A stretch of DNA of 64,000 bases from a virus, in the IMG/VR virus record IMGVR_UViG_2785510761_000001; one strand, written 5' to 3'. Below the pieces are notes generated by a model, which saw nothing but the letters and a program-made list of their open reading frames with translations, ran no database searches and had not been told where the DNA came from. Within the stretch, counting starts at the first letter, position 1, and each line of letters starts with the position of its first letter. This document shows, piece by piece, positions 1-64,000 of the stretch. Position numbers and translations under genes: made by a program.

Positions 1-380
1 TAGCGAACCCTCGTGACGACTCGCGGTGATTCGGTTGTAAAGAGCGGCTCTGCTGAGGCCCAGAAGCGCAGCGAGCTCAGCGACACTTACACCTGGCTGC
101 GACGCTGTTGTTGCTTCGCCATTCCGGATCGATGCGGCAAGATGAGATTTTTGTTTCGAGGCCAGGTAACTAGGGTTAGAACGCCTTTCAAAGTGCTTTA
201 TGCGTGCCACCGTCTGGCCCGTCGCGGCAGCGATGCAAGCAAGGCTCGCGCCCTCGGCGAGTGCCTTCAGAACTGAATTGGAGATTTTGTTCTTCTGCTC
301 ATCCACAGATTGCTCAAGAGAGTCAAGCTCAACAAGTGAGCCGCCTATCGACTTAAAGTGTTCCTGGAGGTGTTCACTGG

Positions 381-692
381 TCACGGCTTCATTCCTTCGT
401 ATACGTCCTTGCATGCAGGGCAGACAGGGAACTTCTGCGGATCACGATTTGGAGCCCACAGTTTCCCGCACAGGGCTCGTACTGGCTCGCCGGTCATCGC
501 GGATTCGAGAATCTTGTCCTTGGGCACATAGTGAGAGAAGCGCTCCTGGTCGCCGTCTTCGATGAACGTCTCCTCGGTGGTCTCTTCCGTGCGCTCGAGG
601 AGTGCGGTGCCGCCAGATGACGGCCCGTCATCAACCTGGATTGCCGAGCAAGGGAGGTAAACCCGCTTAATGTCGTTGCGCGAATAGGTCAT
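381..692 (-). CDS. DUF3039 domain protein
   Basis: HYVPKDKILESAMTGEPVRALCGKLWAPNRDPQKFPVCPACK matches the typical DUF3039 pattern; RBS GGAGG; CTGCGCATT motif at 725-733. Confidence 0.85.
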   Translation of the reverse strand: MTYSRNDIKRVYLPCSAIQVDDGPSSGGTALLERTEETTEETFIEDGDQERFSHYVPKDKILESAMTGEPVRALCGKLWAPNRDPQKFPVCPACKDVYEGMKP

Positions 693-1061
693 GAATACTC
701 CTCCAGATTTGGCTTCTGAGAGTGAATGCGCAGTCCTTTCACGAGACCGGCAATACCAGGTTTGATGCTGTGCATATGCGCTCTGGCTTACGCGATACGC
801 GCCGGGGGAGTCCAGCGGCTTGTACTCGTCCGCCGGGTTCCAGCCCGAGAAATGGCGCAGAACATGCCCGCAGGGCGTGTGAATCGCCGACGCTTCCTGT
901 GTGCGCCTCGGGTCGGAAATCTGTACGCGGCGTGCAACTGGGGCCGTCCGCTGCGTGCCGGTTGGCAGGCTTGCTAGTCAGATTTCCAATGCGGGTGATG
1001 CGCCCCACGACGGGTTCTTTATGTCACGGGCTATTGTGTAGGGGCTCAGCGAGCGTGAGAG

Positions 1062-2030
1062 TTAGGAAGGCATGTTGAGCACATCGAGGCTGAGGAATTC
1101 GGTGAGCTCGTTGCCTTCGAGTTCATCTCTGTCCATCAGAAGCTCGGTGAGCTCGTCGATGAGGACCTCATGCTCTTTCACGACCGTGCGCGCTGCAGCG
1201 AGTGCTGCGTCGACGAGCTCAGCGAAGGAAACTGGCCCGGGCACCGCCGCGGGGTAGTCCCCTGAGGCAGCGATCTGGACGAGCTGGGCGAGGAACAAAG
1301 TGTCATCACTCTGCGCGCATCCGTTGTTGTATCCGGCAGGGGCCGCGCTCACCACGGCTTCGGCCCATCGCCATTCAGCTAACGGCATCTCCTCCCTCGG
1401 CTGCCACAACGTGCGCCCGCCCGATGCTCCCACCTGGCGGATCCCAACGTAAGTGACGGTGAAGCCAAGCGCAGCCGCGACCACTGCGTGCCTCGCCTCA
1501 TGCGCAGCACGCTCCCTCGGCACCGAGCCAAGGCGCGTCGGCGCCGCAAGAGTCGCGTCATAGGCAGCGCCAGCATTTCGCTCGATGCTGGCTGGGGGAA
1601 GACGCTCAAGACGCTCCAAGGCGGCCCGTGTTGAGGGGAACGTCACCAGAACGGCGATAGCACCTATCCCGTAAAGGACGGCCGTCTGAAGAACCTCAAC
1701 TTGGGCCGCGGTTGACCCGTCTGCATCGCGCCACGCGGAGATTAACTTCCACCCGGCAAAGCCCGCAATAAGGACTGTCGCGGCGACCTTAAAAAGCAGG
1801 TAGACCAGTTCGAGGGCTGCGAGCCCCACTATCCGCAAGACCGGGCGTACGGTTGCCCATCCGGCTCGAGCGCGGGTACTAAAGCTGTTCTGATTCTCCA
1901 TTAGAGGCTCCAATAGTTCTGGCAAGTAATCAGTCGAAGGCGGTGTCGCCAGATGACGGACTGTCATTGATCTCGATCTTCGTTGTGGGGAGGTTCCCTC
2001 GGCTGGTGCCGCTGGGCACAAAATGGTCAT
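1062..2030 (-). CDS. Membrane-anchored HExxH protein, peptidase M41/FtsH-protease-domain-like
   Basis: Two hydrophobic segments, then AAHEARHAVVA motif; ATGA overlap with the upstream gene. Confidence 0.55.
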   Translation of the reverse strand: MTILCPAAPAEGTSPQRRSRSMTVRHLATPPSTDYLPELLEPLMENQNSFSTRARAGWATVRPVLRIVGLAALELVYLLFKVAATVLIAGFAGWKLISAWRDADGSTAAQVEVLQTAVLYGIGAIAVLVTFPSTRAALERLERLPPASIERNAGAAYDATLAAPTRLGSVPRERAAHEARHAVVAAALGFTVTYVGIRQVGASGGRTLWQPREEMPLAEWRWAEAVVSAAPAGYNNGCAQSDDTLFLAQLVQIAASGDYPAAVPGPVSFAELVDAALAAARTVVKEHEVLIDELTELLMDRDELEGNELTEFLSLDVLNMPS

Positions 2031-2833
2031 GAGGCCTCCGGCGGGTTTGGGTGTTCAAAGTGAATGTGCAGCTCCTTCACGAGACGGGCGAGGCCAGGCT
2101 CGATGCTGCGAAGACGTGCCGCGGCCTGCGCGATCGGGTACTCCGAGGGCATGGGGCCTTCCTGAGCGTCGATGCGCTCCAACTCAGCAGCGAGCAGAAT
2201 GACGGCAGGCATGTACTTCGCCACCAGCTTCGCGACCATCTGATCGGGCACGTGCCCAAACTGGTGTTGCAGGCTGCCTGCGTTGTCTACAAGATCACTG
2301 GCTTTCACGAGCTTGGCTGTGTAACTCCCAGTCAAGATGATCTGTCTGATGTCATCGAGGTACGGCCCCAACGCGCGGGGCGCCCGGGTCACCGCCGCGA
2401 CAGCGAGCCCGACCGTACGCCCATAAGACTCGGAAATGAATTGCAGCGCGTGGTGCTGCAGCTGCTCTGGTGCGAGGTGACTCTGCGCCTCCTCGTTCAT
2501 CCCGCTCAGCTCCGCGAAACGCGAGGCGCAGTCTTCTGCGGTGTCGTGGAGCAGCGCGCTGGTCACGGTCTTTGGGCTGGGGTTTCCCCACCGCATGATA
2601 CGGATTGCCACGCGAAGGGGGTGCTCGATATACGGCACACGAGGCAGGTTTGAGCGCTGCCTGCGGGTCTGCCCACGATGCAGGTGGGTCGCCAGCTGGG
2701 CTGCGCTCGTCACCATCTCACGGCCGTCACGGTTGAAGCGCTGCACCTGTGACAGCAACTCGAAGCTGAGCTGGGCGCTGTCCATGTGCTTGAGCGGGAG
2801 AAGCGGAAAGTGGTTTCCGCTGTTCTTGTTCAT
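2027..2833 (-). CDS. HD-domain hydrolase, RelA/SpoT hydrolase (Mesh1/SAH)-like
   Basis: HRGQTRR..PYIEHPLRVA, ALLHDTAED, VKASDLVDN motifs; start moved to MNKNSG (ATGA overlap at 2830-2833). Confidence 0.75.
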   Translation of the reverse strand: MNKNSGNHFPLLPLKHMDSAQLSFELLSQVQRFNRDGREMVTSAAQLATHLHRGQTRRQRSNLPRVPYIEHPLRVAIRIMRWGNPSPKTVTSALLHDTAEDCASRFAELSGMNEEAQSHLAPEQLQHHALQFISESYGRTVGLAVAAVTRAPRALGPYLDDIRQIILTGSYTAKLVKASDLVDNAGSLQHQFGHVPDQMVAKLVAKYMPAVILLAAELERIDAQEGPMPSEYPIAQAAARLRSIEPGLARLVKELHIHFEHPNPPEAS

Positions 2834-3198
2834 GACCCGCTCCGCTCTGCTGCATCCTGATCTAGCACTGCGAGCACGACACTCACTCGCCGCATGATCC
2901 ACTCGCGCCCCTCCTGGTCGTACTCCTCGAACACAGGAGATGATGCGTCACTCGGCGCGAGCACCTGAAACAGATGCTCCGCGACGAGTGTTTGCCGCTG
3001 CTCGCTGCTGAGTGAAAGTGTTTGTGCTCGGAAGGCCTGGTCAACAATCTCCTCAACGTCCCCTTCAGCCTTGGCGCGCAGGTGCTCATCGAGGTCACCG
3101 GGAACGAGAGGGGCGAGGTGCGGGTGAAGCGCCTCGGCGTACGCGGAGAGCGCAAGCTCCCAGGATTCATCAGTGAATCTCCGTGCTGGTGATGACAT
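2830..3198 (-). CDS. Hypothetical protein
   Basis: 122-aa ORF, RBS AAGGA, CCGCGCATT motif at 3242-3250. Confidence 0.75.
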   Translation of the reverse strand: MSSPARRFTDESWELALSAYAEALHPHLAPLVPGDLDEHLRAKAEGDVEEIVDQAFRAQTLSLSSEQRQTLVAEHLFQVLAPSDASSPVFEEYDQEGREWIMRRVSVVLAVLDQDAAERSGS

Positions 3199-3292
3199 CG
3201 TGTTCAGTCCTTATGGGCCAGGGAGTGGGTGATGAATTCACAATGCGCGGTGCCGATGCAGGCTCTGATCACGCTGAGCGTATTCGTGCCAG

Positions 3293-3592
3293 TCAGAGCC
3301 ATCTGGACGGGATGAGTTCAGGGTCCGATGCCACCGAGACGAGCGTGGCCATCGACATTCGGTCGTCATGCTCAAGAGCTGGCGTTCCACGCTTAAGAGG
3401 TACTTTCAGCTGCAAGCCAAGTCCGACTACGAACTCTCGATTCGCCCCGCTTCGCGTCGTGAAAAGACCTCTGGCTTCGCTTGCTGCTTGCACGGTGATT
3501 ACTGTTCGCCACCAGGAGCGCTCTACTCCGGTTACGCGCAACGGTAGCCCTGTGCCCGTAGGCCGTGCCGGGCGGGTATTGAGTCTTGCCAT
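3293..3592 (-). CDS. Hypothetical protein (MARLNT...)
   Basis: TAATG overlap with the stop of the upstream methylase-like gene. Confidence 0.55.
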   Translation of the reverse strand: MARLNTRPARPTGTGLPLRVTGVERSWWRTVITVQAASEARGLFTTRSGANREFVVGLGLQLKVPLKRGTPALEHDDRMSMATLVSVASDPELIPSRWL

Positions 3593-4281
3593 TAGTCCGC
3601 GCCTTCCGTTCCATGCGTGAGAAGCTCGCTCCAGCGGCCGTTCACGTGCGCTGCTGTCAGCCACGGATCCCCGAACAGTTCGCCAGTCAGGGTGTCGGCG
3701 CGCTGTACGACGGCTGGTATGCCGAGAATGCTGAGCTGCACGTAAGTCATATGGACGGCGATTACGTCGATGTCGTGTGCGGTGACGTGCAGCTGCCGAG
3801 CAGTATCAAAACCCTGCTGGGCGAGGACGTTCGCGCCAGCGATGAGCAGTGCGCCGGCTCCGCATGCTGGGTCGAGCACCGTGATGAATGGCTGGCTGTC
3901 CAGCTTCTTCGTTGCATCGGACAAGGCGATGTTTGCGTTCAGCAGGCTGAGGTCGTATGGCGTGAACACTTGGCCGAGGTTCCCGTTTCCAGCGCCGAGA
4001 CTCATGTACAGGTCACCGAGTAGGTCTTGGTGCTGGTTGCCCTGGAAGCCCAAGGCGACTTCTCCGAGCGCTTCGGCGAACCGCGCCGCGCTTTCTGAGC
4101 CGTACCCGCTTATTACTTCGAGATACCGCTCCTCTCGCTCACCGATACGGCTCAGGTCTATCTGATTGCTCAGGGCGATAGCTGCCAGCTCAACAAAGTC
4201 GCGGAAGACATCGGATACGCGTTTCGCGCCGTTCTCAGTGTTCGCGAGCAGCAGCCTCTCAAGCGTGGTGTTCTTCTTCAC
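3592..4281 (-). CDS. Plasmid-type N-6 DNA methylase-like SAM-binding protein
   Basis: GQVFTP and DPACGAGALL SAM-binding motifs; no NPPY/DPPY seen; motif at 4305-4313. Confidence 0.75.
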   Translation of the reverse strand: MKKNTTLERLLLANTENGAKRVSDVFRDFVELAAIALSNQIDLSRIGEREERYLEVISGYGSESAARFAEALGEVALGFQGNQHQDLLGDLYMSLGAGNGNLGQVFTPYDLSLLNANIALSDATKKLDSQPFITVLDPACGAGALLIAGANVLAQQGFDTARQLHVTAHDIDVIAVHMTYVQLSILGIPAVVQRADTLTGELFGDPWLTAAHVNGRWSELLTHGTEGAD

Positions 4282-4316
4282 GGTTCCCTCCTCCTGAGGG
4301 ATCGAATGCGCGGGGG

Positions 4317-5330
4317 CTATTGCGTCCGCCGTCGCAGTTGAGCGATCAAGCCCATGCTGATCAGCAGGCCACCTGACCCGAATACGATCAGCGGGGCGAG
4401 GTCAGTGCCGGTGTTCGCGAGCAGAGTGCCTTCTGGCTGGCTGGAATCCTCGCTGACGGGTTTCTCCTCGGCCGGCTCAGGGTCAGCTTCGGGCTGAGTG
4501 GTCTCAGGGGTGACCTCCGGGGTCTCCGGTTCGACATTTGGTGTCTCAGGTTCTGGTGTTTCTGGGGTGACTTCGGGGTTCTCAGGCTCTGGTGCCTCAG
4601 GGTCAATCTCCGGTTCTGTTACACCCGGTTCTGTAGTCCCTGTTTCGCCGATGCACTCCACCAGGATGTCCTCGATGACCTGGCGCTCGTCGGAAGCCAT
4701 GGTCAGTCCGTACTTGTTCTTCACCGCGGTCTGTGCGGTCACGTATTCACAGTCGAACCCTGGATTTCCTGCTGAGCGCGGCAGCCATTCATGAGCGTTT
4801 CCGCACCCCTTAGAACCGTTTGAGGGACCATCGGCTGCGATGAGGTTGAGGGGATCATTTGCAAATATTGCGCGCATCTTCCGCGTCCAGTTCTGCGCGC
4901 CGGTCTTCCATGCATCGCAGAGGGCGATGATGTGGTCAATCTGCACGGCGTTCGAGTTGCCTGCGCCAGCTTCGGGGTAGTTGGTGTGCTGAAAATTGAT
5001 GAGCTGCCCGGTGTAAGGGTCGTCCAAGGTGCCCAGGCCCACTGTGCAGCCGTCTGCGCGTAACGTGATCTCCGTCATATCTCTGCGGAGGATGAGCTGT
5101 CTGGTGTCGCATCCGTCGCCAGCGCTGCGCCAGTGGGGGAACTCGGCTCGGGAGTATCCGTCGGATGTTGCTGGTGCCCCGACGACAATGTTGCTCAGCA
5201 TCTCTAGCGCTTGCTCATAACTGGGCAGGTCGGGAATGGAGGCCTGTGCTGGGGCTGCAATGGTGAGCGGTGCAAATGCGAGTGCCACAATTGCAGAGAT
5301 TTTGACGAGCAGATGGGTGAGAAGGCGCAA
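4317..5330 (-). CDS. Secreted HNH/DUF1524-type nuclease with P/E-rich linker and sortase anchor (LANTG)
   Basis: Signal peptide ending APAQA, QIDHIIAL..ANDPLNL..NGSKG, CEY, LANTG+TM+RRR; TTG start after AAAGGA RBS. Confidence 0.8.
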   Translation of the reverse strand: MRLLTHLLVKISAIVALAFAPLTIAAPAQASIPDLPSYEQALEMLSNIVVGAPATSDGYSRAEFPHWRSAGDGCDTRQLILRRDMTEITLRADGCTVGLGTLDDPYTGQLINFQHTNYPEAGAGNSNAVQIDHIIALCDAWKTGAQNWTRKMRAIFANDPLNLIAADGPSNGSKGCGNAHEWLPRSAGNPGFDCEYVTAQTAVKNKYGLTMASDERQVIEDILVECIGETGTTEPGVTEPEIDPEAPEPENPEVTPETPEPETPNVEPETPEVTPETTQPEADPEPAEEKPVSEDSSQPEGTLLANTGTDLAPLIVFGSGGLLISMGLIAQLRRRTQ

Positions 5331-5399
5331 CGGAGTCCTTTGAACTGGGCCGGGGTCACTACCTCTTACGAGCGGCTCAACATGCACTCCGCAAATATC

Positions 5400-5431
5400 T
5401 GTGGATAACTTGTGGATAACCCTGGGGATAA
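5400..5431. promoter_or_regulatory. Three tandem DnaA-box-like 9-mers
   Basis: TGTGGATAA at 5400 and 5411 (perfect reverse complement of TTATCCACA), TGGGGATAA at 5423. Confidence 0.55.
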
Positions 5432-5465
5432 GGTGTCATCCCCGGCCCGATTTTTGGGGAGCGAT

Positions 5466-5693
5466 TTACCAGTCGCCGCCGGTGTTCGGGATCCCGCGGA
5501 TGTCTTCCAACACCGCTTCCTGCCGTTCAATACCTGACGATGAGTCGAAACGGTCATCATCGGTGTGCACCACTACGAGACTGCCGCCCATTGATGCCAA
5601 TGTCAGACTTCTCGGCCACTTCCGGGCCAACCGCTGCAACGAGCGGATTGCGGTGGCTTCCGCCTGAGTGAGGCTGCCGTTTTCGTGGTTCAT
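5466..5693 (-). CDS. Hypothetical protein
   Basis: 75-aa ORF directly downstream of the nuclease gene. Confidence 0.6.
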   Translation of the reverse strand: MNHENGSLTQAEATAIRSLQRLARKWPRSLTLASMGGSLVVVHTDDDRFDSSSGIERQEAVLEDIRGIPNTGGDW

Positions 5694-5698
5694 TCTGT

Positions 5699-6472
5699 TC
5701 AGGCCGCCTTTCGGTACTGGCCTGTGGCGTAGTCGATCTCCCAGCCTTGGGCGGTATTCGACACAATGACACGCTCGTTGATCACTTGATCGCAGGACTG
5801 GATGTCCACGGTGACGGTGCGGGGGACGAGCTCTTCGCCGTCGTAGTTTGGTGTTGCTGCGTAGTACAGCGGGCAGCCGTTCGCCTGCTGGCTGCTCAGG
5901 TAGTCGCGCGCGATGACCTCAGTGTGTGCCATGCCGCCGGCGAACTCGCCGTGCAGTTGGGTTGAGCCGACGTTCTGGGTGCGGGTGCCGGTGACCAAGT
6001 TCTCCCGCGTCGCATCTCCGCCCAGGGAATCGGCGACCAGGTGGCTTCGGTTCCAGAACCAGCCCGAGTACGGCTTCGAGCCCTCGACAGTGGGGAGCGC
6101 ATCGATCTGCACTTCTGCATTGTCTCGCCAGCCGCTTGGGTCAACGGTGATTGACTGGCGACCAGCCTGCTGCGCTGACTGGCGGAGGTCGTACGTGAGT
6201 TCGCCGAATGCACACCCAGCGCGGCCGAGAGCGTCAAGCTCGCAGTAGTCCACCTGTCCGGCGACGGCTTCGTAGTCGCGCTGTGCCTCGCCGACGACTG
6301 TGAAGTAGTCGTCTGCCACGTCGATCGCGGGTGAAGGGGCAGTGATGCTCTCCGTTGCCGGAGTAGCGAATGCATCTTTCGCTGATGACATCCAGTCATC
6401 CGCGAAGTTCACGCCGACGATTGCGGCTGCCGCCAGGATAACGGCGATGACTGGAGTGCGCTTCTTGCTCAT
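5699..6472 (-). CDS. Secreted DNA/RNA non-specific endonuclease
   Basis: N-terminal hydrophobic signal, LDALGRAG, WNRSHLVADSLGG, NLVTGTRTQN, LYYAATPNY; leaderless after motif at 6481-6489. Confidence 0.85.
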   Translation of the reverse strand: MSKKRTPVIAVILAAAAIVGVNFADDWMSSAKDAFATPATESITAPSPAIDVADDYFTVVGEAQRDYEAVAGQVDYCELDALGRAGCAFGELTYDLRQSAQQAGRQSITVDPSGWRDNAEVQIDALPTVEGSKPYSGWFWNRSHLVADSLGGDATRENLVTGTRTQNVGSTQLHGEFAGGMAHTEVIARDYLSSQQANGCPLYYAATPNYDGEELVPRTVTVDIQSCDQVINERVIVSNTAQGWEIDYATGQYRKAA

Positions 6473-6506
6473 GACTGCCTAATGCGCGGTCGTTCGCCTC
6501 TCGTGA

Positions 6507-7703
6507 TTACGACCGCCTGCGCGCCTGCTCTCCAAGTTCCCGGTCGAGCAGCTCGCGCAGCCCACGCGTCTCGCGGATCTCTCCCAGGTCTTTCGACGCC
6601 TCAACGATCTCGTCGTGCGCCGCCTGCGCGTCGAGGCAGTACCCGCGGTCTGCGAGCATGCCGAGCTGCGGGAAGCGGTCTCGGGAGCGGCCATGCACCG
6701 CGAACGACGCTGCCTCTCGTGCGTCCTGCCGCAGACGGTCATCAAACGTGGTGGCTCCGCCCGCACCAGGGAAAAAGCCAGCGTTGATGTTCTTCCGGAT
6801 GTCCGTGTAGAAGTACGGGCTGCCATACGTGCCAGCGTCGGACTCGTTCACCCATTCGGTGAGCTTCGACTTCTCGTACAGCACATCACCAGCCATGGCT
6901 TCATTCACGTGGGTCTCTCCGCGCAGCTCGGCAGTGATGTCCATGCTGAGCACGTTGCCCTCGATGTGTGTGATGTCGGCGCCGTACCGCTCACTGATGG
7001 CGTCGCGAAGGTACAGCTCGCCGCGGTCGAACTGCTCTTGGGTGAGTCCGCCACCGGACACGGGATCTTCGACGAGTGAGGCGTACGCGTAGGCAGTGCC
7101 ACCAGCGGGGGAGCCGGAAACGCCAACTTCGTGCACCCTGAGGCTGTCAAAGCCGATCTCACGGCCGTCCCAGGTGAGGCTGCTCTCGTCCCCGTCGATA
7201 GGTTCGGCATCGATGTCCCACTGGTCGCTACGGATGTCAGCGAATGGGTCCTCAATCTCGACCCGCGTGTTCGGTGTGACCGTGGCTCCGGCCGAGTCGC
7301 CGATCGCCAGTGTGATGGAGCCGTCAGGGTTTCGGATCGTGCCAGTCACCTCGCCGGACACTCCGTTGATCTGTGCGGTGTCACCCACCTGCACGAACGC
7401 CGCTACCGTGTCCACAGTACCTCCGACACCGTTCACGGAGTACAGATTGGGCATTTCGCCCTGCAACTCCATGTCGCCATCACAGCTCAGGCACACCGGA
7501 GCTCCGACCTCATGCAGGTCAGTAGCCGGAACTGTTTCCTGGGTGCCGCAGCCACCACACGACCATGTAGTTGTTACTCCCGACGCGGTGTCAGATTGAG
7601 GGGGAGAGGTGCTGCTCCGGTCATGTGCCGCAAAACTTCCGCCGCTACCGCCTGCTGCTGTCTTCCCGAGGCCTTGATCCTGACGTCGCGTGATGTTGCT
7701 CAT
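6507..7703 (-). CDS. Hypothetical acidic protein with shared N-terminal tag and CxxC pair
   Basis: MSNITRRQDQGLGKTAAGGSGGSFAAHDR; CGGC...CLSC. Confidence 0.8.
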   Translation of the reverse strand: MSNITRRQDQGLGKTAAGGSGGSFAAHDRSSTSPPQSDTASGVTTTWSCGGCGTQETVPATDLHEVGAPVCLSCDGDMELQGEMPNLYSVNGVGGTVDTVAAFVQVGDTAQINGVSGEVTGTIRNPDGSITLAIGDSAGATVTPNTRVEIEDPFADIRSDQWDIDAEPIDGDESSLTWDGREIGFDSLRVHEVGVSGSPAGGTAYAYASLVEDPVSGGGLTQEQFDRGELYLRDAISERYGADITHIEGNVLSMDITAELRGETHVNEAMAGDVLYEKSKLTEWVNESDAGTYGSPYFYTDIRKNINAGFFPGAGGATTFDDRLRQDAREAASFAVHGRSRDRFPQLGMLADRGYCLDAQAAHDEIVEASKDLGEIRETRGLRELLDRELGEQARRRS

Positions 7704-7743
7704 GCACTCATTACGAGCGGCCGAGCTCGGGGGTTACATGCGC

Positions 7744-8637
7744 TCAGAGACCCAGGTGCCGATTCTGTCGCTCCAGCCACATCTGCCGCTCGTCGCTGCC
7801 CCATTCGCTCCACGCGAGAGGTCGCTTCACTCCGGACTCAGCGATTCTCCGCGTCATCTCGACGCGAGAGACGATCTCGCTCAGGTGACGGTCGGCTGTT
7901 GCGACATCCCCGCGGGACGTTGCTGACTCGAGGCCTTCCAAGCCCCATGCGACGAGACGGTTATCTTCGGCCTCTTCACGAAGCATCTGCAGGTTCACGT
8001 ACTGAAGGCGACCGCTGGCCCGCAGCGCATCGAGCGCGAGCTCTTCAGGGGCGCTGGCCGGCGTGACCAACACTTGGGGTTCGTCGTACTCCTGCTCTTC
8101 CGCGGCATAGATCGGGGTTCTGTTATCGACTGTGCGTTCGGGCATCGGCGGCCGGAACTCGTACCTGCCGGCGCAGCTATCACACATTGCCATGGTCTTC
8201 TGCTGGGGCACCCAGTACACCTTACGTCCGGTGCCGTCAGCGATCGCTTCGCTGCATCTCACGCACTTCCTGCGCTTATGGGCAGGAGCGCCACGATCCT
8301 CGAGCTGGGTGTGAAGACGGTCATGGTCGAACACCAGCTTGCAGATCTCGTCCGGCTCACCAGATGCTTTCCAGTAGGCCGCACTGGTTGTGGCCGCCCC
8401 AGGGATCGAACCCTTGGGGGATTCAAGCGCTTCGCGGTACCCAGGGATCACCTCAGCGAGGTGGAGGCGGGCAGCGTCCACCTGGGACGCGTCAGGGCTG
8501 CTGCTGGAATATCCGATGATCGTACGCTGCGCCGGCGGGGCACCGGCATCTCTGCTGTGAGCGGCGAAGCTGCCGGAACTTCCGCCGTTCGCCGTCGCGC
8601 CGAGGCCAAGGTTCTTGCGTCTCGTGTTGTTGCTCAT
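7744..8637 (-). CDS. Hypothetical protein with shared N-terminal tag and CxxC pair
   Basis: MSNNTRRKNLGLGATANGGSSGSFAAHSR; CVRC...CDSC. Confidence 0.8.
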   Translation of the reverse strand: MSNNTRRKNLGLGATANGGSSGSFAAHSRDAGAPPAQRTIIGYSSSSPDASQVDAARLHLAEVIPGYREALESPKGSIPGAATTSAAYWKASGEPDEICKLVFDHDRLHTQLEDRGAPAHKRRKCVRCSEAIADGTGRKVYWVPQQKTMAMCDSCAGRYEFRPPMPERTVDNRTPIYAAEEQEYDEPQVLVTPASAPEELALDALRASGRLQYVNLQMLREEAEDNRLVAWGLEGLESATSRGDVATADRHLSEIVSRVEMTRRIAESGVKRPLAWSEWGSDERQMWLERQNRHLGL

Positions 8638-9578
8638 GCTTTGATTATGGACGGCTGCAGAGCGACTGCATGCGCAAGCGCGATTCCGATGTGCTCGGCA
8701 AGCTTCGGGGGTACGGCGTTCCCCACCATCTGTTCGGCGTTCGTGCGACTACCGACAAACATGAACCCTGGTGGGAACGTCTGTATCGCGGCACGCTCTT
8801 TCAAGGTGAGTGCTCTGACTTCCGACGGGGCCGAGGCGTCGCCCGGATGCTGCTGGTAGGCCGGAGGCATCGGGCGGTTCACTCCACGGATAGTCGGACT
8901 CGGTTCGTCGATTGAGAAGATTGCACGTCGTGCGTACGAGCGTGGATGCCGGTAGTACGCCTCGACCCCCAGTGATTCTCCTAAGGCTTCCCGAACGGTC
9001 ATTGGGCGTGATGCAGCGCTGTCACGGATCAGCTGGAAGATCTGCTCAGTGAGAGAACGATCTTGGGTGCCGATGGTGACGAGGCGCTTCCGGGATTGAG
9101 GAGCGCCATACAGTGACGCATCGAGCACCGCCATCTGCACACGGTATCCGGCACCTTCCATGACGGACACGGCAGACTTGAACGCCGCAGCGTGCCGGGC
9201 TCGCGCCACATTCTCCATCACGAAAAGTGGTGGACGGAACCTACTGATGATCGCAGCGAACTTCTCAGTGAGGTCTGCGCGGGCTCCTTCGACCCGGTGC
9301 CCGGCGGATGAGAAGTCCTGGCATGGAGGCCCGCCGACGACGATGGGGAACTCACGTCCGCCGAGCTCATACTGCTCAAGTTCCAGGAAGGTAGCTTCAA
9401 GATCACCGAGGTCAAGAAGGTTCGCATCATGGCCCAAATTCTGCGTGTATGTATCAACCGCACAGGGCCAGGAATCGTAGCCGCGGAGCACTGTGAAACC
9501 CGCAGCTTGCAGGCCAAGACTCATCCCGCCGCATCCAGAAAACAGGTCAATAACGGGCGGCAGCGATTCTGTGTGCAT
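8634..9578 (-). CDS. dcm: DNA (cytosine-5)-methyltransferase, orphan
   Basis: DLFSGCGG, GGPPCQDFS, ENV, QSRKR, GNAVPP motifs; leaderless start MHTES 8 nt after motif at 9587-9595. Confidence 0.92.
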   Translation of the reverse strand: MHTESLPPVIDLFSGCGGMSLGLQAAGFTVLRGYDSWPCAVDTYTQNLGHDANLLDLGDLEATFLELEQYELGGREFPIVVGGPPCQDFSSAGHRVEGARADLTEKFAAIISRFRPPLFVMENVARARHAAAFKSAVSVMEGAGYRVQMAVLDASLYGAPQSRKRLVTIGTQDRSLTEQIFQLIRDSAASRPMTVREALGESLGVEAYYRHPRSYARRAIFSIDEPSPTIRGVNRPMPPAYQQHPGDASAPSEVRALTLKERAAIQTFPPGFMFVGSRTNAEQMVGNAVPPKLAEHIGIALAHAVALQPSIIKA

Positions 9579-9716
9579 CGCATCTGAATGCGCGGCGCCA
9601 CCCAAAATCAGCCCGTGTCAGATGCGGCGTAGCGGCAAAACCCCGTATGTGATCGGGGTGAGTCAACCTCCTCGGGGGTTCGCTCCCCAGGGCAGACACA
9701 TGAGAAGGGCCATCAG

Positions 9717-10013
9717 ATGGCGAACAGTAAAATCGTCTCCTACGGAGAAATCGAGAGCGCGGCTTCACAGCTCGGAGCAGGTCGCGAGGAGATCACCTCC
9801 AAGCTCACGAACATACAAGCGGAGATCGGCAGCCTCGTCAGCTCCGGCTACGTGACCGATCAGGCTTCGGCTAAGTTCAACGAGGCATACAACCGCTACA
9901 CTCAGTCCGCGAACTCGCTCATCGCCCATCTGAGCGAGATTCAGTCGTTCCTCACGCAGACCGCCAACGCGATGCGTGACATGGGCGCGCCGATCGCGTC
10001 TCGAGACATCTAA
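9717..10013 (+). CDS. WXG100/ESAT-6 family type VII secretion substrate
   Basis: 98-aa helical hairpin protein, VSYGEIESAASQL...SGYVTDQAS.KFNEAY...FLTQTANAMRD; RBS GAAGGG. Confidence 0.85.
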   Translation: MANSKIVSYGEIESAASQLGAGREEITSKLTNIQAEIGSLVSSGYVTDQASAKFNEAYNRYTQSANSLIAHLSEIQSFLTQTANAMRDMGAPIASRDI

Positions 10014-10201
10014 CCTCTCTGCACAGGAACCAGGAAGGCAGGCATCCTCGCGTCTCTGTCACCGCCCACTGGCTCACCTCGGCGATAGGCAACGCGAAAG
10101 GCAGTACTTCCTCAGACGCAATGTCGCCTCACGCAGAACAGTCAGCCTCTCGACTCGGTCGACTTGCTGCCTGTTCTGCGTGAGGCCCACGATCGAGGTG
10201 A

Positions 10202-10443
10202 TCAGTCATCCTCATTTGGGCTGCACCGTGGGTAGCTCTGCTCGTGCGCATCCCACCCTTCGGGGTCGGCGTACCAGCGAGTTGAGTCGTGCTCACTCCA
10301 CAGATGGCGGGGGTTGACGCTCGAATTCATGTAGTTGTCGCAGCAGTTGTAGGCGTTGTCTCCGCCGGAGCGGTCGGGCGGCCCATCGGATCTCCGTGAT
10401 CCGGGCACAGTGCTGGTGTCCAGCATGTTTGAGAGCAAGCCAT
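10202..10443 (-). pseudogene. Small Cys/His-rich protein split by an apparent 1-nt frameshift
   Basis: TGATG-coupled start MACSQTCWTP..CPDHG continues in another frame as NAYNCCDNYM..RHLWSEHDSTRWY; adding one C in the run at 10382-10384 joins them. Confidence 0.4.
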
Positions 10444-11141
10444 CACACACCCCACACCGCTTCAGCGACTGCATGCGTGCGATGCCCCTGCCACAGAGCA
10501 TACGAGGACGAACTTTCGCCGCAGATGCAGCGGCCAGCGAAGACACCGCTCTCGAAAATCGCTTCATGGCCGTGCAGCGCAGCTTCAAGCTTCCGGTCAT
10601 CTCGTGCACTGCTCGCGCGGCGGGGACCGCTGGGAGAATGACCTCCAGTGCTGCTGCTCTCGTCGGGCATCCCACCGCGCCCGCCGCCAAGCTCGCCAAG
10701 TACGGCACGCGTGATAGCGGCAGTGATCGGCTCGTGCCGGCCGTTGCTGTTCCACACACGCTGGGCTGAGTCGATGGCTGCGTAGAGTTTCGCCTCATCC
10801 ACTTCCAGCCCGCCAGGATTCCTGGCAGGTGCGCCCACGGCGATGCCGACAGCTTCGAGCGCGTTTCGCATTCCGTGCGACCCGGCCGTCATTTCCAGTG
10901 AACACAATTGGTCTTCGTTGATCGTCGATGTGATCTGTGGTGCGATAGGACCCACGGTCGCGATGGACTTGAACGCTTCGGAGCCTTCGCGGTAGAGACG
11001 AAACCGTGCTTTTATTTCAGCGGACTCCTCTGCCGTGTATGTGTGGCGGGGATCGATTGCGCCAAGCTCGCGCAGATACCCCAGCTCTGCAAAGGTCAAG
11101 ACCGCTTCGATCTGCTCAGGGGTTGGTTCTACGTTCGACAT
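10443..11141 (-). CDS. Hypothetical protein (MSNVEP...)
   Basis: RBS GAGGGA, motif at 11183-11191, C-terminal H..CxC..H pattern. Confidence 0.7.
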   Translation of the reverse strand: MSNVEPTPEQIEAVLTFAELGYLRELGAIDPRHTYTAEESAEIKARFRLYREGSEAFKSIATVGPIAPQITSTINEDQLCSLEMTAGSHGMRNALEAVGIAVGAPARNPGGLEVDEAKLYAAIDSAQRVWNSNGRHEPITAAITRAVLGELGGGRGGMPDESSSTGGHSPSGPRRASSARDDRKLEAALHGHEAIFESGVFAGRCICGESSSSYALWQGHRTHAVAEAVWGV

Positions 11142-11176
11142 GCTTCCCTCTCGTGAGCCGCACTGTGCGCCTCCAG

Positions 11177-11650
11177 CTAGGGAATGCGCGGCTGGAGTGC
11201 GTCGGGGAGGTCGTTGAGCGTGGCCTTTGGCATCCGGCTGAACGCCTCTGGCCACTGCCATGCGAGCCGAACGATTGCCGGAAGCACCGGAACGTCGTAG
11301 TAACGTTCCCTCGGCTCTTCGCTTGAGTAGAGGAGGGTCGCAATCTCCTGAGGGTCATCGGTCAGGTGAAACCCGCGCACATAGCCATCCGGGGCCGATC
11401 TCCACTTGCTGAGGTTCGGGCGCCCTTCAACATCCAGCGGATACCCGGCGTGAGTTTCTACGAACACGTGATCCCAACACCACTCCTCAAGCACCAGGCC
11501 CGGTTCGTCCTCTGGCCAGTACGCCGCAAACACCATCCGGAAGCCGAACATCCGATGAAGTGCTAGCGCGAGCACCCAGCAGTCGCCGTACAGGAACGCC
11601 TGACGTTCAACTTCGATGTCGCTCTGGCGAGTGCTCACCGTCGACATCAT
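11177..11650 (-). CDS. Hypothetical protein (GDCWVLALALH ... H motif)
   Basis: ATGA overlap with the ligase gene; 157 aa. Confidence 0.7.
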   Translation of the reverse strand: MMSTVSTRQSDIEVERQAFLYGDCWVLALALHRMFGFRMVFAAYWPEDEPGLVLEEWCWDHVFVETHAGYPLDVEGRPNLSKWRSAPDGYVRGFHLTDDPQEIATLLYSSEEPRERYYDVPVLPAIVRLAWQWPEAFSRMPKATLNDLPDALQPRIP

Positions 11651-13953
11651 GACCGCATGCTCTCTTCCCCATGTGCTTCGAACACGCGCGCGAGGTCAAG
11701 GCGGGGGCTTCCGTCTACCCCATCCACCGTAAACTCACCAAGGGTGATACGATCCCACACGCCGGTGGATCGCAAGTCGGCTTCCAGTCCTGAATGCCGC
11801 TGACCCAGCGTGTCCGCAGCGCCGCACCAGAACCGCTCGAGAACCCCGCGTGTTGCCTTGCGCTCAGCGTACAGGTTCGCCTTCAACTTGCTTCGGTACC
11901 CACTCGCGTCCACCAGCACGACACCCTCGTCCGACCGCCCAAGCGCGTCATCGAGAGCGTCAACAATCTCTTCGGGGGAGTGCAGGATTCGTTCGGCATC
12001 CGCGACCCCGAATCCGAAGCGTCGGGAGATGCCCCGCCGGATGCTCTCGTCCGTCTCGAACTTCACCACGTTGCGGATGCAGTCCAGTAGCACGAGCCTG
12101 TCACCGCCCGGCTCCGCGATCGGGTGAGTGTCGCGTGCTGCGATCACCTCGAATACGGCGGTCGTGTTTGTGCGCGAAAGCATGCCCGCGAGCGCGGCGG
12201 CGTTCATCACGTCACCCAGGTGGTTCACGAGCATCTGCTCTGCGAACTTCGAGTACGGGGTGATCCCGGACTTCGAGAACACCACGAGTTTGCCGCCTAC
12301 ACTGGCCACCAGCGCCAAGTACCCGTTGTACTTCTTGCGCACCTCGACCGGATATGCCGTGGTCAAGCGGTTCAACCAGTGCTCATGAGACCGGCCTGGG
12401 TCTTCACCGACGTGGAAGAATTTCTCGTACCCACGCGCCGCGATCTTCCCAGTTGCCTCGTTGATGAACAGACCGCGGGCGTGGACGGTCAGATCATCCC
12501 ACGAGCCCTTCCGGAACGCCTCACGGGTGAAGTTACAGGCCACAATGTCAGTGAGGCCCAATACTGGCTTCACCTTCACATGCTCTGACTCCCGCATGTG
12601 CGTGAGCAGATCAGTAGCGTCGGTCGGATCGAGGTTCTTCCTGACCCAAGGCCTCATGCGGTTGCGCGCAGCGGTGGAGGCGTCGACACGGTCGTTGAAG
12701 TGGTGGACAGAGTAATGCCCACTTGCGCTGAGCTCAGCAACGCTCACGCTGCCGCCAGCAGATGCCCCTGACTCCAGGCAGATGATGGGGTCACCATGCA
12801 CGTCATACGAGACCGTGTCGACAGGGCGGTCCTCCGGCTGGCTGTTGCGGTGGCCATGCAGCTGCCATCCAGCCAGCGGCATGTCTGCCACGTTGTAGCT
12901 GGTCTTGCCTCGGTACGTCTTCCCGCGGGTGCTTAGACCGTAGACACACTCGGCCTCAGCGATGTGTTCGGTCATCCCGTCCATGATCTTCTGACGCGTT
13001 CCCGCGCCCACGCCGCCATGCGTGACCAGCCAGTCTTCCCCTCCGATGTGCACCACCAGGTATGGCTGCGTGGCATCCACGAACGCGTTCTGCTCGCCGG
13101 CCATCACTCCGGCGCCGAGCAGCTTGTTACGAGTATCACGAGTGTCGGTGTGCCGGGATGTGGTGGTGTGATTGTTCACAGCGCGTAGGTGCTGCTCATG
13201 GTTGCCGGTAATGACAGTGCCACGACCCTCCGCCAACATCTTCTGGACGGTATTCCATACACCAACCGGGTCTGGGCCGCGGTCAAACAGGTCACCAGCG
13301 AACACCCAGTGCGGACGGTCGTCACCGTCGAACTCATCGACTATCCGGTCAAGTGCGTCGGAGCACGAATGCACGTCCCCGACGACGATTACGCGCCCCT
13401 GCGAAGTAAATTCTGGCACGCTGGTTGCGATGGCGATGCGCTGCTGAACAAAGGAAAGATCTGCAGTGCCGTCGATCACGCCGACGACATTTGGACTCAC
13501 CGGCTTCTGGGCGCAGCGCTCGTACATGCTCTCTAGTTCATCGGTATCGATGCGACTCGTACCTCGACCAGAGTTTCTGATCATCAGCTCGTCCAGCGTG
13601 ATTTCCCCCTGGCAGTCGATCAACCACGTTCGGTAGCCGTACTCCTTGGCGAGATTGATGATGTCGTTCTGATACTTCACCTGGGAGCTTGTCGCATCGA
13701 AGAATACGGTTGTCCCCGCTGCGAGTCGGGCCCTGAGTGCGGCGAGGGTTGCGGTTCTCGCAGCGAACTCCGCTTCATCGTTCAGTCGCAGTGTCTCGCC
13801 GAGAGATCCGTCCTTCTCGACGCATGGGAAAGCTACCGAGAACAGCTCACGAAACTGGTCGTACCCAACTGTCAGGTGTTCTACCTGAAGTGCTCGGATA
13901 AGTGAAGTCTTCCCGGTGCCGGGAGCTCCGCTAAGCAGAAACAGCGAACGCAT
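11647..13953 (-). CDS. Polynucleotide kinase / metallophosphoesterase / RNA ligase fusion (PNKP-Rnl RNA-repair type)
   Basis: GAPGTGKT P-loop; GDVHS, GDLFDRG, GNHE, THGG, HGH phosphoesterase motifs; ARGLF, YEKFF, KYNG, FEVI, EGVV ligase motifs. Confidence 0.88.
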   Translation of the reverse strand: MRSLFLLSGAPGTGKTSLIRALQVEHLTVGYDQFRELFSVAFPCVEKDGSLGETLRLNDEAEFAARTATLAALRARLAAGTTVFFDATSSQVKYQNDIINLAKEYGYRTWLIDCQGEITLDELMIRNSGRGTSRIDTDELESMYERCAQKPVSPNVVGVIDGTADLSFVQQRIAIATSVPEFTSQGRVIVVGDVHSCSDALDRIVDEFDGDDRPHWVFAGDLFDRGPDPVGVWNTVQKMLAEGRGTVITGNHEQHLRAVNNHTTTSRHTDTRDTRNKLLGAGVMAGEQNAFVDATQPYLVVHIGGEDWLVTHGGVGAGTRQKIMDGMTEHIAEAECVYGLSTRGKTYRGKTSYNVADMPLAGWQLHGHRNSQPEDRPVDTVSYDVHGDPIICLESGASAGGSVSVAELSASGHYSVHHFNDRVDASTAARNRMRPWVRKNLDPTDATDLLTHMRESEHVKVKPVLGLTDIVACNFTREAFRKGSWDDLTVHARGLFINEATGKIAARGYEKFFHVGEDPGRSHEHWLNRLTTAYPVEVRKKYNGYLALVASVGGKLVVFSKSGITPYSKFAEQMLVNHLGDVMNAAALAGMLSRTNTTAVFEVIAARDTHPIAEPGGDRLVLLDCIRNVVKFETDESIRRGISRRFGFGVADAERILHSPEEIVDALDDALGRSDEGVVLVDASGYRSKLKANLYAERKATRGVLERFWCGAADTLGQRHSGLEADLRSTGVWDRITLGEFTVDGVDGSPRLDLARVFEAHGEESMRS

Positions 13954-14008
13954 GGTGTGTCCTTTCAATGGCGCATCATGCGCCGACACACTGGCAATGC
14001 GCGGCCGT

Positions 14009-14347
14009 TCACCGCCCGAATTCGACAGCCAGGTGGGTGAGCATCGCCTCCGCGGCCTCCCACTCCTCCTGGCTGAGGGCGGGATGGTCAACATCGTGCA
14101 CAGGGACGATCAAGCTGCACACAACAGCGCGGGCGTGAGCGGATGGAATTTCCGCCAGGCGGTCTGCGCCGTCGGTGAGAGTCTCGATCAGGCGTTCGGC
14201 CGCAGTGAACTGTTCGGCAGTCCAGCAATACACTCCGCCGGCGTGAACATCGTCGACCTGTGCGAGAAGTGCGTTATGAATAACGAGTCGGTCGGCAGCG
14301 CTAAGCGCCGTCGGTTCGGCGAGCCCCGGAATCGTCAACGAACCCAT
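14009..14347 (-). CDS. Hypothetical protein
   Basis: 112-aa ORF overlapping the stop of the upstream gene. Confidence 0.6.
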   Translation of the reverse strand: MGSLTIPGLAEPTALSAADRLVIHNALLAQVDDVHAGGVYCWTAEQFTAAERLIETLTDGADRLAEIPSAHARAVVCSLIVPVHDVDHPALSQEEWEAAEAMLTHLAVEFGR

Positions 14348-15135
14348 GGTTCCTCAATGTAGTCGCAACTGGTGCCGGTGCACGATCTCTTCCATCCCGG
14401 CCCGAACACTTCCGGGTTGATCTCGCACTTCGGGCAAGCATTTCCGGTGAGCGCGTAGGACACACCGCCGACGAAGACTTCCTCCCCAGCGAACCAACCG
14501 CGTGCGCGTGCGGTGTCGCCCAGCAGGCTGCCGAGGATGAAATGAGCGGCGCGTTTCGCCTTGTTCCGTTCAGTGTCATACACCGTGTCGTCAGCGATGA
14601 TCTGCCCGATGCCTTCGCCGACCCATGCGCCAGTAACCCCTGTCGGTAGCAGCGCCGAGTGCTCGGCAAGATACTGCTCAACGGTCGTCGCGATGGGCAC
14701 GGCAGTCCCTCTGGTGCGGTCCAGGGCTCGCGCCAAGTCCTGGACGAACGCTTCCATAGGAACATCTCGAATCTGGTCGCTTGGGAGCGCCGATACTGGC
14801 TCCGCGCCAGATGCATCGAGAGTAAGCATGGCCGCTGCCACTTCGCATTGAATCCAGTCTTCGCGCTCCTGCGAGGGGCGATCTCGATCGCCCGCCCCAG
14901 CCCCGTACGCGATGGCTGTACGGATGCGGGATTCAATCTCCCTCCGCACCTGCTCCAGTTTTCCAGTCGCAGTTCCGTTCAGCGTCTCAAGTACACGGTC
15001 AGCCATGAACTCACTCCATTTGCGGTGCAGATCACCGGGGAACACGCCATCAAGCACGCCCGGCTCGTCGGCAGGCGTGCTTTCGAACATGGCAACCAGC
15101 AGGTCACGTGAAATGCTCAACGGACGACCTCCCAT
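14335..15135 (-). CDS. Hypothetical protein with C-terminal CxxC..CxGxxC
   Basis: 266-aa ORF in a coupled operon. Confidence 0.65.
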   Translation of the reverse strand: MGGRPLSISRDLLVAMFESTPADEPGVLDGVFPGDLHRKWSEFMADRVLETLNGTATGKLEQVRREIESRIRTAIAYGAGAGDRDRPSQEREDWIQCEVAAAMLTLDASGAEPVSALPSDQIRDVPMEAFVQDLARALDRTRGTAVPIATTVEQYLAEHSALLPTGVTGAWVGEGIGQIIADDTVYDTERNKAKRAAHFILGSLLGDTARARGWFAGEEVFVGGVSYALTGNACPKCEINPEVFGPGWKRSCTGTSCDYIEEPWVR

Positions 15136-15464
15136 GTTGCGCCAGGCAGGTCGGATGCTGCGCGAACGAGCTCGTCTCCGTGTTCCGCACTTAGCAGTGC
15201 TTCCGCTTCAGCGCGCGTATCTCGGCCGCGGATGCTGCCGTCTGTGTATCGCACGCCCCAGCGATAATCGTCATCGGCGCGGACGGTTCGACCGAGGATG
15301 ATCAGTTCGACCGACTCAGGGTCGTCGGCACGCTGAGCTGAGAGGTCCAGCAGGTCGGAAGCGAGCTCAACCAGCGCGCGGTCGTACTCGGGGCTCTCTC
15401 CACTGCACGAAGCCAACAGCCGTGCAGTTTCGATGATCGCTTCTGTGCTCAGCGTGACGCTCAT
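15117..15464 (-). CDS. Hypothetical protein
   Basis: RBS GAGGG, motif at 15510-15518. Confidence 0.7.
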   Translation of the reverse strand: MSVTLSTEAIIETARLLASCSGESPEYDRALVELASDLLDLSAQRADDPESVELIILGRTVRADDDYRWGVRYTDGSIRGRDTRAEAEALLSAEHGDELVRAASDLPGATWEVVR

Positions 15465-15539
15465 GATGCCCTCTCACTGACGGGAACCGCTCCCGCCATC
15501 TGATCAGGTAATGCGCGGGCAAAGTTCCCACACTCAAGC

Positions 15540-18257
15540 TCACCCGGTCGGATCCACCTCGGGCACCACGATGTCGTCGTATCCCTTCAGGTTCTGCAAA
15601 CCGCTTGTTGGGTGCCATGCCCCGGGCGCCACGTTGCCATACTCATGGCACTCCTCGTTCAGCGCGGCCAGCGTTACCCCGGCAGGGTCGCCTCCCCGCA
15701 TGATGCGACTGCCAATGATTCCCCACAGGGTGCGGTCATGCACGGGTGAGTCGGTGTGCTGCGCTGCGAGGTGCTGTGCCCAGAGGTCGTCGGCGTTCGG
15801 CCCGTAGTCTTCGACGAACTTCTCGCGTTCCTCGTCGCGCCTGCGTTCCATGATGATGGCTTGCACCGCGGCGACGTACCGGTAGGAACGTGCGCTTAGC
15901 TTCTCCCGCTGGGCTTGTTGCTCTTCATGCGCCGCAATGCCGCGATCCCGCCACTCAGCGGCTGCTCCCATTTTTCGCTCGTCGATCCACACCAGCGTCG
16001 GGTCGCCGGCCCGGCGATGCGGCGAATCTGCGACGCGCCAGGGAACGCTGCCGTACGGTGACCCGTCGAAACCGCCAAATGTCTCCCTGAACATGCGACC
16101 AGACCAGCCGCCCATGTATGGGTTGGTGGAGCCCGATAGCCGCACCGCCCCTTGCATGTCCTTTTCCACCCATTTTGAGATCAGTTTCACGCGGCCGTCT
16201 AGTGGGGTGCGCGAAGGGATAGTCTCGGCGGACGCCGGATCTTCACCGGTCCAGACATATGCGCCCAGGCCGCGACGATCCGGCATCTTCGGGTTGAAGT
16301 ATTCGACGATCGCAAGCAGCCCTGCCCCAGCCTCGTCGCTGAGTCTCTCAACGAGGTCGGAGCGCTCAGCAGGTGTGATGTACTGCCGTCTGTTCGCGGA
16401 GAACTGCCAGTTATCCCACTCTTCTGAATTCCACGCAACATGGAGGAGCGCTGCCGCTCGCTGCTGCAATATCTGGCCGGTTCGAGTAGCGCCGAACGTG
16501 CCGTTCCTCCGGATGCGGGTTACATCGATGTACACGCGCTCGTCTTGCGGGGCGTATGGTGTCGGCCGGTACGCATGCCATTCGCCCTGGCGGTTCCTCG
16601 CAACGCAAATACTGCCTTCGAGCTGACGCCCTGCGGACACCATGCGTTCAAGAAGCTCTGCGTCTGTGGTGGCCGCGCTTCGGGCGCTGAACTCTTCAAC
16701 GATCTGATCAGCAGCTCGTTTCTCGTGTTGAGGGTCACCGTTCAGGGGCTTGCACCAGGTGGTGCGGAGCTTGAACCAGTGCACCAGATCCTCGAGCAGT
16801 TCGTCCACGGATTCGTGATCTGCGCCGGCGTTCAGCAGCATCCCACGCAGGAGCACCCGGAACGGAGCCTCTTTCTTGGCCTCCGCGCGCTTCGCATCAA
16901 GAGCCGCGCGGATAGTAGGCACCATCGACAGAAAGTGCTTCGACCGTTCATCCCGGCTCGCGAGATACCGCTCCAGCTCGGGCACGGTCACCAAATCGAA
17001 CGGGAGCACCCAGTTGTCGTCTGAGTACAGCTGGTAGCTCGCTCGCTGCTTCGCCTCCGTTGGGCTTTCACCGCGGTACACGTACCCTGGCTCACCGGGG
17101 ACTGGGACGTTCCGCCGGTACACCATATCGGTGCGCTTGAAACGTATCACGAACCCGTGATCCCGCCGATCTTCGAGCAGGTAGGGGACGTTGTGCTCCA
17201 GGCCCTCAGCGTACTTCGGGCGCACCCGGCCCGGACCGTCGTCACGAGAGTGGGAGTGCTGGTTCCGCCAGCTGCCGATGACGCGCAGGCCGGGTCGGAG
17301 TTGGGCGTTCAACCGACGCTGGTAGTCCGCGAAGGGCTCACGCCCGTCACCAAGCTGGATCGAGTCCTCATCATCCTGGATGAGCACGATTTGTCCACGA
17401 TCCTGCGAACTGATGTCCAGAAAGCTCGCTCCTGCAGGCTGGGGCTGCCAGATGGTGGTGCGGTCGAGGACACCCTGCAGCACCATCATGATGCGCATGT
17501 AGTGCCGGCGGCGCGCATCCGCCCGCTCTTCAAGCTGCAGCCAGCGCTCCGACCCCGGCTGCACGGGTGCCCCGGAAGATACCCCGAAGAGTTTCTGGTC
17601 GAAAATGTCAGCGAACTCGCGGCGGCGGGGGAGCACCCGGTCGCCGACATGGAGTGCCGGGTCAACGGAGATCATGTACAGACGCTCGCCGTTACGGATC
17701 AGCCAGTGCGATTGCGCGTTCGCCTGATCACGTCCGGCATCCTCCCATGGGTTCCCTGAGTCTGATGGCACCTTCGTTGGCACAAGCACGACGCAGCCTT
17801 TCGGCTCTGGCAGCACACGATCCAGGTGTCGCGGGTCAGGAAGGAGCCAGTCAGTGAAGTCTTGGACATTCGAGAAGTCGAGCCCGAGAACGAGCGCTTC
17901 CTCTGACATGGCGAGCACCTTCTGGCGTAGTGTAATCGGTGTGCTTTCTGGCGCAGGCGCCCCTTCACGGAGCGTGCATACCTCCTCGTCACGGCCGAGG
18001 TACAAGTTCACCGTCCACAGGATCTCAGTCATCTGGGCGAGCTGTTTCTGCATCGGCGCCATCATCGCTTCGAGTTCCGCAGTCTTCCGCCTGAACTCAG
18101 CTTCCATCTCCCTGCGCTGACGCTCCAGATCGGTTCGCAGTTCCTCCTGCTTTGCGGCAACCTCAAGCTTCTGCCGCATCAAATCAGCGCGATGCTCGGC
18201 AGCCTGCGCGCGAACCGAGATCGCGTCACCGGGGGAGTGAGGGATGAGCTCACTCAT
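15540..18257 (-). CDS. Large (~905 aa) hypothetical protein with N-terminal coiled coil
   Basis: Long ORF coupled to the upstream gene; heptad-rich LMRQKLEVAAKQEELRTDLERQRREMEAEFRRKTAELE; no recognised domain. Confidence 0.85.
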   Translation of the reverse strand: MSELIPHSPGDAISVRAQAAEHRADLMRQKLEVAAKQEELRTDLERQRREMEAEFRRKTAELEAMMAPMQKQLAQMTEILWTVNLYLGRDEEVCTLREGAPAPESTPITLRQKVLAMSEEALVLGLDFSNVQDFTDWLLPDPRHLDRVLPEPKGCVVLVPTKVPSDSGNPWEDAGRDQANAQSHWLIRNGERLYMISVDPALHVGDRVLPRRREFADIFDQKLFGVSSGAPVQPGSERWLQLEERADARRRHYMRIMMVLQGVLDRTTIWQPQPAGASFLDISSQDRGQIVLIQDDEDSIQLGDGREPFADYQRRLNAQLRPGLRVIGSWRNQHSHSRDDGPGRVRPKYAEGLEHNVPYLLEDRRDHGFVIRFKRTDMVYRRNVPVPGEPGYVYRGESPTEAKQRASYQLYSDDNWVLPFDLVTVPELERYLASRDERSKHFLSMVPTIRAALDAKRAEAKKEAPFRVLLRGMLLNAGADHESVDELLEDLVHWFKLRTTWCKPLNGDPQHEKRAADQIVEEFSARSAATTDAELLERMVSAGRQLEGSICVARNRQGEWHAYRPTPYAPQDERVYIDVTRIRRNGTFGATRTGQILQQRAAALLHVAWNSEEWDNWQFSANRRQYITPAERSDLVERLSDEAGAGLLAIVEYFNPKMPDRRGLGAYVWTGEDPASAETIPSRTPLDGRVKLISKWVEKDMQGAVRLSGSTNPYMGGWSGRMFRETFGGFDGSPYGSVPWRVADSPHRRAGDPTLVWIDERKMGAAAEWRDRGIAAHEEQQAQREKLSARSYRYVAAVQAIIMERRRDEEREKFVEDYGPNADDLWAQHLAAQHTDSPVHDRTLWGIIGSRIMRGGDPAGVTLAALNEECHEYGNVAPGAWHPTSGLQNLKGYDDIVVPEVDPTG

Positions 18258-18981
18258 CGACATGACCTGCTTCGAGCTGTGTGTCCACGCTGTCGTCGCC
18301 GGCAACGAAGCTGTCGAGAGCGGGCAGCTGCACGCTGGCGGTGAGCCCGGTCTGCTGGGCGGCCGCGAGCACATGCGACTCGATGTCAGCTTTCGCCTGC
18401 GCCGCCACTTTCTCTGCTGCCTCAGCGACAGACTTTACGGCGAACTCAGCATTCGCAGGGGCGTTGTCGATGGTGGCGCGGTGAGCACGGAGGGCATCGC
18501 GGATCGCGCGGATGCCGGCCTTGCTTTCGATGGCCTCTTCCAGCGCTGAAAGCGAATCCCGTGACTTCTCCATGAGATGATCCACCGAGGTGCGGACTTC
18601 GCTGAGGCTCTCAGCGATGCGGGGCTCGTACGGGATACCGGGGGTCAACGGTTCGCCAGGCTTACGTCGCACGGTGACCGGGACACCGGATCCGATGCCG
18701 ATAGACGAGATCAGCGCGCCCCACTGGGCGAGGCTCATTTCGATCTCCACAAGCTGATGAGTGGAGTGCACCCAGTCGCGATTCAACGAGCGGGTGCGGT
18801 CAGCTTCCGAGATGGCGAGCGTAATGGTCTCGTTGTGCAGCAGGTCACTCTGAAACAGGGCGGTTCCGGTTCCATGCCCACGCGTCACAGTGGCAACGCC
18901 GAACGCCGGATGAGTGTCCAACCGTTCCTTCCCGACAGGTCCCTCTTTAGGCTCTGAATGGATATCCTGGTTGATGCGCAT
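18250..18981 (-). CDS. Hypothetical protein with helical C-terminus
   Basis: THPAFG..LFQSD..RSLNRDW..VEIEMSLAQW; motif at 19026-19034. Confidence 0.8.
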   Translation of the reverse strand: MRINQDIHSEPKEGPVGKERLDTHPAFGVATVTRGHGTGTALFQSDLLHNETITLAISEADRTRSLNRDWVHSTHQLVEIEMSLAQWGALISSIGIGSGVPVTVRRKPGEPLTPGIPYEPRIAESLSEVRTSVDHLMEKSRDSLSALEEAIESKAGIRAIRDALRAHRATIDNAPANAEFAVKSVAEAAEKVAAQAKADIESHVLAAAQQTGLTASVQLPALDSFVAGDDSVDTQLEAGHVDE

Positions 18982-19046
18982 GGTGGCCTCTCCTGGCCTG
19001 CGATACTTTCGCGGCTCTGAACACCAATGCGCGGCGCTTTCGCGCC

Positions 19047-19331
19047 TCAGACCTGAGAATACTGACCCACCTGTCGGCTTACGGCCTCACCGCCCTCAGC
19101 GAGATACTGCTCGATGAAGCTCGGCGCAATAACATCGGCGCCAATGAACGCGCCACCTGGCAGCCGTTTGTCAAGATGACCCGGGCGATACTCAACGGTG
19201 AGCTGTGGGACGTTCTGCTCGAACCAGTCCTCACAGGCCTGCTCGGCCTGCGCTGCGGTGGCCCCAGCGAGCACGCACGCGCTGCGAACCAGTTTCCGAA
19301 CCTGTTCGGTGGTGATCTTGAACTCAGCCAT
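19047..19331 (-). CDS. Hypothetical protein
   Basis: RBS GGAG, coupled ORF. Confidence 0.65.
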   Translation of the reverse strand: MAEFKITTEQVRKLVRSACVLAGATAAQAEQACEDWFEQNVPQLTVEYRPGHLDKRLPGGAFIGADVIAPSFIEQYLAEGGEAVSRQVGQYSQV

Positions 19332-19641
19332 CAGTCTCCTTCTTCTCGTAGTCTCGGGCGATCAGGACGATGCGCCCAAAAGCTCGGAGCATACGCAGCT
19401 TCGGACTGACGAGCAGAGCATCTCGGAGCTTGTCGGCGGAGTCTTGGAACTCCGGTCGATCTGACTGCTCGAGCGGGTTACGTCGGTTCTTCTCCAGGTT
19501 GATCGTCTCAACAAAGTGGTAGTGCGTTTGCTGCCCCAGCCAGTCGCCCAGGCGGAACATGAGGTATCCCAGCGCGCCCGTGAGGGCGAGGCCGGCAAGC
19601 ACAGCGAACGGCGTGATGACGCCGAGCCAGTATTCAGGCAT
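19324..19641 (-). CDS. Small membrane protein
   Basis: MPEYWLGVITPFAVLAGLALTGALGYL hydrophobic N-terminus; RBS AGGAG. Confidence 0.65.
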   Translation of the reverse strand: MPEYWLGVITPFAVLAGLALTGALGYLMFRLGDWLGQQTHYHFVETINLEKNRRNPLEQSDRPEFQDSADKLRDALLVSPKLRMLRAFGRIVLIARDYEKKETDG

Positions 19642-19664
19642 TCGATATCTCCTGTCAGGCCGGC

Positions 19665-20003
19665 TTATCGCCGTGCTCGGTCGAGCTCGATGGCCTCGAC
19701 GGCCATCTGCGCGAACTGATCTTCGTTCGGGGTGTAAGTCCCGTCCGCCCAAGCCGTGATTTGCTCACGCTTCCAGCGGTCAAACACCTGCTGAACGATC
19801 ACTAAGGGGGAGTTCGGCTCGGCCTGCTGCGGTTCCGGTTCGGTTGACCGTTCATTGTGCGTGCCGGTGTAATGGCAACGATCGCAGCAGGCACCCTGGT
19901 CGTTGCGAAGACGCCAGTTGCAGCGCTCGTACGATGCTCCGCATGACACGCAGCTTTCTCCGGTCAGGCCTTCGAATTTCAGCGTCCTGGTTTCGTCGCT
20001 CAT
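19665..20003 (-). CDS. Hypothetical Cys-rich protein
   Basis: CVSC..CCDRC; RBS GAGGGAG; CCGCGCATA variant at 20049-20057. Confidence 0.6.
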   Translation of the reverse strand: MSDETRTLKFEGLTGESCVSCGASYERCNWRLRNDQGACCDRCHYTGTHNERSTEPEPQQAEPNSPLVIVQQVFDRWKREQITAWADGTYTPNEDQFAQMAVEAIELDRARR

Positions 20004-20047
20004 AGCTCCCTCACTTGCCGTGAATCTTTCGCAGCTTCTGAGGTGTT

Positions 20048-20377
20048 CTATGCGCGGTGCTCTCCGGTCTCTCGACCGTGCAGTGAGACATGCGCCTGCA
20101 GTTCTGCCCACGCACTCTGGATACGATGCTCCTGCCACTCCTCCCGCTCACTTGCATCGACAGCGCCTCTCCATTGAGTCAGCTTGGCCGCGCTTTGGGT
20201 CAGCAGGTCGAGCACCTCGGCTTCGCTGAGAGGTTCTTCGGCCACGCGGCAGATGTGGGTGGCCATCGCACGCGCGAGCATCCTCCAGCTGGGCGGATGC
20301 TCAGTCTGTGGCACAGAACACCACGCCAGCGTTGCAGCATACCTGTCGATCAGCAGCCACGATGTCGGGTTCATCAC
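20048..20377 (-). CDS. Hypothetical protein
   Basis: 109-aa ORF in the co-oriented array. Confidence 0.5.
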   Translation of the reverse strand: MMNPTSWLLIDRYAATLAWCSVPQTEHPPSWRMLARAMATHICRVAEEPLSEAEVLDLLTQSAAKLTQWRGAVDASEREEWQEHRIQSAWAELQAHVSLHGRETGEHRA

Positions 20378-20582
20378 CTGATCATCGCAGCTGTTGCGGG
20401 GCTCGTCTACTGCTCAACGAGGTTGACGTTGTGGTTCGTGGTTGGGATGACTCGTTTGCACCAATACACGGTGCCGTCTACTGACTCATATGGTTGGGAG
20501 CAGACATATCCGTACGCACACTCAGCGCAGATTCGGTTGTAGTTAGGCTCGCTCTGTGTAGGTCTGAGCACATCAGGAGCTG

Positions 20583-20801
20583 TCACTGACGCTCTCTCCA
20601 GGCCCTGCACGTGAAATCCCAGCTAGATTCACCCCAAGGTTCGTCGATCCTCTTCGCGAGCACCGATGCTTCACCAATCGCTGTGATCTGAATGACACGG
20701 CCATCTTCGACTTGTCGACCTTTGCGGACGATCGGTTCTCCTTCGAGGATCGTGCCAACCTTCCACCCCATTCGGCGGGCATGTTCCGCTGGTGTGTTCA
20801 T
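20583..20801 (-). CDS. Small hypothetical protein (MNTPAEHARRMG...)
   Basis: RBS GGAGGG. Confidence 0.6.
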   Translation of the reverse strand: MNTPAEHARRMGWKVGTILEGEPIVRKGRQVEDGRVIQITAIGEASVLAKRIDEPWGESSWDFTCRAWRERQ

Positions 20802-20961
20802 TCGTTCCCTCCTTCGTTTCGATAGCACCCATGCGGATACACGCCAGCTAGTCCAGCGGCCAGGCAGCCATCGCACAGATCCATCGGGTTGTAGGTTTCT
20901 TGACCGCCACAGCAGGGGCAGGGGCAGCCGCGACGCGGGAACCCATTGCCGTCAAACCCCA

Positions 20962-21387
20962 TCACTGCCCACCCCCTATTTCGGCGGCATCTCTCGGCTC
21001 CTGTTTCTCCTTGCCGATCATCGAAATTGCTGCCGGCCTCGGCTGCTGCTCGACGATGTTGACGTTATGGTTCGCGGCGGGAGTGACCTGGAACGTCTTG
21101 CCGTCGATCTCCACGAGATCGTACAGTTCAACGTCAATGTACTTCACAGGTTCCTGTCTGTGCGCGGTGAGCGTGACTCCGAGGTTAAAGGCGAAATGTG
21201 ACGCTTCACCGCGGTCAAGTGCGCGCTGCACCTGAGCACGAGCTTCTGCTTCAGTGAGAGTCCGATCCTTGCGCCAGAACGCTTCTAGGGAACCCACCTG
21301 GAAGTTGTTTGGGACCGTCCCGCCCAGGAGGCTGGGGAGTTCGATCTGCAGCTTGTCTCCGACCTTCAGCGCAATGATCTCTGCCAT
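20962..21387 (-). CDS. Hypothetical protein
   Basis: RBS GAAAGGG, motif at 21430-21438. Confidence 0.7.
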   Translation of the reverse strand: MAEIIALKVGDKLQIELPSLLGGTVPNNFQVGSLEAFWRKDRTLTEAEARAQVQRALDRGEASHFAFNLGVTLTAHRQEPVKYIDVELYDLVEIDGKTFQVTPAANHNVNIVEQQPRPAAISMIGKEKQEPRDAAEIGGGQ

Positions 21388-21450
21388 GATGCCCTTTCGT
21401 TATTGCGACCCTCGCGACTTCTCAGTGGCAATGCGCGGTACGCTGAGCCC

Positions 21451-21885
21451 ATGCGCCACAGCCTCGCCGCTCCCCGTGCGTTGCTCATTTCATCCGTGTG
21501 CGCGGGGCTCAGCATTCACACGGCGTTCCTGTTCGCTGCGCTTCGAGGCGCGGATGCAAGCGCCCTCACTTGGCCGTTTGCCGTTCTGGGATCTGTAGCG
21601 GTGCTCGCCGGAATTTGGATGGGCGCGGTCGGCTGGACGAAGCAGGCAGCACCGCTCAGATGGCGAGCCCTCGCCCCTCGATCATTTGCCCTGACCACGC
21701 TGCTCAGCGCAGGCTTTGGTGCCTGGTTCTTCGCGCTTGCTGATCTGCGGGCACACAACGTGGAGATCTGGGCCGGCACGAGTGCAGCGTTCGGCTACTG
21801 GCTGGTTCTTGCTGCGGTGACACCGCCACTCACGAATCAGATCCTCGGGCTGCCTACTGCGCGAGAGCGTGTCGACGTCACCTAA
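21451..21885 (+). CDS. Four-TM membrane protein, counter-oriented
   Basis: Four hydrophobic segments; converges with the 21882 gene. Confidence 0.55.
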   Translation: MRHSLAAPRALLISSVCAGLSIHTAFLFAALRGADASALTWPFAVLGSVAVLAGIWMGAVGWTKQAAPLRWRALAPRSFALTTLLSAGFGAWFFALADLRAHNVEIWAGTSAAFGYWLVLAAVTPPLTNQILGLPTARERVDVT

Positions 21886-22571
21886 CTGAGAGACTTCGCA
21901 TAGTGCTGCATGGCGCCCCGCACCACCGAGATATCCGCACGCGCACGTCTGCGGCCTGCTTCAGTGTTTGGCGTGCTGGCGACCTCAGTGACAGCCCTGC
22001 CAGCTGTGTTCAGCACCTGATCACACAGGCGCTGCAACGCCTCGAGGATGTCGGGGGTGCGCAGCTCTTTCATTGGCCCCCACTTCTTCTCAACGTGCTC
22101 CCTAGAGAACGGCGCGGTCTCCGGACTGTGCATGAGGCCGTCGTCGCCGAGCACCCATACATCTCCGTGAATGTCGATCCACACAGTGCTTGCTGCGGTA
22201 CGCATCAGCTCGAGCTGATGTTCCGCTTTCACGGCGCGGGTGCGTTGCTCGTCGACCTCCACCTGCAGCTGTGCGGCCACAGAGTCCACCCCGTCCCACT
22301 TGCAGGTGCCGCCGAGTGGAAACGTGGTGTCGTGCATGGCGCACACCCCGAAATCGTAGGGAGGGGTGTGGCTCGTGCTGCACGGTGCGGGTCGGTCGGT
22401 GTTCGTGGCCAAAAGTACCTGCTCGAGGGCGTGCCGCCGGGCGGTGTCCTGGTCGCTGAACTGTGTCTTACAGGCGGCGCACCACCGCCTACTGCCGAGC
22501 GCGGAAGAATACAGCGGCAGGTGCTCCTCGAACACGTGCTCTGCAATCTCAAGGGGTGTCTGCTCTGTCAT
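21882..22571 (-). CDS. Hypothetical protein
   Basis: ATGA-coupled ORF with Cys/His clusters. Confidence 0.7.
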   Translation of the reverse strand: MTEQTPLEIAEHVFEEHLPLYSSALGSRRWCAACKTQFSDQDTARRHALEQVLLATNTDRPAPCSTSHTPPYDFGVCAMHDTTFPLGGTCKWDGVDSVAAQLQVEVDEQRTRAVKAEHQLELMRTAASTVWIDIHGDVWVLGDDGLMHSPETAPFSREHVEKKWGPMKELRTPDILEALQRLCDQVLNTAGRAVTEVASTPNTEAGRRRARADISVVRGAMQHYAKSLS

Positions 22572-23218
22572 CGTCGCTCCTCAGCTTCTCGAATATTGGC
22601 CGCGTACTCGCGCAGCAGGATTACGCCGCCGGCCTCCGCGACCGTGTGTTCAGTGAACCTGTTGTCGGTACGAGCCGCGCACTGCTCGATCTTTTGGGCT
22701 GCGTCTTCGAGCGCTTGTGAAGCGCCTTCTCGCAGGCGCGCGTTCTCCGCCTCCAGCTCATCGACCCTGGCCTCAGCAGCCTCACGGAGTGCATGAGGGG
22801 TCAGACCATCGCGTTTCTGCATGGTGAAGACGAACTCTGCCTCGCTTGGTTCGCCTGATGTGAACTGTGTCTCGACGTAGTTGATGCCCCCGATCAGTTC
22901 GAACCACTGGCGGGCGACCTCCGAAATGTACAGGACAGTTGCCTCGGTGTCGTGCACGGCGAGTTTCACGACGCCGTCTTTGAGTTCGGCGTACTGCAGG
23001 CGCAGCGCGTCGTTCGACGCTGACGGCAGCTTTCCGCGGCCACGTTTGCGCTCGGACCATCCGGCTTCGGGTGCGGAAATTCGCATGAATTTGCCGTCGA
23101 ACTTGAGGCGGGCGTCACCGGTGCCGTACACGCGCTCCACGAACTCCTGAACAGTTTGCATGGCATCCAGCGGGATCGGCAACCGCATGGCGAGGACGTC
23201 AGCATTCGCCTTAGACAT
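22568..23218 (-). CDS. Hypothetical protein with C-terminal coiled coil
   Basis: Coupled ORF, 216 aa. Confidence 0.7.
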   Translation of the reverse strand: MSKANADVLAMRLPIPLDAMQTVQEFVERVYGTGDARLKFDGKFMRISAPEAGWSERKRGRGKLPSASNDALRLQYAELKDGVVKLAVHDTEATVLYISEVARQWFELIGGINYVETQFTSGEPSEAEFVFTMQKRDGLTPHALREAAEARVDELEAENARLREGASQALEDAAQKIEQCAARTDNRFTEHTVAEAGGVILLREYAANIREAEERR

Positions 23219-23930
23219 CAGATACCTCGGCCTTCAGCTGGTCTGATGTCCAGATGCAATGGCCGGCCTTGTGCTCTGAGGTTCGGATGCAGCGCATGCC
23301 GTCCCCGTGCACGTCATCCCGTCGGTTGCTGCACTTCTGCCCACCCCTGAGCGGAGGTGGAACACGTCGCGGGTTCGTCACGGCGCTGGATCCGATCTCG
23401 AGCCCCTCAAGTTGTCCGTCAGGCTTCGTGAACAGAAACATCAGGCCGAGTGCTTCGAAGCTGGGGTGCAGTCCAACACTGCAGAACTGCGCACCGTAGC
23501 GGGCGGTTTCAATCAGCCAGTTCTCCCCGGGCTGGGGGAGGGTGAATAGCGGGGTCTGCTCGCCGGCCTGGTCTGCACCTTCAGCACGCAAGAAGTAGCT
23601 GTTCGTCTTCCAGTCGAAGCTTGCAACGCCATCGACTCCCCACCTGGCGAATGGCTGCTGTTCGAATCTTTCGCCAAGACCACCTTCGTTCTGATTTGCA
23701 ATGAAGCTGGTGAGCTCATTTCGTTCAGGGCCAGTGAGATCGCGTGAAGCGACGACTCTGACCATGCCTTCAACCTCTGAGGTAAGCTTCCATCTGATGA
23801 GGATGACCACATCGCGAAGCTCGTCGCTCAGCTGCTCAGTCATGTCGTCGCTGCTCAGGAATCTCTGTGCGTCGTGGATATCGTTTACCGGGCAGCTCAG
23901 ACTGAATCCGGTTTCGTAGGTTGATGCCAT
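23211..23930 (-). CDS. Hypothetical protein
   Basis: RBS GGAGG, motif at 23963-23971 with a DnaA-box-like TGTGGATAA nearby (23948-23956). Confidence 0.7.
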   Translation of the reverse strand: MASTYETGFSLSCPVNDIHDAQRFLSSDDMTEQLSDELRDVVILIRWKLTSEVEGMVRVVASRDLTGPERNELTSFIANQNEGGLGERFEQQPFARWGVDGVASFDWKTNSYFLRAEGADQAGEQTPLFTLPQPGENWLIETARYGAQFCSVGLHPSFEALGLMFLFTKPDGQLEGLEIGSSAVTNPRRVPPPLRGGQKCSNRRDDVHGDGMRCIRTSEHKAGHCIWTSDQLKAEVSDV

Positions 23931-24148
23931 CGTGCCTCCAGGCTCTCTGTGGATAACGCTCGAATGCGCGGCACCCATGGGCCTCAACGGTCAGTGAACC
24001 GGCCCAGGTAGCGGGGAGATTGCTGTGAGTGCTTGCGCTGGCCTGAGCGGGTGAGGGGCGAGTGAGGTCGTTCGACAAGATGTGGACACGTGCCATACCG
24101 CTACAAGTCACGCCGCTATTTATCGTCGTTCGAGGGCAAGTTCCGGAG

Positions 24149-24164
24149 TCGAACATATCTTCGA
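24149..24164. promoter_or_regulatory. LexA (SOS) box-like palindrome
   Basis: TCGAACATATCTTCGA, one mismatch to the actinobacterial TCGAAC-N4-GTTCGA consensus; further half-sites to 24190. Confidence 0.45.
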
Positions 24165-24209
24165 ACATGGATGTTCGAATTATGTTTGCGAGGAGTGATC
24201 GAGCAATCA

Positions 24210-24510
24210 GTTTTGCCCGGGTTTGGGCGTGTTTTGCCCGGGTTGCTCACCCGTTTACTCGGGCTACTTCCCTTACGGGAGTAAGGTTCTCCCGGTTTGC
24301 ACGGTTTTTCTGGAAATCTGCCTCCCCTATAGACAGTGAGTAACTGTTTCACCGGTTTTGAGTTTCTGCATCTATCTATCTATTTCTCTATTAAGAGATA
24401 AATAGATATAAGCCCGAGTAAACCGGGAGAGCACTACTCCCGTAAGGGATGCAGCCCGAGCACGAACCCGGTTTTGCCCGGGCAAGGCCGAGTAAAACCG
24501 GGCAAACGGC
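24210..24510. repeat. Candidate replication origin: 43-bp inverted repeats around an AT-rich core plus 12-bp iterons
   Basis: IR 24256-24298 / 24420-24462 (37/43 identical); AT-rich core 24370-24410; GTTTTGCCCGGG at 24210, 24231, 24471. Confidence 0.6.
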
Positions 24511-25204
24511 GAAACCATGCCATTTTCGAGGCTCATGCCCCGGTCGCCGGCCCGACGAGGGTACTTGCGCGCAAACAGTCCTCCCGCAGCCGATCTCAAG
24601 CGCCGGCGTAGAGGCGCCCCGAAAACGGGTGCGGGGCCGGGAAACGAGCGTCCAGGGCCGTTTCCGGCCGCGTTCAGCTCCTATTGGCGCCCCGAGGACG
24701 TGCAGCGCTCCTGAAATCGGTTGAATCGTGGTCGATATGCACGCGCGCCTACGCGCGTACGCGGGCGCGCGCCCGACCAGGGGAAACGCTCGCAATTGGA
24801 CGCTGGAGAGTTATTGGGCTCAGTCAAACAAAGGTAATACATAGCCTAGTTTCGAGCTCAGTCATTCGTGCCATTCGAACTCGTGGGTTGCTGACCCTCA
24901 CAAAACCACGATTCAGGTCATTATCAGGGTCGGCACGGTAGGCTCAGTCGAGCGTTCCCGAGCCTACCGTGATTCCACGCCTGTCGAGAAATCCATGCCC
25001 ATGAGATCACGGACCAACGAGATATTCGCCAGGAGCTCGTTTCCCTCGATCAACTGGTCAGCCCTCAGAGTATCGGCCATTCGCCCGCCGTCTCCAAGCT
25101 TTCTCCTAAGCAGCTTCCGGTGACTGAATCCCCTTGAAAGAGCAGGGCGGCATGAGCGCGGCACCGGACGATCGCGGGTCGTTTCGCGCTCAATTCTCAG
25201 CTTG

Positions 25205-25732
25205 CTATGTGTCCTGCCCTGGGGTAGTAGTCGTCGTCATCTCCACCTGAACCCCTGCCATCTCGAACAGGCGCTCTGATGCCTTGGTGAGGCCGACCGC
25301 TGATAGATAAGGACGCGCGACAATGACCCGCCGCACACCCACCTGGATAAGTTCCTTGGCACATTCGTTGCACGGATAGTGAGTGACATACGCAGTTGAG
25401 CCGGCCAGCTCTCGCAAAATTCCTCGGAAGTTCAACACGGCGTTGCGCTCCGCATGGATCACGAACGGGTATTTCGTATTTAGCGGATCTTCATCATCTC
25501 TGCCCCACGGCATCTGGGTGTCATCCACCCCGTTCGGCATCCCGTTGTAGCCGAGCGACAGCACTCGGTTATCTGACGAAACAAGCACCGCCCCAGTCTG
25601 AGTGTTCGGGTCCTTCGATCGTTGCCTCACGGTCTCAGCGATCTGCATGAAGGTCTCACCCCAGGACAACGGTGTGCGCGGCAAGTCCCTTGGGCGCTCA
25701 TGCCGCTCCTCGGCAAGCTTCTCAGTGCTCAC
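25205..25732 (-). CDS. dCMP deaminase (ComEB-like)
   Basis: RSKDPNTQTGA, LGYNG, HAERNA, PCNECAK. Confidence 0.9.
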   Translation of the reverse strand: MSTEKLAEERHERPRDLPRTPLSWGETFMQIAETVRQRSKDPNTQTGAVLVSSDNRVLSLGYNGMPNGVDDTQMPWGRDDEDPLNTKYPFVIHAERNAVLNFRGILRELAGSTAYVTHYPCNECAKELIQVGVRRVIVARPYLSAVGLTKASERLFEMAGVQVEMTTTTTPGQDT

Positions 25733-26550
25733 CTCGACTCCTCTACTTTCTCGCTGATCTCAGCCTTCGTGGGACGGGTGAAGAACCCGAAAGACGTGTC
25801 GGTGTCGGATGGCTTGACGGTTGCAGTGAACTTTATCTCGCGGCCGATCAGAGCCCCCGTCCAGACACCGATCCCGTCATCCGCGGGGTCATTACCGTCG
25901 GCGCTGTAGAACGCGTAGTACTCGCTGTCGGCGATACTCTTAGGCACCGAGCCCCAGACTTTCCAGCCTTCACCCTCAACCAGCATCTTCAGGGTGGAGC
26001 CGAAGTCGGAATCGACGTACTTTGCGCTGCGGATGGTGCCGACGATCTCAAGCCGCCCTGACGGTGCTGGACGCTTTGCTGCTTCGCGCTCATCGAACGC
26101 TACAAGAATCTCCCGCAGCTCGGTTTCCCAGGCTGCCGCGTCGAACTCAACGGGGTCGCCGCCAATAGCATCGAGGTTCCAACTCAGCTTGCGATGGAAC
26201 GGGTCTCCGTCACTGAGCCCGTCCAGCACGGCTTTCGCTCGGTCGACAAGCTCGCCGTACTTCGCACGGAACTGCTCTTCGCGCTCTCGCGCCGCCTCGA
26301 TCCGTGTCTGTCGTTCCAGGGCTTCGCGAGCGTGCCGGCGCGCTTTCGCCCGAGCGCTCGAGACGAGGAATGAATGTTCGCCGGTGCCCATGCAGTCGAA
26401 GCATCCGGTCGTGACGAACCCCACGGTCTTCGTGTGGAAGCTCGCGTTGGATGACGCATCGTAGACGCCCGTTCCGTGGCATTTCCCGCACGTTTCAGAG
26501 ATGCGTTCCTTGCCTTTGCGGCCGGGGTACGGATCCACATATTCGCTCAT
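25729..26550 (-). CDS. Zn-finger (CxxCxGxG x2) protein with possible C-terminal OB-fold
   Basis: CGKCHGTG..CFDCMGTG; SDFGSTLKMLV..GWKVWGSVP; motif at 26585-26593. Confidence 0.65.
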   Translation of the reverse strand: MSEYVDPYPGRKGKERISETCGKCHGTGVYDASSNASFHTKTVGFVTTGCFDCMGTGEHSFLVSSARAKARRHAREALERQTRIEAAREREEQFRAKYGELVDRAKAVLDGLSDGDPFHRKLSWNLDAIGGDPVEFDAAAWETELREILVAFDEREAAKRPAPSGRLEIVGTIRSAKYVDSDFGSTLKMLVEGEGWKVWGSVPKSIADSEYYAFYSADGNDPADDGIGVWTGALIGREIKFTATVKPSDTDTSFGFFTRPTKAEISEKVEESR

Positions 26551-26594
26551 CGCGCCGCCTCCTCAGGTGTGTTGATGTGGAGGCAATGCGCGGC

Positions 26595-27965
26595 CTACGG
26601 GGAGGGAGGCGGGGAGGATGGTCGCTGATGAGTGGTGAAACTCCCACCGTTTCCGCCCGCAGCTGTCTTGTCTAAGCCGCGGTCTTTTCGACGATCCTGT
26701 CCATTGCTGACGCGAGAGATCGGAATATGGGTGGAGGCTCGATCCGATCGTTCAGGGAGACCAGCAGCGCGTTCGGCAGTGCGGAGCAGCAACTCCATTT
26801 CCCTCGGGTGAGTTTGAGCCATTTTAGTGCGAGCCAGGGTCTCTTCCACGTGATCCAAGAATTTTAAGTTCACGTCCTGCACGATCCCGAGCACCCGATC
26901 TACATCCAGCGAGGACTTCCTGCTCAGCCTGACCCAATCGCCTGCCGCCACCCCTTTTGCGTAGCGCTGGTTTCCGACTCGCATTCCGAGCTTCTGTTCG
27001 TATCCGGGCATCAGGGCGATTGGAACTGTGTCGTAAATCGGGGAGAGCGTTACACCGTCTTCTTGGTGCATCAGCGTGTAATTCTTCGCGTGTGCGTCAG
27101 CGTTCCCGATGGTGATGTTGAATGCCAGCTGCTCAATGAAGTCATAGCGGACGTTCTCATCGACCCCGTACTTTCGAAGGAGCCCAATGGTTCGCTGTGC
27201 GCCCACGACGTACTTCTCTTCGGGAGAGAAACCCAGTGCCTGCGCAACGTCCTCCGTGTGCAACCGCACCACAGCCCCGCCGTCGGTCTCCGCCCGATCA
27301 AACCTCTTGGTCATGAAGGCAGTCTGCCCATGGAAGACAGCGACCCGGGATTCTGCAGCGCTGATGCCCATGCGCTGCGCAAGATCGAGAGACGCTGCTT
27401 CAACCTCATCCAGGCCGGGGTGGTCAGTTCGTGCAGGCTTCACAATATGGGTAGAAGGTGTGGCGGCATCTGGCCAAAAGCATTCACCGCGGTCAATTGT
27501 CAGTGCGAATTTCCCTTGAGCTCCCGCCAGTGAGAATCTTGGTGGGGCACTGAAATCACCGAGGCCCGAGCCTCCTCGCTTAATCTCCGTGATCCTGGCG
27601 CTAATTTCCGATTCCTGAGCGAGCTCGGTGAAGTCTTCCCCGCGACCCGGTTGAGTCTCCTGGGTCGTCAGCAGTACACCGCCGGGGAGGTCGGCGTTGG
27701 CTGCGCTGAGCAGATCCCACGATTCGGTGCTGCGTGCGTGAGTCAGTTCACGCATGTTCTCTTTCGCTCCGGGATCCTCAGGGATGAGGCCGTCGAGGAA
27801 GTTTTGCGGGGACTTCTTCGTGAGCGGGCCGTCGTAAGGCAGCGACAGTGACAGGTGTCGCCTAGAGCCCTGGTCATACACGAAGGTTGCTCGGTGTGCT
27901 GGTGAGACTTTCTCGAACACACCAACGTGCTCATCGCCGATCCACGCGTGTAGATACTCAGGCAT
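26595..27965 (-). CDS. hipA: HipA-family Ser/Thr kinase toxin with C-terminal copy of the shared tag
   Basis: LSLSLP and FLDGLIPE (N-terminal couple domain), SLAGAQGK, HIVKP, KRFDR, GNADAHAKNY, LSPIYD. Confidence 0.9.
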   Translation of the reverse strand: MPEYLHAWIGDEHVGVFEKVSPAHRATFVYDQGSRRHLSLSLPYDGPLTKKSPQNFLDGLIPEDPGAKENMRELTHARSTESWDLLSAANADLPGGVLLTTQETQPGRGEDFTELAQESEISARITEIKRGGSGLGDFSAPPRFSLAGAQGKFALTIDRGECFWPDAATPSTHIVKPARTDHPGLDEVEAASLDLAQRMGISAAESRVAVFHGQTAFMTKRFDRAETDGGAVVRLHTEDVAQALGFSPEEKYVVGAQRTIGLLRKYGVDENVRYDFIEQLAFNITIGNADAHAKNYTLMHQEDGVTLSPIYDTVPIALMPGYEQKLGMRVGNQRYAKGVAAGDWVRLSRKSSLDVDRVLGIVQDVNLKFLDHVEETLARTKMAQTHPREMELLLRTAERAAGLPERSDRASTHIPISRVSNGQDRRKDRGLDKTAAGGNGGSFTTHQRPSSPPPSP

Positions 27966-28590
27966 GAGCACTCCTTTCAGTACGAACGTGAACTGCAGGG
28001 ATGCGTAGTGTCTTCACGATCCGTGCGACGTCGCGGTTACCGCGGGGGGAGTAGCCGGTGCGCTCGATCGTGTGTATCACAGAGGTTGGAACATCCGTAC
28101 GTTCGGCCAGCTCGCCGGCGGACACGCCTCGGATAGCTCGCCAATCGGAAATGCGGCCACGAACACTATCCGGGGAGTCCAGAACCCACATCCCCATGTG
28201 CTTCTGAGCATCACGCACCTGCTGGTCGAACCCGCGTAGAGCGGCCCTTACAACTGCGGCGCCACCTCTACCTTCCGGAGCGGATCCGGCCCACCAGTCT
28301 CGCAACAGGGCCACAGGGTCTGGCGAGTCGATGAACTCTCGAATGCGAGCTGCCGCTCGAGCTTTACGCACCCCAGTGATCCCATCGAATGTCTTATGAT
28401 TCATCCATCGAAGCACATCGGAGCGTGACTGCTCAGACAACCGGCGACGGGAACGGCGAACGATGAAGGCTGTTTCATCCACCTCCCACACCCCGGACAC
28501 TTTTCTCGCGGGGATGCGCCCCTCTCGAGCAAGCCTGGCTGCGCGTTGGACAGTGATTCCCTCTGATCGTGCAAACTCAGAAATCTTCAT
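27958..28590 (-). CDS. Double-HTH protein (excisionase-like N-terminus, Xre-like C-terminus); probable HipA antitoxin/regulator
   Basis: MKISEFARSEGITVQRAARLAREGRIPARK; RAIRGVSAGELAERTDVPTSVIHTIERTG; directly upstream of hipA. Confidence 0.7.
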   Translation of the reverse strand: MKISEFARSEGITVQRAARLAREGRIPARKVSGVWEVDETAFIVRRSRRRLSEQSRSDVLRWMNHKTFDGITGVRKARAAARIREFIDSPDPVALLRDWWAGSAPEGRGGAAVVRAALRGFDQQVRDAQKHMGMWVLDSPDSVRGRISDWRAIRGVSAGELAERTDVPTSVIHTIERTGYSPRGNRDVARIVKTLRIPAVHVRTERSAHA

Positions 28591-28705
28591 AACACAAGCG
28601 TTTCACGCTGGCCTAAGAAACACAAGTGTTATGGGGCGCGAGGTGCCGTGCGTTGCCCATAGGGCGGGGGAGTGGTAGGTGTTCTGAACGCACTCTTACC
28701 TCTGG

Positions 28706-29812
28706 TCAGCAGATACTGATCGGTGATCCAGCGGGCCGCGGCGCCATGCGCGGAAACGCTTTCGAAGTGGCGAGTGCCTCCACAAGCATCTGGACGTTGA
28801 GTGCGTATAGGCCAGCGTTCAGCAGACTGTTGAGCTCGACGACGAGCGGGACATCGTTTGAGCCCAGCGCAACATCGAGCACATAGCTCCTGTTCTCCGG
28901 CTCCTCCTCCCGCACCTTGCGCGCGACCATGCGTCCGAACTCCACCAGACGCTCCACCACATCAGGCCGTTCGACGATGGCATGTCTCTGGTCGCGCACA
29001 CGCTGCACGCGTGGGTCGAATTGAAGCCCTGTGCTGTTGAGTGGCGTGAAGTCCACGATGCACCCCGCGCCTACAGCGACTTCATGATCCACCACGAACA
29101 AGCGGTACTCGTAGTGCATGGGCACCGCGCTCTGCACGAGGTAGGCATCACGGGTAGCTGCGAAGTGGTACGTCAGCCATTCTCCGCCATCGCCGAAGCA
29201 GTTGTCGAACGCTTCCCACAGCTCGGCGTCACTGAGGCTTGCGATCTGGTGGATGTACCCGATGCCCGCGGTCTTATCCTTGGCGACAATTTTGACGGCG
29301 GCACTGTCGCCGGCGGCCCGGAGCGCTTCGACCACGTCGGCGCGGTCGATTGGCCCACCGTCTCCCTGCTCTAGGGCTGAGCAGAGTCTTACAAACCGTC
29401 CAGCGTGATCCTTGAACGCAGTCAAGCGGGAGTACCCCTGACGGTTCACGTAACTCGCCATCTCAGGTTCAGGGTCGGTGGTGGGGATAGGTCCCCATAT
29501 GTGCGCACCAGCCAGGTCACTGAGCAGGCGATCCTCACCGGTGCCCACGTTCACTGCGCGCTCATTGTTCCAGCCGCCATATTTCGGTTGGCCGAGCTGC
29601 CGCACCCAGAGCCGTTCGCGCGGCCAGCAGGCGAATGCTTTCTCCATGCGCAGCGCATCTTCCACGAACAGGTCGAAGTCGTCTGTGCCTTCTTCCCGAA
29701 CGTTGGGTACCCACTGCTTGACGAGGGAGATGAGCCTGTCGAGCTCCGGCGTGCGTTCCGCAAAGATCGGGATGGGGTGGCCTGAGCTCACCACGAGATG
29801 GTTTTCGTACAT
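28706..29812 (-). CDS. ATP-grasp domain protein (R2K-like)
   Basis: YLVQSAVPMHYEYRLFVV, YVLDVAL, VVELNS..AGLY. Confidence 0.6.
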   Translation of the reverse strand: MYENHLVVSSGHPIPIFAERTPELDRLISLVKQWVPNVREEGTDDFDLFVEDALRMEKAFACWPRERLWVRQLGQPKYGGWNNERAVNVGTGEDRLLSDLAGAHIWGPIPTTDPEPEMASYVNRQGYSRLTAFKDHAGRFVRLCSALEQGDGGPIDRADVVEALRAAGDSAAVKIVAKDKTAGIGYIHQIASLSDAELWEAFDNCFGDGGEWLTYHFAATRDAYLVQSAVPMHYEYRLFVVDHEVAVGAGCIVDFTPLNSTGLQFDPRVQRVRDQRHAIVERPDVVERLVEFGRMVARKVREEEPENRSYVLDVALGSNDVPLVVELNSLLNAGLYALNVQMLVEALATSKAFPRMAPRPAGSPISIC

Positions 29813-29832
29813 GACGCTCCAAGGTCTGTCGG

Positions 29833-30426
29833 TCAGTTGACGGCTGGTCCCAAGTAGGTGCAGCGGTTCGCCTGCACAGTCTCAAGCGCGCCAGAGCGGG
29901 CGTGCTGCACATGCACCTGGCGTGCCCGACGATCGCTGGGAGGCGCATCGGAAATGATCAGCCAGGTGCCGCTCAGCCCCCTCACACGAACGGCCGCACC
30001 CGGAGTGAGGGTCCCGGACTTGTGCAGAGCAGCTTTGGTCGGCCGATGTGCTCGTGGCTTCCGAGCTTTCCGCCGATGCGTGCCAATGAACTGCTCCAGT
30101 GACTCCGCGCTGCTGTTGGTTTGGGAGGTAACGATCTGGTCTGCATCGCTCAGCAGGAACTTTGTGGGGATCGTCATGCTACTCGACGCGTACTCCAGGT
30201 CACTCTTATCGGTGAGCTGCGGCTCGGCGAGAGGAACGATGCGCGGGGGCCCCGCCAGCGGGCGCGTGTAGGTGGCGTTCGGGTCACGGGCGTAGCCCAG
30301 CATGTAGCCACGGTACTTTTCACCGTCATGCTTGATGACCGTCACGACCTGACCGTTGGCGAGGTTGCCGCGGCCGATGCATCCAGCGCCAGCAGTAAAC
30401 GAGCGCGATTCTTTTCGCAGCGACAT
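29833..30426 (-). CDS. Hypothetical basic protein
   Basis: Start MSLRKES after RBS GGAAGG; motif at 30469-30477. Confidence 0.6.
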   Translation of the reverse strand: MSLRKESRSFTAGAGCIGRGNLANGQVVTVIKHDGEKYRGYMLGYARDPNATYTRPLAGPPRIVPLAEPQLTDKSDLEYASSSMTIPTKFLLSDADQIVTSQTNSSAESLEQFIGTHRRKARKPRAHRPTKAALHKSGTLTPGAAVRVRGLSGTWLIISDAPPSDRRARQVHVQHARSGALETVQANRCTYLGPAVN

Positions 30427-30479
30427 GAGCAGCCTTCCTGAGCCGGTGTCTCCGGGTTCCAGGGTGTAAATGCGCGGCA

Positions 30480-31223
30480 CTACCCGTTGAAATCAGGATT
30501 CCTGTCGTAGGTGATGAGGCGTTGTGACTGAGGCTTCGAACGGCAGTCGCCTCGAGTGCAGATGTAGCTGCGTGTGCGGGGCATCCCGTCACGGTAGCTG
30601 GTGTGGGACTGATCGTTTGGGCATGTGCCACGGTATCTACGCATGACGTGCACCGGTGCAGCCAGTTCAGCGGCCGTGCTCTGGTGGTTCATCCGAACCT
30701 CGACGTCACTCATGCCGTGCCGGTTCAGCAAGGTGCGGAACTTCTCCCGCCAGCCTTTACTGTGGCCGCTGTGCTTATCGTCAATGCCGTGCGCGACTTC
30801 ATGCAGGATGGTGTCCGCGATAGTACGTGGCTCTTTGGTGCGCAGCTGTGGGGCGCTGAGCTCGATGAGGTTCTCATTCAGCGATGGGTCGACTCGGCAG
30901 GTGACCTGCTTGTTCCAGGCCAAGGAGGTGTTGCTCTGCATCCACCTCCCGAAGGTGAGGGCCGTGCCAAATGGTGGGTGCCTTGCTTCGGGCGTGCAAC
31001 GGATGATCTCGATGGTCGCCTGTTCGATGACTTCCTTGCGCTGAGACCAAGGCGTGGCGAACCAGGATTCTGGGTCTGTGTCGAGAAGCCGGCTGAAATT
31101 CGGGGTGATCAGTACCGGCGCCGGGGGAGCTCCCGCCTCCCGGCTGTGGCTTGCGAAACTGCCACCTGATCCGCCTCCTGCGGTCTTTCCGAGTCCGAGG
31201 TCCTGTCTGCGGGAGCCAATCAT
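30480..31223 (-). CDS. SprT-like zinc metalloprotease with shared N-terminal tag
   Basis: TILHEVAHG..GHSKGWREKF; C-terminal Cys cluster; starts MIGSRRQDLGLGKT. Confidence 0.82.
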   Translation of the reverse strand: MIGSRRQDLGLGKTAGGGSGGSFASHSREAGAPPAPVLITPNFSRLLDTDPESWFATPWSQRKEVIEQATIEIIRCTPEARHPPFGTALTFGRWMQSNTSLAWNKQVTCRVDPSLNENLIELSAPQLRTKEPRTIADTILHEVAHGIDDKHSGHSKGWREKFRTLLNRHGMSDVEVRMNHQSTAAELAAPVHVMRRYRGTCPNDQSHTSYRDGMPRTRSYICTRGDCRSKPQSQRLITYDRNPDFNG

Positions 31224-31245
31224 GCTCACTATTACGGGCGGCACA

Positions 31246-31279
31246 CCAAAGCGGCCCGACATCAGCCGGGCCGCTTTGG
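31246..31279. terminator. Intrinsic terminator-like hairpin
   Basis: 13-bp arms CCAAAGCGGCCCG / CGGGCCGCTTTGG just after the stop at 31284. Confidence 0.75.
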
Positions 31280-31283
31280 TGGC

Positions 31284-32426
31284 TCAGAACTCGTCGTCCC
31301 TGAAGAAGAGCTCGCGAACTTTCCTGCTCAGCGCCGTATAGTCTTCCTCCACACTTTCCGTGAGCTGCGTAAAGTCTACGCGCTGGCGACCGTCATCGCC
31401 GTTATGGATCGCGTGCGGGGCGTGCTCCTGAATCCCGCGCTTGAGGCTGCTGAACGCCTCATGATGCACCTGATAGTCATCTCGCTGATCGTAAGGGATG
31501 TCGTGCGGCCTGGTGTATTCACCTATGCGCGCCGCTGCTTTCGGGTGAGACCACGGGCGGTCCTTCGCCACCGTGATCGGCTGCAGCGCCTCGATGCGCT
31601 GAATGGACTCGGTGTCGCCGCGGCCGCGCGCGGTTTTGAGGGCGTGCGTCTTCGCGGCCTCGAACTCGTCGAGTGTGAATACGTTGTCGGCGCGGATCAG
31701 GCCGCTGTCATCATCTGCCGCGGCGCGAACGGGCTTATTGTCGATCGAGAATCCAGTGCCTCCGTGATTTCCTCCCATGCCGTAGATGTTGACCATGTAC
31801 ACCGGCTCTTCGGTTTTCCGCCAGAGCTCACCGTCGACGACGAGGTACCCATCAACCTCCGCCTGCACCATGTCGCGCGCGCCGGCTTCGCTGTCGTTGC
31901 CCTCCCGCTGATAGGGCTGAGTGACATGGACGAGCTCACCGGTCTCGTAGTCACGCTCGAAACGTGTGAGACGTTCACGGATACGCTCCGGGGTAGCTTC
32001 CAGCCGGTCCGATTTGTTCGGGTACGGCGGCTCCATAGTCGTGTTCGTGTACGACCAGATGTCGCCGGCGACCATCGGCCGGTACAGCTCACCGTCATAG
32101 TGCCGGACCTCGAACTCCAAGTCTCCGGAGCCACCGATGAACTCGTGGAACGTGAATGCCTCGCCTGTGTCTTCGCGGCTGACGCTTCGCACTTCAGCGT
32201 CCATCTCAAAGGTGCGCTCCACGTCTCGAGGGTTGCGGTGACGTGGCGTAGGAAGCACATCACGCTCCGTCCAGCGAACCGTGAACGGCTCGCTGATCAC
32301 CACGTCTGGCGCCGCCGATGACGGGGGCGGTGCGGCCGCGCCGCGCTCATGGCTCGCGAAGCTTCCACCAGAGCCGCCTTTCGCGGTCTTGCCGAGGCCA
32401 AGGTCTTGTCTGCGTGTGCTGCTCAT
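31284..32426 (-). CDS. Hypothetical acidic protein with shared N-terminal tag
   Basis: MSSTRRQDLGLGKTAKGGSGGSFASHER. Confidence 0.82.
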   Translation of the reverse strand: MSSTRRQDLGLGKTAKGGSGGSFASHERGAAAPPPSSAAPDVVISEPFTVRWTERDVLPTPRHRNPRDVERTFEMDAEVRSVSREDTGEAFTFHEFIGGSGDLEFEVRHYDGELYRPMVAGDIWSYTNTTMEPPYPNKSDRLEATPERIRERLTRFERDYETGELVHVTQPYQREGNDSEAGARDMVQAEVDGYLVVDGELWRKTEEPVYMVNIYGMGGNHGGTGFSIDNKPVRAAADDDSGLIRADNVFTLDEFEAAKTHALKTARGRGDTESIQRIEALQPITVAKDRPWSHPKAAARIGEYTRPHDIPYDQRDDYQVHHEAFSSLKRGIQEHAPHAIHNGDDGRQRVDFTQLTESVEEDYTALSRKVRELFFRDDEF

Positions 32427-32456
32427 ACCGCGAATTACGTGCGGCGCGCGTTCACC

Positions 32457-32564
32457 TCACTCGATGGTCTCGGTGGCCCCTTCGTCAGTTTCCTCGACTG
32501 TCCAGTCCAGATCGAACTCGTCGCCGTGCTCGTCAGTTTCAACGTACTGTGTGATCTTCGACAT
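32457..32564 (-). CDS. 35-aa highly acidic peptide
   Basis: MSKITQYVETDEHGDEFDLDWTVEETDEGATETIE; starts 4 nt after the SprT stop. Confidence 0.45.
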   Translation of the reverse strand: MSKITQYVETDEHGDEFDLDWTVEETDEGATETIE

Positions 32565-32568
32565 GTGG

Positions 32569-33345
32569 CTATCCAATGTATTGAGGGTTTCGGGCGTAGC
32601 TGATGAGGCGTTCGGCCTGCGGGACGCCGCGGCAGGCGCCCTGCGTGCAAATGTACATACGGCTGCGCGGCATGCCGTCACGATAACTGATGTGGGTGGG
32701 ATCCCTCTGGCAGGTGCCGACGATCTTCCGCACCATGCGAGCGGCGTGCTCACGGTCGGTGTCCCAGTGAATCTGCTCTACTTTCCGTTCAGTCATCCCA
32801 TGCCGGTCGAGCAACATGCGGTGCTTTTTCGCCCACCGGTCTCCGTGCCCGCCGCCCCAGTCGTCGATGCCGTGCGCGACCTCGTGCAAGATGGTGTTCG
32901 CGATGGTCTGAGGCTCTCTCGTGCGTAACTGAGATGCGTTCATCTGAACAGTGTTTTCGTTCAACTCAGGCTGGGTCAGGTGCCTTCGTTTCGCATTCCG
33001 AGCCAGTGCGCTGCCCAGAGGCTTCCATTCACCGAAAGTGAGCGGTGTTCCGAAAGGCGTGTCCTGAGCTTCTGGGGTAGCGGCGATGATCTCTCGTGTC
33101 GCCCGCTCTACGATCTTCTTGCGCTCAGCCCATGGAGTGTTCATCCACTGCTCTGGGTCTGCCCTCATGATCTGCGCGAAGTTCGGAACCTGGCTCAAGT
33201 AGTTGGCATTCTGCAGCAGGTTTTCTTCAGTCTCAATGGCCGGGGGAGGCGCGGCCGCGGCCCTTCTGTGTGATGCGAAGCTCCCCCCAGAGCCCCCTCC
33301 GGCGGTCTTCCCGAGGCCGATGTCCTGTCGGCGGATATTAATCAT
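32569..33345 (-). CDS. SprT-like zinc metalloprotease paralog with shared N-terminal tag
   Basis: TILHEVAHG..GHGDRWAKK; starts MINIRRQDIGLGKT. Confidence 0.82.
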   Translation of the reverse strand: MINIRRQDIGLGKTAGGGSGGSFASHRRAAAAPPPAIETEENLLQNANYLSQVPNFAQIMRADPEQWMNTPWAERKKIVERATREIIAATPEAQDTPFGTPLTFGEWKPLGSALARNAKRRHLTQPELNENTVQMNASQLRTREPQTIANTILHEVAHGIDDWGGGHGDRWAKKHRMLLDRHGMTERKVEQIHWDTDREHAARMVRKIVGTCQRDPTHISYRDGMPRSRMYICTQGACRGVPQAERLISYARNPQYIG

Positions 33346-33375
33346 GTCGCGGATTACTTGCGGCACTGGTTGCAT

Positions 33376-33420
33376 CGCAAAAGTAAAACGCTAAACTGAA
33401 TCGCTAAACAGAAACGCTAA
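33376..33420. repeat. Four short direct repeats with 13-bp period (operator-like)
   Basis: CGCAAA 33376, CGCTAA 33389, 33402, 33415. Confidence 0.6.
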
Positions 33421-33446
33421 TCGCAATCACCGCTAGGTCGAAGGTC

Positions 33447-34046
33447 ATGGATTCGTTCATCAGCAAGAAACAGGCAGGCCGTGAGCTCTGCATCTCAAAC
33501 ACGTCAGTCAAGAACCTCTGTGATCTACAGAGGCTCGGGACGAACAGCCGCGGCAAAGTCTCGCAGGCGGAGGTCACAAGGCTTGCCGAGCAGCAACGAA
33601 TCAGACTCATCACTAACAGGGAGTGGCCGAAAAACGATCTCGACGAACTCGCGTTTATTTGTCCGGCAACGAACCCTGAGCTCGGCTCAAACCTCGATCT
33701 CGTGACGATGGATCACCTTGCTCAACTCGCGACTGAAGAGTTGCAACGTTCAGGCCGCGAGGAACTGCTCGATGGTCCAGGGCGCATGTTGAGCGGCGCA
33801 TGGCGAATGAGCGAGTCCAGCGCCAGGCGGCTTGTTGATGAGCAGGGACTTATCCTTGGCGCAGCATCGAAATATGTGTTCGAAGTCGTGCGCGTCGTCG
33901 ATCACGTCATGAACACTGTCAAGGGCAACAACAAGGTGTTCATTGTGGAGCCGGTGGATGACTCCGTGAAAAGCCGCTACCTCGGGTACGTCGACTTCAT
34001 GAATCAGAACGCCCGGGAGGTGCTCAGCATTCAGCTCGCCGAGTGA
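33447..34046 (+). CDS. Counter-oriented protein with possible N-terminal winged-HTH (excisionase/MerR-like)
   Basis: FISKKQAGRELCISNTSVKNLCD; RBS GAAGG. Confidence 0.55.
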   Translation: MDSFISKKQAGRELCISNTSVKNLCDLQRLGTNSRGKVSQAEVTRLAEQQRIRLITNREWPKNDLDELAFICPATNPELGSNLDLVTMDHLAQLATEELQRSGREELLDGPGRMLSGAWRMSESSARRLVDEQGLILGAASKYVFEVVRVVDHVMNTVKGNNKVFIVEPVDDSVKSRYLGYVDFMNQNAREVLSIQLAE

Positions 34047-34420
34047 TCGTGATCACGGCCTCGCACACCGTACCGCGGCGCCATGGAGAGCATACGCTGA
34101 TGCAGCGACCCGCCTGGAGCCAAACTCTCAAAGTTCGCCGTCCACGCGGCGCGGTGAACTCGGCCCCGGGTCAACACCTGGTCATGCCAACCCTCGGAGA
34201 CGCGAGCCCTGATCCAGACGGGCCGGTTCAGGTGCTGGTCGGGCTCTCCGAGCCTCCCATGGTTGTCCGCGAGGCCGGCAAAGCGCCAGTCGCAGGCGTC
34301 ACATTTCACGCTTCTGACACTCCCGCGATACGACAGAAGGGCGAGTACCCCAAGGGCAAGAGCAAGCGCGGGCAGAACGGCGACCCCCATGAAGAATGAT
34401 GACCAGTGCATCTCACACAC
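34031..34420 (-). CDS. Small membrane protein
   Basis: Hydrophobic N-terminus, CDAC. Confidence 0.55.
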   Translation of the reverse strand: MCEMHWSSFFMGVAVLPALALALGVLALLSYRGSVRSVKCDACDWRFAGLADNHGRLGEPDQHLNRPVWIRARVSEGWHDQVLTRGRVHRAAWTANFESLAPGGSLHQRMLSMAPRYGVRGRDHDHSAS

Positions 34421-35195
34421 TCCCTACAGCGACAGATTCCCAGGACAGCGATTTGAGGTTCAACAGCACGACATTCTGCCGTTGCCCGTTCATCCCCAGC
34501 GACAGCACTGTGTGCTCGCGCGCGCCAACGCTTTCAGAGATGAGCTGAGACTCCGGCAGATGCCAGTGTCCGTGTGCATGAAGCAACGGCTGTATTCGGT
34601 CTGCGGCCTCCTGCACTAACGCCGCTCCCGCAAGCGAGTAGGCGCGGATCTCCTCGTTCAGCCCATACGGGTTCTTCACCCTGCCCAGAGCGACACCGTT
34701 CGAAGCGACAAGTGGTGCCTCATGGGTCAGGAGAATGTCAGCCATCCCACCCTCTGAGGCAACCGAGACGTCAAGCGGAGTAGGCAGCTCCTGGGGGAAC
34801 CAGTCCAGCCCTTCGGTGCAATATTCACGATCAATGGAAGCCGCTCCCGCCATCCAGGCGACAGTGCGGCCGCCAATGGACATGCGGCCGGCGCGGGGGA
34901 GCAGAGTGATAGCGGGGTACGTGGTTTGCTCCGAGCTCCACATCTCCCAGTCTTCGTGGTTACCGCCGAGCACGCGGAGGTCAACCTCGTGCTGTTCGCA
35001 GGCAGCATTCACCTCGCGGAGATATTTGCGCCCCAAAGGGTCACGTGGCCACCACCCGAAGTCGCCGACCTGGAAGATGACGGCTGTGCCGGCCTTGCGC
35101 GCAGCGGCAATAGCGTCGACTGCCCATCTTGCATCGACATGCCAGTCACCGGCCAGCGCCACCCGGCCGACGGAATCACTCACGTTGCTCATCAT
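34413..35195 (-). CDS. Calcineurin-like metallophosphoesterase
   Basis: GDWH, GDFG, GGNHE, THE, HGHWH; leaderless after motif at 35204-35212. Confidence 0.85.
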   Translation of the reverse strand: MMSNVSDSVGRVALAGDWHVDARWAVDAIAAARKAGTAVIFQVGDFGWWPRDPLGRKYLREVNAACEQHEVDLRVLGGNHEDWEMWSSEQTTYPAITLLPRAGRMSIGGRTVAWMAGAASIDREYCTEGLDWFPQELPTPLDVSVASEGGMADILLTHEAPLVASNGVALGRVKNPYGLNEEIRAYSLAGAALVQEAADRIQPLLHAHGHWHLPESQLISESVGAREHTVLSLGMNGQRQNVVLLNLKSLSWESVAVGSV

Positions 35196-35414
35196 GTGTT
35201 CAGAATGCGCGGTGACGGCGTCTCGGGAGTCTCCGGTGCGAGCGTCGCGCAGAACTGGACGCTCGCGATACGTTCGGAGAACAGCGTGAGTGCCGGATCT
35301 TCCCGCCGAGAGAACTGCGACAGGCCAGCCCAGTTCTCGTCCAGGGCGAGGCTAAGGTATTCCGCCGCCGTCCCCTGGGCGGCAGGCCCAGACCGCAGCG
35401 CGAAAGGTTAAAGG

Positions 35415-36077
35415 TTATTCGCCACGGGAGCCGCCTGCCAACGAAGAGTCGAGCTGCTCGAACTCGCCGAACTCTGATGCCAGCACCCTAACCGTGCGCT
35501 CACTCACCATCGCCATCAGCCTCTCAACGAGTACGCCGCGCAGCCCGAGCACCGTCACCTCAAGCAGTAGCTCGCTGTCAGGCGCATCGACCTGCACGCG
35601 AGCGAACGAATCCCAGACCCGAGCCGTGCCGTCGAGTTCCGCCCACCGTGACCGGAAAAAGTTCTGTGCTCGATCTGCGATGGTGAGAAGCTCAGTGTCA
35701 TCGCCAACCTGGTACCGGATTTGGGCCGTCCACCGCACTCCAGGGTCAGCTGCCCAGTCGAAGCCGATACGACGGTTCTCCACGGGGATGTCGCGGCTCG
35801 TAGCTCGCAATATCCCTCCGATCATGCCCATACTCAGGCCCAGATCGCGGTAAACGACCGCGGCCTCAGCATGTGCTCCCCACGCGAACCCGGCTTCTAT
35901 GCCGAGCGTGCGCTCCTCCTTCACCGAATCGTCGAGGATCCCGGGCTGCGGATACAGGAGATGGCTGGCGATAGGGGCCTCGCCGAGGCGCATGCTGTGC
36001 GCCATGCACGCGCGGGCATAATCGACGTTCAGACTGGTGCCGCCGGCATACGGCGACTCAAGAACCACAAGCCTCAT
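35415..36077 (-). CDS. Phage/plasmid-type hypothetical protein (ESPYAG..GEAPIASHLLY)
   Basis: N-terminus resembles small nucleoside-deoxyribosyltransferase-fold phage proteins; from recall only. Confidence 0.6.
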   Translation of the reverse strand: MRLVVLESPYAGGTSLNVDYARACMAHSMRLGEAPIASHLLYPQPGILDDSVKEERTLGIEAGFAWGAHAEAAVVYRDLGLSMGMIGGILRATSRDIPVENRRIGFDWAADPGVRWTAQIRYQVGDDTELLTIADRAQNFFRSRWAELDGTARVWDSFARVQVDAPDSELLLEVTVLGLRGVLVERLMAMVSERTVRVLASEFGEFEQLDSSLAGGSRGE

Positions 36078-36868
36078 CCCGCGGACGCCTCGGTCGCTAC
36101 GAACTCGTCATTACGCCGATCCGCCAGGTCTCGCACGTCGCCCACCCAGTCAGAATCCCGCTCGGGGAGCTCGGCATGGAGCTTGGCCATGAGTCGCAGA
36201 CTGTCTTCTGTGAAGCGGTCCCAGAACTCGTTTCGTCGCTCAAAGGCCAGCTCGGCTCTCGAGCAGGCACCCGACTCGATGCCATAGTCCGGATCCACGT
36301 CTTCGTCGTCGAGGCAACCAGCGCAGGCGGTTCCCTGAGGACTTGCGAGGCACACGTTCCAAGAGTGGTTGTCGTCGTACCAGTCCTGCGCCCGCCGCCA
36401 CTCGTTGGCCAGCGGGATGACTGCCACTGCTCGGTCGTAGTTCCGGGAGCGCAGACGGCCTCGCGCATTCTGAATGGCGTATCGCGCAGCGCCCAGAGTC
36501 GAGAGTGATCCCTCCCATGCCGGCCATCCGGGCTCCATCATGCAGTTGCGCTGAAGCCAGTCGTCGATCAGGTCGTCAACGCCGTCGTACTTTTCGTCAT
36601 CCTCGGGGTTGGTGTGCCCGCAGTGTTCGGACATGCTGTAGAGCTGCATGCTGGTGTGACGTGCGGCGGAAAGCTCGCGGCTGATCGCCTCGGTCGCCTC
36701 TGCAACCTGCACAGCGACGGACGGCCAGTGCACTACCGGGCATTTTCCGTCAGGCCCGCACCGACCGTATTCGATACGCCGTACGGTTCCCGGCTCATGG
36801 GCGGGGCCAGCTCGCCGCACAAGATGTGGGACTGGCCTGACATGGGTCCCAGGTACATGCCGACTCAT
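36074..36868 (-). CDS. Hypothetical protein
   Basis: Coupled ORF, 264 aa. Confidence 0.7.
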   Translation of the reverse strand: MSRHVPGTHVRPVPHLVRRAGPAHEPGTVRRIEYGRCGPDGKCPVVHWPSVAVQVAEATEAISRELSAARHTSMQLYSMSEHCGHTNPEDDEKYDGVDDLIDDWLQRNCMMEPGWPAWEGSLSTLGAARYAIQNARGRLRSRNYDRAVAVIPLANEWRRAQDWYDDNHSWNVCLASPQGTACAGCLDDEDVDPDYGIESGACSRAELAFERRNEFWDRFTEDSLRLMAKLHAELPERDSDWVGDVRDLADRRNDEFVATEASAG

Positions 36869-37218
36869 ACCAACTCCTCCCTCAGCAGCAGGTCGCTGCT
36901 GATCTCAAGACTGATCGATGTGTCCTCGGTGAGCTCCTCTTTCAGCGTCGAATAGATGTCATCGCTCGTGAGGTTTCCGTGACCGAGAATGAGCGTCGCG
37001 GTGAATGTCAGACCATCGCCATCATCAGAGACCACTGCGCCGCGCACTCGGCCGAGAGTTTGCAGCGCGAGGCTCCCCTTGGTGTAGAACCACTGAGCGT
37101 TGTCATCGTCACGCGCCCCGTCGAACGTGCAGATGTATGACTCCTGTGGAGCAACAAGCCTGACCTCAACGTAACGGCTGGGGTCTGTGCGGCCGAGCCG
37201 TTTCCACCAGCGCGTCAT
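36865..37218 (-). CDS. Hypothetical protein
   Basis: ATGA-coupled. Confidence 0.65.
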   Translation of the reverse strand: MTRWWKRLGRTDPSRYVEVRLVAPQESYICTFDGARDDDNAQWFYTKGSLALQTLGRVRGAVVSDDGDGLTFTATLILGHGNLTSDDIYSTLKEELTEDTSISLEISSDLLLREELV

Positions 37219-37805
37219 GCTTCGACCTGCTCGCGCCACGCATGCCATTCGCTGAGTGGCACGACTGCCCATTCAACGTCGGGCACTTTCGCGCTGGCGG
37301 CGAGCATTTCGTCCTCGCAGTCCTTCGAGCCCCAGTACACGAACAGCTCACCGGTCTCATCACGGAAAGTCACGCCGGGGCGATACAAACGGCCAGGAAC
37401 GAACGCCATGCCTGCCGCGCCGATCTCGTACAGCTCGTTCAGCATGTTCACACCGCTCAGCGTCTCAAGCTCAGCTTCGAGTTCCTTGCCCTTGTTAGTG
37501 CGTAGATCCGGCTTCCAGAAACCGGTCTGCGCGTCCAAGCGCCAGCCGCTACCCTTCGGCGGCTTCTCGCCGCTGCGGCACATCAGGCCGGTGATCTGAT
37601 TGCTGCTGTTGCGCATCAGCGGGCGATGATCGATGTGCTCACTGTCGTGTTCGTAGCGCTTGCCGACCTCACCGAACTCCGACGTCAGCTGGTCGGTGTA
37701 GACCCGACGTTTATCGCGCACCACCGTGTCACGCGCTACGACATCGCGGTACCAGTCAATGGCTTTCGGGCTGCTGGTCTTGTACACCAGAACTGCTGTC
37801 ATCAT
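37215..37805 (-). CDS. Hypothetical protein
   Basis: RBS GAGGAG, motif at 37848-37856. Confidence 0.75.
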   Translation of the reverse strand: MMTAVLVYKTSSPKAIDWYRDVVARDTVVRDKRRVYTDQLTSEFGEVGKRYEHDSEHIDHRPLMRNSSNQITGLMCRSGEKPPKGSGWRLDAQTGFWKPDLRTNKGKELEAELETLSGVNMLNELYEIGAAGMAFVPGRLYRPGVTFRDETGELFVYWGSKDCEDEMLAASAKVPDVEWAVVPLSEWHAWREQVEA

Positions 37806-37908
37806 TCTCTCCTCAGGGCTATGCGCCCCGACGGGGCTGCCCCTGTGAATGCGCGGCACCAAGGTGGAAGAGGTGTACGAGCGCTGTTGCGCGAGCTGCT
37901 GGTTGTGC

Positions 37909-38370
37909 TCAGCCGCGGCCAGCTAGTAGACCGGCGGGCTGAAACCATGATGTGGAACGGAGCCTTCGCAGCTGCTCGGTGGTCAGTTGCGCGCGGCCTC
38001 TGAGTTCGCCACCGTTCGCCTTGACGTGCTGTGCGTACCGCCAGGCTGCGAGCGATCGCTCATCAGGTTGAGGGGAGTGGTGGGACGGGTACCTGCCGGC
38101 CTCCGCAACGAATTCTTCGACCTGAGCGAACTGCTGGTTCCATCGGGCATCAGCCGCTCTATCGAGGAGCATCGGGGACCCTTCAAGCAAGGTCCGCTGC
38201 TCTTCTGACAGCGGTTTCCCAAGCCCGCCGAAGTACCTGCGGCGCTGTTCGCTCTGCCAGCGTTCAAGGCGACGCTCGGGGATGTCTCGGGATCTGTGCC
38301 GGGGGAGATGCCCGTGATCTGAGACGAACGCGTTGAAGCGGTCGAGGTTGCCCTTCCAAGCGACGTTCAT
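37909..38370 (-). CDS. Stand-alone helicase-associated (HA) domain protein, two repeats
   Basis: W...L..F...HGHLP.....ERRLERWQSEQR; W...F.....F...GRYP....ERSLAAWRYAQ. Confidence 0.75.
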   Translation of the reverse strand: MNVAWKGNLDRFNAFVSDHGHLPRHRSRDIPERRLERWQSEQRRRYFGGLGKPLSEEQRTLLEGSPMLLDRAADARWNQQFAQVEEFVAEAGRYPSHHSPQPDERSLAAWRYAQHVKANGGELRGRAQLTTEQLRRLRSTSWFQPAGLLAGRG

Positions 38371-38678
38371 GCTGCGCCTCCACTCACGCTGCGCTTCGCG
38401 CCGGGCTGCCAGGTGATGCCGGTACGTCGCTCTGCATCACGGTCTTCCTGCCGGAACTTGCGGATCATGAACGGGGAGTCCTCGTCACGCCAGTTCTCTC
38501 CGCCGTCGCGCTGCCACCGGTTGGACGCTTCACTGAGGTCGATGACGTTCTTCACTTCAACGTAGGTTTCCTGCATCCACAGCCCGAACATCGCGGACCG
38601 GTTCAGCATCTCATCCGACGGGTCGGAGAAACCGTGCAGCAGGTAGGTGTTTGCAAGGGCGATGAAGCCGTCAGGCAT
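38367..38678 (-). CDS. Hypothetical protein
   Basis: RBS GGAGG, motif at 38717-38725. Confidence 0.65.
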   Translation of the reverse strand: MPDGFIALANTYLLHGFSDPSDEMLNRSAMFGLWMQETYVEVKNVIDLSEASNRWQRDGGENWRDEDSPFMIRKFRQEDRDAERRTGITWQPGAKRSVSGGAA

Positions 38679-38729
38679 GAAAACCTCCAAGGGTCAGGGG
38701 CAAGGCTCACCTGACCAATGCGCGGTCTT

Positions 38730-38918
38730 TCAGATGGTCTTCGGTGATGCTCCGCTGGGTGGAGCGCCTTCAGATGTCGTTGTAGTCATCTGGATCGTTG
38801 GGCTCCTCAAGTTCGTCGTATCCTTCAGCCTCCTGCTGGTCTTCATCACCATGATCGGGGTCCTCCAGGAAGCTGAGGAATACGACTGGAAGCACGGCAA
38901 TGGCGAACCCGCCTGCAA
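38730..38918 (-). CDS. Possible small protein; uncertain
   Basis: Short ORF in the array, no clear RBS. Confidence 0.2.
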   Translation of the reverse strand: MQAGSPLPCFQSYSSASWRTPIMVMKTSRRLKDTTNLRSPTIQMTTTTSEGAPPSGASPKTI

Positions 38919-38942
38919 CTATGGCGGTGACAATGATCGGGT

Positions 38943-39644
38943 TCATACGTTCTCCTGGTTCGGTGCAGTAGTCCTGCTGTTTGCTCGCTTAGTGAGCGGC
39001 GGATTGAGGTCTTTTGAGTCCCCGCGCAGCCGGTCGCCCGCTTCGAGTGCCCAGCGCAGATCGTCAGCCAGGATCAAGTGACCAGATTCCTGCTCCTCGA
39101 TGAGTCGCTGGACAGCGCGCTGGGTGAGGATACCGCTCAGGCCTTTTACCCGTGCGTCGTGCGCCTCCTCCCATGCCGCGTTCTCTTGCGCGCGATGCAG
39201 GACAACGAAATTGCGGATTGAGCTGTACCACTCCACGTGGGAGAGCAGCGCCCTCGCATCAAGAACGGTTTTAGCAGCCGTCAGCTCGTCGCCCCGGCCC
39301 ACACAAGCACGCAGCTCCGAACGCAGGGCCGCGGTATCATCCCGGTCGGGGAGTGGGCCGATGTCGGCGCCTACATGCTCCTCCCAGTGGCGGGTCTGCA
39401 TGAGCGCGTCCCGATCTACCACCAGCCCTCGAAGATGCTTCGACGCAGCTCTGATCAGCGCAGGCAGCAGCTGACCTTCGGTCTCCCCGAACAGTGCTTC
39501 TGATTCTTGCTCGAGGAGTGACGCGAGCGTCGAAATGTCTGCAGTGTCACCGGTCACCTCACCGGAGACTGCAGCCTCCATGACACGGGCGCGGGATTCA
39601 GAAGCATCTGGCGTATCGCCTCGATGGGAATTCTGTTCAGGCAA
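38943..39644 (-). CDS. Hypothetical helical protein
   Basis: TTG start after GAAAGGGG. Confidence 0.65.
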   Translation of the reverse strand: MPEQNSHRGDTPDASESRARVMEAAVSGEVTGDTADISTLASLLEQESEALFGETEGQLLPALIRAASKHLRGLVVDRDALMQTRHWEEHVGADIGPLPDRDDTAALRSELRACVGRGDELTAAKTVLDARALLSHVEWYSSIRNFVVLHRAQENAAWEEAHDARVKGLSGILTQRAVQRLIEEQESGHLILADDLRWALEAGDRLRGDSKDLNPPLTKRANSRTTAPNQENV

Positions 39645-39845
39645 AACTGCCCCTTTCTCGTGCTGGCCGGTAACGTCAGCTGATGCGTTGGCCTGCGATC
39701 TGGAGTGGGCGCTCAGTACTGAACGCTCGGATACCGGAGCCGACGATCAACGGTCGGCGTTTCGGCATGAAGAAGTTCGCGTCGGTGCGCTTGCGGTTCA
39801 CTTCAGACCGTCGCCACACGATGCAGCTTTCGTCGCCGCTGTACC

Positions 39846-40316
39846 TCACGCAGCGATCCGCGTGTCCGTGGGAGCAGTCCTCAGCAGGCCGGCCTCTCGC
39901 GCCGCGACACCGGCACGACGTAGATCGCGCCTGCCGGCCACCTCGTCGCGTCCGAAGTCCAAAGTCGCCTCACGCCACCCGGGAATCTTCTCGTCAAGCT
40001 TCTGCAGCAGCGCTGAGCTCAAGCTGTCAGCCAGTGCGGCCTGCTGGGCGCTATCAAGCCACCCGGCGATCTTACGCTCACCCTGGTCTTCCGCGTGGAG
40101 CTGAGGCCAGCCCGGATCCTGATCTTCCAGCCGGAACAGCGACACTTCCACGATGCGGTTATCGAACATCGGCAGACGCAGCCTAGATGCGAGCGCCTGG
40201 TCCACAGCCCCGGGCTTGCGGGGGAAGCTTCGACGCACCGTGCGACTGTTCAGTTGAGCCAGCAGCTGCGCTTCATCTCGGGCGATCGCCCGGTCAATGT
40301 CGAAGCCGGCAGTCAC
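39846..40316 (-). CDS. Hypothetical protein
   Basis: GTGA-coupled. Confidence 0.55.
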   Translation of the reverse strand: MTAGFDIDRAIARDEAQLLAQLNSRTVRRSFPRKPGAVDQALASRLRLPMFDNRIVEVSLFRLEDQDPGWPQLHAEDQGERKIAGWLDSAQQAALADSLSSALLQKLDEKIPGWREATLDFGRDEVAGRRDLRRAGVAAREAGLLRTAPTDTRIAA

Positions 40317-40627
40317 TTGGACACCACACTGTTCAGTGCGTCCAGGAGTCGGTCATCGAGCTGGTGCCGAAGTGCGTGATCGCCTGCATTCAGCGCAGCC
40401 GCGGCGACGTTCCCGAAGCAGTGGCCGGAATCCTCCACGTCTGGGCCTTCTGCCCGCTCACGGAACACCCAGTACACGCCGTTATTGCAGGATATGAACA
40501 CATACTCCGGCTGGTCCGAATCAACACTCGCAGATGCTACCTGCACGCCAGACACTGGCAGTGGCGGCAGCCCGCGTCGATCGGGCTCCGGCGCGCGGTC
40601 AAGAATCCGGGGTTCGGGAACAGGCAT
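40313..40627 (-). CDS. Hypothetical protein
   Basis: Motif at 40671-40679. Confidence 0.55.
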   Translation of the reverse strand: MPVPEPRILDRAPEPDRRGLPPLPVSGVQVASASVDSDQPEYVFISCNNGVYWVFRERAEGPDVEDSGHCFGNVAAAALNAGDHALRHQLDDRLLDALNSVVSK

Positions 40628-40828
40628 GAGGAACTCCAATCAGTTGGCCCCAAAGATGGGGTGCTGATGGAATGCGCGGTGTGATCAGACGTCATCAGGA
40701 CAGTGCGCCAGTGGGCAGAGACCCCAGAGCATGACTATGGCGGTGAACGCGGCAGCAATCGTTCCGACGTCAGGCATGATGTGCCGTACATTCTGGAGAT
40801 GATGAGGCAAAAATTGAAGGCCAGGGTG

Positions 40829-40869
40829 CACAGAAGCCCCGAGAGAATAATTCCCTCAGGGCTTCTGTG
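40829..40869. terminator. Terminator-like hairpin after the large surface-protein gene
   Basis: 11-bp arms CACAGAAGCCC / GGGCTTCTGTG. Confidence 0.7.
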
Positions 40870-40898
40870 TGTTCATCGGTGGTTACCGCCGCCGGCAG

Positions 40899-43604
40899 CT
40901 AAGCCGAGCTACGCTTCCGGCCGATGAAGAACGCAGCAGCTCCCGCTGCGAGGAGCGCTCCGCCGAGCCCGACAAACAGGCCGGCCGAGACTCCACCGGT
41001 GCGCGCGAGCGTGCCATTCGTCTTGTCGACGGTCTCGCTCTTCACCGGATCAACCGGCCTCTTCGGTTCGGTCGGTTCTTTCGGATCCGTCGGCTTCGGG
41101 TCGACCGGCTTCGTGGGCTCGCACTTCTCGGTCGCGGGGATCTCGACGGTCCACTCCGAGGCCACGCCCTCTGCGAAGACGTATCCCTCGAGCGCGGTTG
41201 CCTTCACGGTGACCTTGTTGCCCTCGCGGGTCTGGGCGTACGAGACGCCCTCGGTCTCCGCGACGGCAATGGTACCTTCGACGCCACAAGCGGTAGCCGG
41301 AACCAGCACAGGAGCCACGGGGGTGACTTCCTTCGCGGGCTCAGGGCACTGCTCGGCAGCAGGAATCTCGAAGGTCCACTCGGCGGTTGCTCCGTCTGCG
41401 AAGACGTATCCGTCAAGCGGGGTCGCCTTTACAGTGACCTTGTTGCCCTCGCGACTCTGAGCGTAGGTAACGCCCTCGGCCTGCGGGGTGGACACGGTGT
41501 CCTCGACGCTGCACTCGGCGCTCTTGATGAGCTCGGGTGCCACAGGCGTGACTTCCGTCTCAGGATCCAGGCATGGGGTATCCGGCTGGAGGTCGAACTC
41601 CCACACAGACTGTGCGCCGTCCGCGAAAACGTAGCCCTCAAGTGCTGTCGCGGTCACAGTGATGTGATCACCCTCGCGAGTCTGGGTGTAAGTTACGCCT
41701 TCAACCTGGGGCGAGGAGACGCTGTGCACGACACCACACTCGGTGTCGATGACCTGCTGAGGTGCAACCGGAGTCACAGCCACGAGAGGCGGCTCGGTGA
41801 CTTCGGAGCGCTCTGAGTCGACGCCCCACTGATCCTCGGCGATGACCTTCCCGTCAGCGTCGTAGAGCGTCGCGAACCACTGCCAGCTACCTGCGTCGAG
41901 CTTGATGCCCTCGGAGGTGAACTCGCCGGCGGCATCCACCGCGATCTTCTTCTCACCCTTAATGGTCGGCTCAGCCGGACGCTGACCCTGGCCGCTCCAG
42001 GCGTAGACGTCGAACAGCAGGTATGAGCCTTCGGGCACGTCGCCGGTCACGGTTGCGATGTCGTAGACGAGGTCACCCTTCACTGCGCTGCCGGTCGCCT
42101 TTGTGGTGACCTTCGGCGCCTCGAAGCACTTCTCGATGGGCGGGATCTGCACCGTCCAGCTCCAGTACGACGGCTTCGGAGTCGCGGTCGTGTAGGAGTC
42201 ACTGGTTGGGCTCTTCTCTAGGATCCTGCCGCCGATGCTGCTGCCGTTGCTGTAACGGGCAGTCACCGTGATGATGTCGTCTGCGCGGGTTTGGTCGTAG
42301 GCAATGCCGTAGCGCTCGGGAGTTTCGACGGTAGCCTCGATACCGCACTCCTTGGCTTCCACGAGAACCGGAGCGCACTCCGCCTTGCTCGCTTCAAGTT
42401 CGGAGAGCTTGAGGTATGTATTCTCCACAGGAGGGCCGGTGTAGACCTCGCCGAACTTGCCGTTGAAGCGGGCCTCGAGCTCGATGGCGGGCTCGCCGTC
42501 CTTCTCAGCGATTCCGGTGTACCAGTTCCAGTTCGATGCGGAATGGGTGTACGCGACTCCACACTCCATGTAGGGTGCGGCCGGGGGAGTGTCGATCTCC
42601 ACAGCCGGGACAACTGTGACGCTGGCACTGAATGGCACGACATCAGCCTGTCCGCCTGCGCACTCAGTACCGACAACACGGGTGCCGTTGTCGTGCGAGT
42701 ACTCGTTGAGCTCGCAACCCATTGAGGGGATTCGCATCTCGCCCTTGATGGTGCCGTTCGCGCTCTGAGCGAAGACGTCGATCGGCACGTAGCCGTTCGC
42801 GTCAGTTCGGACAGTAATCCACCCGCTCTGGGGCATGATCAGCGGTGAGTTGATTCCCATGCCGGCCGGTGCAGTGAGGTGGTACTGCACCGGTGTGTGG
42901 GGAGCGGGCTTACCGTTGACGAGCAGCTGTGGGCGCGAGTCGTTGACCTGGCGGCCTTTGTAGTCGATGTCGAGGAACTGATTCGACCACGAGTAGCTCT
43001 TCTTGTCGAACGAGAAGACGAGCGTGCCGTCATCCCCGACCCCCTCGTTGAACTTCTTCGCCATATCCTCGAAGCCATCAGGGGTGATGTCCGCGGCGGA
43101 CCAGTCGAAGGTATCGAGCGAGCTCTTACCGTCTTCGGAGAACTGGTCGGAGATGATGCCGGCACTGACGCCGTACAGCGCCTCCTTCACATAGGGCGTC
43201 TTGGAACCCTCACCGGCCGCGCCAGTCTCGTACCCCCACTGGCCTGCGCCGGAGCCAGGGATCACGAGCGGGATATTGGCGGTGACAGCCTCGGCGTTCA
43301 GGTAAGCCCACTGGGCAGCACCGTAGCCGGGAGCGCCGGCCAGACCCTTGACCTCGGCGTAACCGCTCCCTGCGGGGGTCTCCGAGTCGAGCGGAACCGC
43401 GGTCGTCAATGGGTCTACAGACCAGAAGCCAACCTGGTCACCTGAAGCTTCAACGCCCTTGTAGGCCACGCCATCCACCTGTCCGCTGGCATAGGCTGCC
43501 TGAGGGAGCGCGATAGACGCTGTGAGCGCAAGTGCAACGCCAGCAGCGCTGGCAACCTTAGAAGATCGCAACATCCCTCTCTTCTTCATGGGGGTGTCCT
43601 TCAT
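40899..43604 (-). CDS. Large sortase-anchored surface protein (LARTG) with ~70-aa Cys-containing repeats
   Basis: Signal peptide ending AAYA; repeats VTPVAP..CG/CS..EGVTYxQTREG..VTV.AT.L.GYVFA.G...W; LARTG+TM+RKRS. Confidence 0.9.
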   Translation of the reverse strand: MKDTPMKKRGMLRSSKVASAAGVALALTASIALPQAAYASGQVDGVAYKGVEASGDQVGFWSVDPLTTAVPLDSETPAGSGYAEVKGLAGAPGYGAAQWAYLNAEAVTANIPLVIPGSGAGQWGYETGAAGEGSKTPYVKEALYGVSAGIISDQFSEDGKSSLDTFDWSAADITPDGFEDMAKKFNEGVGDDGTLVFSFDKKSYSWSNQFLDIDYKGRQVNDSRPQLLVNGKPAPHTPVQYHLTAPAGMGINSPLIMPQSGWITVRTDANGYVPIDVFAQSANGTIKGEMRIPSMGCELNEYSHDNGTRVVGTECAGGQADVVPFSASVTVVPAVEIDTPPAAPYMECGVAYTHSASNWNWYTGIAEKDGEPAIELEARFNGKFGEVYTGPPVENTYLKLSELEASKAECAPVLVEAKECGIEATVETPERYGIAYDQTRADDIITVTARYSNGSSIGGRILEKSPTSDSYTTATPKPSYWSWTVQIPPIEKCFEAPKVTTKATGSAVKGDLVYDIATVTGDVPEGSYLLFDVYAWSGQGQRPAEPTIKGEKKIAVDAAGEFTSEGIKLDAGSWQWFATLYDADGKVIAEDQWGVDSERSEVTEPPLVAVTPVAPQQVIDTECGVVHSVSSPQVEGVTYTQTREGDHITVTATALEGYVFADGAQSVWEFDLQPDTPCLDPETEVTPVAPELIKSAECSVEDTVSTPQAEGVTYAQSREGNKVTVKATPLDGYVFADGATAEWTFEIPAAEQCPEPAKEVTPVAPVLVPATACGVEGTIAVAETEGVSYAQTREGNKVTVKATALEGYVFAEGVASEWTVEIPATEKCEPTKPVDPKPTDPKEPTEPKRPVDPVKSETVDKTNGTLARTGGVSAGLFVGLGGALLAAGAAAFFIGRKRSSA

Positions 43605-43910
43605 GTGTGTTCCTTCCCACCTGCGATCCCGTTTAGTGAGGGCAGGCGTTCATGTTGCGGAGTGACTGGCAAGTAGCACCCTTTGAACCCAGCTTGTGTG
43701 GGCCAATTGGAATTACTGACGGCGTTGCCTGGGTGGCAAAAGCCTCACGGACTCATCCCTCGGGGGCCGAACTCCGAAACTTCCCAAATGGACTCCTGGG
43801 TTGGACCCAGCAGCCTTGGGAGATTTGGGCTCTTGCTCATCCGAGTAAGGCCCTTTGGTATCCGTGATTCGGGTGCGCCAGTAGCTGCATAGTTGAGGTG
43901 CTCAGATCTA

Positions 43911-43965
43911 AATGCGCGGCACCCCATCGACGTAGTGCAGCTCTGATATCTCAGCCCCGCGCATT
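43911..43965. promoter_or_regulatory. Back-to-back divergent CCGCGCATT promoters at the strand switch
   Basis: Minus copy at 43911-43919, plus copy at 43957-43965 with ATG at 43975. Confidence 0.7.
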
Positions 43966-43974
43966 TGCAGTCAC

Positions 43975-44670
43975 ATGACTCAGACCCACACCGTCCACCC
44001 CACCCAACTCATCGGCATCGGCGGCCGCAAGAGACACGGCAAAGATGCCTTCGCTTCCCTCATTGGTGAGCAGGATCCGGACGCTTGGATCGTCACCGGC
44101 ATGAGTGTCGCGCTATTCGAGGCAGCCCTCGTGTGCGACCCGCTGATCCCTCTTGCGCGGCCGCACCGTCGGCGCTGGCGAAGACGGCTGAGTGAAACTT
44201 CACCAGCCATTCTCTACCTTCGAGAGCGACTGAGGATCGAGCGGTTCAAGCATGTGCGGCTGTCACATTTGGTGATGGCGGTTGGTGAGACGGCAGCGAA
44301 AGAGGTTCCCGAAGTGCGGCAGTTCTTGCAGCGTCTGGGCACCGATGTTGGCCGGGACATGATCGACCAGGATGTCTGGGTGCGCGCCGCCGGCCGGAAG
44401 ATTGAGCAGCTCCGCGCGCAGGGGAAGAACGTCGTGATCACCGGCATCCGCTACCCGAACGAGCTGGCAATGGTGCAGAGGCTCGGCGGAACAACGTTCT
44501 GGGTAGAGCGCCCCGGCATGCCCGTAGATGCCAGCGACAGTCACGTGTCAGAACACGCACTGTCACTGCGGGACTTTGACCACGCCATCATGAACATTGG
44601 GACTCTCGACGACTTGCGTGAACAGGCGCTCAGCTGGGTGAAGATCCGCCCTCAGGAGACCGCGCATTAG
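43975..44670 (+). CDS. Deoxynucleoside monophosphate kinase (phage-type)
   Basis: IGIGGRKRHGKD, EVRQFLQRLGTDVGR, IRYPNE, HVSE. Confidence 0.85.
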   Translation: MTQTHTVHPTQLIGIGGRKRHGKDAFASLIGEQDPDAWIVTGMSVALFEAALVCDPLIPLARPHRRRWRRRLSETSPAILYLRERLRIERFKHVRLSHLVMAVGETAAKEVPEVRQFLQRLGTDVGRDMIDQDVWVRAAGRKIEQLRAQGKNVVITGIRYPNELAMVQRLGGTTFWVERPGMPVDASDSHVSEHALSLRDFDHAIMNIGTLDDLREQALSWVKIRPQETAH

Positions 44671-44698
44671 ATACTCACACCAACGATAGGAGCACATC

Positions 44699-45112
44699 AT
44701 GAACATCAGCAAGCACACCGGCGGCTACGAGATCAAGAACTTCCGCGCGCTCAAGACTGGCGCACTCGAAGGAACGATCTACCTGAACGGCAAGCGCATC
44801 CTGACCGTCGAGAACAGCGGCCGCGGCGGCTGCAACATCTACCACGGGTTCGAGGGCACTGGCCAGGCACAGCCGCTCGCAGACTTCCGCGCCTACGCCG
44901 CCGAGCACTTCGGAGATTTCGAACCCGAAGACCACCTCGTGTTCGCGCTCGCGGATGTGAAGCGCATCACTGCGTTCGCGAAGAAGCACGGTCGCTCCTT
45001 CGCAGATACCGCCGGCGATCTCATCGCGGAGTTCGACACCTGCGGTGAGGATGGCTACTACGAGCACGATGCCAAGTTCCTGCGCCACCTTGTCGCGGCG
45101 GTATCTGAATAA
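44699..45112 (+). CDS. Hypothetical protein
   Basis: RBS AGGAG, motif at 44660-44668; NSGRGGCNIY. Confidence 0.75.
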   Translation: MNISKHTGGYEIKNFRALKTGALEGTIYLNGKRILTVENSGRGGCNIYHGFEGTGQAQPLADFRAYAAEHFGDFEPEDHLVFALADVKRITAFAKKHGRSFADTAGDLIAEFDTCGEDGYYEHDAKFLRHLVAAVSE

Positions 45113-45174
45113 ACGAACACCCCATGCGAAGCGGTGTGCCCTCAAAATAGGCTGCCGCCGCGCATTCTCATGGC

Positions 45175-45480
45175 ATGACCCACCCGGAGCCGTCGCCCGT
45201 CAACTATTGCCCGGTGCACGGCGACCTACTCGTGCAGGACCGGTTCGGGCGTAACACTCGAAGCGACCGCTGCGCCGACGCGCACTCGATCGCGCAAATC
45301 AACGCGCTCGTAGCCGGGCCGAACGAGATCGCCGACGCGATCGAGAAGCTCGCGGAGAGCCATCAAGCTTCCGTGTTCGGGAGCGCAGTGCATCTGGCTG
45401 CGAAGCTTGGAGCGCCGCTGATGATCAGCGCCCCGCAGTGGCTGCGAGACGTCGCGGCGCAGCTGCGTGCCCGCGCGTAA
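45175..45480 (+). CDS. Hypothetical protein
   Basis: Leaderless after motif at 45158-45166. Confidence 0.65.
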   Translation: MTHPEPSPVNYCPVHGDLLVQDRFGRNTRSDRCADAHSIAQINALVAGPNEIADAIEKLAESHQASVFGSAVHLAAKLGAPLMISAPQWLRDVAAQLRARA

Positions 45481-45487
45481 TCAGGGC

Positions 45488-46225
45488 ATGGCCATCAACA
45501 CTGAACTCTGTGCCCGCGTCCGTGTGGAAGCAGTTATCGCGCGGCGACACATGGGGCCGCAGGCATACGCCGACCTGCTCGGTGTCACCGTGCATGAGCT
45601 TCGCTCCCTCGAACAGCAGGCAGGGGCCACCAAGGTGGTGGCATGGCGTCAACTGTCCGAGCCCGTGCTCCGGTCGCTGTTCGATGCGTACCTAGAAGGG
45701 CGAGAAGTTGCGGCGCGGTTCTGCTCCCGGCACGGGTACTCCGTTACCGGTTTCACGAAAGCTGTCAGCGAGCAGTGGCCGGAAGAATGGGGGCTCGCGC
45801 AGGAGGAGAAACGGCCTGAGGCGCGGAACCTGTACAAGATGGGCCGGAGCCTTGAGCAGCGCACCAAGTTGAGGCTCATGGCTGCCGGTCACTTCGTCGT
45901 CCGCTCCGCAGGGTCGAAGACCGCCGCTGACCTGGTTGCCGCGAAAGACGGCATCATCTGGCTTGTGCAATGCAAGCGAAGCGGCGCACTGCCGCCCGCA
46001 GAATGGAACGCGCTCATCGACGCGGCGCACATGGCTGGGGGAGTTCCAGTGATGGTGGAGAACCCGCACGCCGGCACCGTGAACTGGTGGCAGCTCGACA
46101 CGAAGAAGACTGGGCGAGGAACCGGCACGAAGACGAAGATCCCGGCGCCGGTCGCGCTCCGGAACGTCGACATGTTCCAGCTCGAACAGCTGGTTGACGC
46201 AGAACAGGCTGAGCTCGCTGCGTAG
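45488..46225 (+). CDS. HTH plus Hjc-like PD-(D/E)xK nuclease (Holliday-junction-resolvase-like)
   Basis: GRSLEQR..L...GHFVVRSAGSK..ADLVA..LVQCK; CCGCG-CGTAAT at 45471-45481. Confidence 0.7.
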   Translation: MAINTELCARVRVEAVIARRHMGPQAYADLLGVTVHELRSLEQQAGATKVVAWRQLSEPVLRSLFDAYLEGREVAARFCSRHGYSVTGFTKAVSEQWPEEWGLAQEEKRPEARNLYKMGRSLEQRTKLRLMAAGHFVVRSAGSKTAADLVAAKDGIIWLVQCKRSGALPPAEWNALIDAAHMAGGVPVMVENPHAGTVNWWQLDTKKTGRGTGTKTKIPAPVALRNVDMFQLEQLVDAEQAELAA

Positions 46226-46317
46226 CTGAGCGTCAGCGCAGACTTCACGGGTGCTGCGCGCCGAAACTCGTGCGCCCGCGCATTCTCAGGGAAACCGATT
46301 GAGGAGACAGGCGTGCG

Positions 46318-46881
46318 ATGAACGAGCAAGTGAACCGCGGACATGACGACAAGATGAAGTTCGACGGCCGCAAGTCAGCGAAAACGTTCCTCCGCAAAAT
46401 GCGGATCAAGAACCAACACCCATACCGGTGCACAGTCTGCCGCTACTGGCATCTCGGCCATCTCCCTCACGACGTACGGTTCGGGGCTCAAGCTTCCAGC
46501 GCGTTCACGCCGCTGCCGCATGGAGGAGGTCACACCTCCCTGCACACGAACAGCGCTGCACGTGAGCGCGCACATGAACTTCTCTTCGACGAGAACTGGA
46601 AAGAGATCGTCGCCGCCCGCGTCGTCGCTCAGATCGCGTTCGTGCAGAGAACCAAACAGCGAAACCCCTCCCTCCGCGAGGCGGCTGAGCTCGGGGAAGA
46701 ATACTGGCAGGCAGTCGGCGAGTCACCGGCCGGGTGGCGCAGCACGCCCGAGGACTGGCGCGCAGCGATCACCAACGCGACCATGATTGCGCTCGCCCGA
46801 ACAAGCTGGATCACGTTGGACTCCCGCGGCCGCGACGTGCGAATCGGACACGCCTACGAGCGAATGTTGAACGCCGCATGA
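46318..46881 (+). CDS. Hypothetical protein with YRCTVCRYWHLGH zinc-ribbon-like motif
   Basis: RBS GAGGAG, motif at 46276-46284. Confidence 0.7.
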   Translation: MNEQVNRGHDDKMKFDGRKSAKTFLRKMRIKNQHPYRCTVCRYWHLGHLPHDVRFGAQASSAFTPLPHGGGHTSLHTNSAARERAHELLFDENWKEIVAARVVAQIAFVQRTKQRNPSLREAAELGEEYWQAVGESPAGWRSTPEDWRAAITNATMIALARTSWITLDSRGRDVRIGHAYERMLNAA

Positions 46882-47315
46882 CACAGGTACACGCGTGGGG
46901 CTGGGCTGCGCGGCGAGCGCGCGGCATGCTGGTGGTCGCCGCGGAGCCGGGGGAGCGCCTGCAGCAAGTTTGGGCTCGCGCGAACCGTCCGCTGTACGCT
47001 GTCCGCGCGACAGCCCTCGCGGCATTGCTCACTGCCATCGTCTGCTTCGCAGCAAGTATCCCCGCCCCGCCCGCGTTCTGGGTGATCGCCACTGTCGCTG
47101 CGCTCACCTGGACCGTTGCTCTGCTGCGCACCGGCGCGCTAAAAGGCTACGACCCCGACCATTGGGCGTGGGTGCAAGCGACAGACATCTGCGCCACTTC
47201 GAGGGAGCTTCGACAGGTTGTCATTGCGCTTGAGTCTGATCCGGACTCCGCAGAACTCCGCGAGCAGTTGTACGACCTGATCACCGCGCATACAGAGCGC
47301 AACCACGAACACTAG
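46878..47315 (+). CDS. Two-TM membrane protein
   Basis: ATGA-coupled, hydrophobic hairpin. Confidence 0.65.
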   Translation: MTQVHAWGWAARRARGMLVVAAEPGERLQQVWARANRPLYAVRATALAALLTAIVCFAASIPAPPAFWVIATVAALTWTVALLRTGALKGYDPDHWAWVQATDICATSRELRQVVIALESDPDSAELREQLYDLITAHTERNHEH

Positions 47316-47331
47316 GCAAGGAGTTCAAGCC

Positions 47332-47505
47332 GTGCAGAAGGAACCCACCCTCGACTGCCAAGCGTGCGGAGCCACCCTGAAAGCTCTCACCCCCGCGCAG
47401 ACGCAGGCGGTCGCCGAGAACCCATACAACTTTGTCGCGTACTGCCACCGGAAAGCCTGCACGGAACAGGCAGAAGCTGAAGCACGGGCGGAGGGCCTGC
47501 TATGA
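47332..47505 (+). CDS. 57-aa CxxC/CxxxxC peptide not in the ORF track
   Basis: GTG start after AAGGAG; CCGCGCATA at 47284-47292; stop overlaps the next ATG (ATGA). Confidence 0.65.
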   Translation: MQKEPTLDCQACGATLKALTPAQTQAVAENPYNFVAYCHRKACTEQAEAEARAEGLL

Positions 47506-47987
47506 CCACGATCATCGAGCCGTACTACGACATGCGCGGCTACCGGCGCACCGGCCGCACCGTATTTTGTCAGCGCTGCCACCGCACCGTGTACACAACG
47601 CACGCGCCCGGAAAGCCGGGGCTATCCCAAGCGGAGATGCACGCACGCTCCCATGAACAGCTCGGCTGTGAAGCGAACGAAACCAGGTACTCCGATCACC
47701 AGGCGCTCACCGCATACCGACTCGACGAACGCACCACACGCATGATCCGTCTGGGCACCGCAACCCGCGGGAACTCGCCGATTGCTGGGTGGGGGAGGTC
47801 ATCACTCGCGCGCACCGTGCGCTGCTCTGAATGCAACGCGCAGGTCTACCGCACCAATGTCGGCGCCGCTGACGGCGGAGTGCGGATCGTGGAGATCGAA
47901 GCGGGCAAACACCTACTGACCCAGCACCTCGGCCTGCTGGACCGCACCGACCCTGGAGCGCTGGCGTTCGCCCACCTCGAAGGGTAG
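47502..47987 (+). CDS. Hypothetical zinc-binding protein
   Basis: CQRC..H..H and CSEC..H..H. Confidence 0.7.
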   Translation: MTTIIEPYYDMRGYRRTGRTVFCQRCHRTVYTTHAPGKPGLSQAEMHARSHEQLGCEANETRYSDHQALTAYRLDERTTRMIRLGTATRGNSPIAGWGRSSLARTVRCSECNAQVYRTNVGAADGGVRIVEIEAGKHLLTQHLGLLDRTDPGALAFAHLEG

Positions 47988-48017
47988 CGACTGACACGTG
48001 CCGCGCATTCAGCTGGC

Positions 48018-48599
48018 ATGAGCACCAACCGCCTGAAGCGACTCATCACCCGGCGAGCTGAAACGATATCAGCAAGGAAACGGCAGCTTGAACTCGAGCA
48101 GCGCGCCGACGAAGTTGTGCACGCATTGAAGCGGGGTGCACCGCACGCCAAAAGAGACGGCAACCAAGTCACGTTCACCATCACCGAGAAGCTTCGAGCA
48201 AGCTGGCACATCACAGCCGGTCTAATCCTCGCCGGCCTCGGAGCGGGGTTCTGGTGGGACGGGCACATCCCATGGACGACCATTCAAGCGCCAGTCTGGG
48301 GGCTGGTCTCCATCATCCTCATCGGCCTGACCGTGGCAACAGTCGGACTTCTGGCGAGGCAGTGCACATGGTCGCTGACAGTCGCGCTCGACGACCCGCT
48401 CATGCAAGACATTGCGACCCGCATCTACACCATCAACTACCTGCGAAACCTGCGCCCCGAGCCCGGGCACAGCGACAGACTCATGCATGAGAAGCTCAAG
48501 CTCAACCGCACTGTCATCAACGACCAGCGCACCGAACTGCGGCGAGCGCCATCGAAGCTCAGCGAGACCATCGCGCAACTGCCAAGTCGCCGGCGGTAG
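48018..48599 (+). CDS. Two-TM membrane protein
   Basis: Leaderless after motif at 48001-48009. Confidence 0.7.
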   Translation: MSTNRLKRLITRRAETISARKRQLELEQRADEVVHALKRGAPHAKRDGNQVTFTITEKLRASWHITAGLILAGLGAGFWWDGHIPWTTIQAPVWGLVSIILIGLTVATVGLLARQCTWSLTVALDDPLMQDIATRIYTINYLRNLRPEPGHSDRLMHEKLKLNRTVINDQRTELRRAPSKLSETIAQLPSRRR

Positions 48600-48960
48600 C
48601 CGCGCTGGGTACGGCCGCTGCGCAGCCTCCCAGGTCACCCCCGATGACCGCACACCCAGTCCGGCGGTAGCCGCATCCGACGCTCGCTCGACATACTATG
48701 AGCTCCCTCGCTGCGCTCGGTCGCATCGCCTGCCGGTCTGCCGGTTCGGGTCGCCTGTCTCAGGTCGCCTGCGGCTCCCAAGTCTGCCTGCCCTCGCTGC
48801 GCTCGGGCTTGTCTGCCGGTTCGCCTGTCACACCGTAAGCCAACTTGTCTGCCTCACCAGTCTCACCGTCTCACTGATCGTCTCTCCTCCTGTATCTCTG
48901 ATCGTCTCTCCTCTGTTGCTCACCTGTCTGTTTGCCTGCTTCGCTGCGCTCAGCTCGCCT
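48590..48960. repeat. Repeat-rich non-coding region; candidate oriT/ssi
   Basis: CCGGCGGTAGCCGC x2 (48590, 48661), CCCTCGCTGCGCTCGG x2 (48705, 48791) plus partial at 48941, CTGATCGTCTCTCCTC x2 (48874, 48898). Confidence 0.55.
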
Positions 48961-49751
48961 GCGGCGGGCCTCCTGATTTCCTGGCTCCCTCGTATGCTCA
49001 GCTTCTCTCGTGATCCGCTCTCGTCATCCGCTCTCATGATCGGCTGCGGCTGCATCTTCCCCTGCATGCTTGGCCTCCGGCGGGGCCGTGTTGGCTCTGC
49101 GCGAAAGCCACGCCACTGGCTGCCGCCGGCCACTGCTTCTGGGGTGCGCCGCAATCAGGTTCATGTCTCTGTGGTCCGCGCTGCGCGCCTGCCTGGCGGC
49201 TTGCGTTTCTGGACTGTGGCTGCTGCTCCGTGAACTTCGGGGGTCGCGCCTGCCATTCATGAACGGTAGTGTTCGCTGCTGTCAATCTGTTCGCAAAACG
49301 CAACGACGACATGCTGAATCTCTGAACGATGATCGATGGTCAGAGCGGGCGCATGCTGGGCTACGAAAGTCACGTGAGAGGCGCGTGTTAGCTTCGCAAG
49401 CAACAGCGGTAGGCGCGCAGCGCGGACCACCTGGCCAAGATCAAGAGAGCGAGCACACGCCCCCGGCAGGGTGGGGTCAGCTGGCAGCAGATGCGCTTTC
49501 CGCAGGAACCGACCCGAGCAAGATGGAGTCGCCGACCAAAGGAGGCAGCGACAGCGAAGCGGCCAGCCCAGAAAGACGGAACGAAACACAGACCGGAAGC
49601 CGATAAGTGAGGGTTCCGGGATGGGTGCAGAGACGACGCGGGATGGCGGGGAGGCGGGCGGCGCGGCTCGGCGGCCGTAGACGGCGAATAACGCCAGATT
49701 ATCTCCGGTTCTGTCCAATAAATCAGCGTAATAACCCGTATGTGATGGGGC

Positions 49752-52607
49752 ATGCGAAATCCCTTCCAAGCCAAGGTCTTTTCTTTCCGCAAAACGGGCA
49801 GTCCGGTGGTGTCGAGCGCAGAGTTTGTGCAGCGTTCAGCCTCTGTGATCCCGAACATCCCGAGCGGTGCGACGTTTATTGCGCGCCGCACTGAGCGTGG
49901 GCTCGAGCATTTGCTGGTCACGGACGACGATCCGGGCCAGGTGGGTGCTGCGTTCGCGGTCGCGCAGGCTGTGCACGCCGAGTCTGTGGAGCTAGAGGAG
50001 GCACCTGACCTGGGTGAGGCGAGTGAAATTGCTCGCCTGTTCTACGGCCGCCGATCGCAGATGTCGATGGCCACCGCGGCGGGCGTTGAGGTGACGACCA
50101 TCGCTGAAATCATCGGGCACACATTGCAGATGGGTGACTGGGTGGCGGTCAGTGTTCGGCGCCCGTACCGGCGTGAGCCGAAGGTGTGGAAGCGTTGGCT
50201 GACGAGCGGGCTGGGAGTGATGACGAACCCGACTATCGCTCCTGGGCAGCAGGTCGCTCAGATTTGGGCGGGGTCGGATCACGGTAACGCTGGGGCGAAC
50301 GCCCGCGCCATCGCTGGCGCGTTCCCTGGCTTCGGAGTGCAGCCGCAAGCCGCGCGTGTGACTGGCATGAAAGAGCTCCGCCGGTCGTGGGCCGTGGCAG
50401 GTGCTCTGCTCACCGTCGGGCTGCTGGCGCGGTTCGTGTCCGCGAGGTACACGGGCATCCCGTATGTCGATCTGAATGGCTGGGTGATAGGGGCTGGGGC
50501 GGCGCTGTCCGTGTACTCGCTGCTCGCGGCCGGGGTGATCCCGGGATTCATTTTGCCTGGCCCTTGGAAGCGCCTGCGGAGGCAGCTGTCGTGGGGTCGC
50601 GTGCCAGTCGCGCCGCGGAAGTATGACCCAGTGAAGGCACCGACTCCGGCGACAACTGACCGGGAGACCGGAGCCATGATTCCAGCAACTGAGGGTGAGT
50701 ATCCGCTTGCTCGCACCGCGTTCGCTGTCGCACCGCACTACGCTCTGTCCATCGTCATCCCGCACGCTGGCGCGTTCTCAAACGTCGGCGCAACCGCGCA
50801 GCGTTCAGCTCCGCCGGCGCTCACCGTTCCGGCTGTCGGCCCGCAGATCGGAGTCAGCGACGATGCTCCAGCGTTCCTCAGCTGGACGGATCTCTGGGCG
50901 GGCACGTTCCTGATCGGCCGTCCCGGCTCCGGCAAGACGGCGCTCATGGAATGGGTGTGGGGCGAAAGCTGCAAGCAAGTGGCAAGTGGGAAGCAGCTCA
51001 CTCCCGTCGCGTTCGACACTAAGGGTGATGGCGAGTTCGCGAAGCAGCTCAGCGCGTGGGGTGCTGAGCACGGATCTGCGGTGCGCGAGTTTCATGTTGC
51101 AGATCGTTCCGCCGGCGTATCGATCGACCTGTTCCCCAGCACCGGTGACGCGTACTCGCAGGCGCGCAGGATCGTTGACACGTTCGTGTACTTGTACGGT
51201 GAAGTCAGCGTAGGTGCACGCTCGAAGGACACGTTGAGCCGGGTGTTCCAGGCCGCGCTCGCGATGACCCCTGATGTGGTGGATGGGCTGGCGATGAACG
51301 GCCAGGGAGACATTCGCATCCAGGCCGGCAAGTCACCGTTCTACTACGCCAACGTGCTGCTCGGCGGGCTCGGCGATGCTCCGGGTGTGATGCTTGCGGA
51401 TCGCATCTCCGCTGTGGCTTCGACAGAAGGTGCAACGCAGGAGATCGTCGATGCGAGCCAGGGGCTTGCCCCTCTGTACGGCGGCGGGGCGACACCCGCG
51501 AAGCGCCGTGACCTGGTGGAAGCCCCCCGCAACAAGGTGAGCGCGCTGCTCGGCATGGAGCACTGGTGGAGCGCACCGAACAAGGTGAGCTGGCGCGACC
51601 TGCTGCACAGCCACGAACCGGTGGTCGTAAACACTGGCGTCGCTCCGAACGGCGACCAGCCCAGCGATCAGCAGATCGTCGAGGACATGGGTTCACTGCT
51701 CCTGTACTCGTTGAAGCTGGCGATTCAGGAGCACTGCCGAGGTTGGCAAGCCCAGGAGCGCGCTGTGCGCATTTTCTCTGACGAGGTGAAAGCAGTCGCC
51801 GCTGCAAGCCCTGAGGTCGTGAAGTGGATGCGATCGGACGGGCGCGCGTTCGGTGTGGAAGCGATCTTCGCAACGCAGCAGCCTCGCCAGCTCCCCATCG
51901 AGGTGCGGCAAGAAGTAATGACGTTCGGCAACCTCATCGCTTTCACGCAGAACGACCCCGCGACCGCCAGGGAGATCGCGGATGACCTGTCGCTGGACGG
52001 GTCTGAATGGGAGCCACAGGACGTGGCCACACTACCGAAATTCCACGCCATCGTACGCGCCACGTTCGAGCAGAACCGTCAGGCACCGTTCACCGCGGAG
52101 GTGCCAGATTTTCGGGCGAAGCGCATGGCTGTACTGGCACCTGCCGGGCAGCCTGAAACGGCTACCGCCGGTGTAGCCTTCGCCGACATTTCCGGTGTTG
52201 GGACGCTGACCGTGGCGGTGCCATCACGCTGGGAGCAGGTGCAGATGCCCGGTCGCCTCATCGGCATGCAGGAGGCAGACGAGAACTCGTACCGCGCGAA
52301 CCTCAGCGTGACTGCAGCACCAGAAAGCGTGCTCTCCCCAGTGCAGATCCCGGGAGAGCTGAAACGTCAATTCTCCGGGATCCCAGGGTTTGAGCTGACC
52401 GGTCTGAACCGTCTCATGTTCGGCAGCCACGCTGGTTGCTTCATTTCAGGGTCAGCACCTTCGGAATCGGGCGAGCGGCTCTGGTACGCGGCAGCGTCAG
52501 TCATCATCAACGGTGTACGCGTTGACATGATCGGAGCCGCCCTCGAATCTGACGCTGTTCAATGTGCAGCACTGACTGAAGTCTTTGAGAGCGTCGAACT
52601 CGGATGA
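49752..52607 (+). CDS. VirD4/TraD-like type IV coupling ATPase with N-terminal TMs and C-terminal extension
   Basis: GRPGSGKT Walker A, VRIFSDE Walker B, GRAFGV..IFATQ..QL, FGNLIAF. Confidence 0.8.
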   Translation: MRNPFQAKVFSFRKTGSPVVSSAEFVQRSASVIPNIPSGATFIARRTERGLEHLLVTDDDPGQVGAAFAVAQAVHAESVELEEAPDLGEASEIARLFYGRRSQMSMATAAGVEVTTIAEIIGHTLQMGDWVAVSVRRPYRREPKVWKRWLTSGLGVMTNPTIAPGQQVAQIWAGSDHGNAGANARAIAGAFPGFGVQPQAARVTGMKELRRSWAVAGALLTVGLLARFVSARYTGIPYVDLNGWVIGAGAALSVYSLLAAGVIPGFILPGPWKRLRRQLSWGRVPVAPRKYDPVKAPTPATTDRETGAMIPATEGEYPLARTAFAVAPHYALSIVIPHAGAFSNVGATAQRSAPPALTVPAVGPQIGVSDDAPAFLSWTDLWAGTFLIGRPGSGKTALMEWVWGESCKQVASGKQLTPVAFDTKGDGEFAKQLSAWGAEHGSAVREFHVADRSAGVSIDLFPSTGDAYSQARRIVDTFVYLYGEVSVGARSKDTLSRVFQAALAMTPDVVDGLAMNGQGDIRIQAGKSPFYYANVLLGGLGDAPGVMLADRISAVASTEGATQEIVDASQGLAPLYGGGATPAKRRDLVEAPRNKVSALLGMEHWWSAPNKVSWRDLLHSHEPVVVNTGVAPNGDQPSDQQIVEDMGSLLLYSLKLAIQEHCRGWQAQERAVRIFSDEVKAVAAASPEVVKWMRSDGRAFGVEAIFATQQPRQLPIEVRQEVMTFGNLIAFTQNDPATAREIADDLSLDGSEWEPQDVATLPKFHAIVRATFEQNRQAPFTAEVPDFRAKRMAVLAPAGQPETATAGVAFADISGVGTLTVAVPSRWEQVQMPGRLIGMQEADENSYRANLSVTAAPESVLSPVQIPGELKRQFSGIPGFELTGLNRLMFGSHAGCFISGSAPSESGERLWYAAASVIINGVRVDMIGAALESDAVQCAALTEVFESVELG

Positions 52608-54007
52608 GCGAACCCGGCACGCAGGATGTTGCCGTCGCGCGCTCGCGCATCCCGTTCTCGGAGTACCGCACAGCGAACCGGATGGATCCGTTCTACGACT
52701 ACATCTGGAAGCGCAGCGATTCCGCGATCGCCTGGCGGAGTCGCCGTGAGATGCGATCTCGGCGTGACGCCCGACTCGGCCGGTCGGCGAGCTGGTTCGT
52801 CCCCAGTCCTGCTGAACGTGAGTATGTTGGCAGCGATCTGCTCCGCAACCGCCGTGAGTTGAAACTCGCGACTCTCGGCGCTGTGCATGGCTGGCGCACC
52901 GCCACTGTCGAGCAGGTGACTGCGATCACTGGTCAGCAGCTGATCTCCGGCAAGGGGAGTGCGCTGCGAGAGCTGTACACCGCCGACCTGCTCGATGTCG
53001 GCGCAAGCGGAGGCTTCAACGGCTGGGCGGTGAACAACGACGAGCTCCGCGGCTGGCTGCTGCACCCCAGTCGAACCGACAGCTTCAAGCAGCGGATCGA
53101 TCATCAGCTCACGTTCCCCGAATCGGTTGCCGTGACCGGCGGCCGCGAATGGGTGACGGGCGGACAGTACGACCGGCACAACGTGCTCGCTACGGAGTTC
53201 GCGCTGCGCGCTGCTGAGTTCACGAGATGCGCAACGGTCATCGGCGAGCAGTGGTCAAGCGCGAGCGAGCTTTTGTGGGAGGCGTGGGGGCGGAAGTCGC
53301 CGTTCGCTTCCGGCGCCGGCGGTTCAAGGGCAGGTGCATACGAGAACCGCGGGGACATGACGTTGGTGCGCCGCGACGGGCTACGCATCGCCGTCGAAGT
53401 GACCGCCTCGACAAGCGGGAAAGCGTTCGTGCAGAAGGTGTGGAAGTGGCTTCACCAGATGCGCCAATCACCGCTTGAACATCAAGGCACCGTCCTGCTG
53501 TTCCTAGTGGCCGGGGAGCAGGAGCCACGCGGTGGTGAGGTGCAGCGGCTACGTCGAGAGGTGCAGCGCGGAATCCAGCAAGCCATCGGAATGGAGCCAG
53601 GGTATGCAGCGAACAGGATGGCTGACCGCGTGTTCGTCGCCAGCTGGAGTGACCTGTTCCCTGATCGCCATCAACTGGTCACCGACTTCGAAAAGCTGCC
53701 GGTGCTTGCCCCTCGCGGGTTACGCAGCGCCGCGCCGACGGGCGACATCTGGGAACGGGTGCACCTGCTCGACGAGCAGGAGGTGCCGTACTCACCGGCG
53801 GAAGATCTCGACCCTCTCGCTGTCGTGCAGAACGCCAGCATGCTGCACGCCACCCCGCACTGGCTGCGCGGTGAACGCCCGCAGCTTGCCGGCGACAGCG
53901 TGAAGATGTGCTGGCCAAACGGAGTACCAGGAATCGACCGCGACTCACTGAAAGCGAAGGGTGTGGCCGGTGAAGCGAATCCGTACGTCGACAGGGTGCT
54001 GGTGTGA
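52604..54007 (+). CDS. Replication-relaxation (Replic_Relax)-like wHTH plus PD-(D/E)xK protein; candidate relaxase
   Basis: WRTATVEQV..TG, DRHNVLATEFALR, RGDMTL..DG..IAVEV; ATGA-coupled to the coupling protein. Confidence 0.6.
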   Translation: MSEPGTQDVAVARSRIPFSEYRTANRMDPFYDYIWKRSDSAIAWRSRREMRSRRDARLGRSASWFVPSPAEREYVGSDLLRNRRELKLATLGAVHGWRTATVEQVTAITGQQLISGKGSALRELYTADLLDVGASGGFNGWAVNNDELRGWLLHPSRTDSFKQRIDHQLTFPESVAVTGGREWVTGGQYDRHNVLATEFALRAAEFTRCATVIGEQWSSASELLWEAWGRKSPFASGAGGSRAGAYENRGDMTLVRRDGLRIAVEVTASTSGKAFVQKVWKWLHQMRQSPLEHQGTVLLFLVAGEQEPRGGEVQRLRREVQRGIQQAIGMEPGYAANRMADRVFVASWSDLFPDRHQLVTDFEKLPVLAPRGLRSAAPTGDIWERVHLLDEQEVPYSPAEDLDPLAVVQNASMLHATPHWLRGERPQLAGDSVKMCWPNGVPGIDRDSLKAKGVAGEANPYVDRVLV

Positions 54008-54065
54008 CTGCGCATTCAACGCTTGAAGCTCGCGACAACCATGACGGAAAGATGAGAAAAGACCT

Positions 54066-54416
54066 ATGACAATTGCAGACCAGATTGCAGAAATCATCCG
54101 TCGCGTGGACGGCAGTCGCACCATGGGAGCAGGTAAACTCGGCGAGCATATCGCTCAGGAACTTGTGGCCAGTGGTGTGGTGCAAGCACCCAGCGAGGAA
54201 GACTTGAACGTCACGAAAGCGGGCATCCTTGTGAAGCCTGGTCAGATCTGGCAGGACTGCGACAAACGTGCGGTCATCAGCAGCGTCAAGGTGCTTGAGG
54301 TGAACGCAGGCAAGGCACGAATTGAGCGTGGTGGTGCTGGTGGGAGGCAGACCACGATCTCGGTGAAGCGGATGCACAGTAGCTCGACTGGCTTCGTCTT
54401 GGTGCGCGACGTATGA
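54066..54416 (+). CDS. Hypothetical protein
   Basis: CTGCGCATT at 54008-54016. Confidence 0.7.
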   Translation: MTIADQIAEIIRRVDGSRTMGAGKLGEHIAQELVASGVVQAPSEEDLNVTKAGILVKPGQIWQDCDKRAVISSVKVLEVNAGKARIERGGAGGRQTTISVKRMHSSSTGFVLVRDV

Positions 54417-54877
54417 GCCAGTTGTTCACGAATCCGGTGGAAGCGGTGCGCGAGCCGAGCGACTATCTCGCACTGTTGCGTGAGGCTGAGGAACAACGAC
54501 TGCTCGCCCGCGCGGAGTGCGTGCCGTTGAAAGCGAGGTGGCGCCGATCCTGGCGTCCTGACGAGATTATTGGCCTCGCAGAGAAATACAGTGCTGGGCT
54601 GGTCTCAGTCAGCAGTGGGCCGCACTCCGATGAGCGGAGAGCAGTGAATTTTCTCAGACACGAGCGCACAGCGTACGACCGACTCGTGAGCTTTCCAGTC
54701 GGGTTGCAGCACGGGATTCACGGCAGCTACGAGTCGGTGTACCTCGTCATCAAGCAGCGCGTGCACGAGAAGATCTCCGCCGATTTCCCATGGCTGGAGA
54801 TGGAGTCGATGATCCAGCTTGAAGAAGCGGCAGAGGCAGTTGCTTCAGGCCGCAGGTCTGCGTACGTCGGTAGCTGA
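54413..54877 (+). CDS. Hypothetical protein
   Basis: ATGA-coupled; NFLRHERTAYD. Confidence 0.7.
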   Translation: MSQLFTNPVEAVREPSDYLALLREAEEQRLLARAECVPLKARWRRSWRPDEIIGLAEKYSAGLVSVSSGPHSDERRAVNFLRHERTAYDRLVSFPVGLQHGIHGSYESVYLVIKQRVHEKISADFPWLEMESMIQLEEAAEAVASGRRSAYVGS

Positions 54878-54929
54878 CCGCGCATTGCTTGGACAGGTGC
54901 CACCCCGGGCGCCGGGAACAGGAGCCAAC

Positions 54930-55355
54930 ATGTCCGAGCAGATCCACGGCCTGCGCATCAGCCCGCGCGGCATCACGAACATCAACATCGACCGCGAGCA
55001 CTCAGTGCGGCGTATCCAGGAAGTCGTTGGCTGCCGCATGTTCACGGTGGTCAGCCTGAGCCAGGACATCGACCTGTTCGTGGATGATGAGGCGCTGCTT
55101 GTCGCGGAGCCGGAGCTCAACCTACCACTCACCGTCATTGCACACGCGCTCGGCAGCCCGCAGGTGCTGTTCGGCAATGGGTTCGCTGCCGGGGCCGATG
55201 ACGAGACCGGCGAAACGGTGGGGCTTACGCCCGCCCAGAAGTACGCCGTGAACACCGCCGCCAACGGCAAGCTCGAACCGGAAGTCCTTGAGCTGCTGTG
55301 CGAGAACCTGAGCCCGTGGCCTGCTGTTGTGAGCCTGGTGCTCGCGAAGCACTAA
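54930..55355 (+). CDS. DUF3846-like protein
   Basis: IQEVVG..LFVDDEALL..LN..LFG; RBS AGGAG; motif at 54878-54886. Confidence 0.6.
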   Translation: MSEQIHGLRISPRGITNINIDREHSVRRIQEVVGCRMFTVVSLSQDIDLFVDDEALLVAEPELNLPLTVIAHALGSPQVLFGNGFAAGADDETGETVGLTPAQKYAVNTAANGKLEPEVLELLCENLSPWPAVVSLVLAKH

Positions 55356-55366
55356 GGGGTCACGGG

Positions 55367-56041
55367 ATGTTCAAGTTCTATGGAGCTAAGCATCGGCTCG
55401 CAGCGCTGTACCCCGTCCCGACCCGCTCGGTGATCATCGAACCGTTCGCGGGCGCGGCGGGGTATGCCGTGCACTGGCGCAACGCGGCCGACCGGGTGAT
55501 CCTCGTTGAGAAAGATGAACGGGTCGTTGAGCTCTGGCAGCGTCTTCTGGCGATGCCGGTGGACGAGCTGCTCGAACTCCCAACCCCGGAAGCGGGGGAG
55601 CGAAGCTCAGACCTGTTGGTGGCGTTCGCAGCCGGTCGCACCACCCGCGATACCCCGAAGACGTTCACCGTCACTAGTCGCATGGCGGAGCGGTTCAACC
55701 CGATGCGCAGACGTATCGCAGAGTCCCTTGATGAATGCCGGCACTTCGAACTTGTGCATGGCGACTACCGCGACGCGCCGAACATTGAGGCCACCTGGTT
55801 CATCGACCCGCCGTACCAACCAACAGGCGTTGGCAGGCCCGACCGCACCCGCGGCGGACGCTACACCCATTCGAACGCAAATATCGACTACGACGAGCTG
55901 AACGGCTGGACTCAGAGCAGGCGCGGGCAGGTCATCGCCTGCGACCAGGAGGGAGCTGACTGGCTGCAATGGAACGGAGCTATCGCCGCTCAGGACACAT
56001 CTAGTCGCGGCTACAGGGAAGTGTTCTGGGAACGCTGTTGA
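55367..56041 (+). CDS. DNA adenine methyltransferase (Dam/D12-like), orphan
   Basis: FYGAKHRL, IEPFAGAAG, FIDPPY. Confidence 0.85.
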   Translation: MFKFYGAKHRLAALYPVPTRSVIIEPFAGAAGYAVHWRNAADRVILVEKDERVVELWQRLLAMPVDELLELPTPEAGERSSDLLVAFAAGRTTRDTPKTFTVTSRMAERFNPMRRRIAESLDECRHFELVHGDYRDAPNIEATWFIDPPYQPTGVGRPDRTRGGRYTHSNANIDYDELNGWTQSRRGQVIACDQEGADWLQWNGAIAAQDTSSRGYREVFWERC

Positions 56042-56109
56042 GCATCACGGCCACTCGGCCCGCGCATTCTCGTTCCAGCCGGACACACCGGCAAGAAAGG
56101 AATGGAACC

Positions 56110-57045
56110 ATGACGCTGCTTGCAGTGCCCAGCCCGCCCCGCGCGAAGCTCGTGCCGGCCCATCTCGCCCATGACGTTGGAAGACAAACCGACGTGCTCG
56201 TGTGGACGAAACGCACGTTCCCCGGGATGCTGTGGAGCGTAGCCGTAGACGAGCCCGGAGCTGGGCTGCGTCTACTGGGGGCCGGACAGGAGCGCGGCCA
56301 CAAGCCCGCCCTCGAGCAGGTGAACCGAGTACTTCGCGGAATCCAGGTGAAGGATGCGGTCCTGCACATGCAGGGCGCAGGCTTGTCGCCTTCGATAAGC
56401 AACGCGAACCGACTGTCATACTCCTCACTGCACTTGCCTCACGGTGCACGCGCAAGAGACCCCTACGAAGCTGGTGACTACCGGCCGGAGCTGCTGGAGT
56501 TCGCAGAGAAGTCCTGCCCCGGCATGATCACCGGCTCCAACATTCGCATCGCCACAGACGGGAGTGTCTCACACTTCAGCGGCCATGCCGGGTTCGGGTG
56601 GATTTCAAGTCAAGGCCAATTCGGAGTCGGGGTTCTCGGCGTGAACCACGACATCGTGAACGCTGAGCTCGCAGCGATCGACAACGCCATGTCACGCGTG
56701 CGTGGCGCCTCCGGAGTGGTGCAGGTCGATTCAGCGAGCGCCATCTCCATGATCGAGCAGCGCCTCCACATGGACCGCAGGCCCGCGTTCACGAAGTCCC
56801 AGTCGGCACGACTCAACAGTTTGGATCGGTCGCCGATACGCGGCATGCGGATCGAAAAGGTGAAGGCCCACAGCGGACACATCCTGAACGAGGGTGCTGA
56901 CCGCATCTCCCGCCTGGCTCGCCGATCCAGTGAAGACGGAATCGACACGCGAACGATGTGGGAGATCGCCGCGGGTGTGAGAGACGACATCATGGATCAG
57001 CTTGCGCAGCAGCGGGGCGGGGTCACCGCGCATTCGTCGAATTGA
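56110..57045 (+). CDS. Ribonuclease HI-like protein with N-terminal extension
   Basis: IATDGS, NAELAAI, VDSASAI, VKAHSGHILNEGADR; motif at 56060-56068. Confidence 0.82.
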   Translation: MTLLAVPSPPRAKLVPAHLAHDVGRQTDVLVWTKRTFPGMLWSVAVDEPGAGLRLLGAGQERGHKPALEQVNRVLRGIQVKDAVLHMQGAGLSPSISNANRLSYSSLHLPHGARARDPYEAGDYRPELLEFAEKSCPGMITGSNIRIATDGSVSHFSGHAGFGWISSQGQFGVGVLGVNHDIVNAELAAIDNAMSRVRGASGVVQVDSASAISMIEQRLHMDRRPAFTKSQSARLNSLDRSPIRGMRIEKVKAHSGHILNEGADRISRLARRSSEDGIDTRTMWEIAAGVRDDIMDQLAQQRGGVTAHSSN

Positions 57046-57082
57046 GCCGCGCGTCAACAGCGGCAGGAAATCGGAGAGACGA

Positions 57083-57523
57083 ATGGCCAAGAAGACCGAT
57101 GACACCTATCTGGTGACCGACTTTGAAGAAATCCGTGACGCTGAAGATCGTGAGGCGATCAGCTCGCTGATTAAGCAGTCCCATCAACTTTTCGTTGCAC
57201 GCGGACGTGAGTCCACTGAGAAGTCGCAGAAGAGCGACCTGTGGGAGATGATGACCCGCGAGCTTGAGGACTTGAACACCGATCTAAAGATCGAGCTGGA
57301 TGGTGTGAAGCTCACCTGGAAGCGGGGCGGCATGGAGCCGCAAAATGTACCCGATGCGGAGAAGATCGCAGAGGTTGCAAAGGATCTGATCGACCGACGC
57401 GCAGCTTTGACCAAGGAGCTGTCAGACATCGAGTTCGAGATCCAGAAGCTCGAAGAGACCCACACTCGTGTGGAGCTGGTTGAAGTGAAGCCGAAGCTCA
57501 CCGTGAACCCGATGAAGAAGTAG
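57083..57523 (+). CDS. Hypothetical coiled-coil protein
   Basis: RBS GGAG, motif at 57026-57034. Confidence 0.7.
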   Translation: MAKKTDDTYLVTDFEEIRDAEDREAISSLIKQSHQLFVARGRESTEKSQKSDLWEMMTRELEDLNTDLKIELDGVKLTWKRGGMEPQNVPDAEKIAEVAKDLIDRRAALTKELSDIEFEIQKLEETHTRVELVEVKPKLTVNPMKK

Positions 57524-57535
57524 GAGTCAGAACAC

Positions 57536-58015
57536 ATGTCGATGATCGACACCCTGAACCGCGAGAAGACGCTCGCTATGAAAGCGAAGAGCGCGGCCGG
57601 CACCGCTGAAGAGCGCGAGGCAGCCGACCTTCGACTCAGCGTCGTGCGCATGCTGCTCGGCGCTATCAGCGAGGCTGAGACCAGCGGGAAGCAGCGCACC
57701 ACATTGAACGATGAGCAGGTTGTGTCGCTGCTAAAGAAAGAGGCCGCAAAGCGTCGCGCCACCGCCCAGACGTTCGAGGAGGCAGGGCGAACACTGCGAG
57801 CTCAGCAGGAGACCTGGGAGGCTGAATACATCGGTACGTTCCTCCCCAGGGAAACCAGCCCCGAGGCGATCGAGGAATTCATCGTTCGCTACGTAGCGGA
57901 AACCGATCTGCCAGCAGGCGGCAAGGCTATTGGCGTTGTGCTCGGCGCGCTGAAAGCTGAGTTCTCGAGCTTCGACACTCGTGCTGCGTCGGAAGCCGTC
58001 CGCAAGTACCTGTAG
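57536..58015 (+). CDS. GatB/YqeY domain protein
   Basis: AMKAK..LSVVRMLLGAI..E..LNDEQVVSLLKKEAAKRR..F..AGR..E..I..FLP. Confidence 0.82.
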   Translation: MSMIDTLNREKTLAMKAKSAAGTAEEREAADLRLSVVRMLLGAISEAETSGKQRTTLNDEQVVSLLKKEAAKRRATAQTFEEAGRTLRAQQETWEAEYIGTFLPRETSPEAIEEFIVRYVAETDLPAGGKAIGVVLGALKAEFSSFDTRAASEAVRKYL

Positions 58016-58036
58016 ACAGCAAGATCTCCCACCCTA

Positions 58037-58074
58037 CGGCGGTGCAACTTCTAACATTCGAGGCTGCACCGCCG
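58037..58074. terminator. Terminator-like hairpin
   Basis: 10-bp arms CGGCGGTGCA / TGCACCGCCG. Confidence 0.65.
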
Positions 58075-58164
58075 CAGGGTGCCAAAATTCAGGCATACTG
58101 CGCATTCATACGGGTGAGCGTCAACAAATAGTGGTGACGCACAACTGAGAGGGTGCTGCAGAGC

Positions 58165-59922
58165 ATGAATTTCACTCGACAATCTTCCGCTGTCAAAGCG
58201 GCAAAGCATCTCGGATCTTCGCTCGCTGCGTTCGCAGCGCTGATCCTAGGCATGGTAGCCCTGCCGTCCATGGCGAACGCTGCAAGTGAGCAGCTTCACG
58301 CTGAGATCGTCTCCGTATCACCGACTTCCGACATCGGTGTTGGTACTGAGCTTGTGGTTGAGTCATATGTCGAAAACCGAGGCGCATCGCCGGCCGGTGA
58401 GAGCCTTGCCTTCGGGATCAGCGACATGACCAGCGATCCCGTACGTCAGTCCAGCGTCATCGTCGCAAGCACTTACGAGAGCGTGACAGCCTCACCAGCT
58501 GATGCAGGAACCGTACATTGGCGGGATGGCGGATATTCGCTGTACCTCGAGCGCGATCTGCAGCCCGGCGAGCGTGTCACCGTCACCCGCACCATGACGG
58601 CTGTCGGCAAGGATTCAGCTGAATCTAGTGCGCATCAGAACCCTGAGACGTTCGCGGGAGCTGCTGGACGTCTCGGGCTCACGATGTCCGGCGCTGAGGG
58701 CGTTCAGCGTAACTGCTGGTACGGGGACTCGCCGACCTCCGGACTGGGATCCGTCTCCTTGTCAGGGAACGGTTACCAGACGAACCCGATCAGTGGGGAC
58801 AGCAGTTGCTTCTTCGATTTTGAGACCGTGGCACGACAGTCTGGGTACAACGTCACGATCACATCAGAACCTGTCGAAGGTGGCACCCTCCTGCCGAACG
58901 GGCAGGTGCGGTACCTCGTCACGCTGACCAATAGCAGTGCGGCCACGCTCACCCCCGTGGGAGCCACCAGCATGGCGGTGACCCCCACCTTTGGTGAGGT
59001 GACTGACGTGAAAGCCTCACAGGGGATGGTGAACTCGTTCAGTGGTGAGGGCGGCTCAGACATCGTCTGGGACACCGAGGCAGTGAAACCCGGAGCCACC
59101 ATCACACTGTCGTTCACAGTGGGCGCAGCCGTTGAAGCTCCTGGCGATGAGATTACAGCTACGGTGTCCTCCATGTCGCACTTGAATGGAACGGATATCT
59201 CGGTTCAGTCAAACTGCCCGGTCGAGTACATTCCGTTGCGGTTCAGCCTGAGTGATGAGCCCCTTCAGGCGGGGTCAGAGGCATGTGTGAACGTGCTGGC
59301 TGTTTCGGAGCCAGTGGTCTATGTGACTCCACTCCCACCAACACTCGTGCCTGGTGAGACTTGCGATATTGAAGGTTCCGTGGACATCCCAACGATGGAC
59401 GGCGTGACCTACAGTCAGACGCGGAGTGGCGACACCATCACGGTGACGGCAGTTACCGATGCTGGTATGGAGATCTCCGAGGGTGCCGCGCACAAGTGGA
59501 CGTTTAACGTCTCAGCCGTACCTTGCGCTGAGCCTGACGCAACAAAGGTCAAGGCCACTTCGCCCACCCTGGCTGCCAGCGACACTTGCGACGTGGAGAG
59601 CTCCGTGTCGATCCCCAGCACTCCGGGAGTTGCGTACGAGGAGTCGAGGGCCGGCGATACGGTGACTGTCAGGGCGAGTGCTGCAAACGGCTACCAGATG
59701 GACCCGGAGTCCGAGGTTGAATGGTCATTTGTCGTCACGCCCAAAGCGAGTTGCGACCCTCAGGCGAGCACCCCGGATGCCGTGAACACCGCGCAGCCGA
59801 CGGAGAGCGTGCCTGAGCTGGCCCGCACCGGGACCAGCATGAAGGCGGCCGCAGGCTTCGGCGTTGCGATCATCGCTGCGGGGCTCCTGCTTTCGATGAT
59901 CAGCCGGAGACGTTCTGCGTAG
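58165..59922 (+). CDS. Sortase-anchored surface protein (LARTG) with Ig/DUF11-like domains and two of the same Cys repeats
   Basis: Signal peptide ending ANA; VRYLVTLTN; GVTYSQTRSGDTITVTA; LARTG+TM+RRR. Confidence 0.88.
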   Translation: MNFTRQSSAVKAAKHLGSSLAAFAALILGMVALPSMANAASEQLHAEIVSVSPTSDIGVGTELVVESYVENRGASPAGESLAFGISDMTSDPVRQSSVIVASTYESVTASPADAGTVHWRDGGYSLYLERDLQPGERVTVTRTMTAVGKDSAESSAHQNPETFAGAAGRLGLTMSGAEGVQRNCWYGDSPTSGLGSVSLSGNGYQTNPISGDSSCFFDFETVARQSGYNVTITSEPVEGGTLLPNGQVRYLVTLTNSSAATLTPVGATSMAVTPTFGEVTDVKASQGMVNSFSGEGGSDIVWDTEAVKPGATITLSFTVGAAVEAPGDEITATVSSMSHLNGTDISVQSNCPVEYIPLRFSLSDEPLQAGSEACVNVLAVSEPVVYVTPLPPTLVPGETCDIEGSVDIPTMDGVTYSQTRSGDTITVTAVTDAGMEISEGAAHKWTFNVSAVPCAEPDATKVKATSPTLAASDTCDVESSVSIPSTPGVAYEESRAGDTVTVRASAANGYQMDPESEVEWSFVVTPKASCDPQASTPDAVNTAQPTESVPELARTGTSMKAAAGFGVAIIAAGLLLSMISRRRSA

Positions 59923-59932
59923 GAGCGAGACG

Positions 59933-59968
59933 CCAGATGTCCTGCCACCACACCGGCGGGGCATCTGG
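59933..59968. terminator. Hairpin between convergent genes
   Basis: CCAGATG..GCC / GGCGGGGCATCTGG. Confidence 0.6.
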
Positions 59969-59983
59969 TGTCTGGTTTTCAGG

Positions 59984-60399
59984 TCAGTTACCCCTGCCCG
60001 CAAGCTGGGCGCGGCGCTGATCAAGTTCAGCTTGCTCGCGGTCCAGTTGCGCAAGCTCCTCCGCCGCGGTGCGCTCCTGGGCAGCCCTCGCAATCTGATC
60101 TACCAGGCCTGTTAGCTGGCTGGCGGCGCCGCAGTTCGGCACGCGGACCGAGACCTGGATCACAACGTCGTCTGCATCGCTGCCATATGCGGTGTTTCGT
60201 TTGCCGCCCAAGGGATCATAGGTCGTGTACCCCTTTCGGTCGTACACAAAGGCGGCAGCCCATTCAGCGTCATCTGAGCTTGACCCGGTGATCGCCTGGG
60301 TGAGAGCGAGTGCAGCTGCATCTCGCAGAGACTGTTCGTGGTCCGAGGTCGCACCTTGAACGTGAAGTGCTGGTACTTCTTGGGGAGCGTGTTGCGCAT
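59984..60399 (-). pseudogene. Hypothetical protein with an apparent 1-nt frameshift near 60351
   Basis: ATG after CCGCGCATA (60441-60449) gives MRNTLPKKYQHFTFKV; adding one base joins it to SDHEQSLRDAAALAL... Confidence 0.4.
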
Positions 60400-60455
60400 G
60401 GGACTCACTTTCTGCCGGCTTATCCGGCCGCTGCAATTTCTATGCGCGGCATTCG

Positions 60456-60914
60456 CTATCCCTCGATCTGCAACAGTGGCGGCTCTCCGCTATCGATGGA
60501 CAGCATCACCTGATCGCCGACCTGCTCGAACACGGTTCGCCCGCCGGGGAGCACCAGATATGGAAAGAACTCCTGCTCAAGCGTCGCGATTTGCGATTCG
60601 ACCGCTTCAAGCTTGGCTTTGATCACCAAACCGAGAGCACGCCATCTTTGGCGCACAGCTTTCTCGTGTTCGGTGGCTTGGGTTGATACGGATCGCCGCT
60701 GCCCGGTCAGAGTATGAGTGAAGTCGCGGTCGTCTGGGTTGGGGAGCGTGATTGCGAAGCGAACATGCCGGTTGCTGGTCACGAATGAGATAGCAGCCAG
60801 GGTGTCGCGCTCTAGGTATGCGAAGTCCTTCGCACCGTACCGCTTGACGATGTTGCGGATCTCGGTCAGGCTCCGGTCGGCGGAGACTGTCGTCTGTTTG
60901 GCGTAGGTTGCCAT
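60456..60914 (-). CDS. Phage-type hypothetical protein
   Basis: TTVSADRS..EI..YGA; RQRWRAL.LVIKAKLEAVES..EQEF; RBS GAAGGG. Confidence 0.75.
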   Translation of the reverse strand: MATYAKQTTVSADRSLTEIRNIVKRYGAKDFAYLERDTLAAISFVTSNRHVRFAITLPNPDDRDFTHTLTGQRRSVSTQATEHEKAVRQRWRALGLVIKAKLEAVESQIATLEQEFFPYLVLPGGRTVFEQVGDQVMLSIDSGEPPLLQIEG

Positions 60915-60957
60915 CGTTGTCCCTTCAATCTGCATTCATGGTGCGCGGTGCAATTGC

Positions 60958-61254
60958 TCAGCGCTTCTTCTGTGACACTTGAAACATGTGGATCGCCGTC
61001 AGCACATCTCTCCACCCGACGCATTCCGCTCGATAGGCGTGCACGATGGCGCGGAGCGTCAGTGCGTTTTCGGACCAGTCCTCTGGGTCGAGCATGGCCA
61101 CCGCGCGTGGGGAGGGGTGCTTTGGCAGAAACAGCGACCTGAGCTTCGTCTGCGTGTTCAGCTCGACCCAGATCTTACCTCGGTCGCTGTACACGATTAC
61201 TCGGTCGAAAGACTCGAGGTTGAGCTCGGGAATCCCGGCCTGGTTGAGGCTCAT
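60958..61254 (-). CDS. Hypothetical protein
   Basis: 98-aa ORF; CCGCT-CATATT variant at 61281-61291. Confidence 0.55.
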   Translation of the reverse strand: MSLNQAGIPELNLESFDRVIVYSDRGKIWVELNTQTKLRSLFLPKHPSPRAVAMLDPEDWSENALTLRAIVHAYRAECVGWRDVLTAIHMFQVSQKKR

Positions 61255-61337
61255 GATTCAACCGTAAAGTCAGCGGCTGCAATATGAGCGGCACATTCAG
61301 TCGGCCGCGTGCCGCTGGGTCCTGTTGAGGGTTTCAT
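61251..61337 (-). CDS. Possible 28-aa leaderless peptide
   Basis: ATG 8 nt after CCGCGCATT (61346-61354); TGA overlaps the next ATG. Confidence 0.35.
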   Translation of the reverse strand: MKPSTGPSGTRPTECAAHIAAADFTVES

Positions 61338-61360
61338 CACCACTGAATGCGCGGGAACAA

Positions 61361-61395
61361 CAAAGCGGCCCCTCAGGATCTGAAGGGCCGCTTTG
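61361..61395. terminator. Terminator-like hairpin sharing its stem with 31246-31279
   Basis: CAAAGCGGCCC / GGGCCGCTTTG. Confidence 0.75.
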
Positions 61396-61409
61396 AGTGA
61401 GTTGATCAG

Positions 61410-61742
61410 TTAGTAGGTGCTGTAGCTCGCGGTGGATGCAGCGCCGAGCATGGCAAACACGATGATCAGCCAGACCAAGCCGAGCACAAGGCCGACGTAT
61501 CCGATGATCGTTCCGGCGAGAGCCATGCCGCGGCCGCCCTCACCGGAGTCTGCAATCTGCTTCAGTGCGATGTGGCCACAGATCACTCCAGCGAGGGAAA
61601 TGAAGAACGACGACACAAGCGCGATGATCGCGAGGGTGTTTGTGTTCTTGGCAGGTGCAGGAGTAAAGGCTGTCGGCTGCGGGTGGGCGAAGTGTGGCGG
61701 CTGCGGCTGCGAAGCCGGCGGTTGGGGTGCGGGGTAACTCAT
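61410..61742 (-). CDS. DUF4190 membrane protein
   Basis: Pro/Gln-rich N-terminus, NTLAIIALVSS..GHIALKQI..GEGGRGMALAG..IGY. Confidence 0.85.
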   Translation of the reverse strand: MSYPAPQPPASQPQPPHFAHPQPTAFTPAPAKNTNTLAIIALVSSFFISLAGVICGHIALKQIADSGEGGRGMALAGTIIGYVGLVLGLVWLIIVFAMLGAASTASYSTY

Positions 61743-61780
61743 AAGGGGTCCTTTCTGCGAGTCCCCTTCCCACATACGGG

Positions 61781-62389
61781 TTACCAGCGCCACCTGGTGA
61801 ACTTCGTAGCTGCTCCTTCATGATGAGCCCCACCCCTGGTGCGGAGCCAGCGCGCTAGGTTCGATTCACGTTCAGGGAGCGTCGCCCCCAGCTGTTTTGA
61901 GAGGGCGAGAGCCTCACCTGTCGTGAAGCTGTCGCCGATCAGCGCGCGGGTGAACTCCATGTCCGCCCACATTCGTCTCCGGATGTCTGAGAGCGCTTCT
62001 CTGACGAGTAGTTCATGGTCGAACGGGAGCGGTGAAACCATCTCCGCTGCATCGTGCCAGGATCCTGGCGACTCATCGACAAGATCGGGTTCGAGCACGA
62101 CGATGTGGCCGATAGAGATGGTGGCCCCTCGCGGGTCACGGTTTGTGCCGTCGAACGCACCGAACTGATGGGTGCGCCTGACCCCGCCGTGAAAGTCGAG
62201 CTTGGCGCTGAGGGCGCGCTCTGCCGCTTCGATCAGTGACTCGCCGGACAGCAGCAGCACGCCGGGAAGCGCTTGCTCGCCGGCGAACGGGGGAAGCAGT
62301 CGCTCGTGGGTGGCGTACTGAGCTCGTCCCGCCACATTTCGGACCGCGAATACGTCAACCGAAATGAGCGGCTGCTTCCAGGTTGTCAC
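61781..62389 (-). CDS. NUDIX hydrolase / NrtR-like protein
   Basis: ISVDVF, LPG.LL.SGESL.EAAER, F..TNRDPRG, LPFDH, C-terminal FT..wHTH-like region. Confidence 0.75.
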   Translation of the reverse strand: MTTWKQPLISVDVFAVRNVAGRAQYATHERLLPPFAGEQALPGVLLLSGESLIEAAERALSAKLDFHGGVRRTHQFGAFDGTNRDPRGATISIGHIVVLEPDLVDESPGSWHDAAEMVSPLPFDHELLVREALSDIRRRMWADMEFTRALIGDSFTTGEALALSKQLGATLPERESNLARWLRTRGGAHHEGAATKFTRWRW

Positions 62390-62392
62390 GGT

Positions 62393-63904
62393 CTATGCTC
62401 CGTTCAGTATCTGGCGGACTTCGGCGAAGGACTGATGGCGGATGAATTTGCCGTCCTTCCACACCGGCTGAAGTTCGCCGGCCTGCTCCTGTTCTGGTGA
62501 GGCCTGCTCAACAAGGTACAGCTCCCCGTCGTCGTTCCGGAACACGGCAAGCCGTCCGCGCGCGCTCTTCTTGGTGCCGCTGTCGGTGATCGGATCCTTC
62601 TGCAGGTCGTACCCGACGCCGTCAACCTGAGCCCACGTTGCCTTCACGGCGCTCATGAACGTGTCTCGGGTGTTGTACTGGTACGTGTAGGAGCCGACAC
62701 CGAACACGACGTTCGTGCTCGCGAACCCCTTGGCGGCAAGGCGATCGATGATCTGCTGTGCGCGCTCACGTGTGATGGAGTCGCCGTAGATCGCACCGAT
62801 GTGCGAGTCAAGCACCTTGAACCCCGCCTCGTTGATCGTGCCGCCGAACACCTCCCAGAGCAGTTCGATGACGCCCTTCTCAGTCGGGGTATCGCCAAGC
62901 AGGATGATGTCTCCGTTGTGACCTAGGGTCGAATCAATCGTGCCGCAGAGGATGTCGACGGGGTCGCCGGAGTCGGGGCGGATCACCATCCTGCCGTCGC
63001 GCGCGAGGATCTCGTCCTTCATCGACGGCAGGAAGTCGGTCAGCACCTGCCAGAGGTCGAAGGTGTCCGACACGACGGAGAAGATGCCGGTCGGGTACAA
63101 GTCGATGAGTCGGGAGAACGTCTCTCGCTCGCCGAGCACCGCGCTGCCGGTGCACATCACGCTGTGCTCAGTGGCCGGCACCGACCCTGCGACGTAGTCT
63201 CCGCCGTAGTAGCGCTCGATGTATTCAAGCGAGGGCAGCGAGTCCGTGCCCCAGAAGCTAAGAAGGTGTCCGGCGCCGCTCGCGGCCGCGGTCTCGGTTG
63301 AGGACATTCCCCGGAAGGAGAAGTCGTGGCCCTGCCAGTTCACGGCATCCTGATCCCCGCCCGTGCGCTCGGCGCCGGTCTCAATCACTTTTCGGAGTTC
63401 GTGTGCGAGGGTGGCGCTGGTGCTCGGCTGCCACACCTCGGCACTAATGATCGTCTCGAGGTAGTTCGTGAGCCAGAAGAACTCTGGATCGGTGTTCTCG
63501 AAGACGAAGCTCGGCACGCGCAGGGGCACTGCAGTTCCCTCGGGGACTGCGCTGAAGAGTACTGGGAGGAAGCCTTTTCGGTGCAGCGCACGGATATGGT
63601 CGGAGCCGATCGTGTTCGGCCCGAGAATCTGGATGAGACGCTCCTCGTACAGCGCGCACACCTCATCCTCGTCGGCGGAAAAGAACGGCTTGAACCAGGA
63701 GTTGAGCTTGTGCAGGAAGGCCTGGAGCCCGAAGTGCACTACTCTGTCGATGCCCTCGATGCGGCTTCCCCGGTTCGTCCAGTTCGAGTAGACGACCTCT
63801 GGGGTGCCGGTGAGGCCGTACTGCTGGATGTGCCCAAGCTTGTAAACATCCGTGAGCATGAGTGCGTGGATCGGCGCGAAGCGATCGGTGGTCATCTGGT
63901 CCAT
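62393..63904 (-). CDS. nadV: Nicotinamide phosphoribosyltransferase family (NAMPT/NadV; may be Namat-like)
   Basis: TDVYKLGH..QY, HDFSFRG, SVPATEHS, VSDTFD, RPDSGDP, IYGDSIT, FGVGS, KDPITD..KKSA.G. Confidence 0.9.
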   Translation of the reverse strand: MDQMTTDRFAPIHALMLTDVYKLGHIQQYGLTGTPEVVYSNWTNRGSRIEGIDRVVHFGLQAFLHKLNSWFKPFFSADEDEVCALYEERLIQILGPNTIGSDHIRALHRKGFLPVLFSAVPEGTAVPLRVPSFVFENTDPEFFWLTNYLETIISAEVWQPSTSATLAHELRKVIETGAERTGGDQDAVNWQGHDFSFRGMSSTETAAASGAGHLLSFWGTDSLPSLEYIERYYGGDYVAGSVPATEHSVMCTGSAVLGERETFSRLIDLYPTGIFSVVSDTFDLWQVLTDFLPSMKDEILARDGRMVIRPDSGDPVDILCGTIDSTLGHNGDIILLGDTPTEKGVIELLWEVFGGTINEAGFKVLDSHIGAIYGDSITRERAQQIIDRLAAKGFASTNVVFGVGSYTYQYNTRDTFMSAVKATWAQVDGVGYDLQKDPITDSGTKKSARGRLAVFRNDDGELYLVEQASPEQEQAGELQPVWKDGKFIRHQSFAEVRQILNGA

Positions 63905-63918
63905 GGTGATGCCTTTCG

Positions 63919-64000
63919 TTACAGGTACGGGGTGAGTTCGACGACGTTGGCGCCGACCTCAGAGTTGAATGCGCCGTCATGGGAGTCGGTGGTCCAGATG
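63919..64000 (-). CDS. 3' end of a gene truncated by the window; possibly PRPP synthetase (Prs/Adps)-like
   Basis: ...IWTTDSHDGAFNSEVGANVVELTPYL*; xxTDS is typical of the Prs C-terminus; only 26 residues visible. Confidence 0.4.
   Translation of the reverse strand, partial: IWTTDSHDGAFNSEVGANVVELTPYL

Follow-up and report, generated by a model that had tools for sequence, protein, structure and literature searches.

The window, a 64-kb stretch of DNA belonging to a megaplasmid-like element of approximately 451 kb, encodes on its minus strand a HipA-family kinase toxin whose C-terminus carries a short peptide that is also found at the N-termini of five other proteins in the window. The features at the toxin locus are the following:

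26585..26593, minus strand: promoter-like motif CCGCGCATT, beginning 2 nt past the hipA stop
26595..27965, minus strand: hipA, HipA-family Ser/Thr kinase toxin, 456 aa from the ATG at 27965
26598..26693, minus strand: C-terminal address tag of HipA (RRKDRGLDKTAAGGNGGSF..H.R...PPP), which aligns with the five N-terminal tags
26694..26765, minus strand: HipA linker of about 24 residues from core to tag, over which the pLDDT drops from 71 to below 50
26766..27965, minus strand: HipA kinase core, residues 1–400, predicted by AlphaFold2 to be folded with pLDDT mostly above 90
27958..28590, minus strand: putative antitoxin, an untagged two-HTH protein of 210 aa whose stop overlaps the hipA start

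The open frame of hipA extends to a GTG at 27971 (ORF 26595–27971, minus strand). The likely start is the ATG at 27965: an AGGAG precedes it by 6 nt, and the first 8 nt of hipA counted from this ATG overlap the end of the preceding gene. The resulting protein equals in length P0001, a HipA relative that is also 456 aa long and 98% identical to the window HipA. Two Pfam domains were matched above their gathering scores, HipA_C (PF07804, E 2.3e-45) and the N-terminal Couple_hipA (PF13657, E 1.4e-9). Residues 7–341 align with the structures of E. coli HipA, with the P-loop (SLAGAQGKF), the catalytic loop (GNADAHAKNY), and the Mg-binding YD motif (IYD) all matching their E. coli counterparts, and D290, H292, N295, and D312 show no variation across 54 homologs. 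The AlphaFold2 model (54 homologs) has a mean pLDDT of 85.8 and places the last helix at residues 387–400. These features indicate that the kinase core is intact. The hallmark of the HipA family is growth arrest through phosphorylation of a tRNA synthetase, which is neutralised by the partner protein.

The candidate antitoxin has an excisionase/MerR-like HTH of the mad1 type at residues 1–39 and an HTH_31 domain at residues 150–201, and it aligns along its entire length, at 32% identity, with the 200-aa partner protein of a different HipA. A first-pass annotation of this DNA had described this double-HTH partner as untagged, and a search for the tag in every frame of the 27958–28590 gene gave no match. 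Together, hipA and the 210-aa gene make up an ordinary two-gene module of the HipBA type, such as Leucobacter-type chromosomes carry. The module resembles E. coli HipBA (2wiu, 3tpd, 3dnt) in its two-domain kinase with P-loop, catalytic loop, and YD motif, and in an upstream HTH partner with overlapping stop and start. It differs in that the 440-aa HipA of E. coli lacks a tail of this kind and in that the partner here is a two-HTH protein rather than HipB, which is an 88-aa protein in E. coli.

Beyond the core, HipA continues for 56 residues that AlphaFold2 predicts to be disordered; residues 415–456 have pLDDT values below 50 and no secondary structure. The tag core (RR...PP) occupies residues 425–456, about 32 residues, and is followed by the stop codon at 26595–26597. 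Against an independent profile built from 27 tag-bearing protein clusters, the tail scored 48.6–53 bits, while 1400 composition-matched shuffles reached 10 bits at most; by this measure, the resemblance of the tail to the address tag exceeds chance. The first-pass annotation had reported a HipA kinase with a disordered tail that ends in the tag at 26595–26700, and this account stands on each point: the domain matches and motifs identify the kinase, the tail runs into the tag peptide and then the stop within the reported region, and the disorder holds as a prediction.

To establish whether the tail was an extension of an ordinary HipA, as the same annotation had proposed, we aligned the protein with its homologs and found the tail to be absent from its closest relatives. 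The nearest HipAs (Leucobacter-type, 403–411 aa) have no tail, and untagged homologs of 400–411 aa terminate at the end of the kinase core. In the tree, the window HipA and P0001 lie inside a clade of untagged 403–411-aa HipAs with 100% support, and 94 of the 121 homologs are without any tail. A group of 434-aa chromosomal HipAs (P0069) has a tail of its own in which the tag motif is absent. The 'GGQF...DPE' tails of P0050, P0032, P0042, P0115, and P0109 were considered as distant dialects of the tag and rejected, with scores of 2.6–7 bits that fall within or near the shuffle range. The HipA tail is very probably a real, selected copy of the tag and an add-on to the kinase.

The five other copies of the tag in the window start at 7703, 8637, 31223, 32426, and 33345, each aligned at the N-terminus of its protein:

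6507..7703, minus strand: N-tagged ORF of 398 aa, no known family
7744..8637, minus strand: N-tagged ORF of 297 aa, no known family
30480..31223, minus strand: N-tagged SprT-like zinc protease of 247 aa (P0121)
31284..32426, minus strand: N-tagged ORF of 380 aa, DUF8359
32569..33345, minus strand: N-tagged SprT-like zinc protease of 258 aa

The six tags have the consensus RR.D.GLGKTA.GG.GGSF..H.R...PP and share 15 invariant residues. Close comparison of their codons revealed that multiple codons are used at 15/15 of these residues (both CGN and AGA encode Arg, and both AGY and TCN encode Ser), and that the identities at the first, second, and third codon positions are 0.70, 0.80, and 0.37. This pattern indicates that the tag is selected as a peptide and not as DNA. 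Every N-tagged gene in the window has a GCCGC.CGTAAT box 6–7 nt upstream of its ATG, and the same box (in frame ..AARN..) lies just before the start of the N-tagged genes in two other tag clusters, L015 and L018. Since the N-terminal copies are always accompanied by this promoter box and a leaderless start, the repeat might be thought of as a DNA- or RNA-level element, such as a promoter, a translation enhancer, or a mobile repeat, that is incidentally read in frame. This explanation is scarcely credible and is effectively refuted by the codon analysis: codon positions one and two are conserved, third positions are near-random, and the copies differ in which synonymous codon family they use. 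The copies on HipA and on two further toxins described below, moreover, lie at the 3' ends of their genes, where no in-register promoter box is present, and neither an Rfam match nor a terminator was found. Its occurrence at both protein ends together with its conservation at the peptide level leaves the tag no role as a promoter or in translation initiation, the latter in agreement with the earlier reading of the sequence. The promoter-like motif CCGCGCATT downstream of hipA serves the next gene, which is untagged (25729–26550); it is an element-wide motif with 26 copies in the window and is enriched in related contigs too.

As a peptide, the tag is basic and rich in Gly, and a single aromatic residue is conserved in it. 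It appears to act regardless of position, in the manner of a short linear motif in which an RR anchor is followed by a Gly-rich spacer and then by an aromatic anchor. Pfam searches of the tail and the tag returned no family at E ≤ 10, including no BID domain or other recognised secretion signal, and a disordered peptide of 32 residues is not a BID fold. A Sec or Tat signal peptide was rejected, given that the maximal 12-residue hydropathy in the tags is only −0.08 to 0.71 and that the tag also occurs C-terminally. The tag is reminiscent of encapsulin cargo-loading peptides in being a short Gly/Leu-rich terminal peptide with a Pro/Ala-rich linker that occurs at either end of unrelated cargo. 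This candidate was also discarded: the shell protein expected alongside such cargo (Linocin_M18 / HK97 fold) did not turn up, with no PF04454 or PF05065 match on a related Curtobacterium plasmid and no PF04454 match in two Leucobacter genomes, and the motif differs from the encapsulin cargo-loading consensus.

The tag is rare outside the window. We found 27 tag-bearing clusters among 1.84 billion public proteins, 25 of them with the tag at the N-terminus behind its own promoter and leaderless start, and the full tag in 2 of 401 Microbacteriaceae genomes. A search of species-representative genomes returned one locus, a search of JGI metagenomes and IMG/VR gave nothing confirmable, and tblastn with the tag against plasmids gave no match, probably owing to low-complexity masking. 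The related Curtobacterium plasmid, D40, carries 16 matches to a tag dialect of its own (15 N-terminal), with forms such as ..RDGKFAEKHH.., and the window and Curtobacterium dialects recognise each other as profiles.

Among the C-terminal bearers, P0141 is a HipA only 23% identical to that of the window, with a full tag at residues 422–454, and its gene adjoins that of a 112-aa HTH protein. In Leucobacter exalbidus, an AbiEii-like toxin (nucleotidyltransferase) ends in a linker of about 55 aa plus the tag, both of which its homologs of 215–262 aa do not have. The HipA tails of P0112 and P0058 scored 15.1 and 14.2 bits against the Curtobacterium dialect, for which 1 of 1400 shuffles reached 13.1 bits, and probably represent similar C-terminal fusions. 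The tag thus seems to have been gained repeatedly by toxins, in two unrelated HipA lineages and in an AbiEii-like nucleotidyltransferase. Three of the four clear C-terminal tags are borne by toxins of toxin-antitoxin pairs; the fourth is on a 95-aa orphan protein of the Curtobacterium plasmid that is not visibly a toxin. The end that carries the tag follows operon position. All three C-tagged toxins (HipA, P0141, and the AbiEii-like protein) are second genes that overlap an untagged upstream HTH gene, and hipA, being translationally coupled to its antitoxin gene, cannot accept the cassette of promoter, leaderless ATG, and tag, so the tag lies at the opposite end.

These comparisons bear on whether the tag on HipA has any function. 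A deletion could have joined hipA, at its 3' end, with the 5' end of an N-tagged gene lying downstream, in which case the tag would be a functionless relic. The end of the linker (..VSNGQD, before RR) does echo the MSN.. start of the N-terminal tags, and among the six copies that of HipA diverges most (G8D, S15N, and A20T). Selection on that copy cannot be measured either, as there are zero substitutions within the tag between the window HipA and P0001. However, all 15 invariant residues and the PP linker are retained and the protein ends two residues later; independent C-terminal fusions occur on the 23%-identical HipA, the AbiEii-like toxin, and probably P0058 and P0112; and the concentration of clear C-terminal tags on toxins would not be expected of random fusions. 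We therefore regard a relic as improbable.

One gene of a transfer type is located 22 kb from hipA, the sole recognisable transfer gene in the window:

49752..52607, plus strand: coupling-protein-like ATPase of 951 aa with matches to plasmid coupling proteins, a candidate reader of the tag

Topology prediction gives this protein a soluble N-domain and two membrane helices at about residues 205–270, and its Walker A motif lies at 389–396. The 8 matches listed of 16 are 31–35% identical to it over 69–85% of its length. These eight are annotated as 'type IV secretory system conjugative DNA transfer family protein' and come from megaplasmids of Curtobacterium, Arthrobacter, Pseudarthrobacter, and Paenarthrobacter, with Bifidobacterium plasmid records also among the 16. 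A weak match to TraD was also obtained, and no Pfam family at E ≤ 0.01. Within the 64-kb window, no VirB4, relaxase, or oriT was identified; a VirB4-type AAA_10 match is present on the related Curtobacterium plasmid. PLSDB classes the related plasmids as non-mobilizable, and the machinery could accordingly even pump DNA without offering a channel for proteins. The window also has phage-like gene content (a Pnkp-type RNA ligase, dCMP deaminase, dNMP kinase, NAMPT, and RNase H). A phage origin was rejected, as no phage or plasmid nucleotide match was found and the matches of the 951-aa protein are plasmid coupling proteins, with no phage protein among them.

Known systems offer precedents for transfer. 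Different toxin families of toxin-antitoxin pairs have repeatedly acquired a C-terminal type IV secretion signal, and VbhT is moved by a conjugative system (PMC5675462). Like VbhT of the VbhT/VbhA pair on plasmid pVbh of Bartonella schoenbuchensis (Harms et al. 2017, PMC5675462), the window HipA is the toxin of a plasmid toxin-antitoxin pair with a C-terminal extension missing in its nearest relatives; as in the VbhT-type BID fusions, the antitoxin is untagged and the fusions arose independently in several toxin families. In contrast, the BID domain of VbhT is a folded domain of about 100 residues from Proteobacteria and C-terminal, whereas the tag is a disordered peptide of about 32 residues from Actinobacteria with no Pfam match and is N-terminal on most of its bearers; and transfer, proven for VbhT, is a proposal for the window HipA. 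A second precedent is HipT (Lpg2370) of the Legionella pneumophila HipBST system, also a HipA-family kinase toxin and a type IV substrate, translocated by Dot/Icm (PMC9325769). The window HipA matches the HipT structure 8ezr with E 6e-13. HipT, however, is a split, short kinase that is delivered into eukaryotic cells at low efficiency, and no shared terminal tag has been described for it. The zincin protease domain proteins ArdC and TraC1 are transferred in conjugation (PMC5512222, Iyer et al. 2017), and the tagged SprT-like proteins are HExxH zinc metalloproteases of the same general kind.

The toxin of the module has acquired a C-terminal copy of the disordered address peptide of its element family, and this would make HipA a client of the reader that it shares with the N-tagged proteins. 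The most likely reader would be the DNA-transfer machinery of the element, through the coupling-protein-like ATPase. A recipient cell in a mating would then receive the kinase but not the antitoxin, which is untagged, and the kinase would block translation there until the incoming element makes the antitoxin. Tag-driven transfer of HipA is plausible in our view, though we hold it tentatively. [quoted passage not shown] The arrest or killing of recipients is something we purely infer. It should also be mentioned that known type IV signals are C-terminal or internal; with 25 of 27 clusters tagged at the N-terminus, this one would be out of the ordinary.

An observation that speaks against the transfer reading comes from the tagged AbiEii-like toxin, which is located on a chromosomal island: no transfer genes were found within approximately 20 kb of it, and a search of that genome with the 951-aa query turned up no ATPase homolog. 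A tagged toxin in a genome with no detected coupling-protein homolog would fit a conserved host factor that reads the tag as a degron or as a docking site for a chaperone or protease, restricting how long early plasmid proteins last or determining where they go; for HipA, this would mean a short-lived or conditionally active toxin. Such a factor would also suit a tag that is disordered and terminal, like degrons, and the dedicated promoter variant and leaderless starts of the N-tagged genes are appropriate for a burst of expression followed by removal. Yet the tag is unlike any known actinobacterial degron, and classical addiction requires a stable toxin. The rarity of the full tag in the genome and protein searches also disfavours a conserved factor, and its restriction to one element family, with dialects per plasmid family, fits better with a co-evolving reader encoded by the element. 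We consider a host factor rather unlikely.

The tag could alternatively serve in intracellular docking with no export, its partner being the incoming DNA or relaxosome, an element-encoded chaperone, or a processing protease. The basic, Gly-rich character of the peptide and its conserved aromatic residue are consistent with this, as is the presence of two SprT-like zincins, proteases of a DNA-activated type, in the tagged set; polyvalent proteins of mobile elements are also thought to be processed by zincin peptidases (PMC5512222). Against docking, no candidate partner shows conserved linkage. The R2K ATP-grasp gene that adjoins hipA was examined as one and rejected, being absent from L015 and L018. 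It is also hard to see what use a translation-blocking kinase would have for docking of this sort. We think it improbable that docking explains the tag, and we favour transfer of the tagged toxin.

What is new here is the use of the tag at the C-terminus of toxins of toxin-antitoxin pairs. To our knowledge, next to nothing is known of protein substrate choice by the conjugative systems of Gram-positive and actinobacterial hosts, and a short, portable, sequence-defined tag would give a direct handle on that choice. Should toxins be co-transferred while their antitoxins stay behind, conjugation in these bacteria would have coercion of the recipient built in, and the finding made with VbhT in Bartonella would be extended to a second phylum and a different type of signal. 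Were the reader a host factor instead, the repeated acquisition of the peptide by unrelated plasmid proteins and toxins would still flag a hub worth identifying.

The HipA-family kinase lies downstream of an untagged gene encoding a 210-aa protein with two HTH motifs, its putative antitoxin (27958-28590, minus):

26595-27971, minus strand, HipA-family kinase ORF (Pfam HipA_C, E 2e-45; Couple_hipA, E 1e-9)

The start codon is probably the ATG at 27965, which stands 6 nt past an AGGAG; it overlaps the TGA stop of the preceding gene in the arrangement ATGCCTGA. This start gives a protein of 456 aa, the same length as P0001, an equally tagged HipA with 98% identity obtained in an independent sequencing run. 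Residues 7-341 align with the E. coli HipA structures, and the P-loop, the catalytic loop, and the Mg-binding YD motif are present, with their residues invariant among the 54 homologs compared. In the AlphaFold2 model built on a 54-homolog alignment, residues 1-400 are confident, with pLDDT mostly >90, while residues 415-456 are modeled with pLDDT <50 and without secondary structure, in agreement with the disordered tail described in the first-pass annotation. The sequence also confirmed its reading of the C-terminus, RRKDRGLDKTAAGGNGGSF..H.R...PPPSP followed by the stop codon, as a copy of the tag.

The same peptide of approximately 32 residues opens five ORFs on the same strand, with the true starts at 7703, 8637, 31223, 32426, and 33345. 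Fifteen positions are invariant over the six copies, and more than one codon is used at all 15 of them (CGN and AGA for Arg, AGY and TCN for Ser), with pairwise identities of 0.70, 0.80, and 0.37 at codon positions 1, 2, and 3, respectively, indicating that selection acts on the peptide and not on DNA or RNA. Neither an Rfam family nor a terminator was found in the tag region. When a profile of the six copies was searched against 1.84 billion representative proteins, 27 clusters were matched, in which the tag is N-terminal in 25 and C-terminal in two. Against the profile rebuilt from these clusters, the HipA tail scored 48.6-53 bits, compared with a maximum of 10 bits among 1400 composition-matched shuffles. 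The tag has no hydrophobic core, matched no Pfam family, occurs in full in 2 of the 401 Microbacteriaceae genomes searched and, as far as we could find, was undescribed until now.

The suspicion that the tail is an add-on was borne out by comparison with homologs: in 94 of 121, the C-terminus lies at most a few residues from the last core helix, and in the kinase-core tree the window HipA and P0001 are nested in a fully supported clade of untagged proteins of 403-411 aa. Another HipA, P0141 (23% identity), which is overlapped by a preceding 112-aa HTH gene, carries the full tag at residues 422-454, and the tree requires at least two gains of the tag. The tails of two further HipAs, P0112 and P0058, which adjoin untagged relatives in the tree, match the Curtobacterium dialect (a plasmid-family-specific version of the tag) with 15.1 and 14.2 bits, scores reached by no more than 1 of 1400 shuffles. 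P0144, the second of the two clusters with a C-terminal tag, falls within an ORF of 329 aa in the Leucobacter exalbidus chromosome; the homologs of this ORF are AbiEii-type nucleotidyltransferases (PF08843) of 215-262 aa ending approximately 55 residues earlier:

L019:1456-2445 (near 665 kb of the Leucobacter exalbidus chromosome), minus strand, AbiEii-like toxin with an added C-terminal tag

As publicly annotated, P0144 (208 aa) begins at an internal codon of this open frame. The start of the toxin gene is overlapped by an excisionase-type HTH gene, and the locus belongs to a small chromosomal island (G+C 61% vs 66%) beside Fic and SUKH-family genes. Clear C-terminal tags are thus borne by three toxins from two-gene toxin-antitoxin modules: the window HipA, P0141, and the AbiEii-like protein. 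A fourth is encoded on D40, a plasmid from a cultured Curtobacterium; this plasmid has 16 matches to its own tag form, ..RRKD.PG.P..AGLSGGAFA..EH..DD..L, 15 of them N-terminal and the sole exception being an orphan:

L044:3397-3684 (D40 370896-371183), 95-aa orphan with a C-terminal Curtobacterium-dialect tag

The D40-dialect profile recognizes every Leucobacter tag, those of HipA, P0141, and the AbiEii-like toxin among them. The dialects vary from one plasmid family to another, which would fit a reader evolving together with the element.

Each N-tagged window gene has a box ending 6-7 nt ahead of the ATG and no Shine-Dalgarno sequence, an arrangement that, judged from sequence, points to leaderless transcription from a promoter of the gene's own:

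7704-7725, 8638-8660, 31224-31245, 32427-32448, and 33346-33368, minus strand, GCCGC.CGTAAT-type boxes upstream of the five N-tagged ATGs

The same box (in-frame ..AARN..) immediately precedes the start of the N-tagged genes in the related contigs L015 and L018, and the Curtobacterium dialect genes share the box and start layout. From this layout, the tag usually moves together with promoter and start codon, as one cassette. All three toxins with the tag are second genes, their starts overlapping the antitoxin gene, and so cannot take up the cassette; their tag stands at the opposite end. The residues preceding RR in the HipA tail (..VSN...) resemble the MSN.. opening of the N-tags, which suggests that the tail may derive from the cassette via fusion; that it is a functionless relic of a fusion is improbable in our estimate. 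A 12-nt direct repeat, AAC(A/G)CTTGTGTT, occurs twice, 28 nt apart, at 28591-28630 (minus), its second copy abutting the ATG of the 210-aa HTH gene. The repeat pair may be the operator of a hipBA-like operon, and the HTH gene may be leaderless as well.

A phage identity of the window was rejected, despite many phage-like nucleotide-metabolism genes. The window encodes a coupling-protein-like ATPase:

49752-52607, plus strand, 951-aa ATPase with homology to plasmid type IV coupling proteins

This protein is 31-35% identical to annotated type IV coupling proteins across 69-85% of its length and also matches TraD weakly. Its homologs reside on 375-608-kb plasmids of Curtobacterium, Arthrobacter, Pseudarthrobacter, and Paenarthrobacter, and Bifidobacterium records also match. 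Its layout is unusual, with a soluble N-domain of ~200 aa ahead of two membrane helices, and its C-terminal domain of ~160 aa is absent from the Curtobacterium homolog. Neither VirB4 nor a relaxase was recognized within the window; the related Curtobacterium plasmid D40 gives a single VirB4-type match (AAA_10) and is typed non-mobilizable by PLSDB. One window protein is also on record on a 450,962-bp contig. The host is probably Leucobacter, since the closest HipA lacking the tag is from this genus, as is the single tag locus detected in species-representative genomes. Tag clusters and an element-wide motif, CCGCGCATT, are common to the related contigs L001, L015, L017, and L018. The motif, which looks like an element-specific promoter element, has 26 copies on both strands of the window (e.g., 26585-26593, minus) and is enriched in L015, L017, and L018, with no such enrichment in DNA of Leucobacter chromosomes. 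A gene for a possible peptide ligase lies between the hipBA-like pair and the tagged cluster; it is kept in L001, and the tag clusters of both L015 and L018 lack it:

28706-29812, minus strand, R2K-clade ATP-grasp gene

An 815-aa protein (11647-14094, minus) combining a P-loop kinase, a calcineurin-like phosphatase, and a T4-type RNA ligase is a predicted Pnkp-like RNA repair enzyme, possibly countering tRNA-cleaving defences. A 901-aa protein (ORF 40899-43604, minus), with three tandem 225-nt repeats at 41121-41743 (60-77% identical) and matches to InlB B-repeat-type domains, is a predicted surface protein built of repeats.

[quoted passage not shown] The HipA-family kinase HipT of Legionella is a Dot/Icm substrate (PMC9325769), and conjugation also transfers ArdC and TraC1, two proteins with zincin protease domains (PMC5512222). 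Like ArdC and TraC1, two tagged window proteins are zinc metalloproteases, of the SprT-like type, and the window HipA resembles VbhT-type toxins in its add-on tail, independent gains, untagged antitoxin, and plasmid context. These are precedents for the first-pass proposal that the tag, if it drives transfer, would bring the kinase into a recipient without its antitoxin. That interpretation is partly supported, and co-transfer of the tagged HipA through the conjugation machine ranks first among the readings, as a tentative one. Against it, signals of this kind are, to our knowledge, never N-terminal, the transfer machinery is barely defined, and no transfer genes were found near the chromosomal tagged AbiEii-like toxin, nor the ATPase in that genome. 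A host factor or degron pathway reading the tag is ranked second and is unlikely, followed by the fusion relic and, just as improbable as the relic, docking to another partner of the element. The findings as a whole point to an address peptide whose function does not depend on position and through which unrelated proteins become clients of a single reader. The window HipA would be the toxin of a toxin-antitoxin pair that has been given an address tail, carried by a presumably conjugative element.
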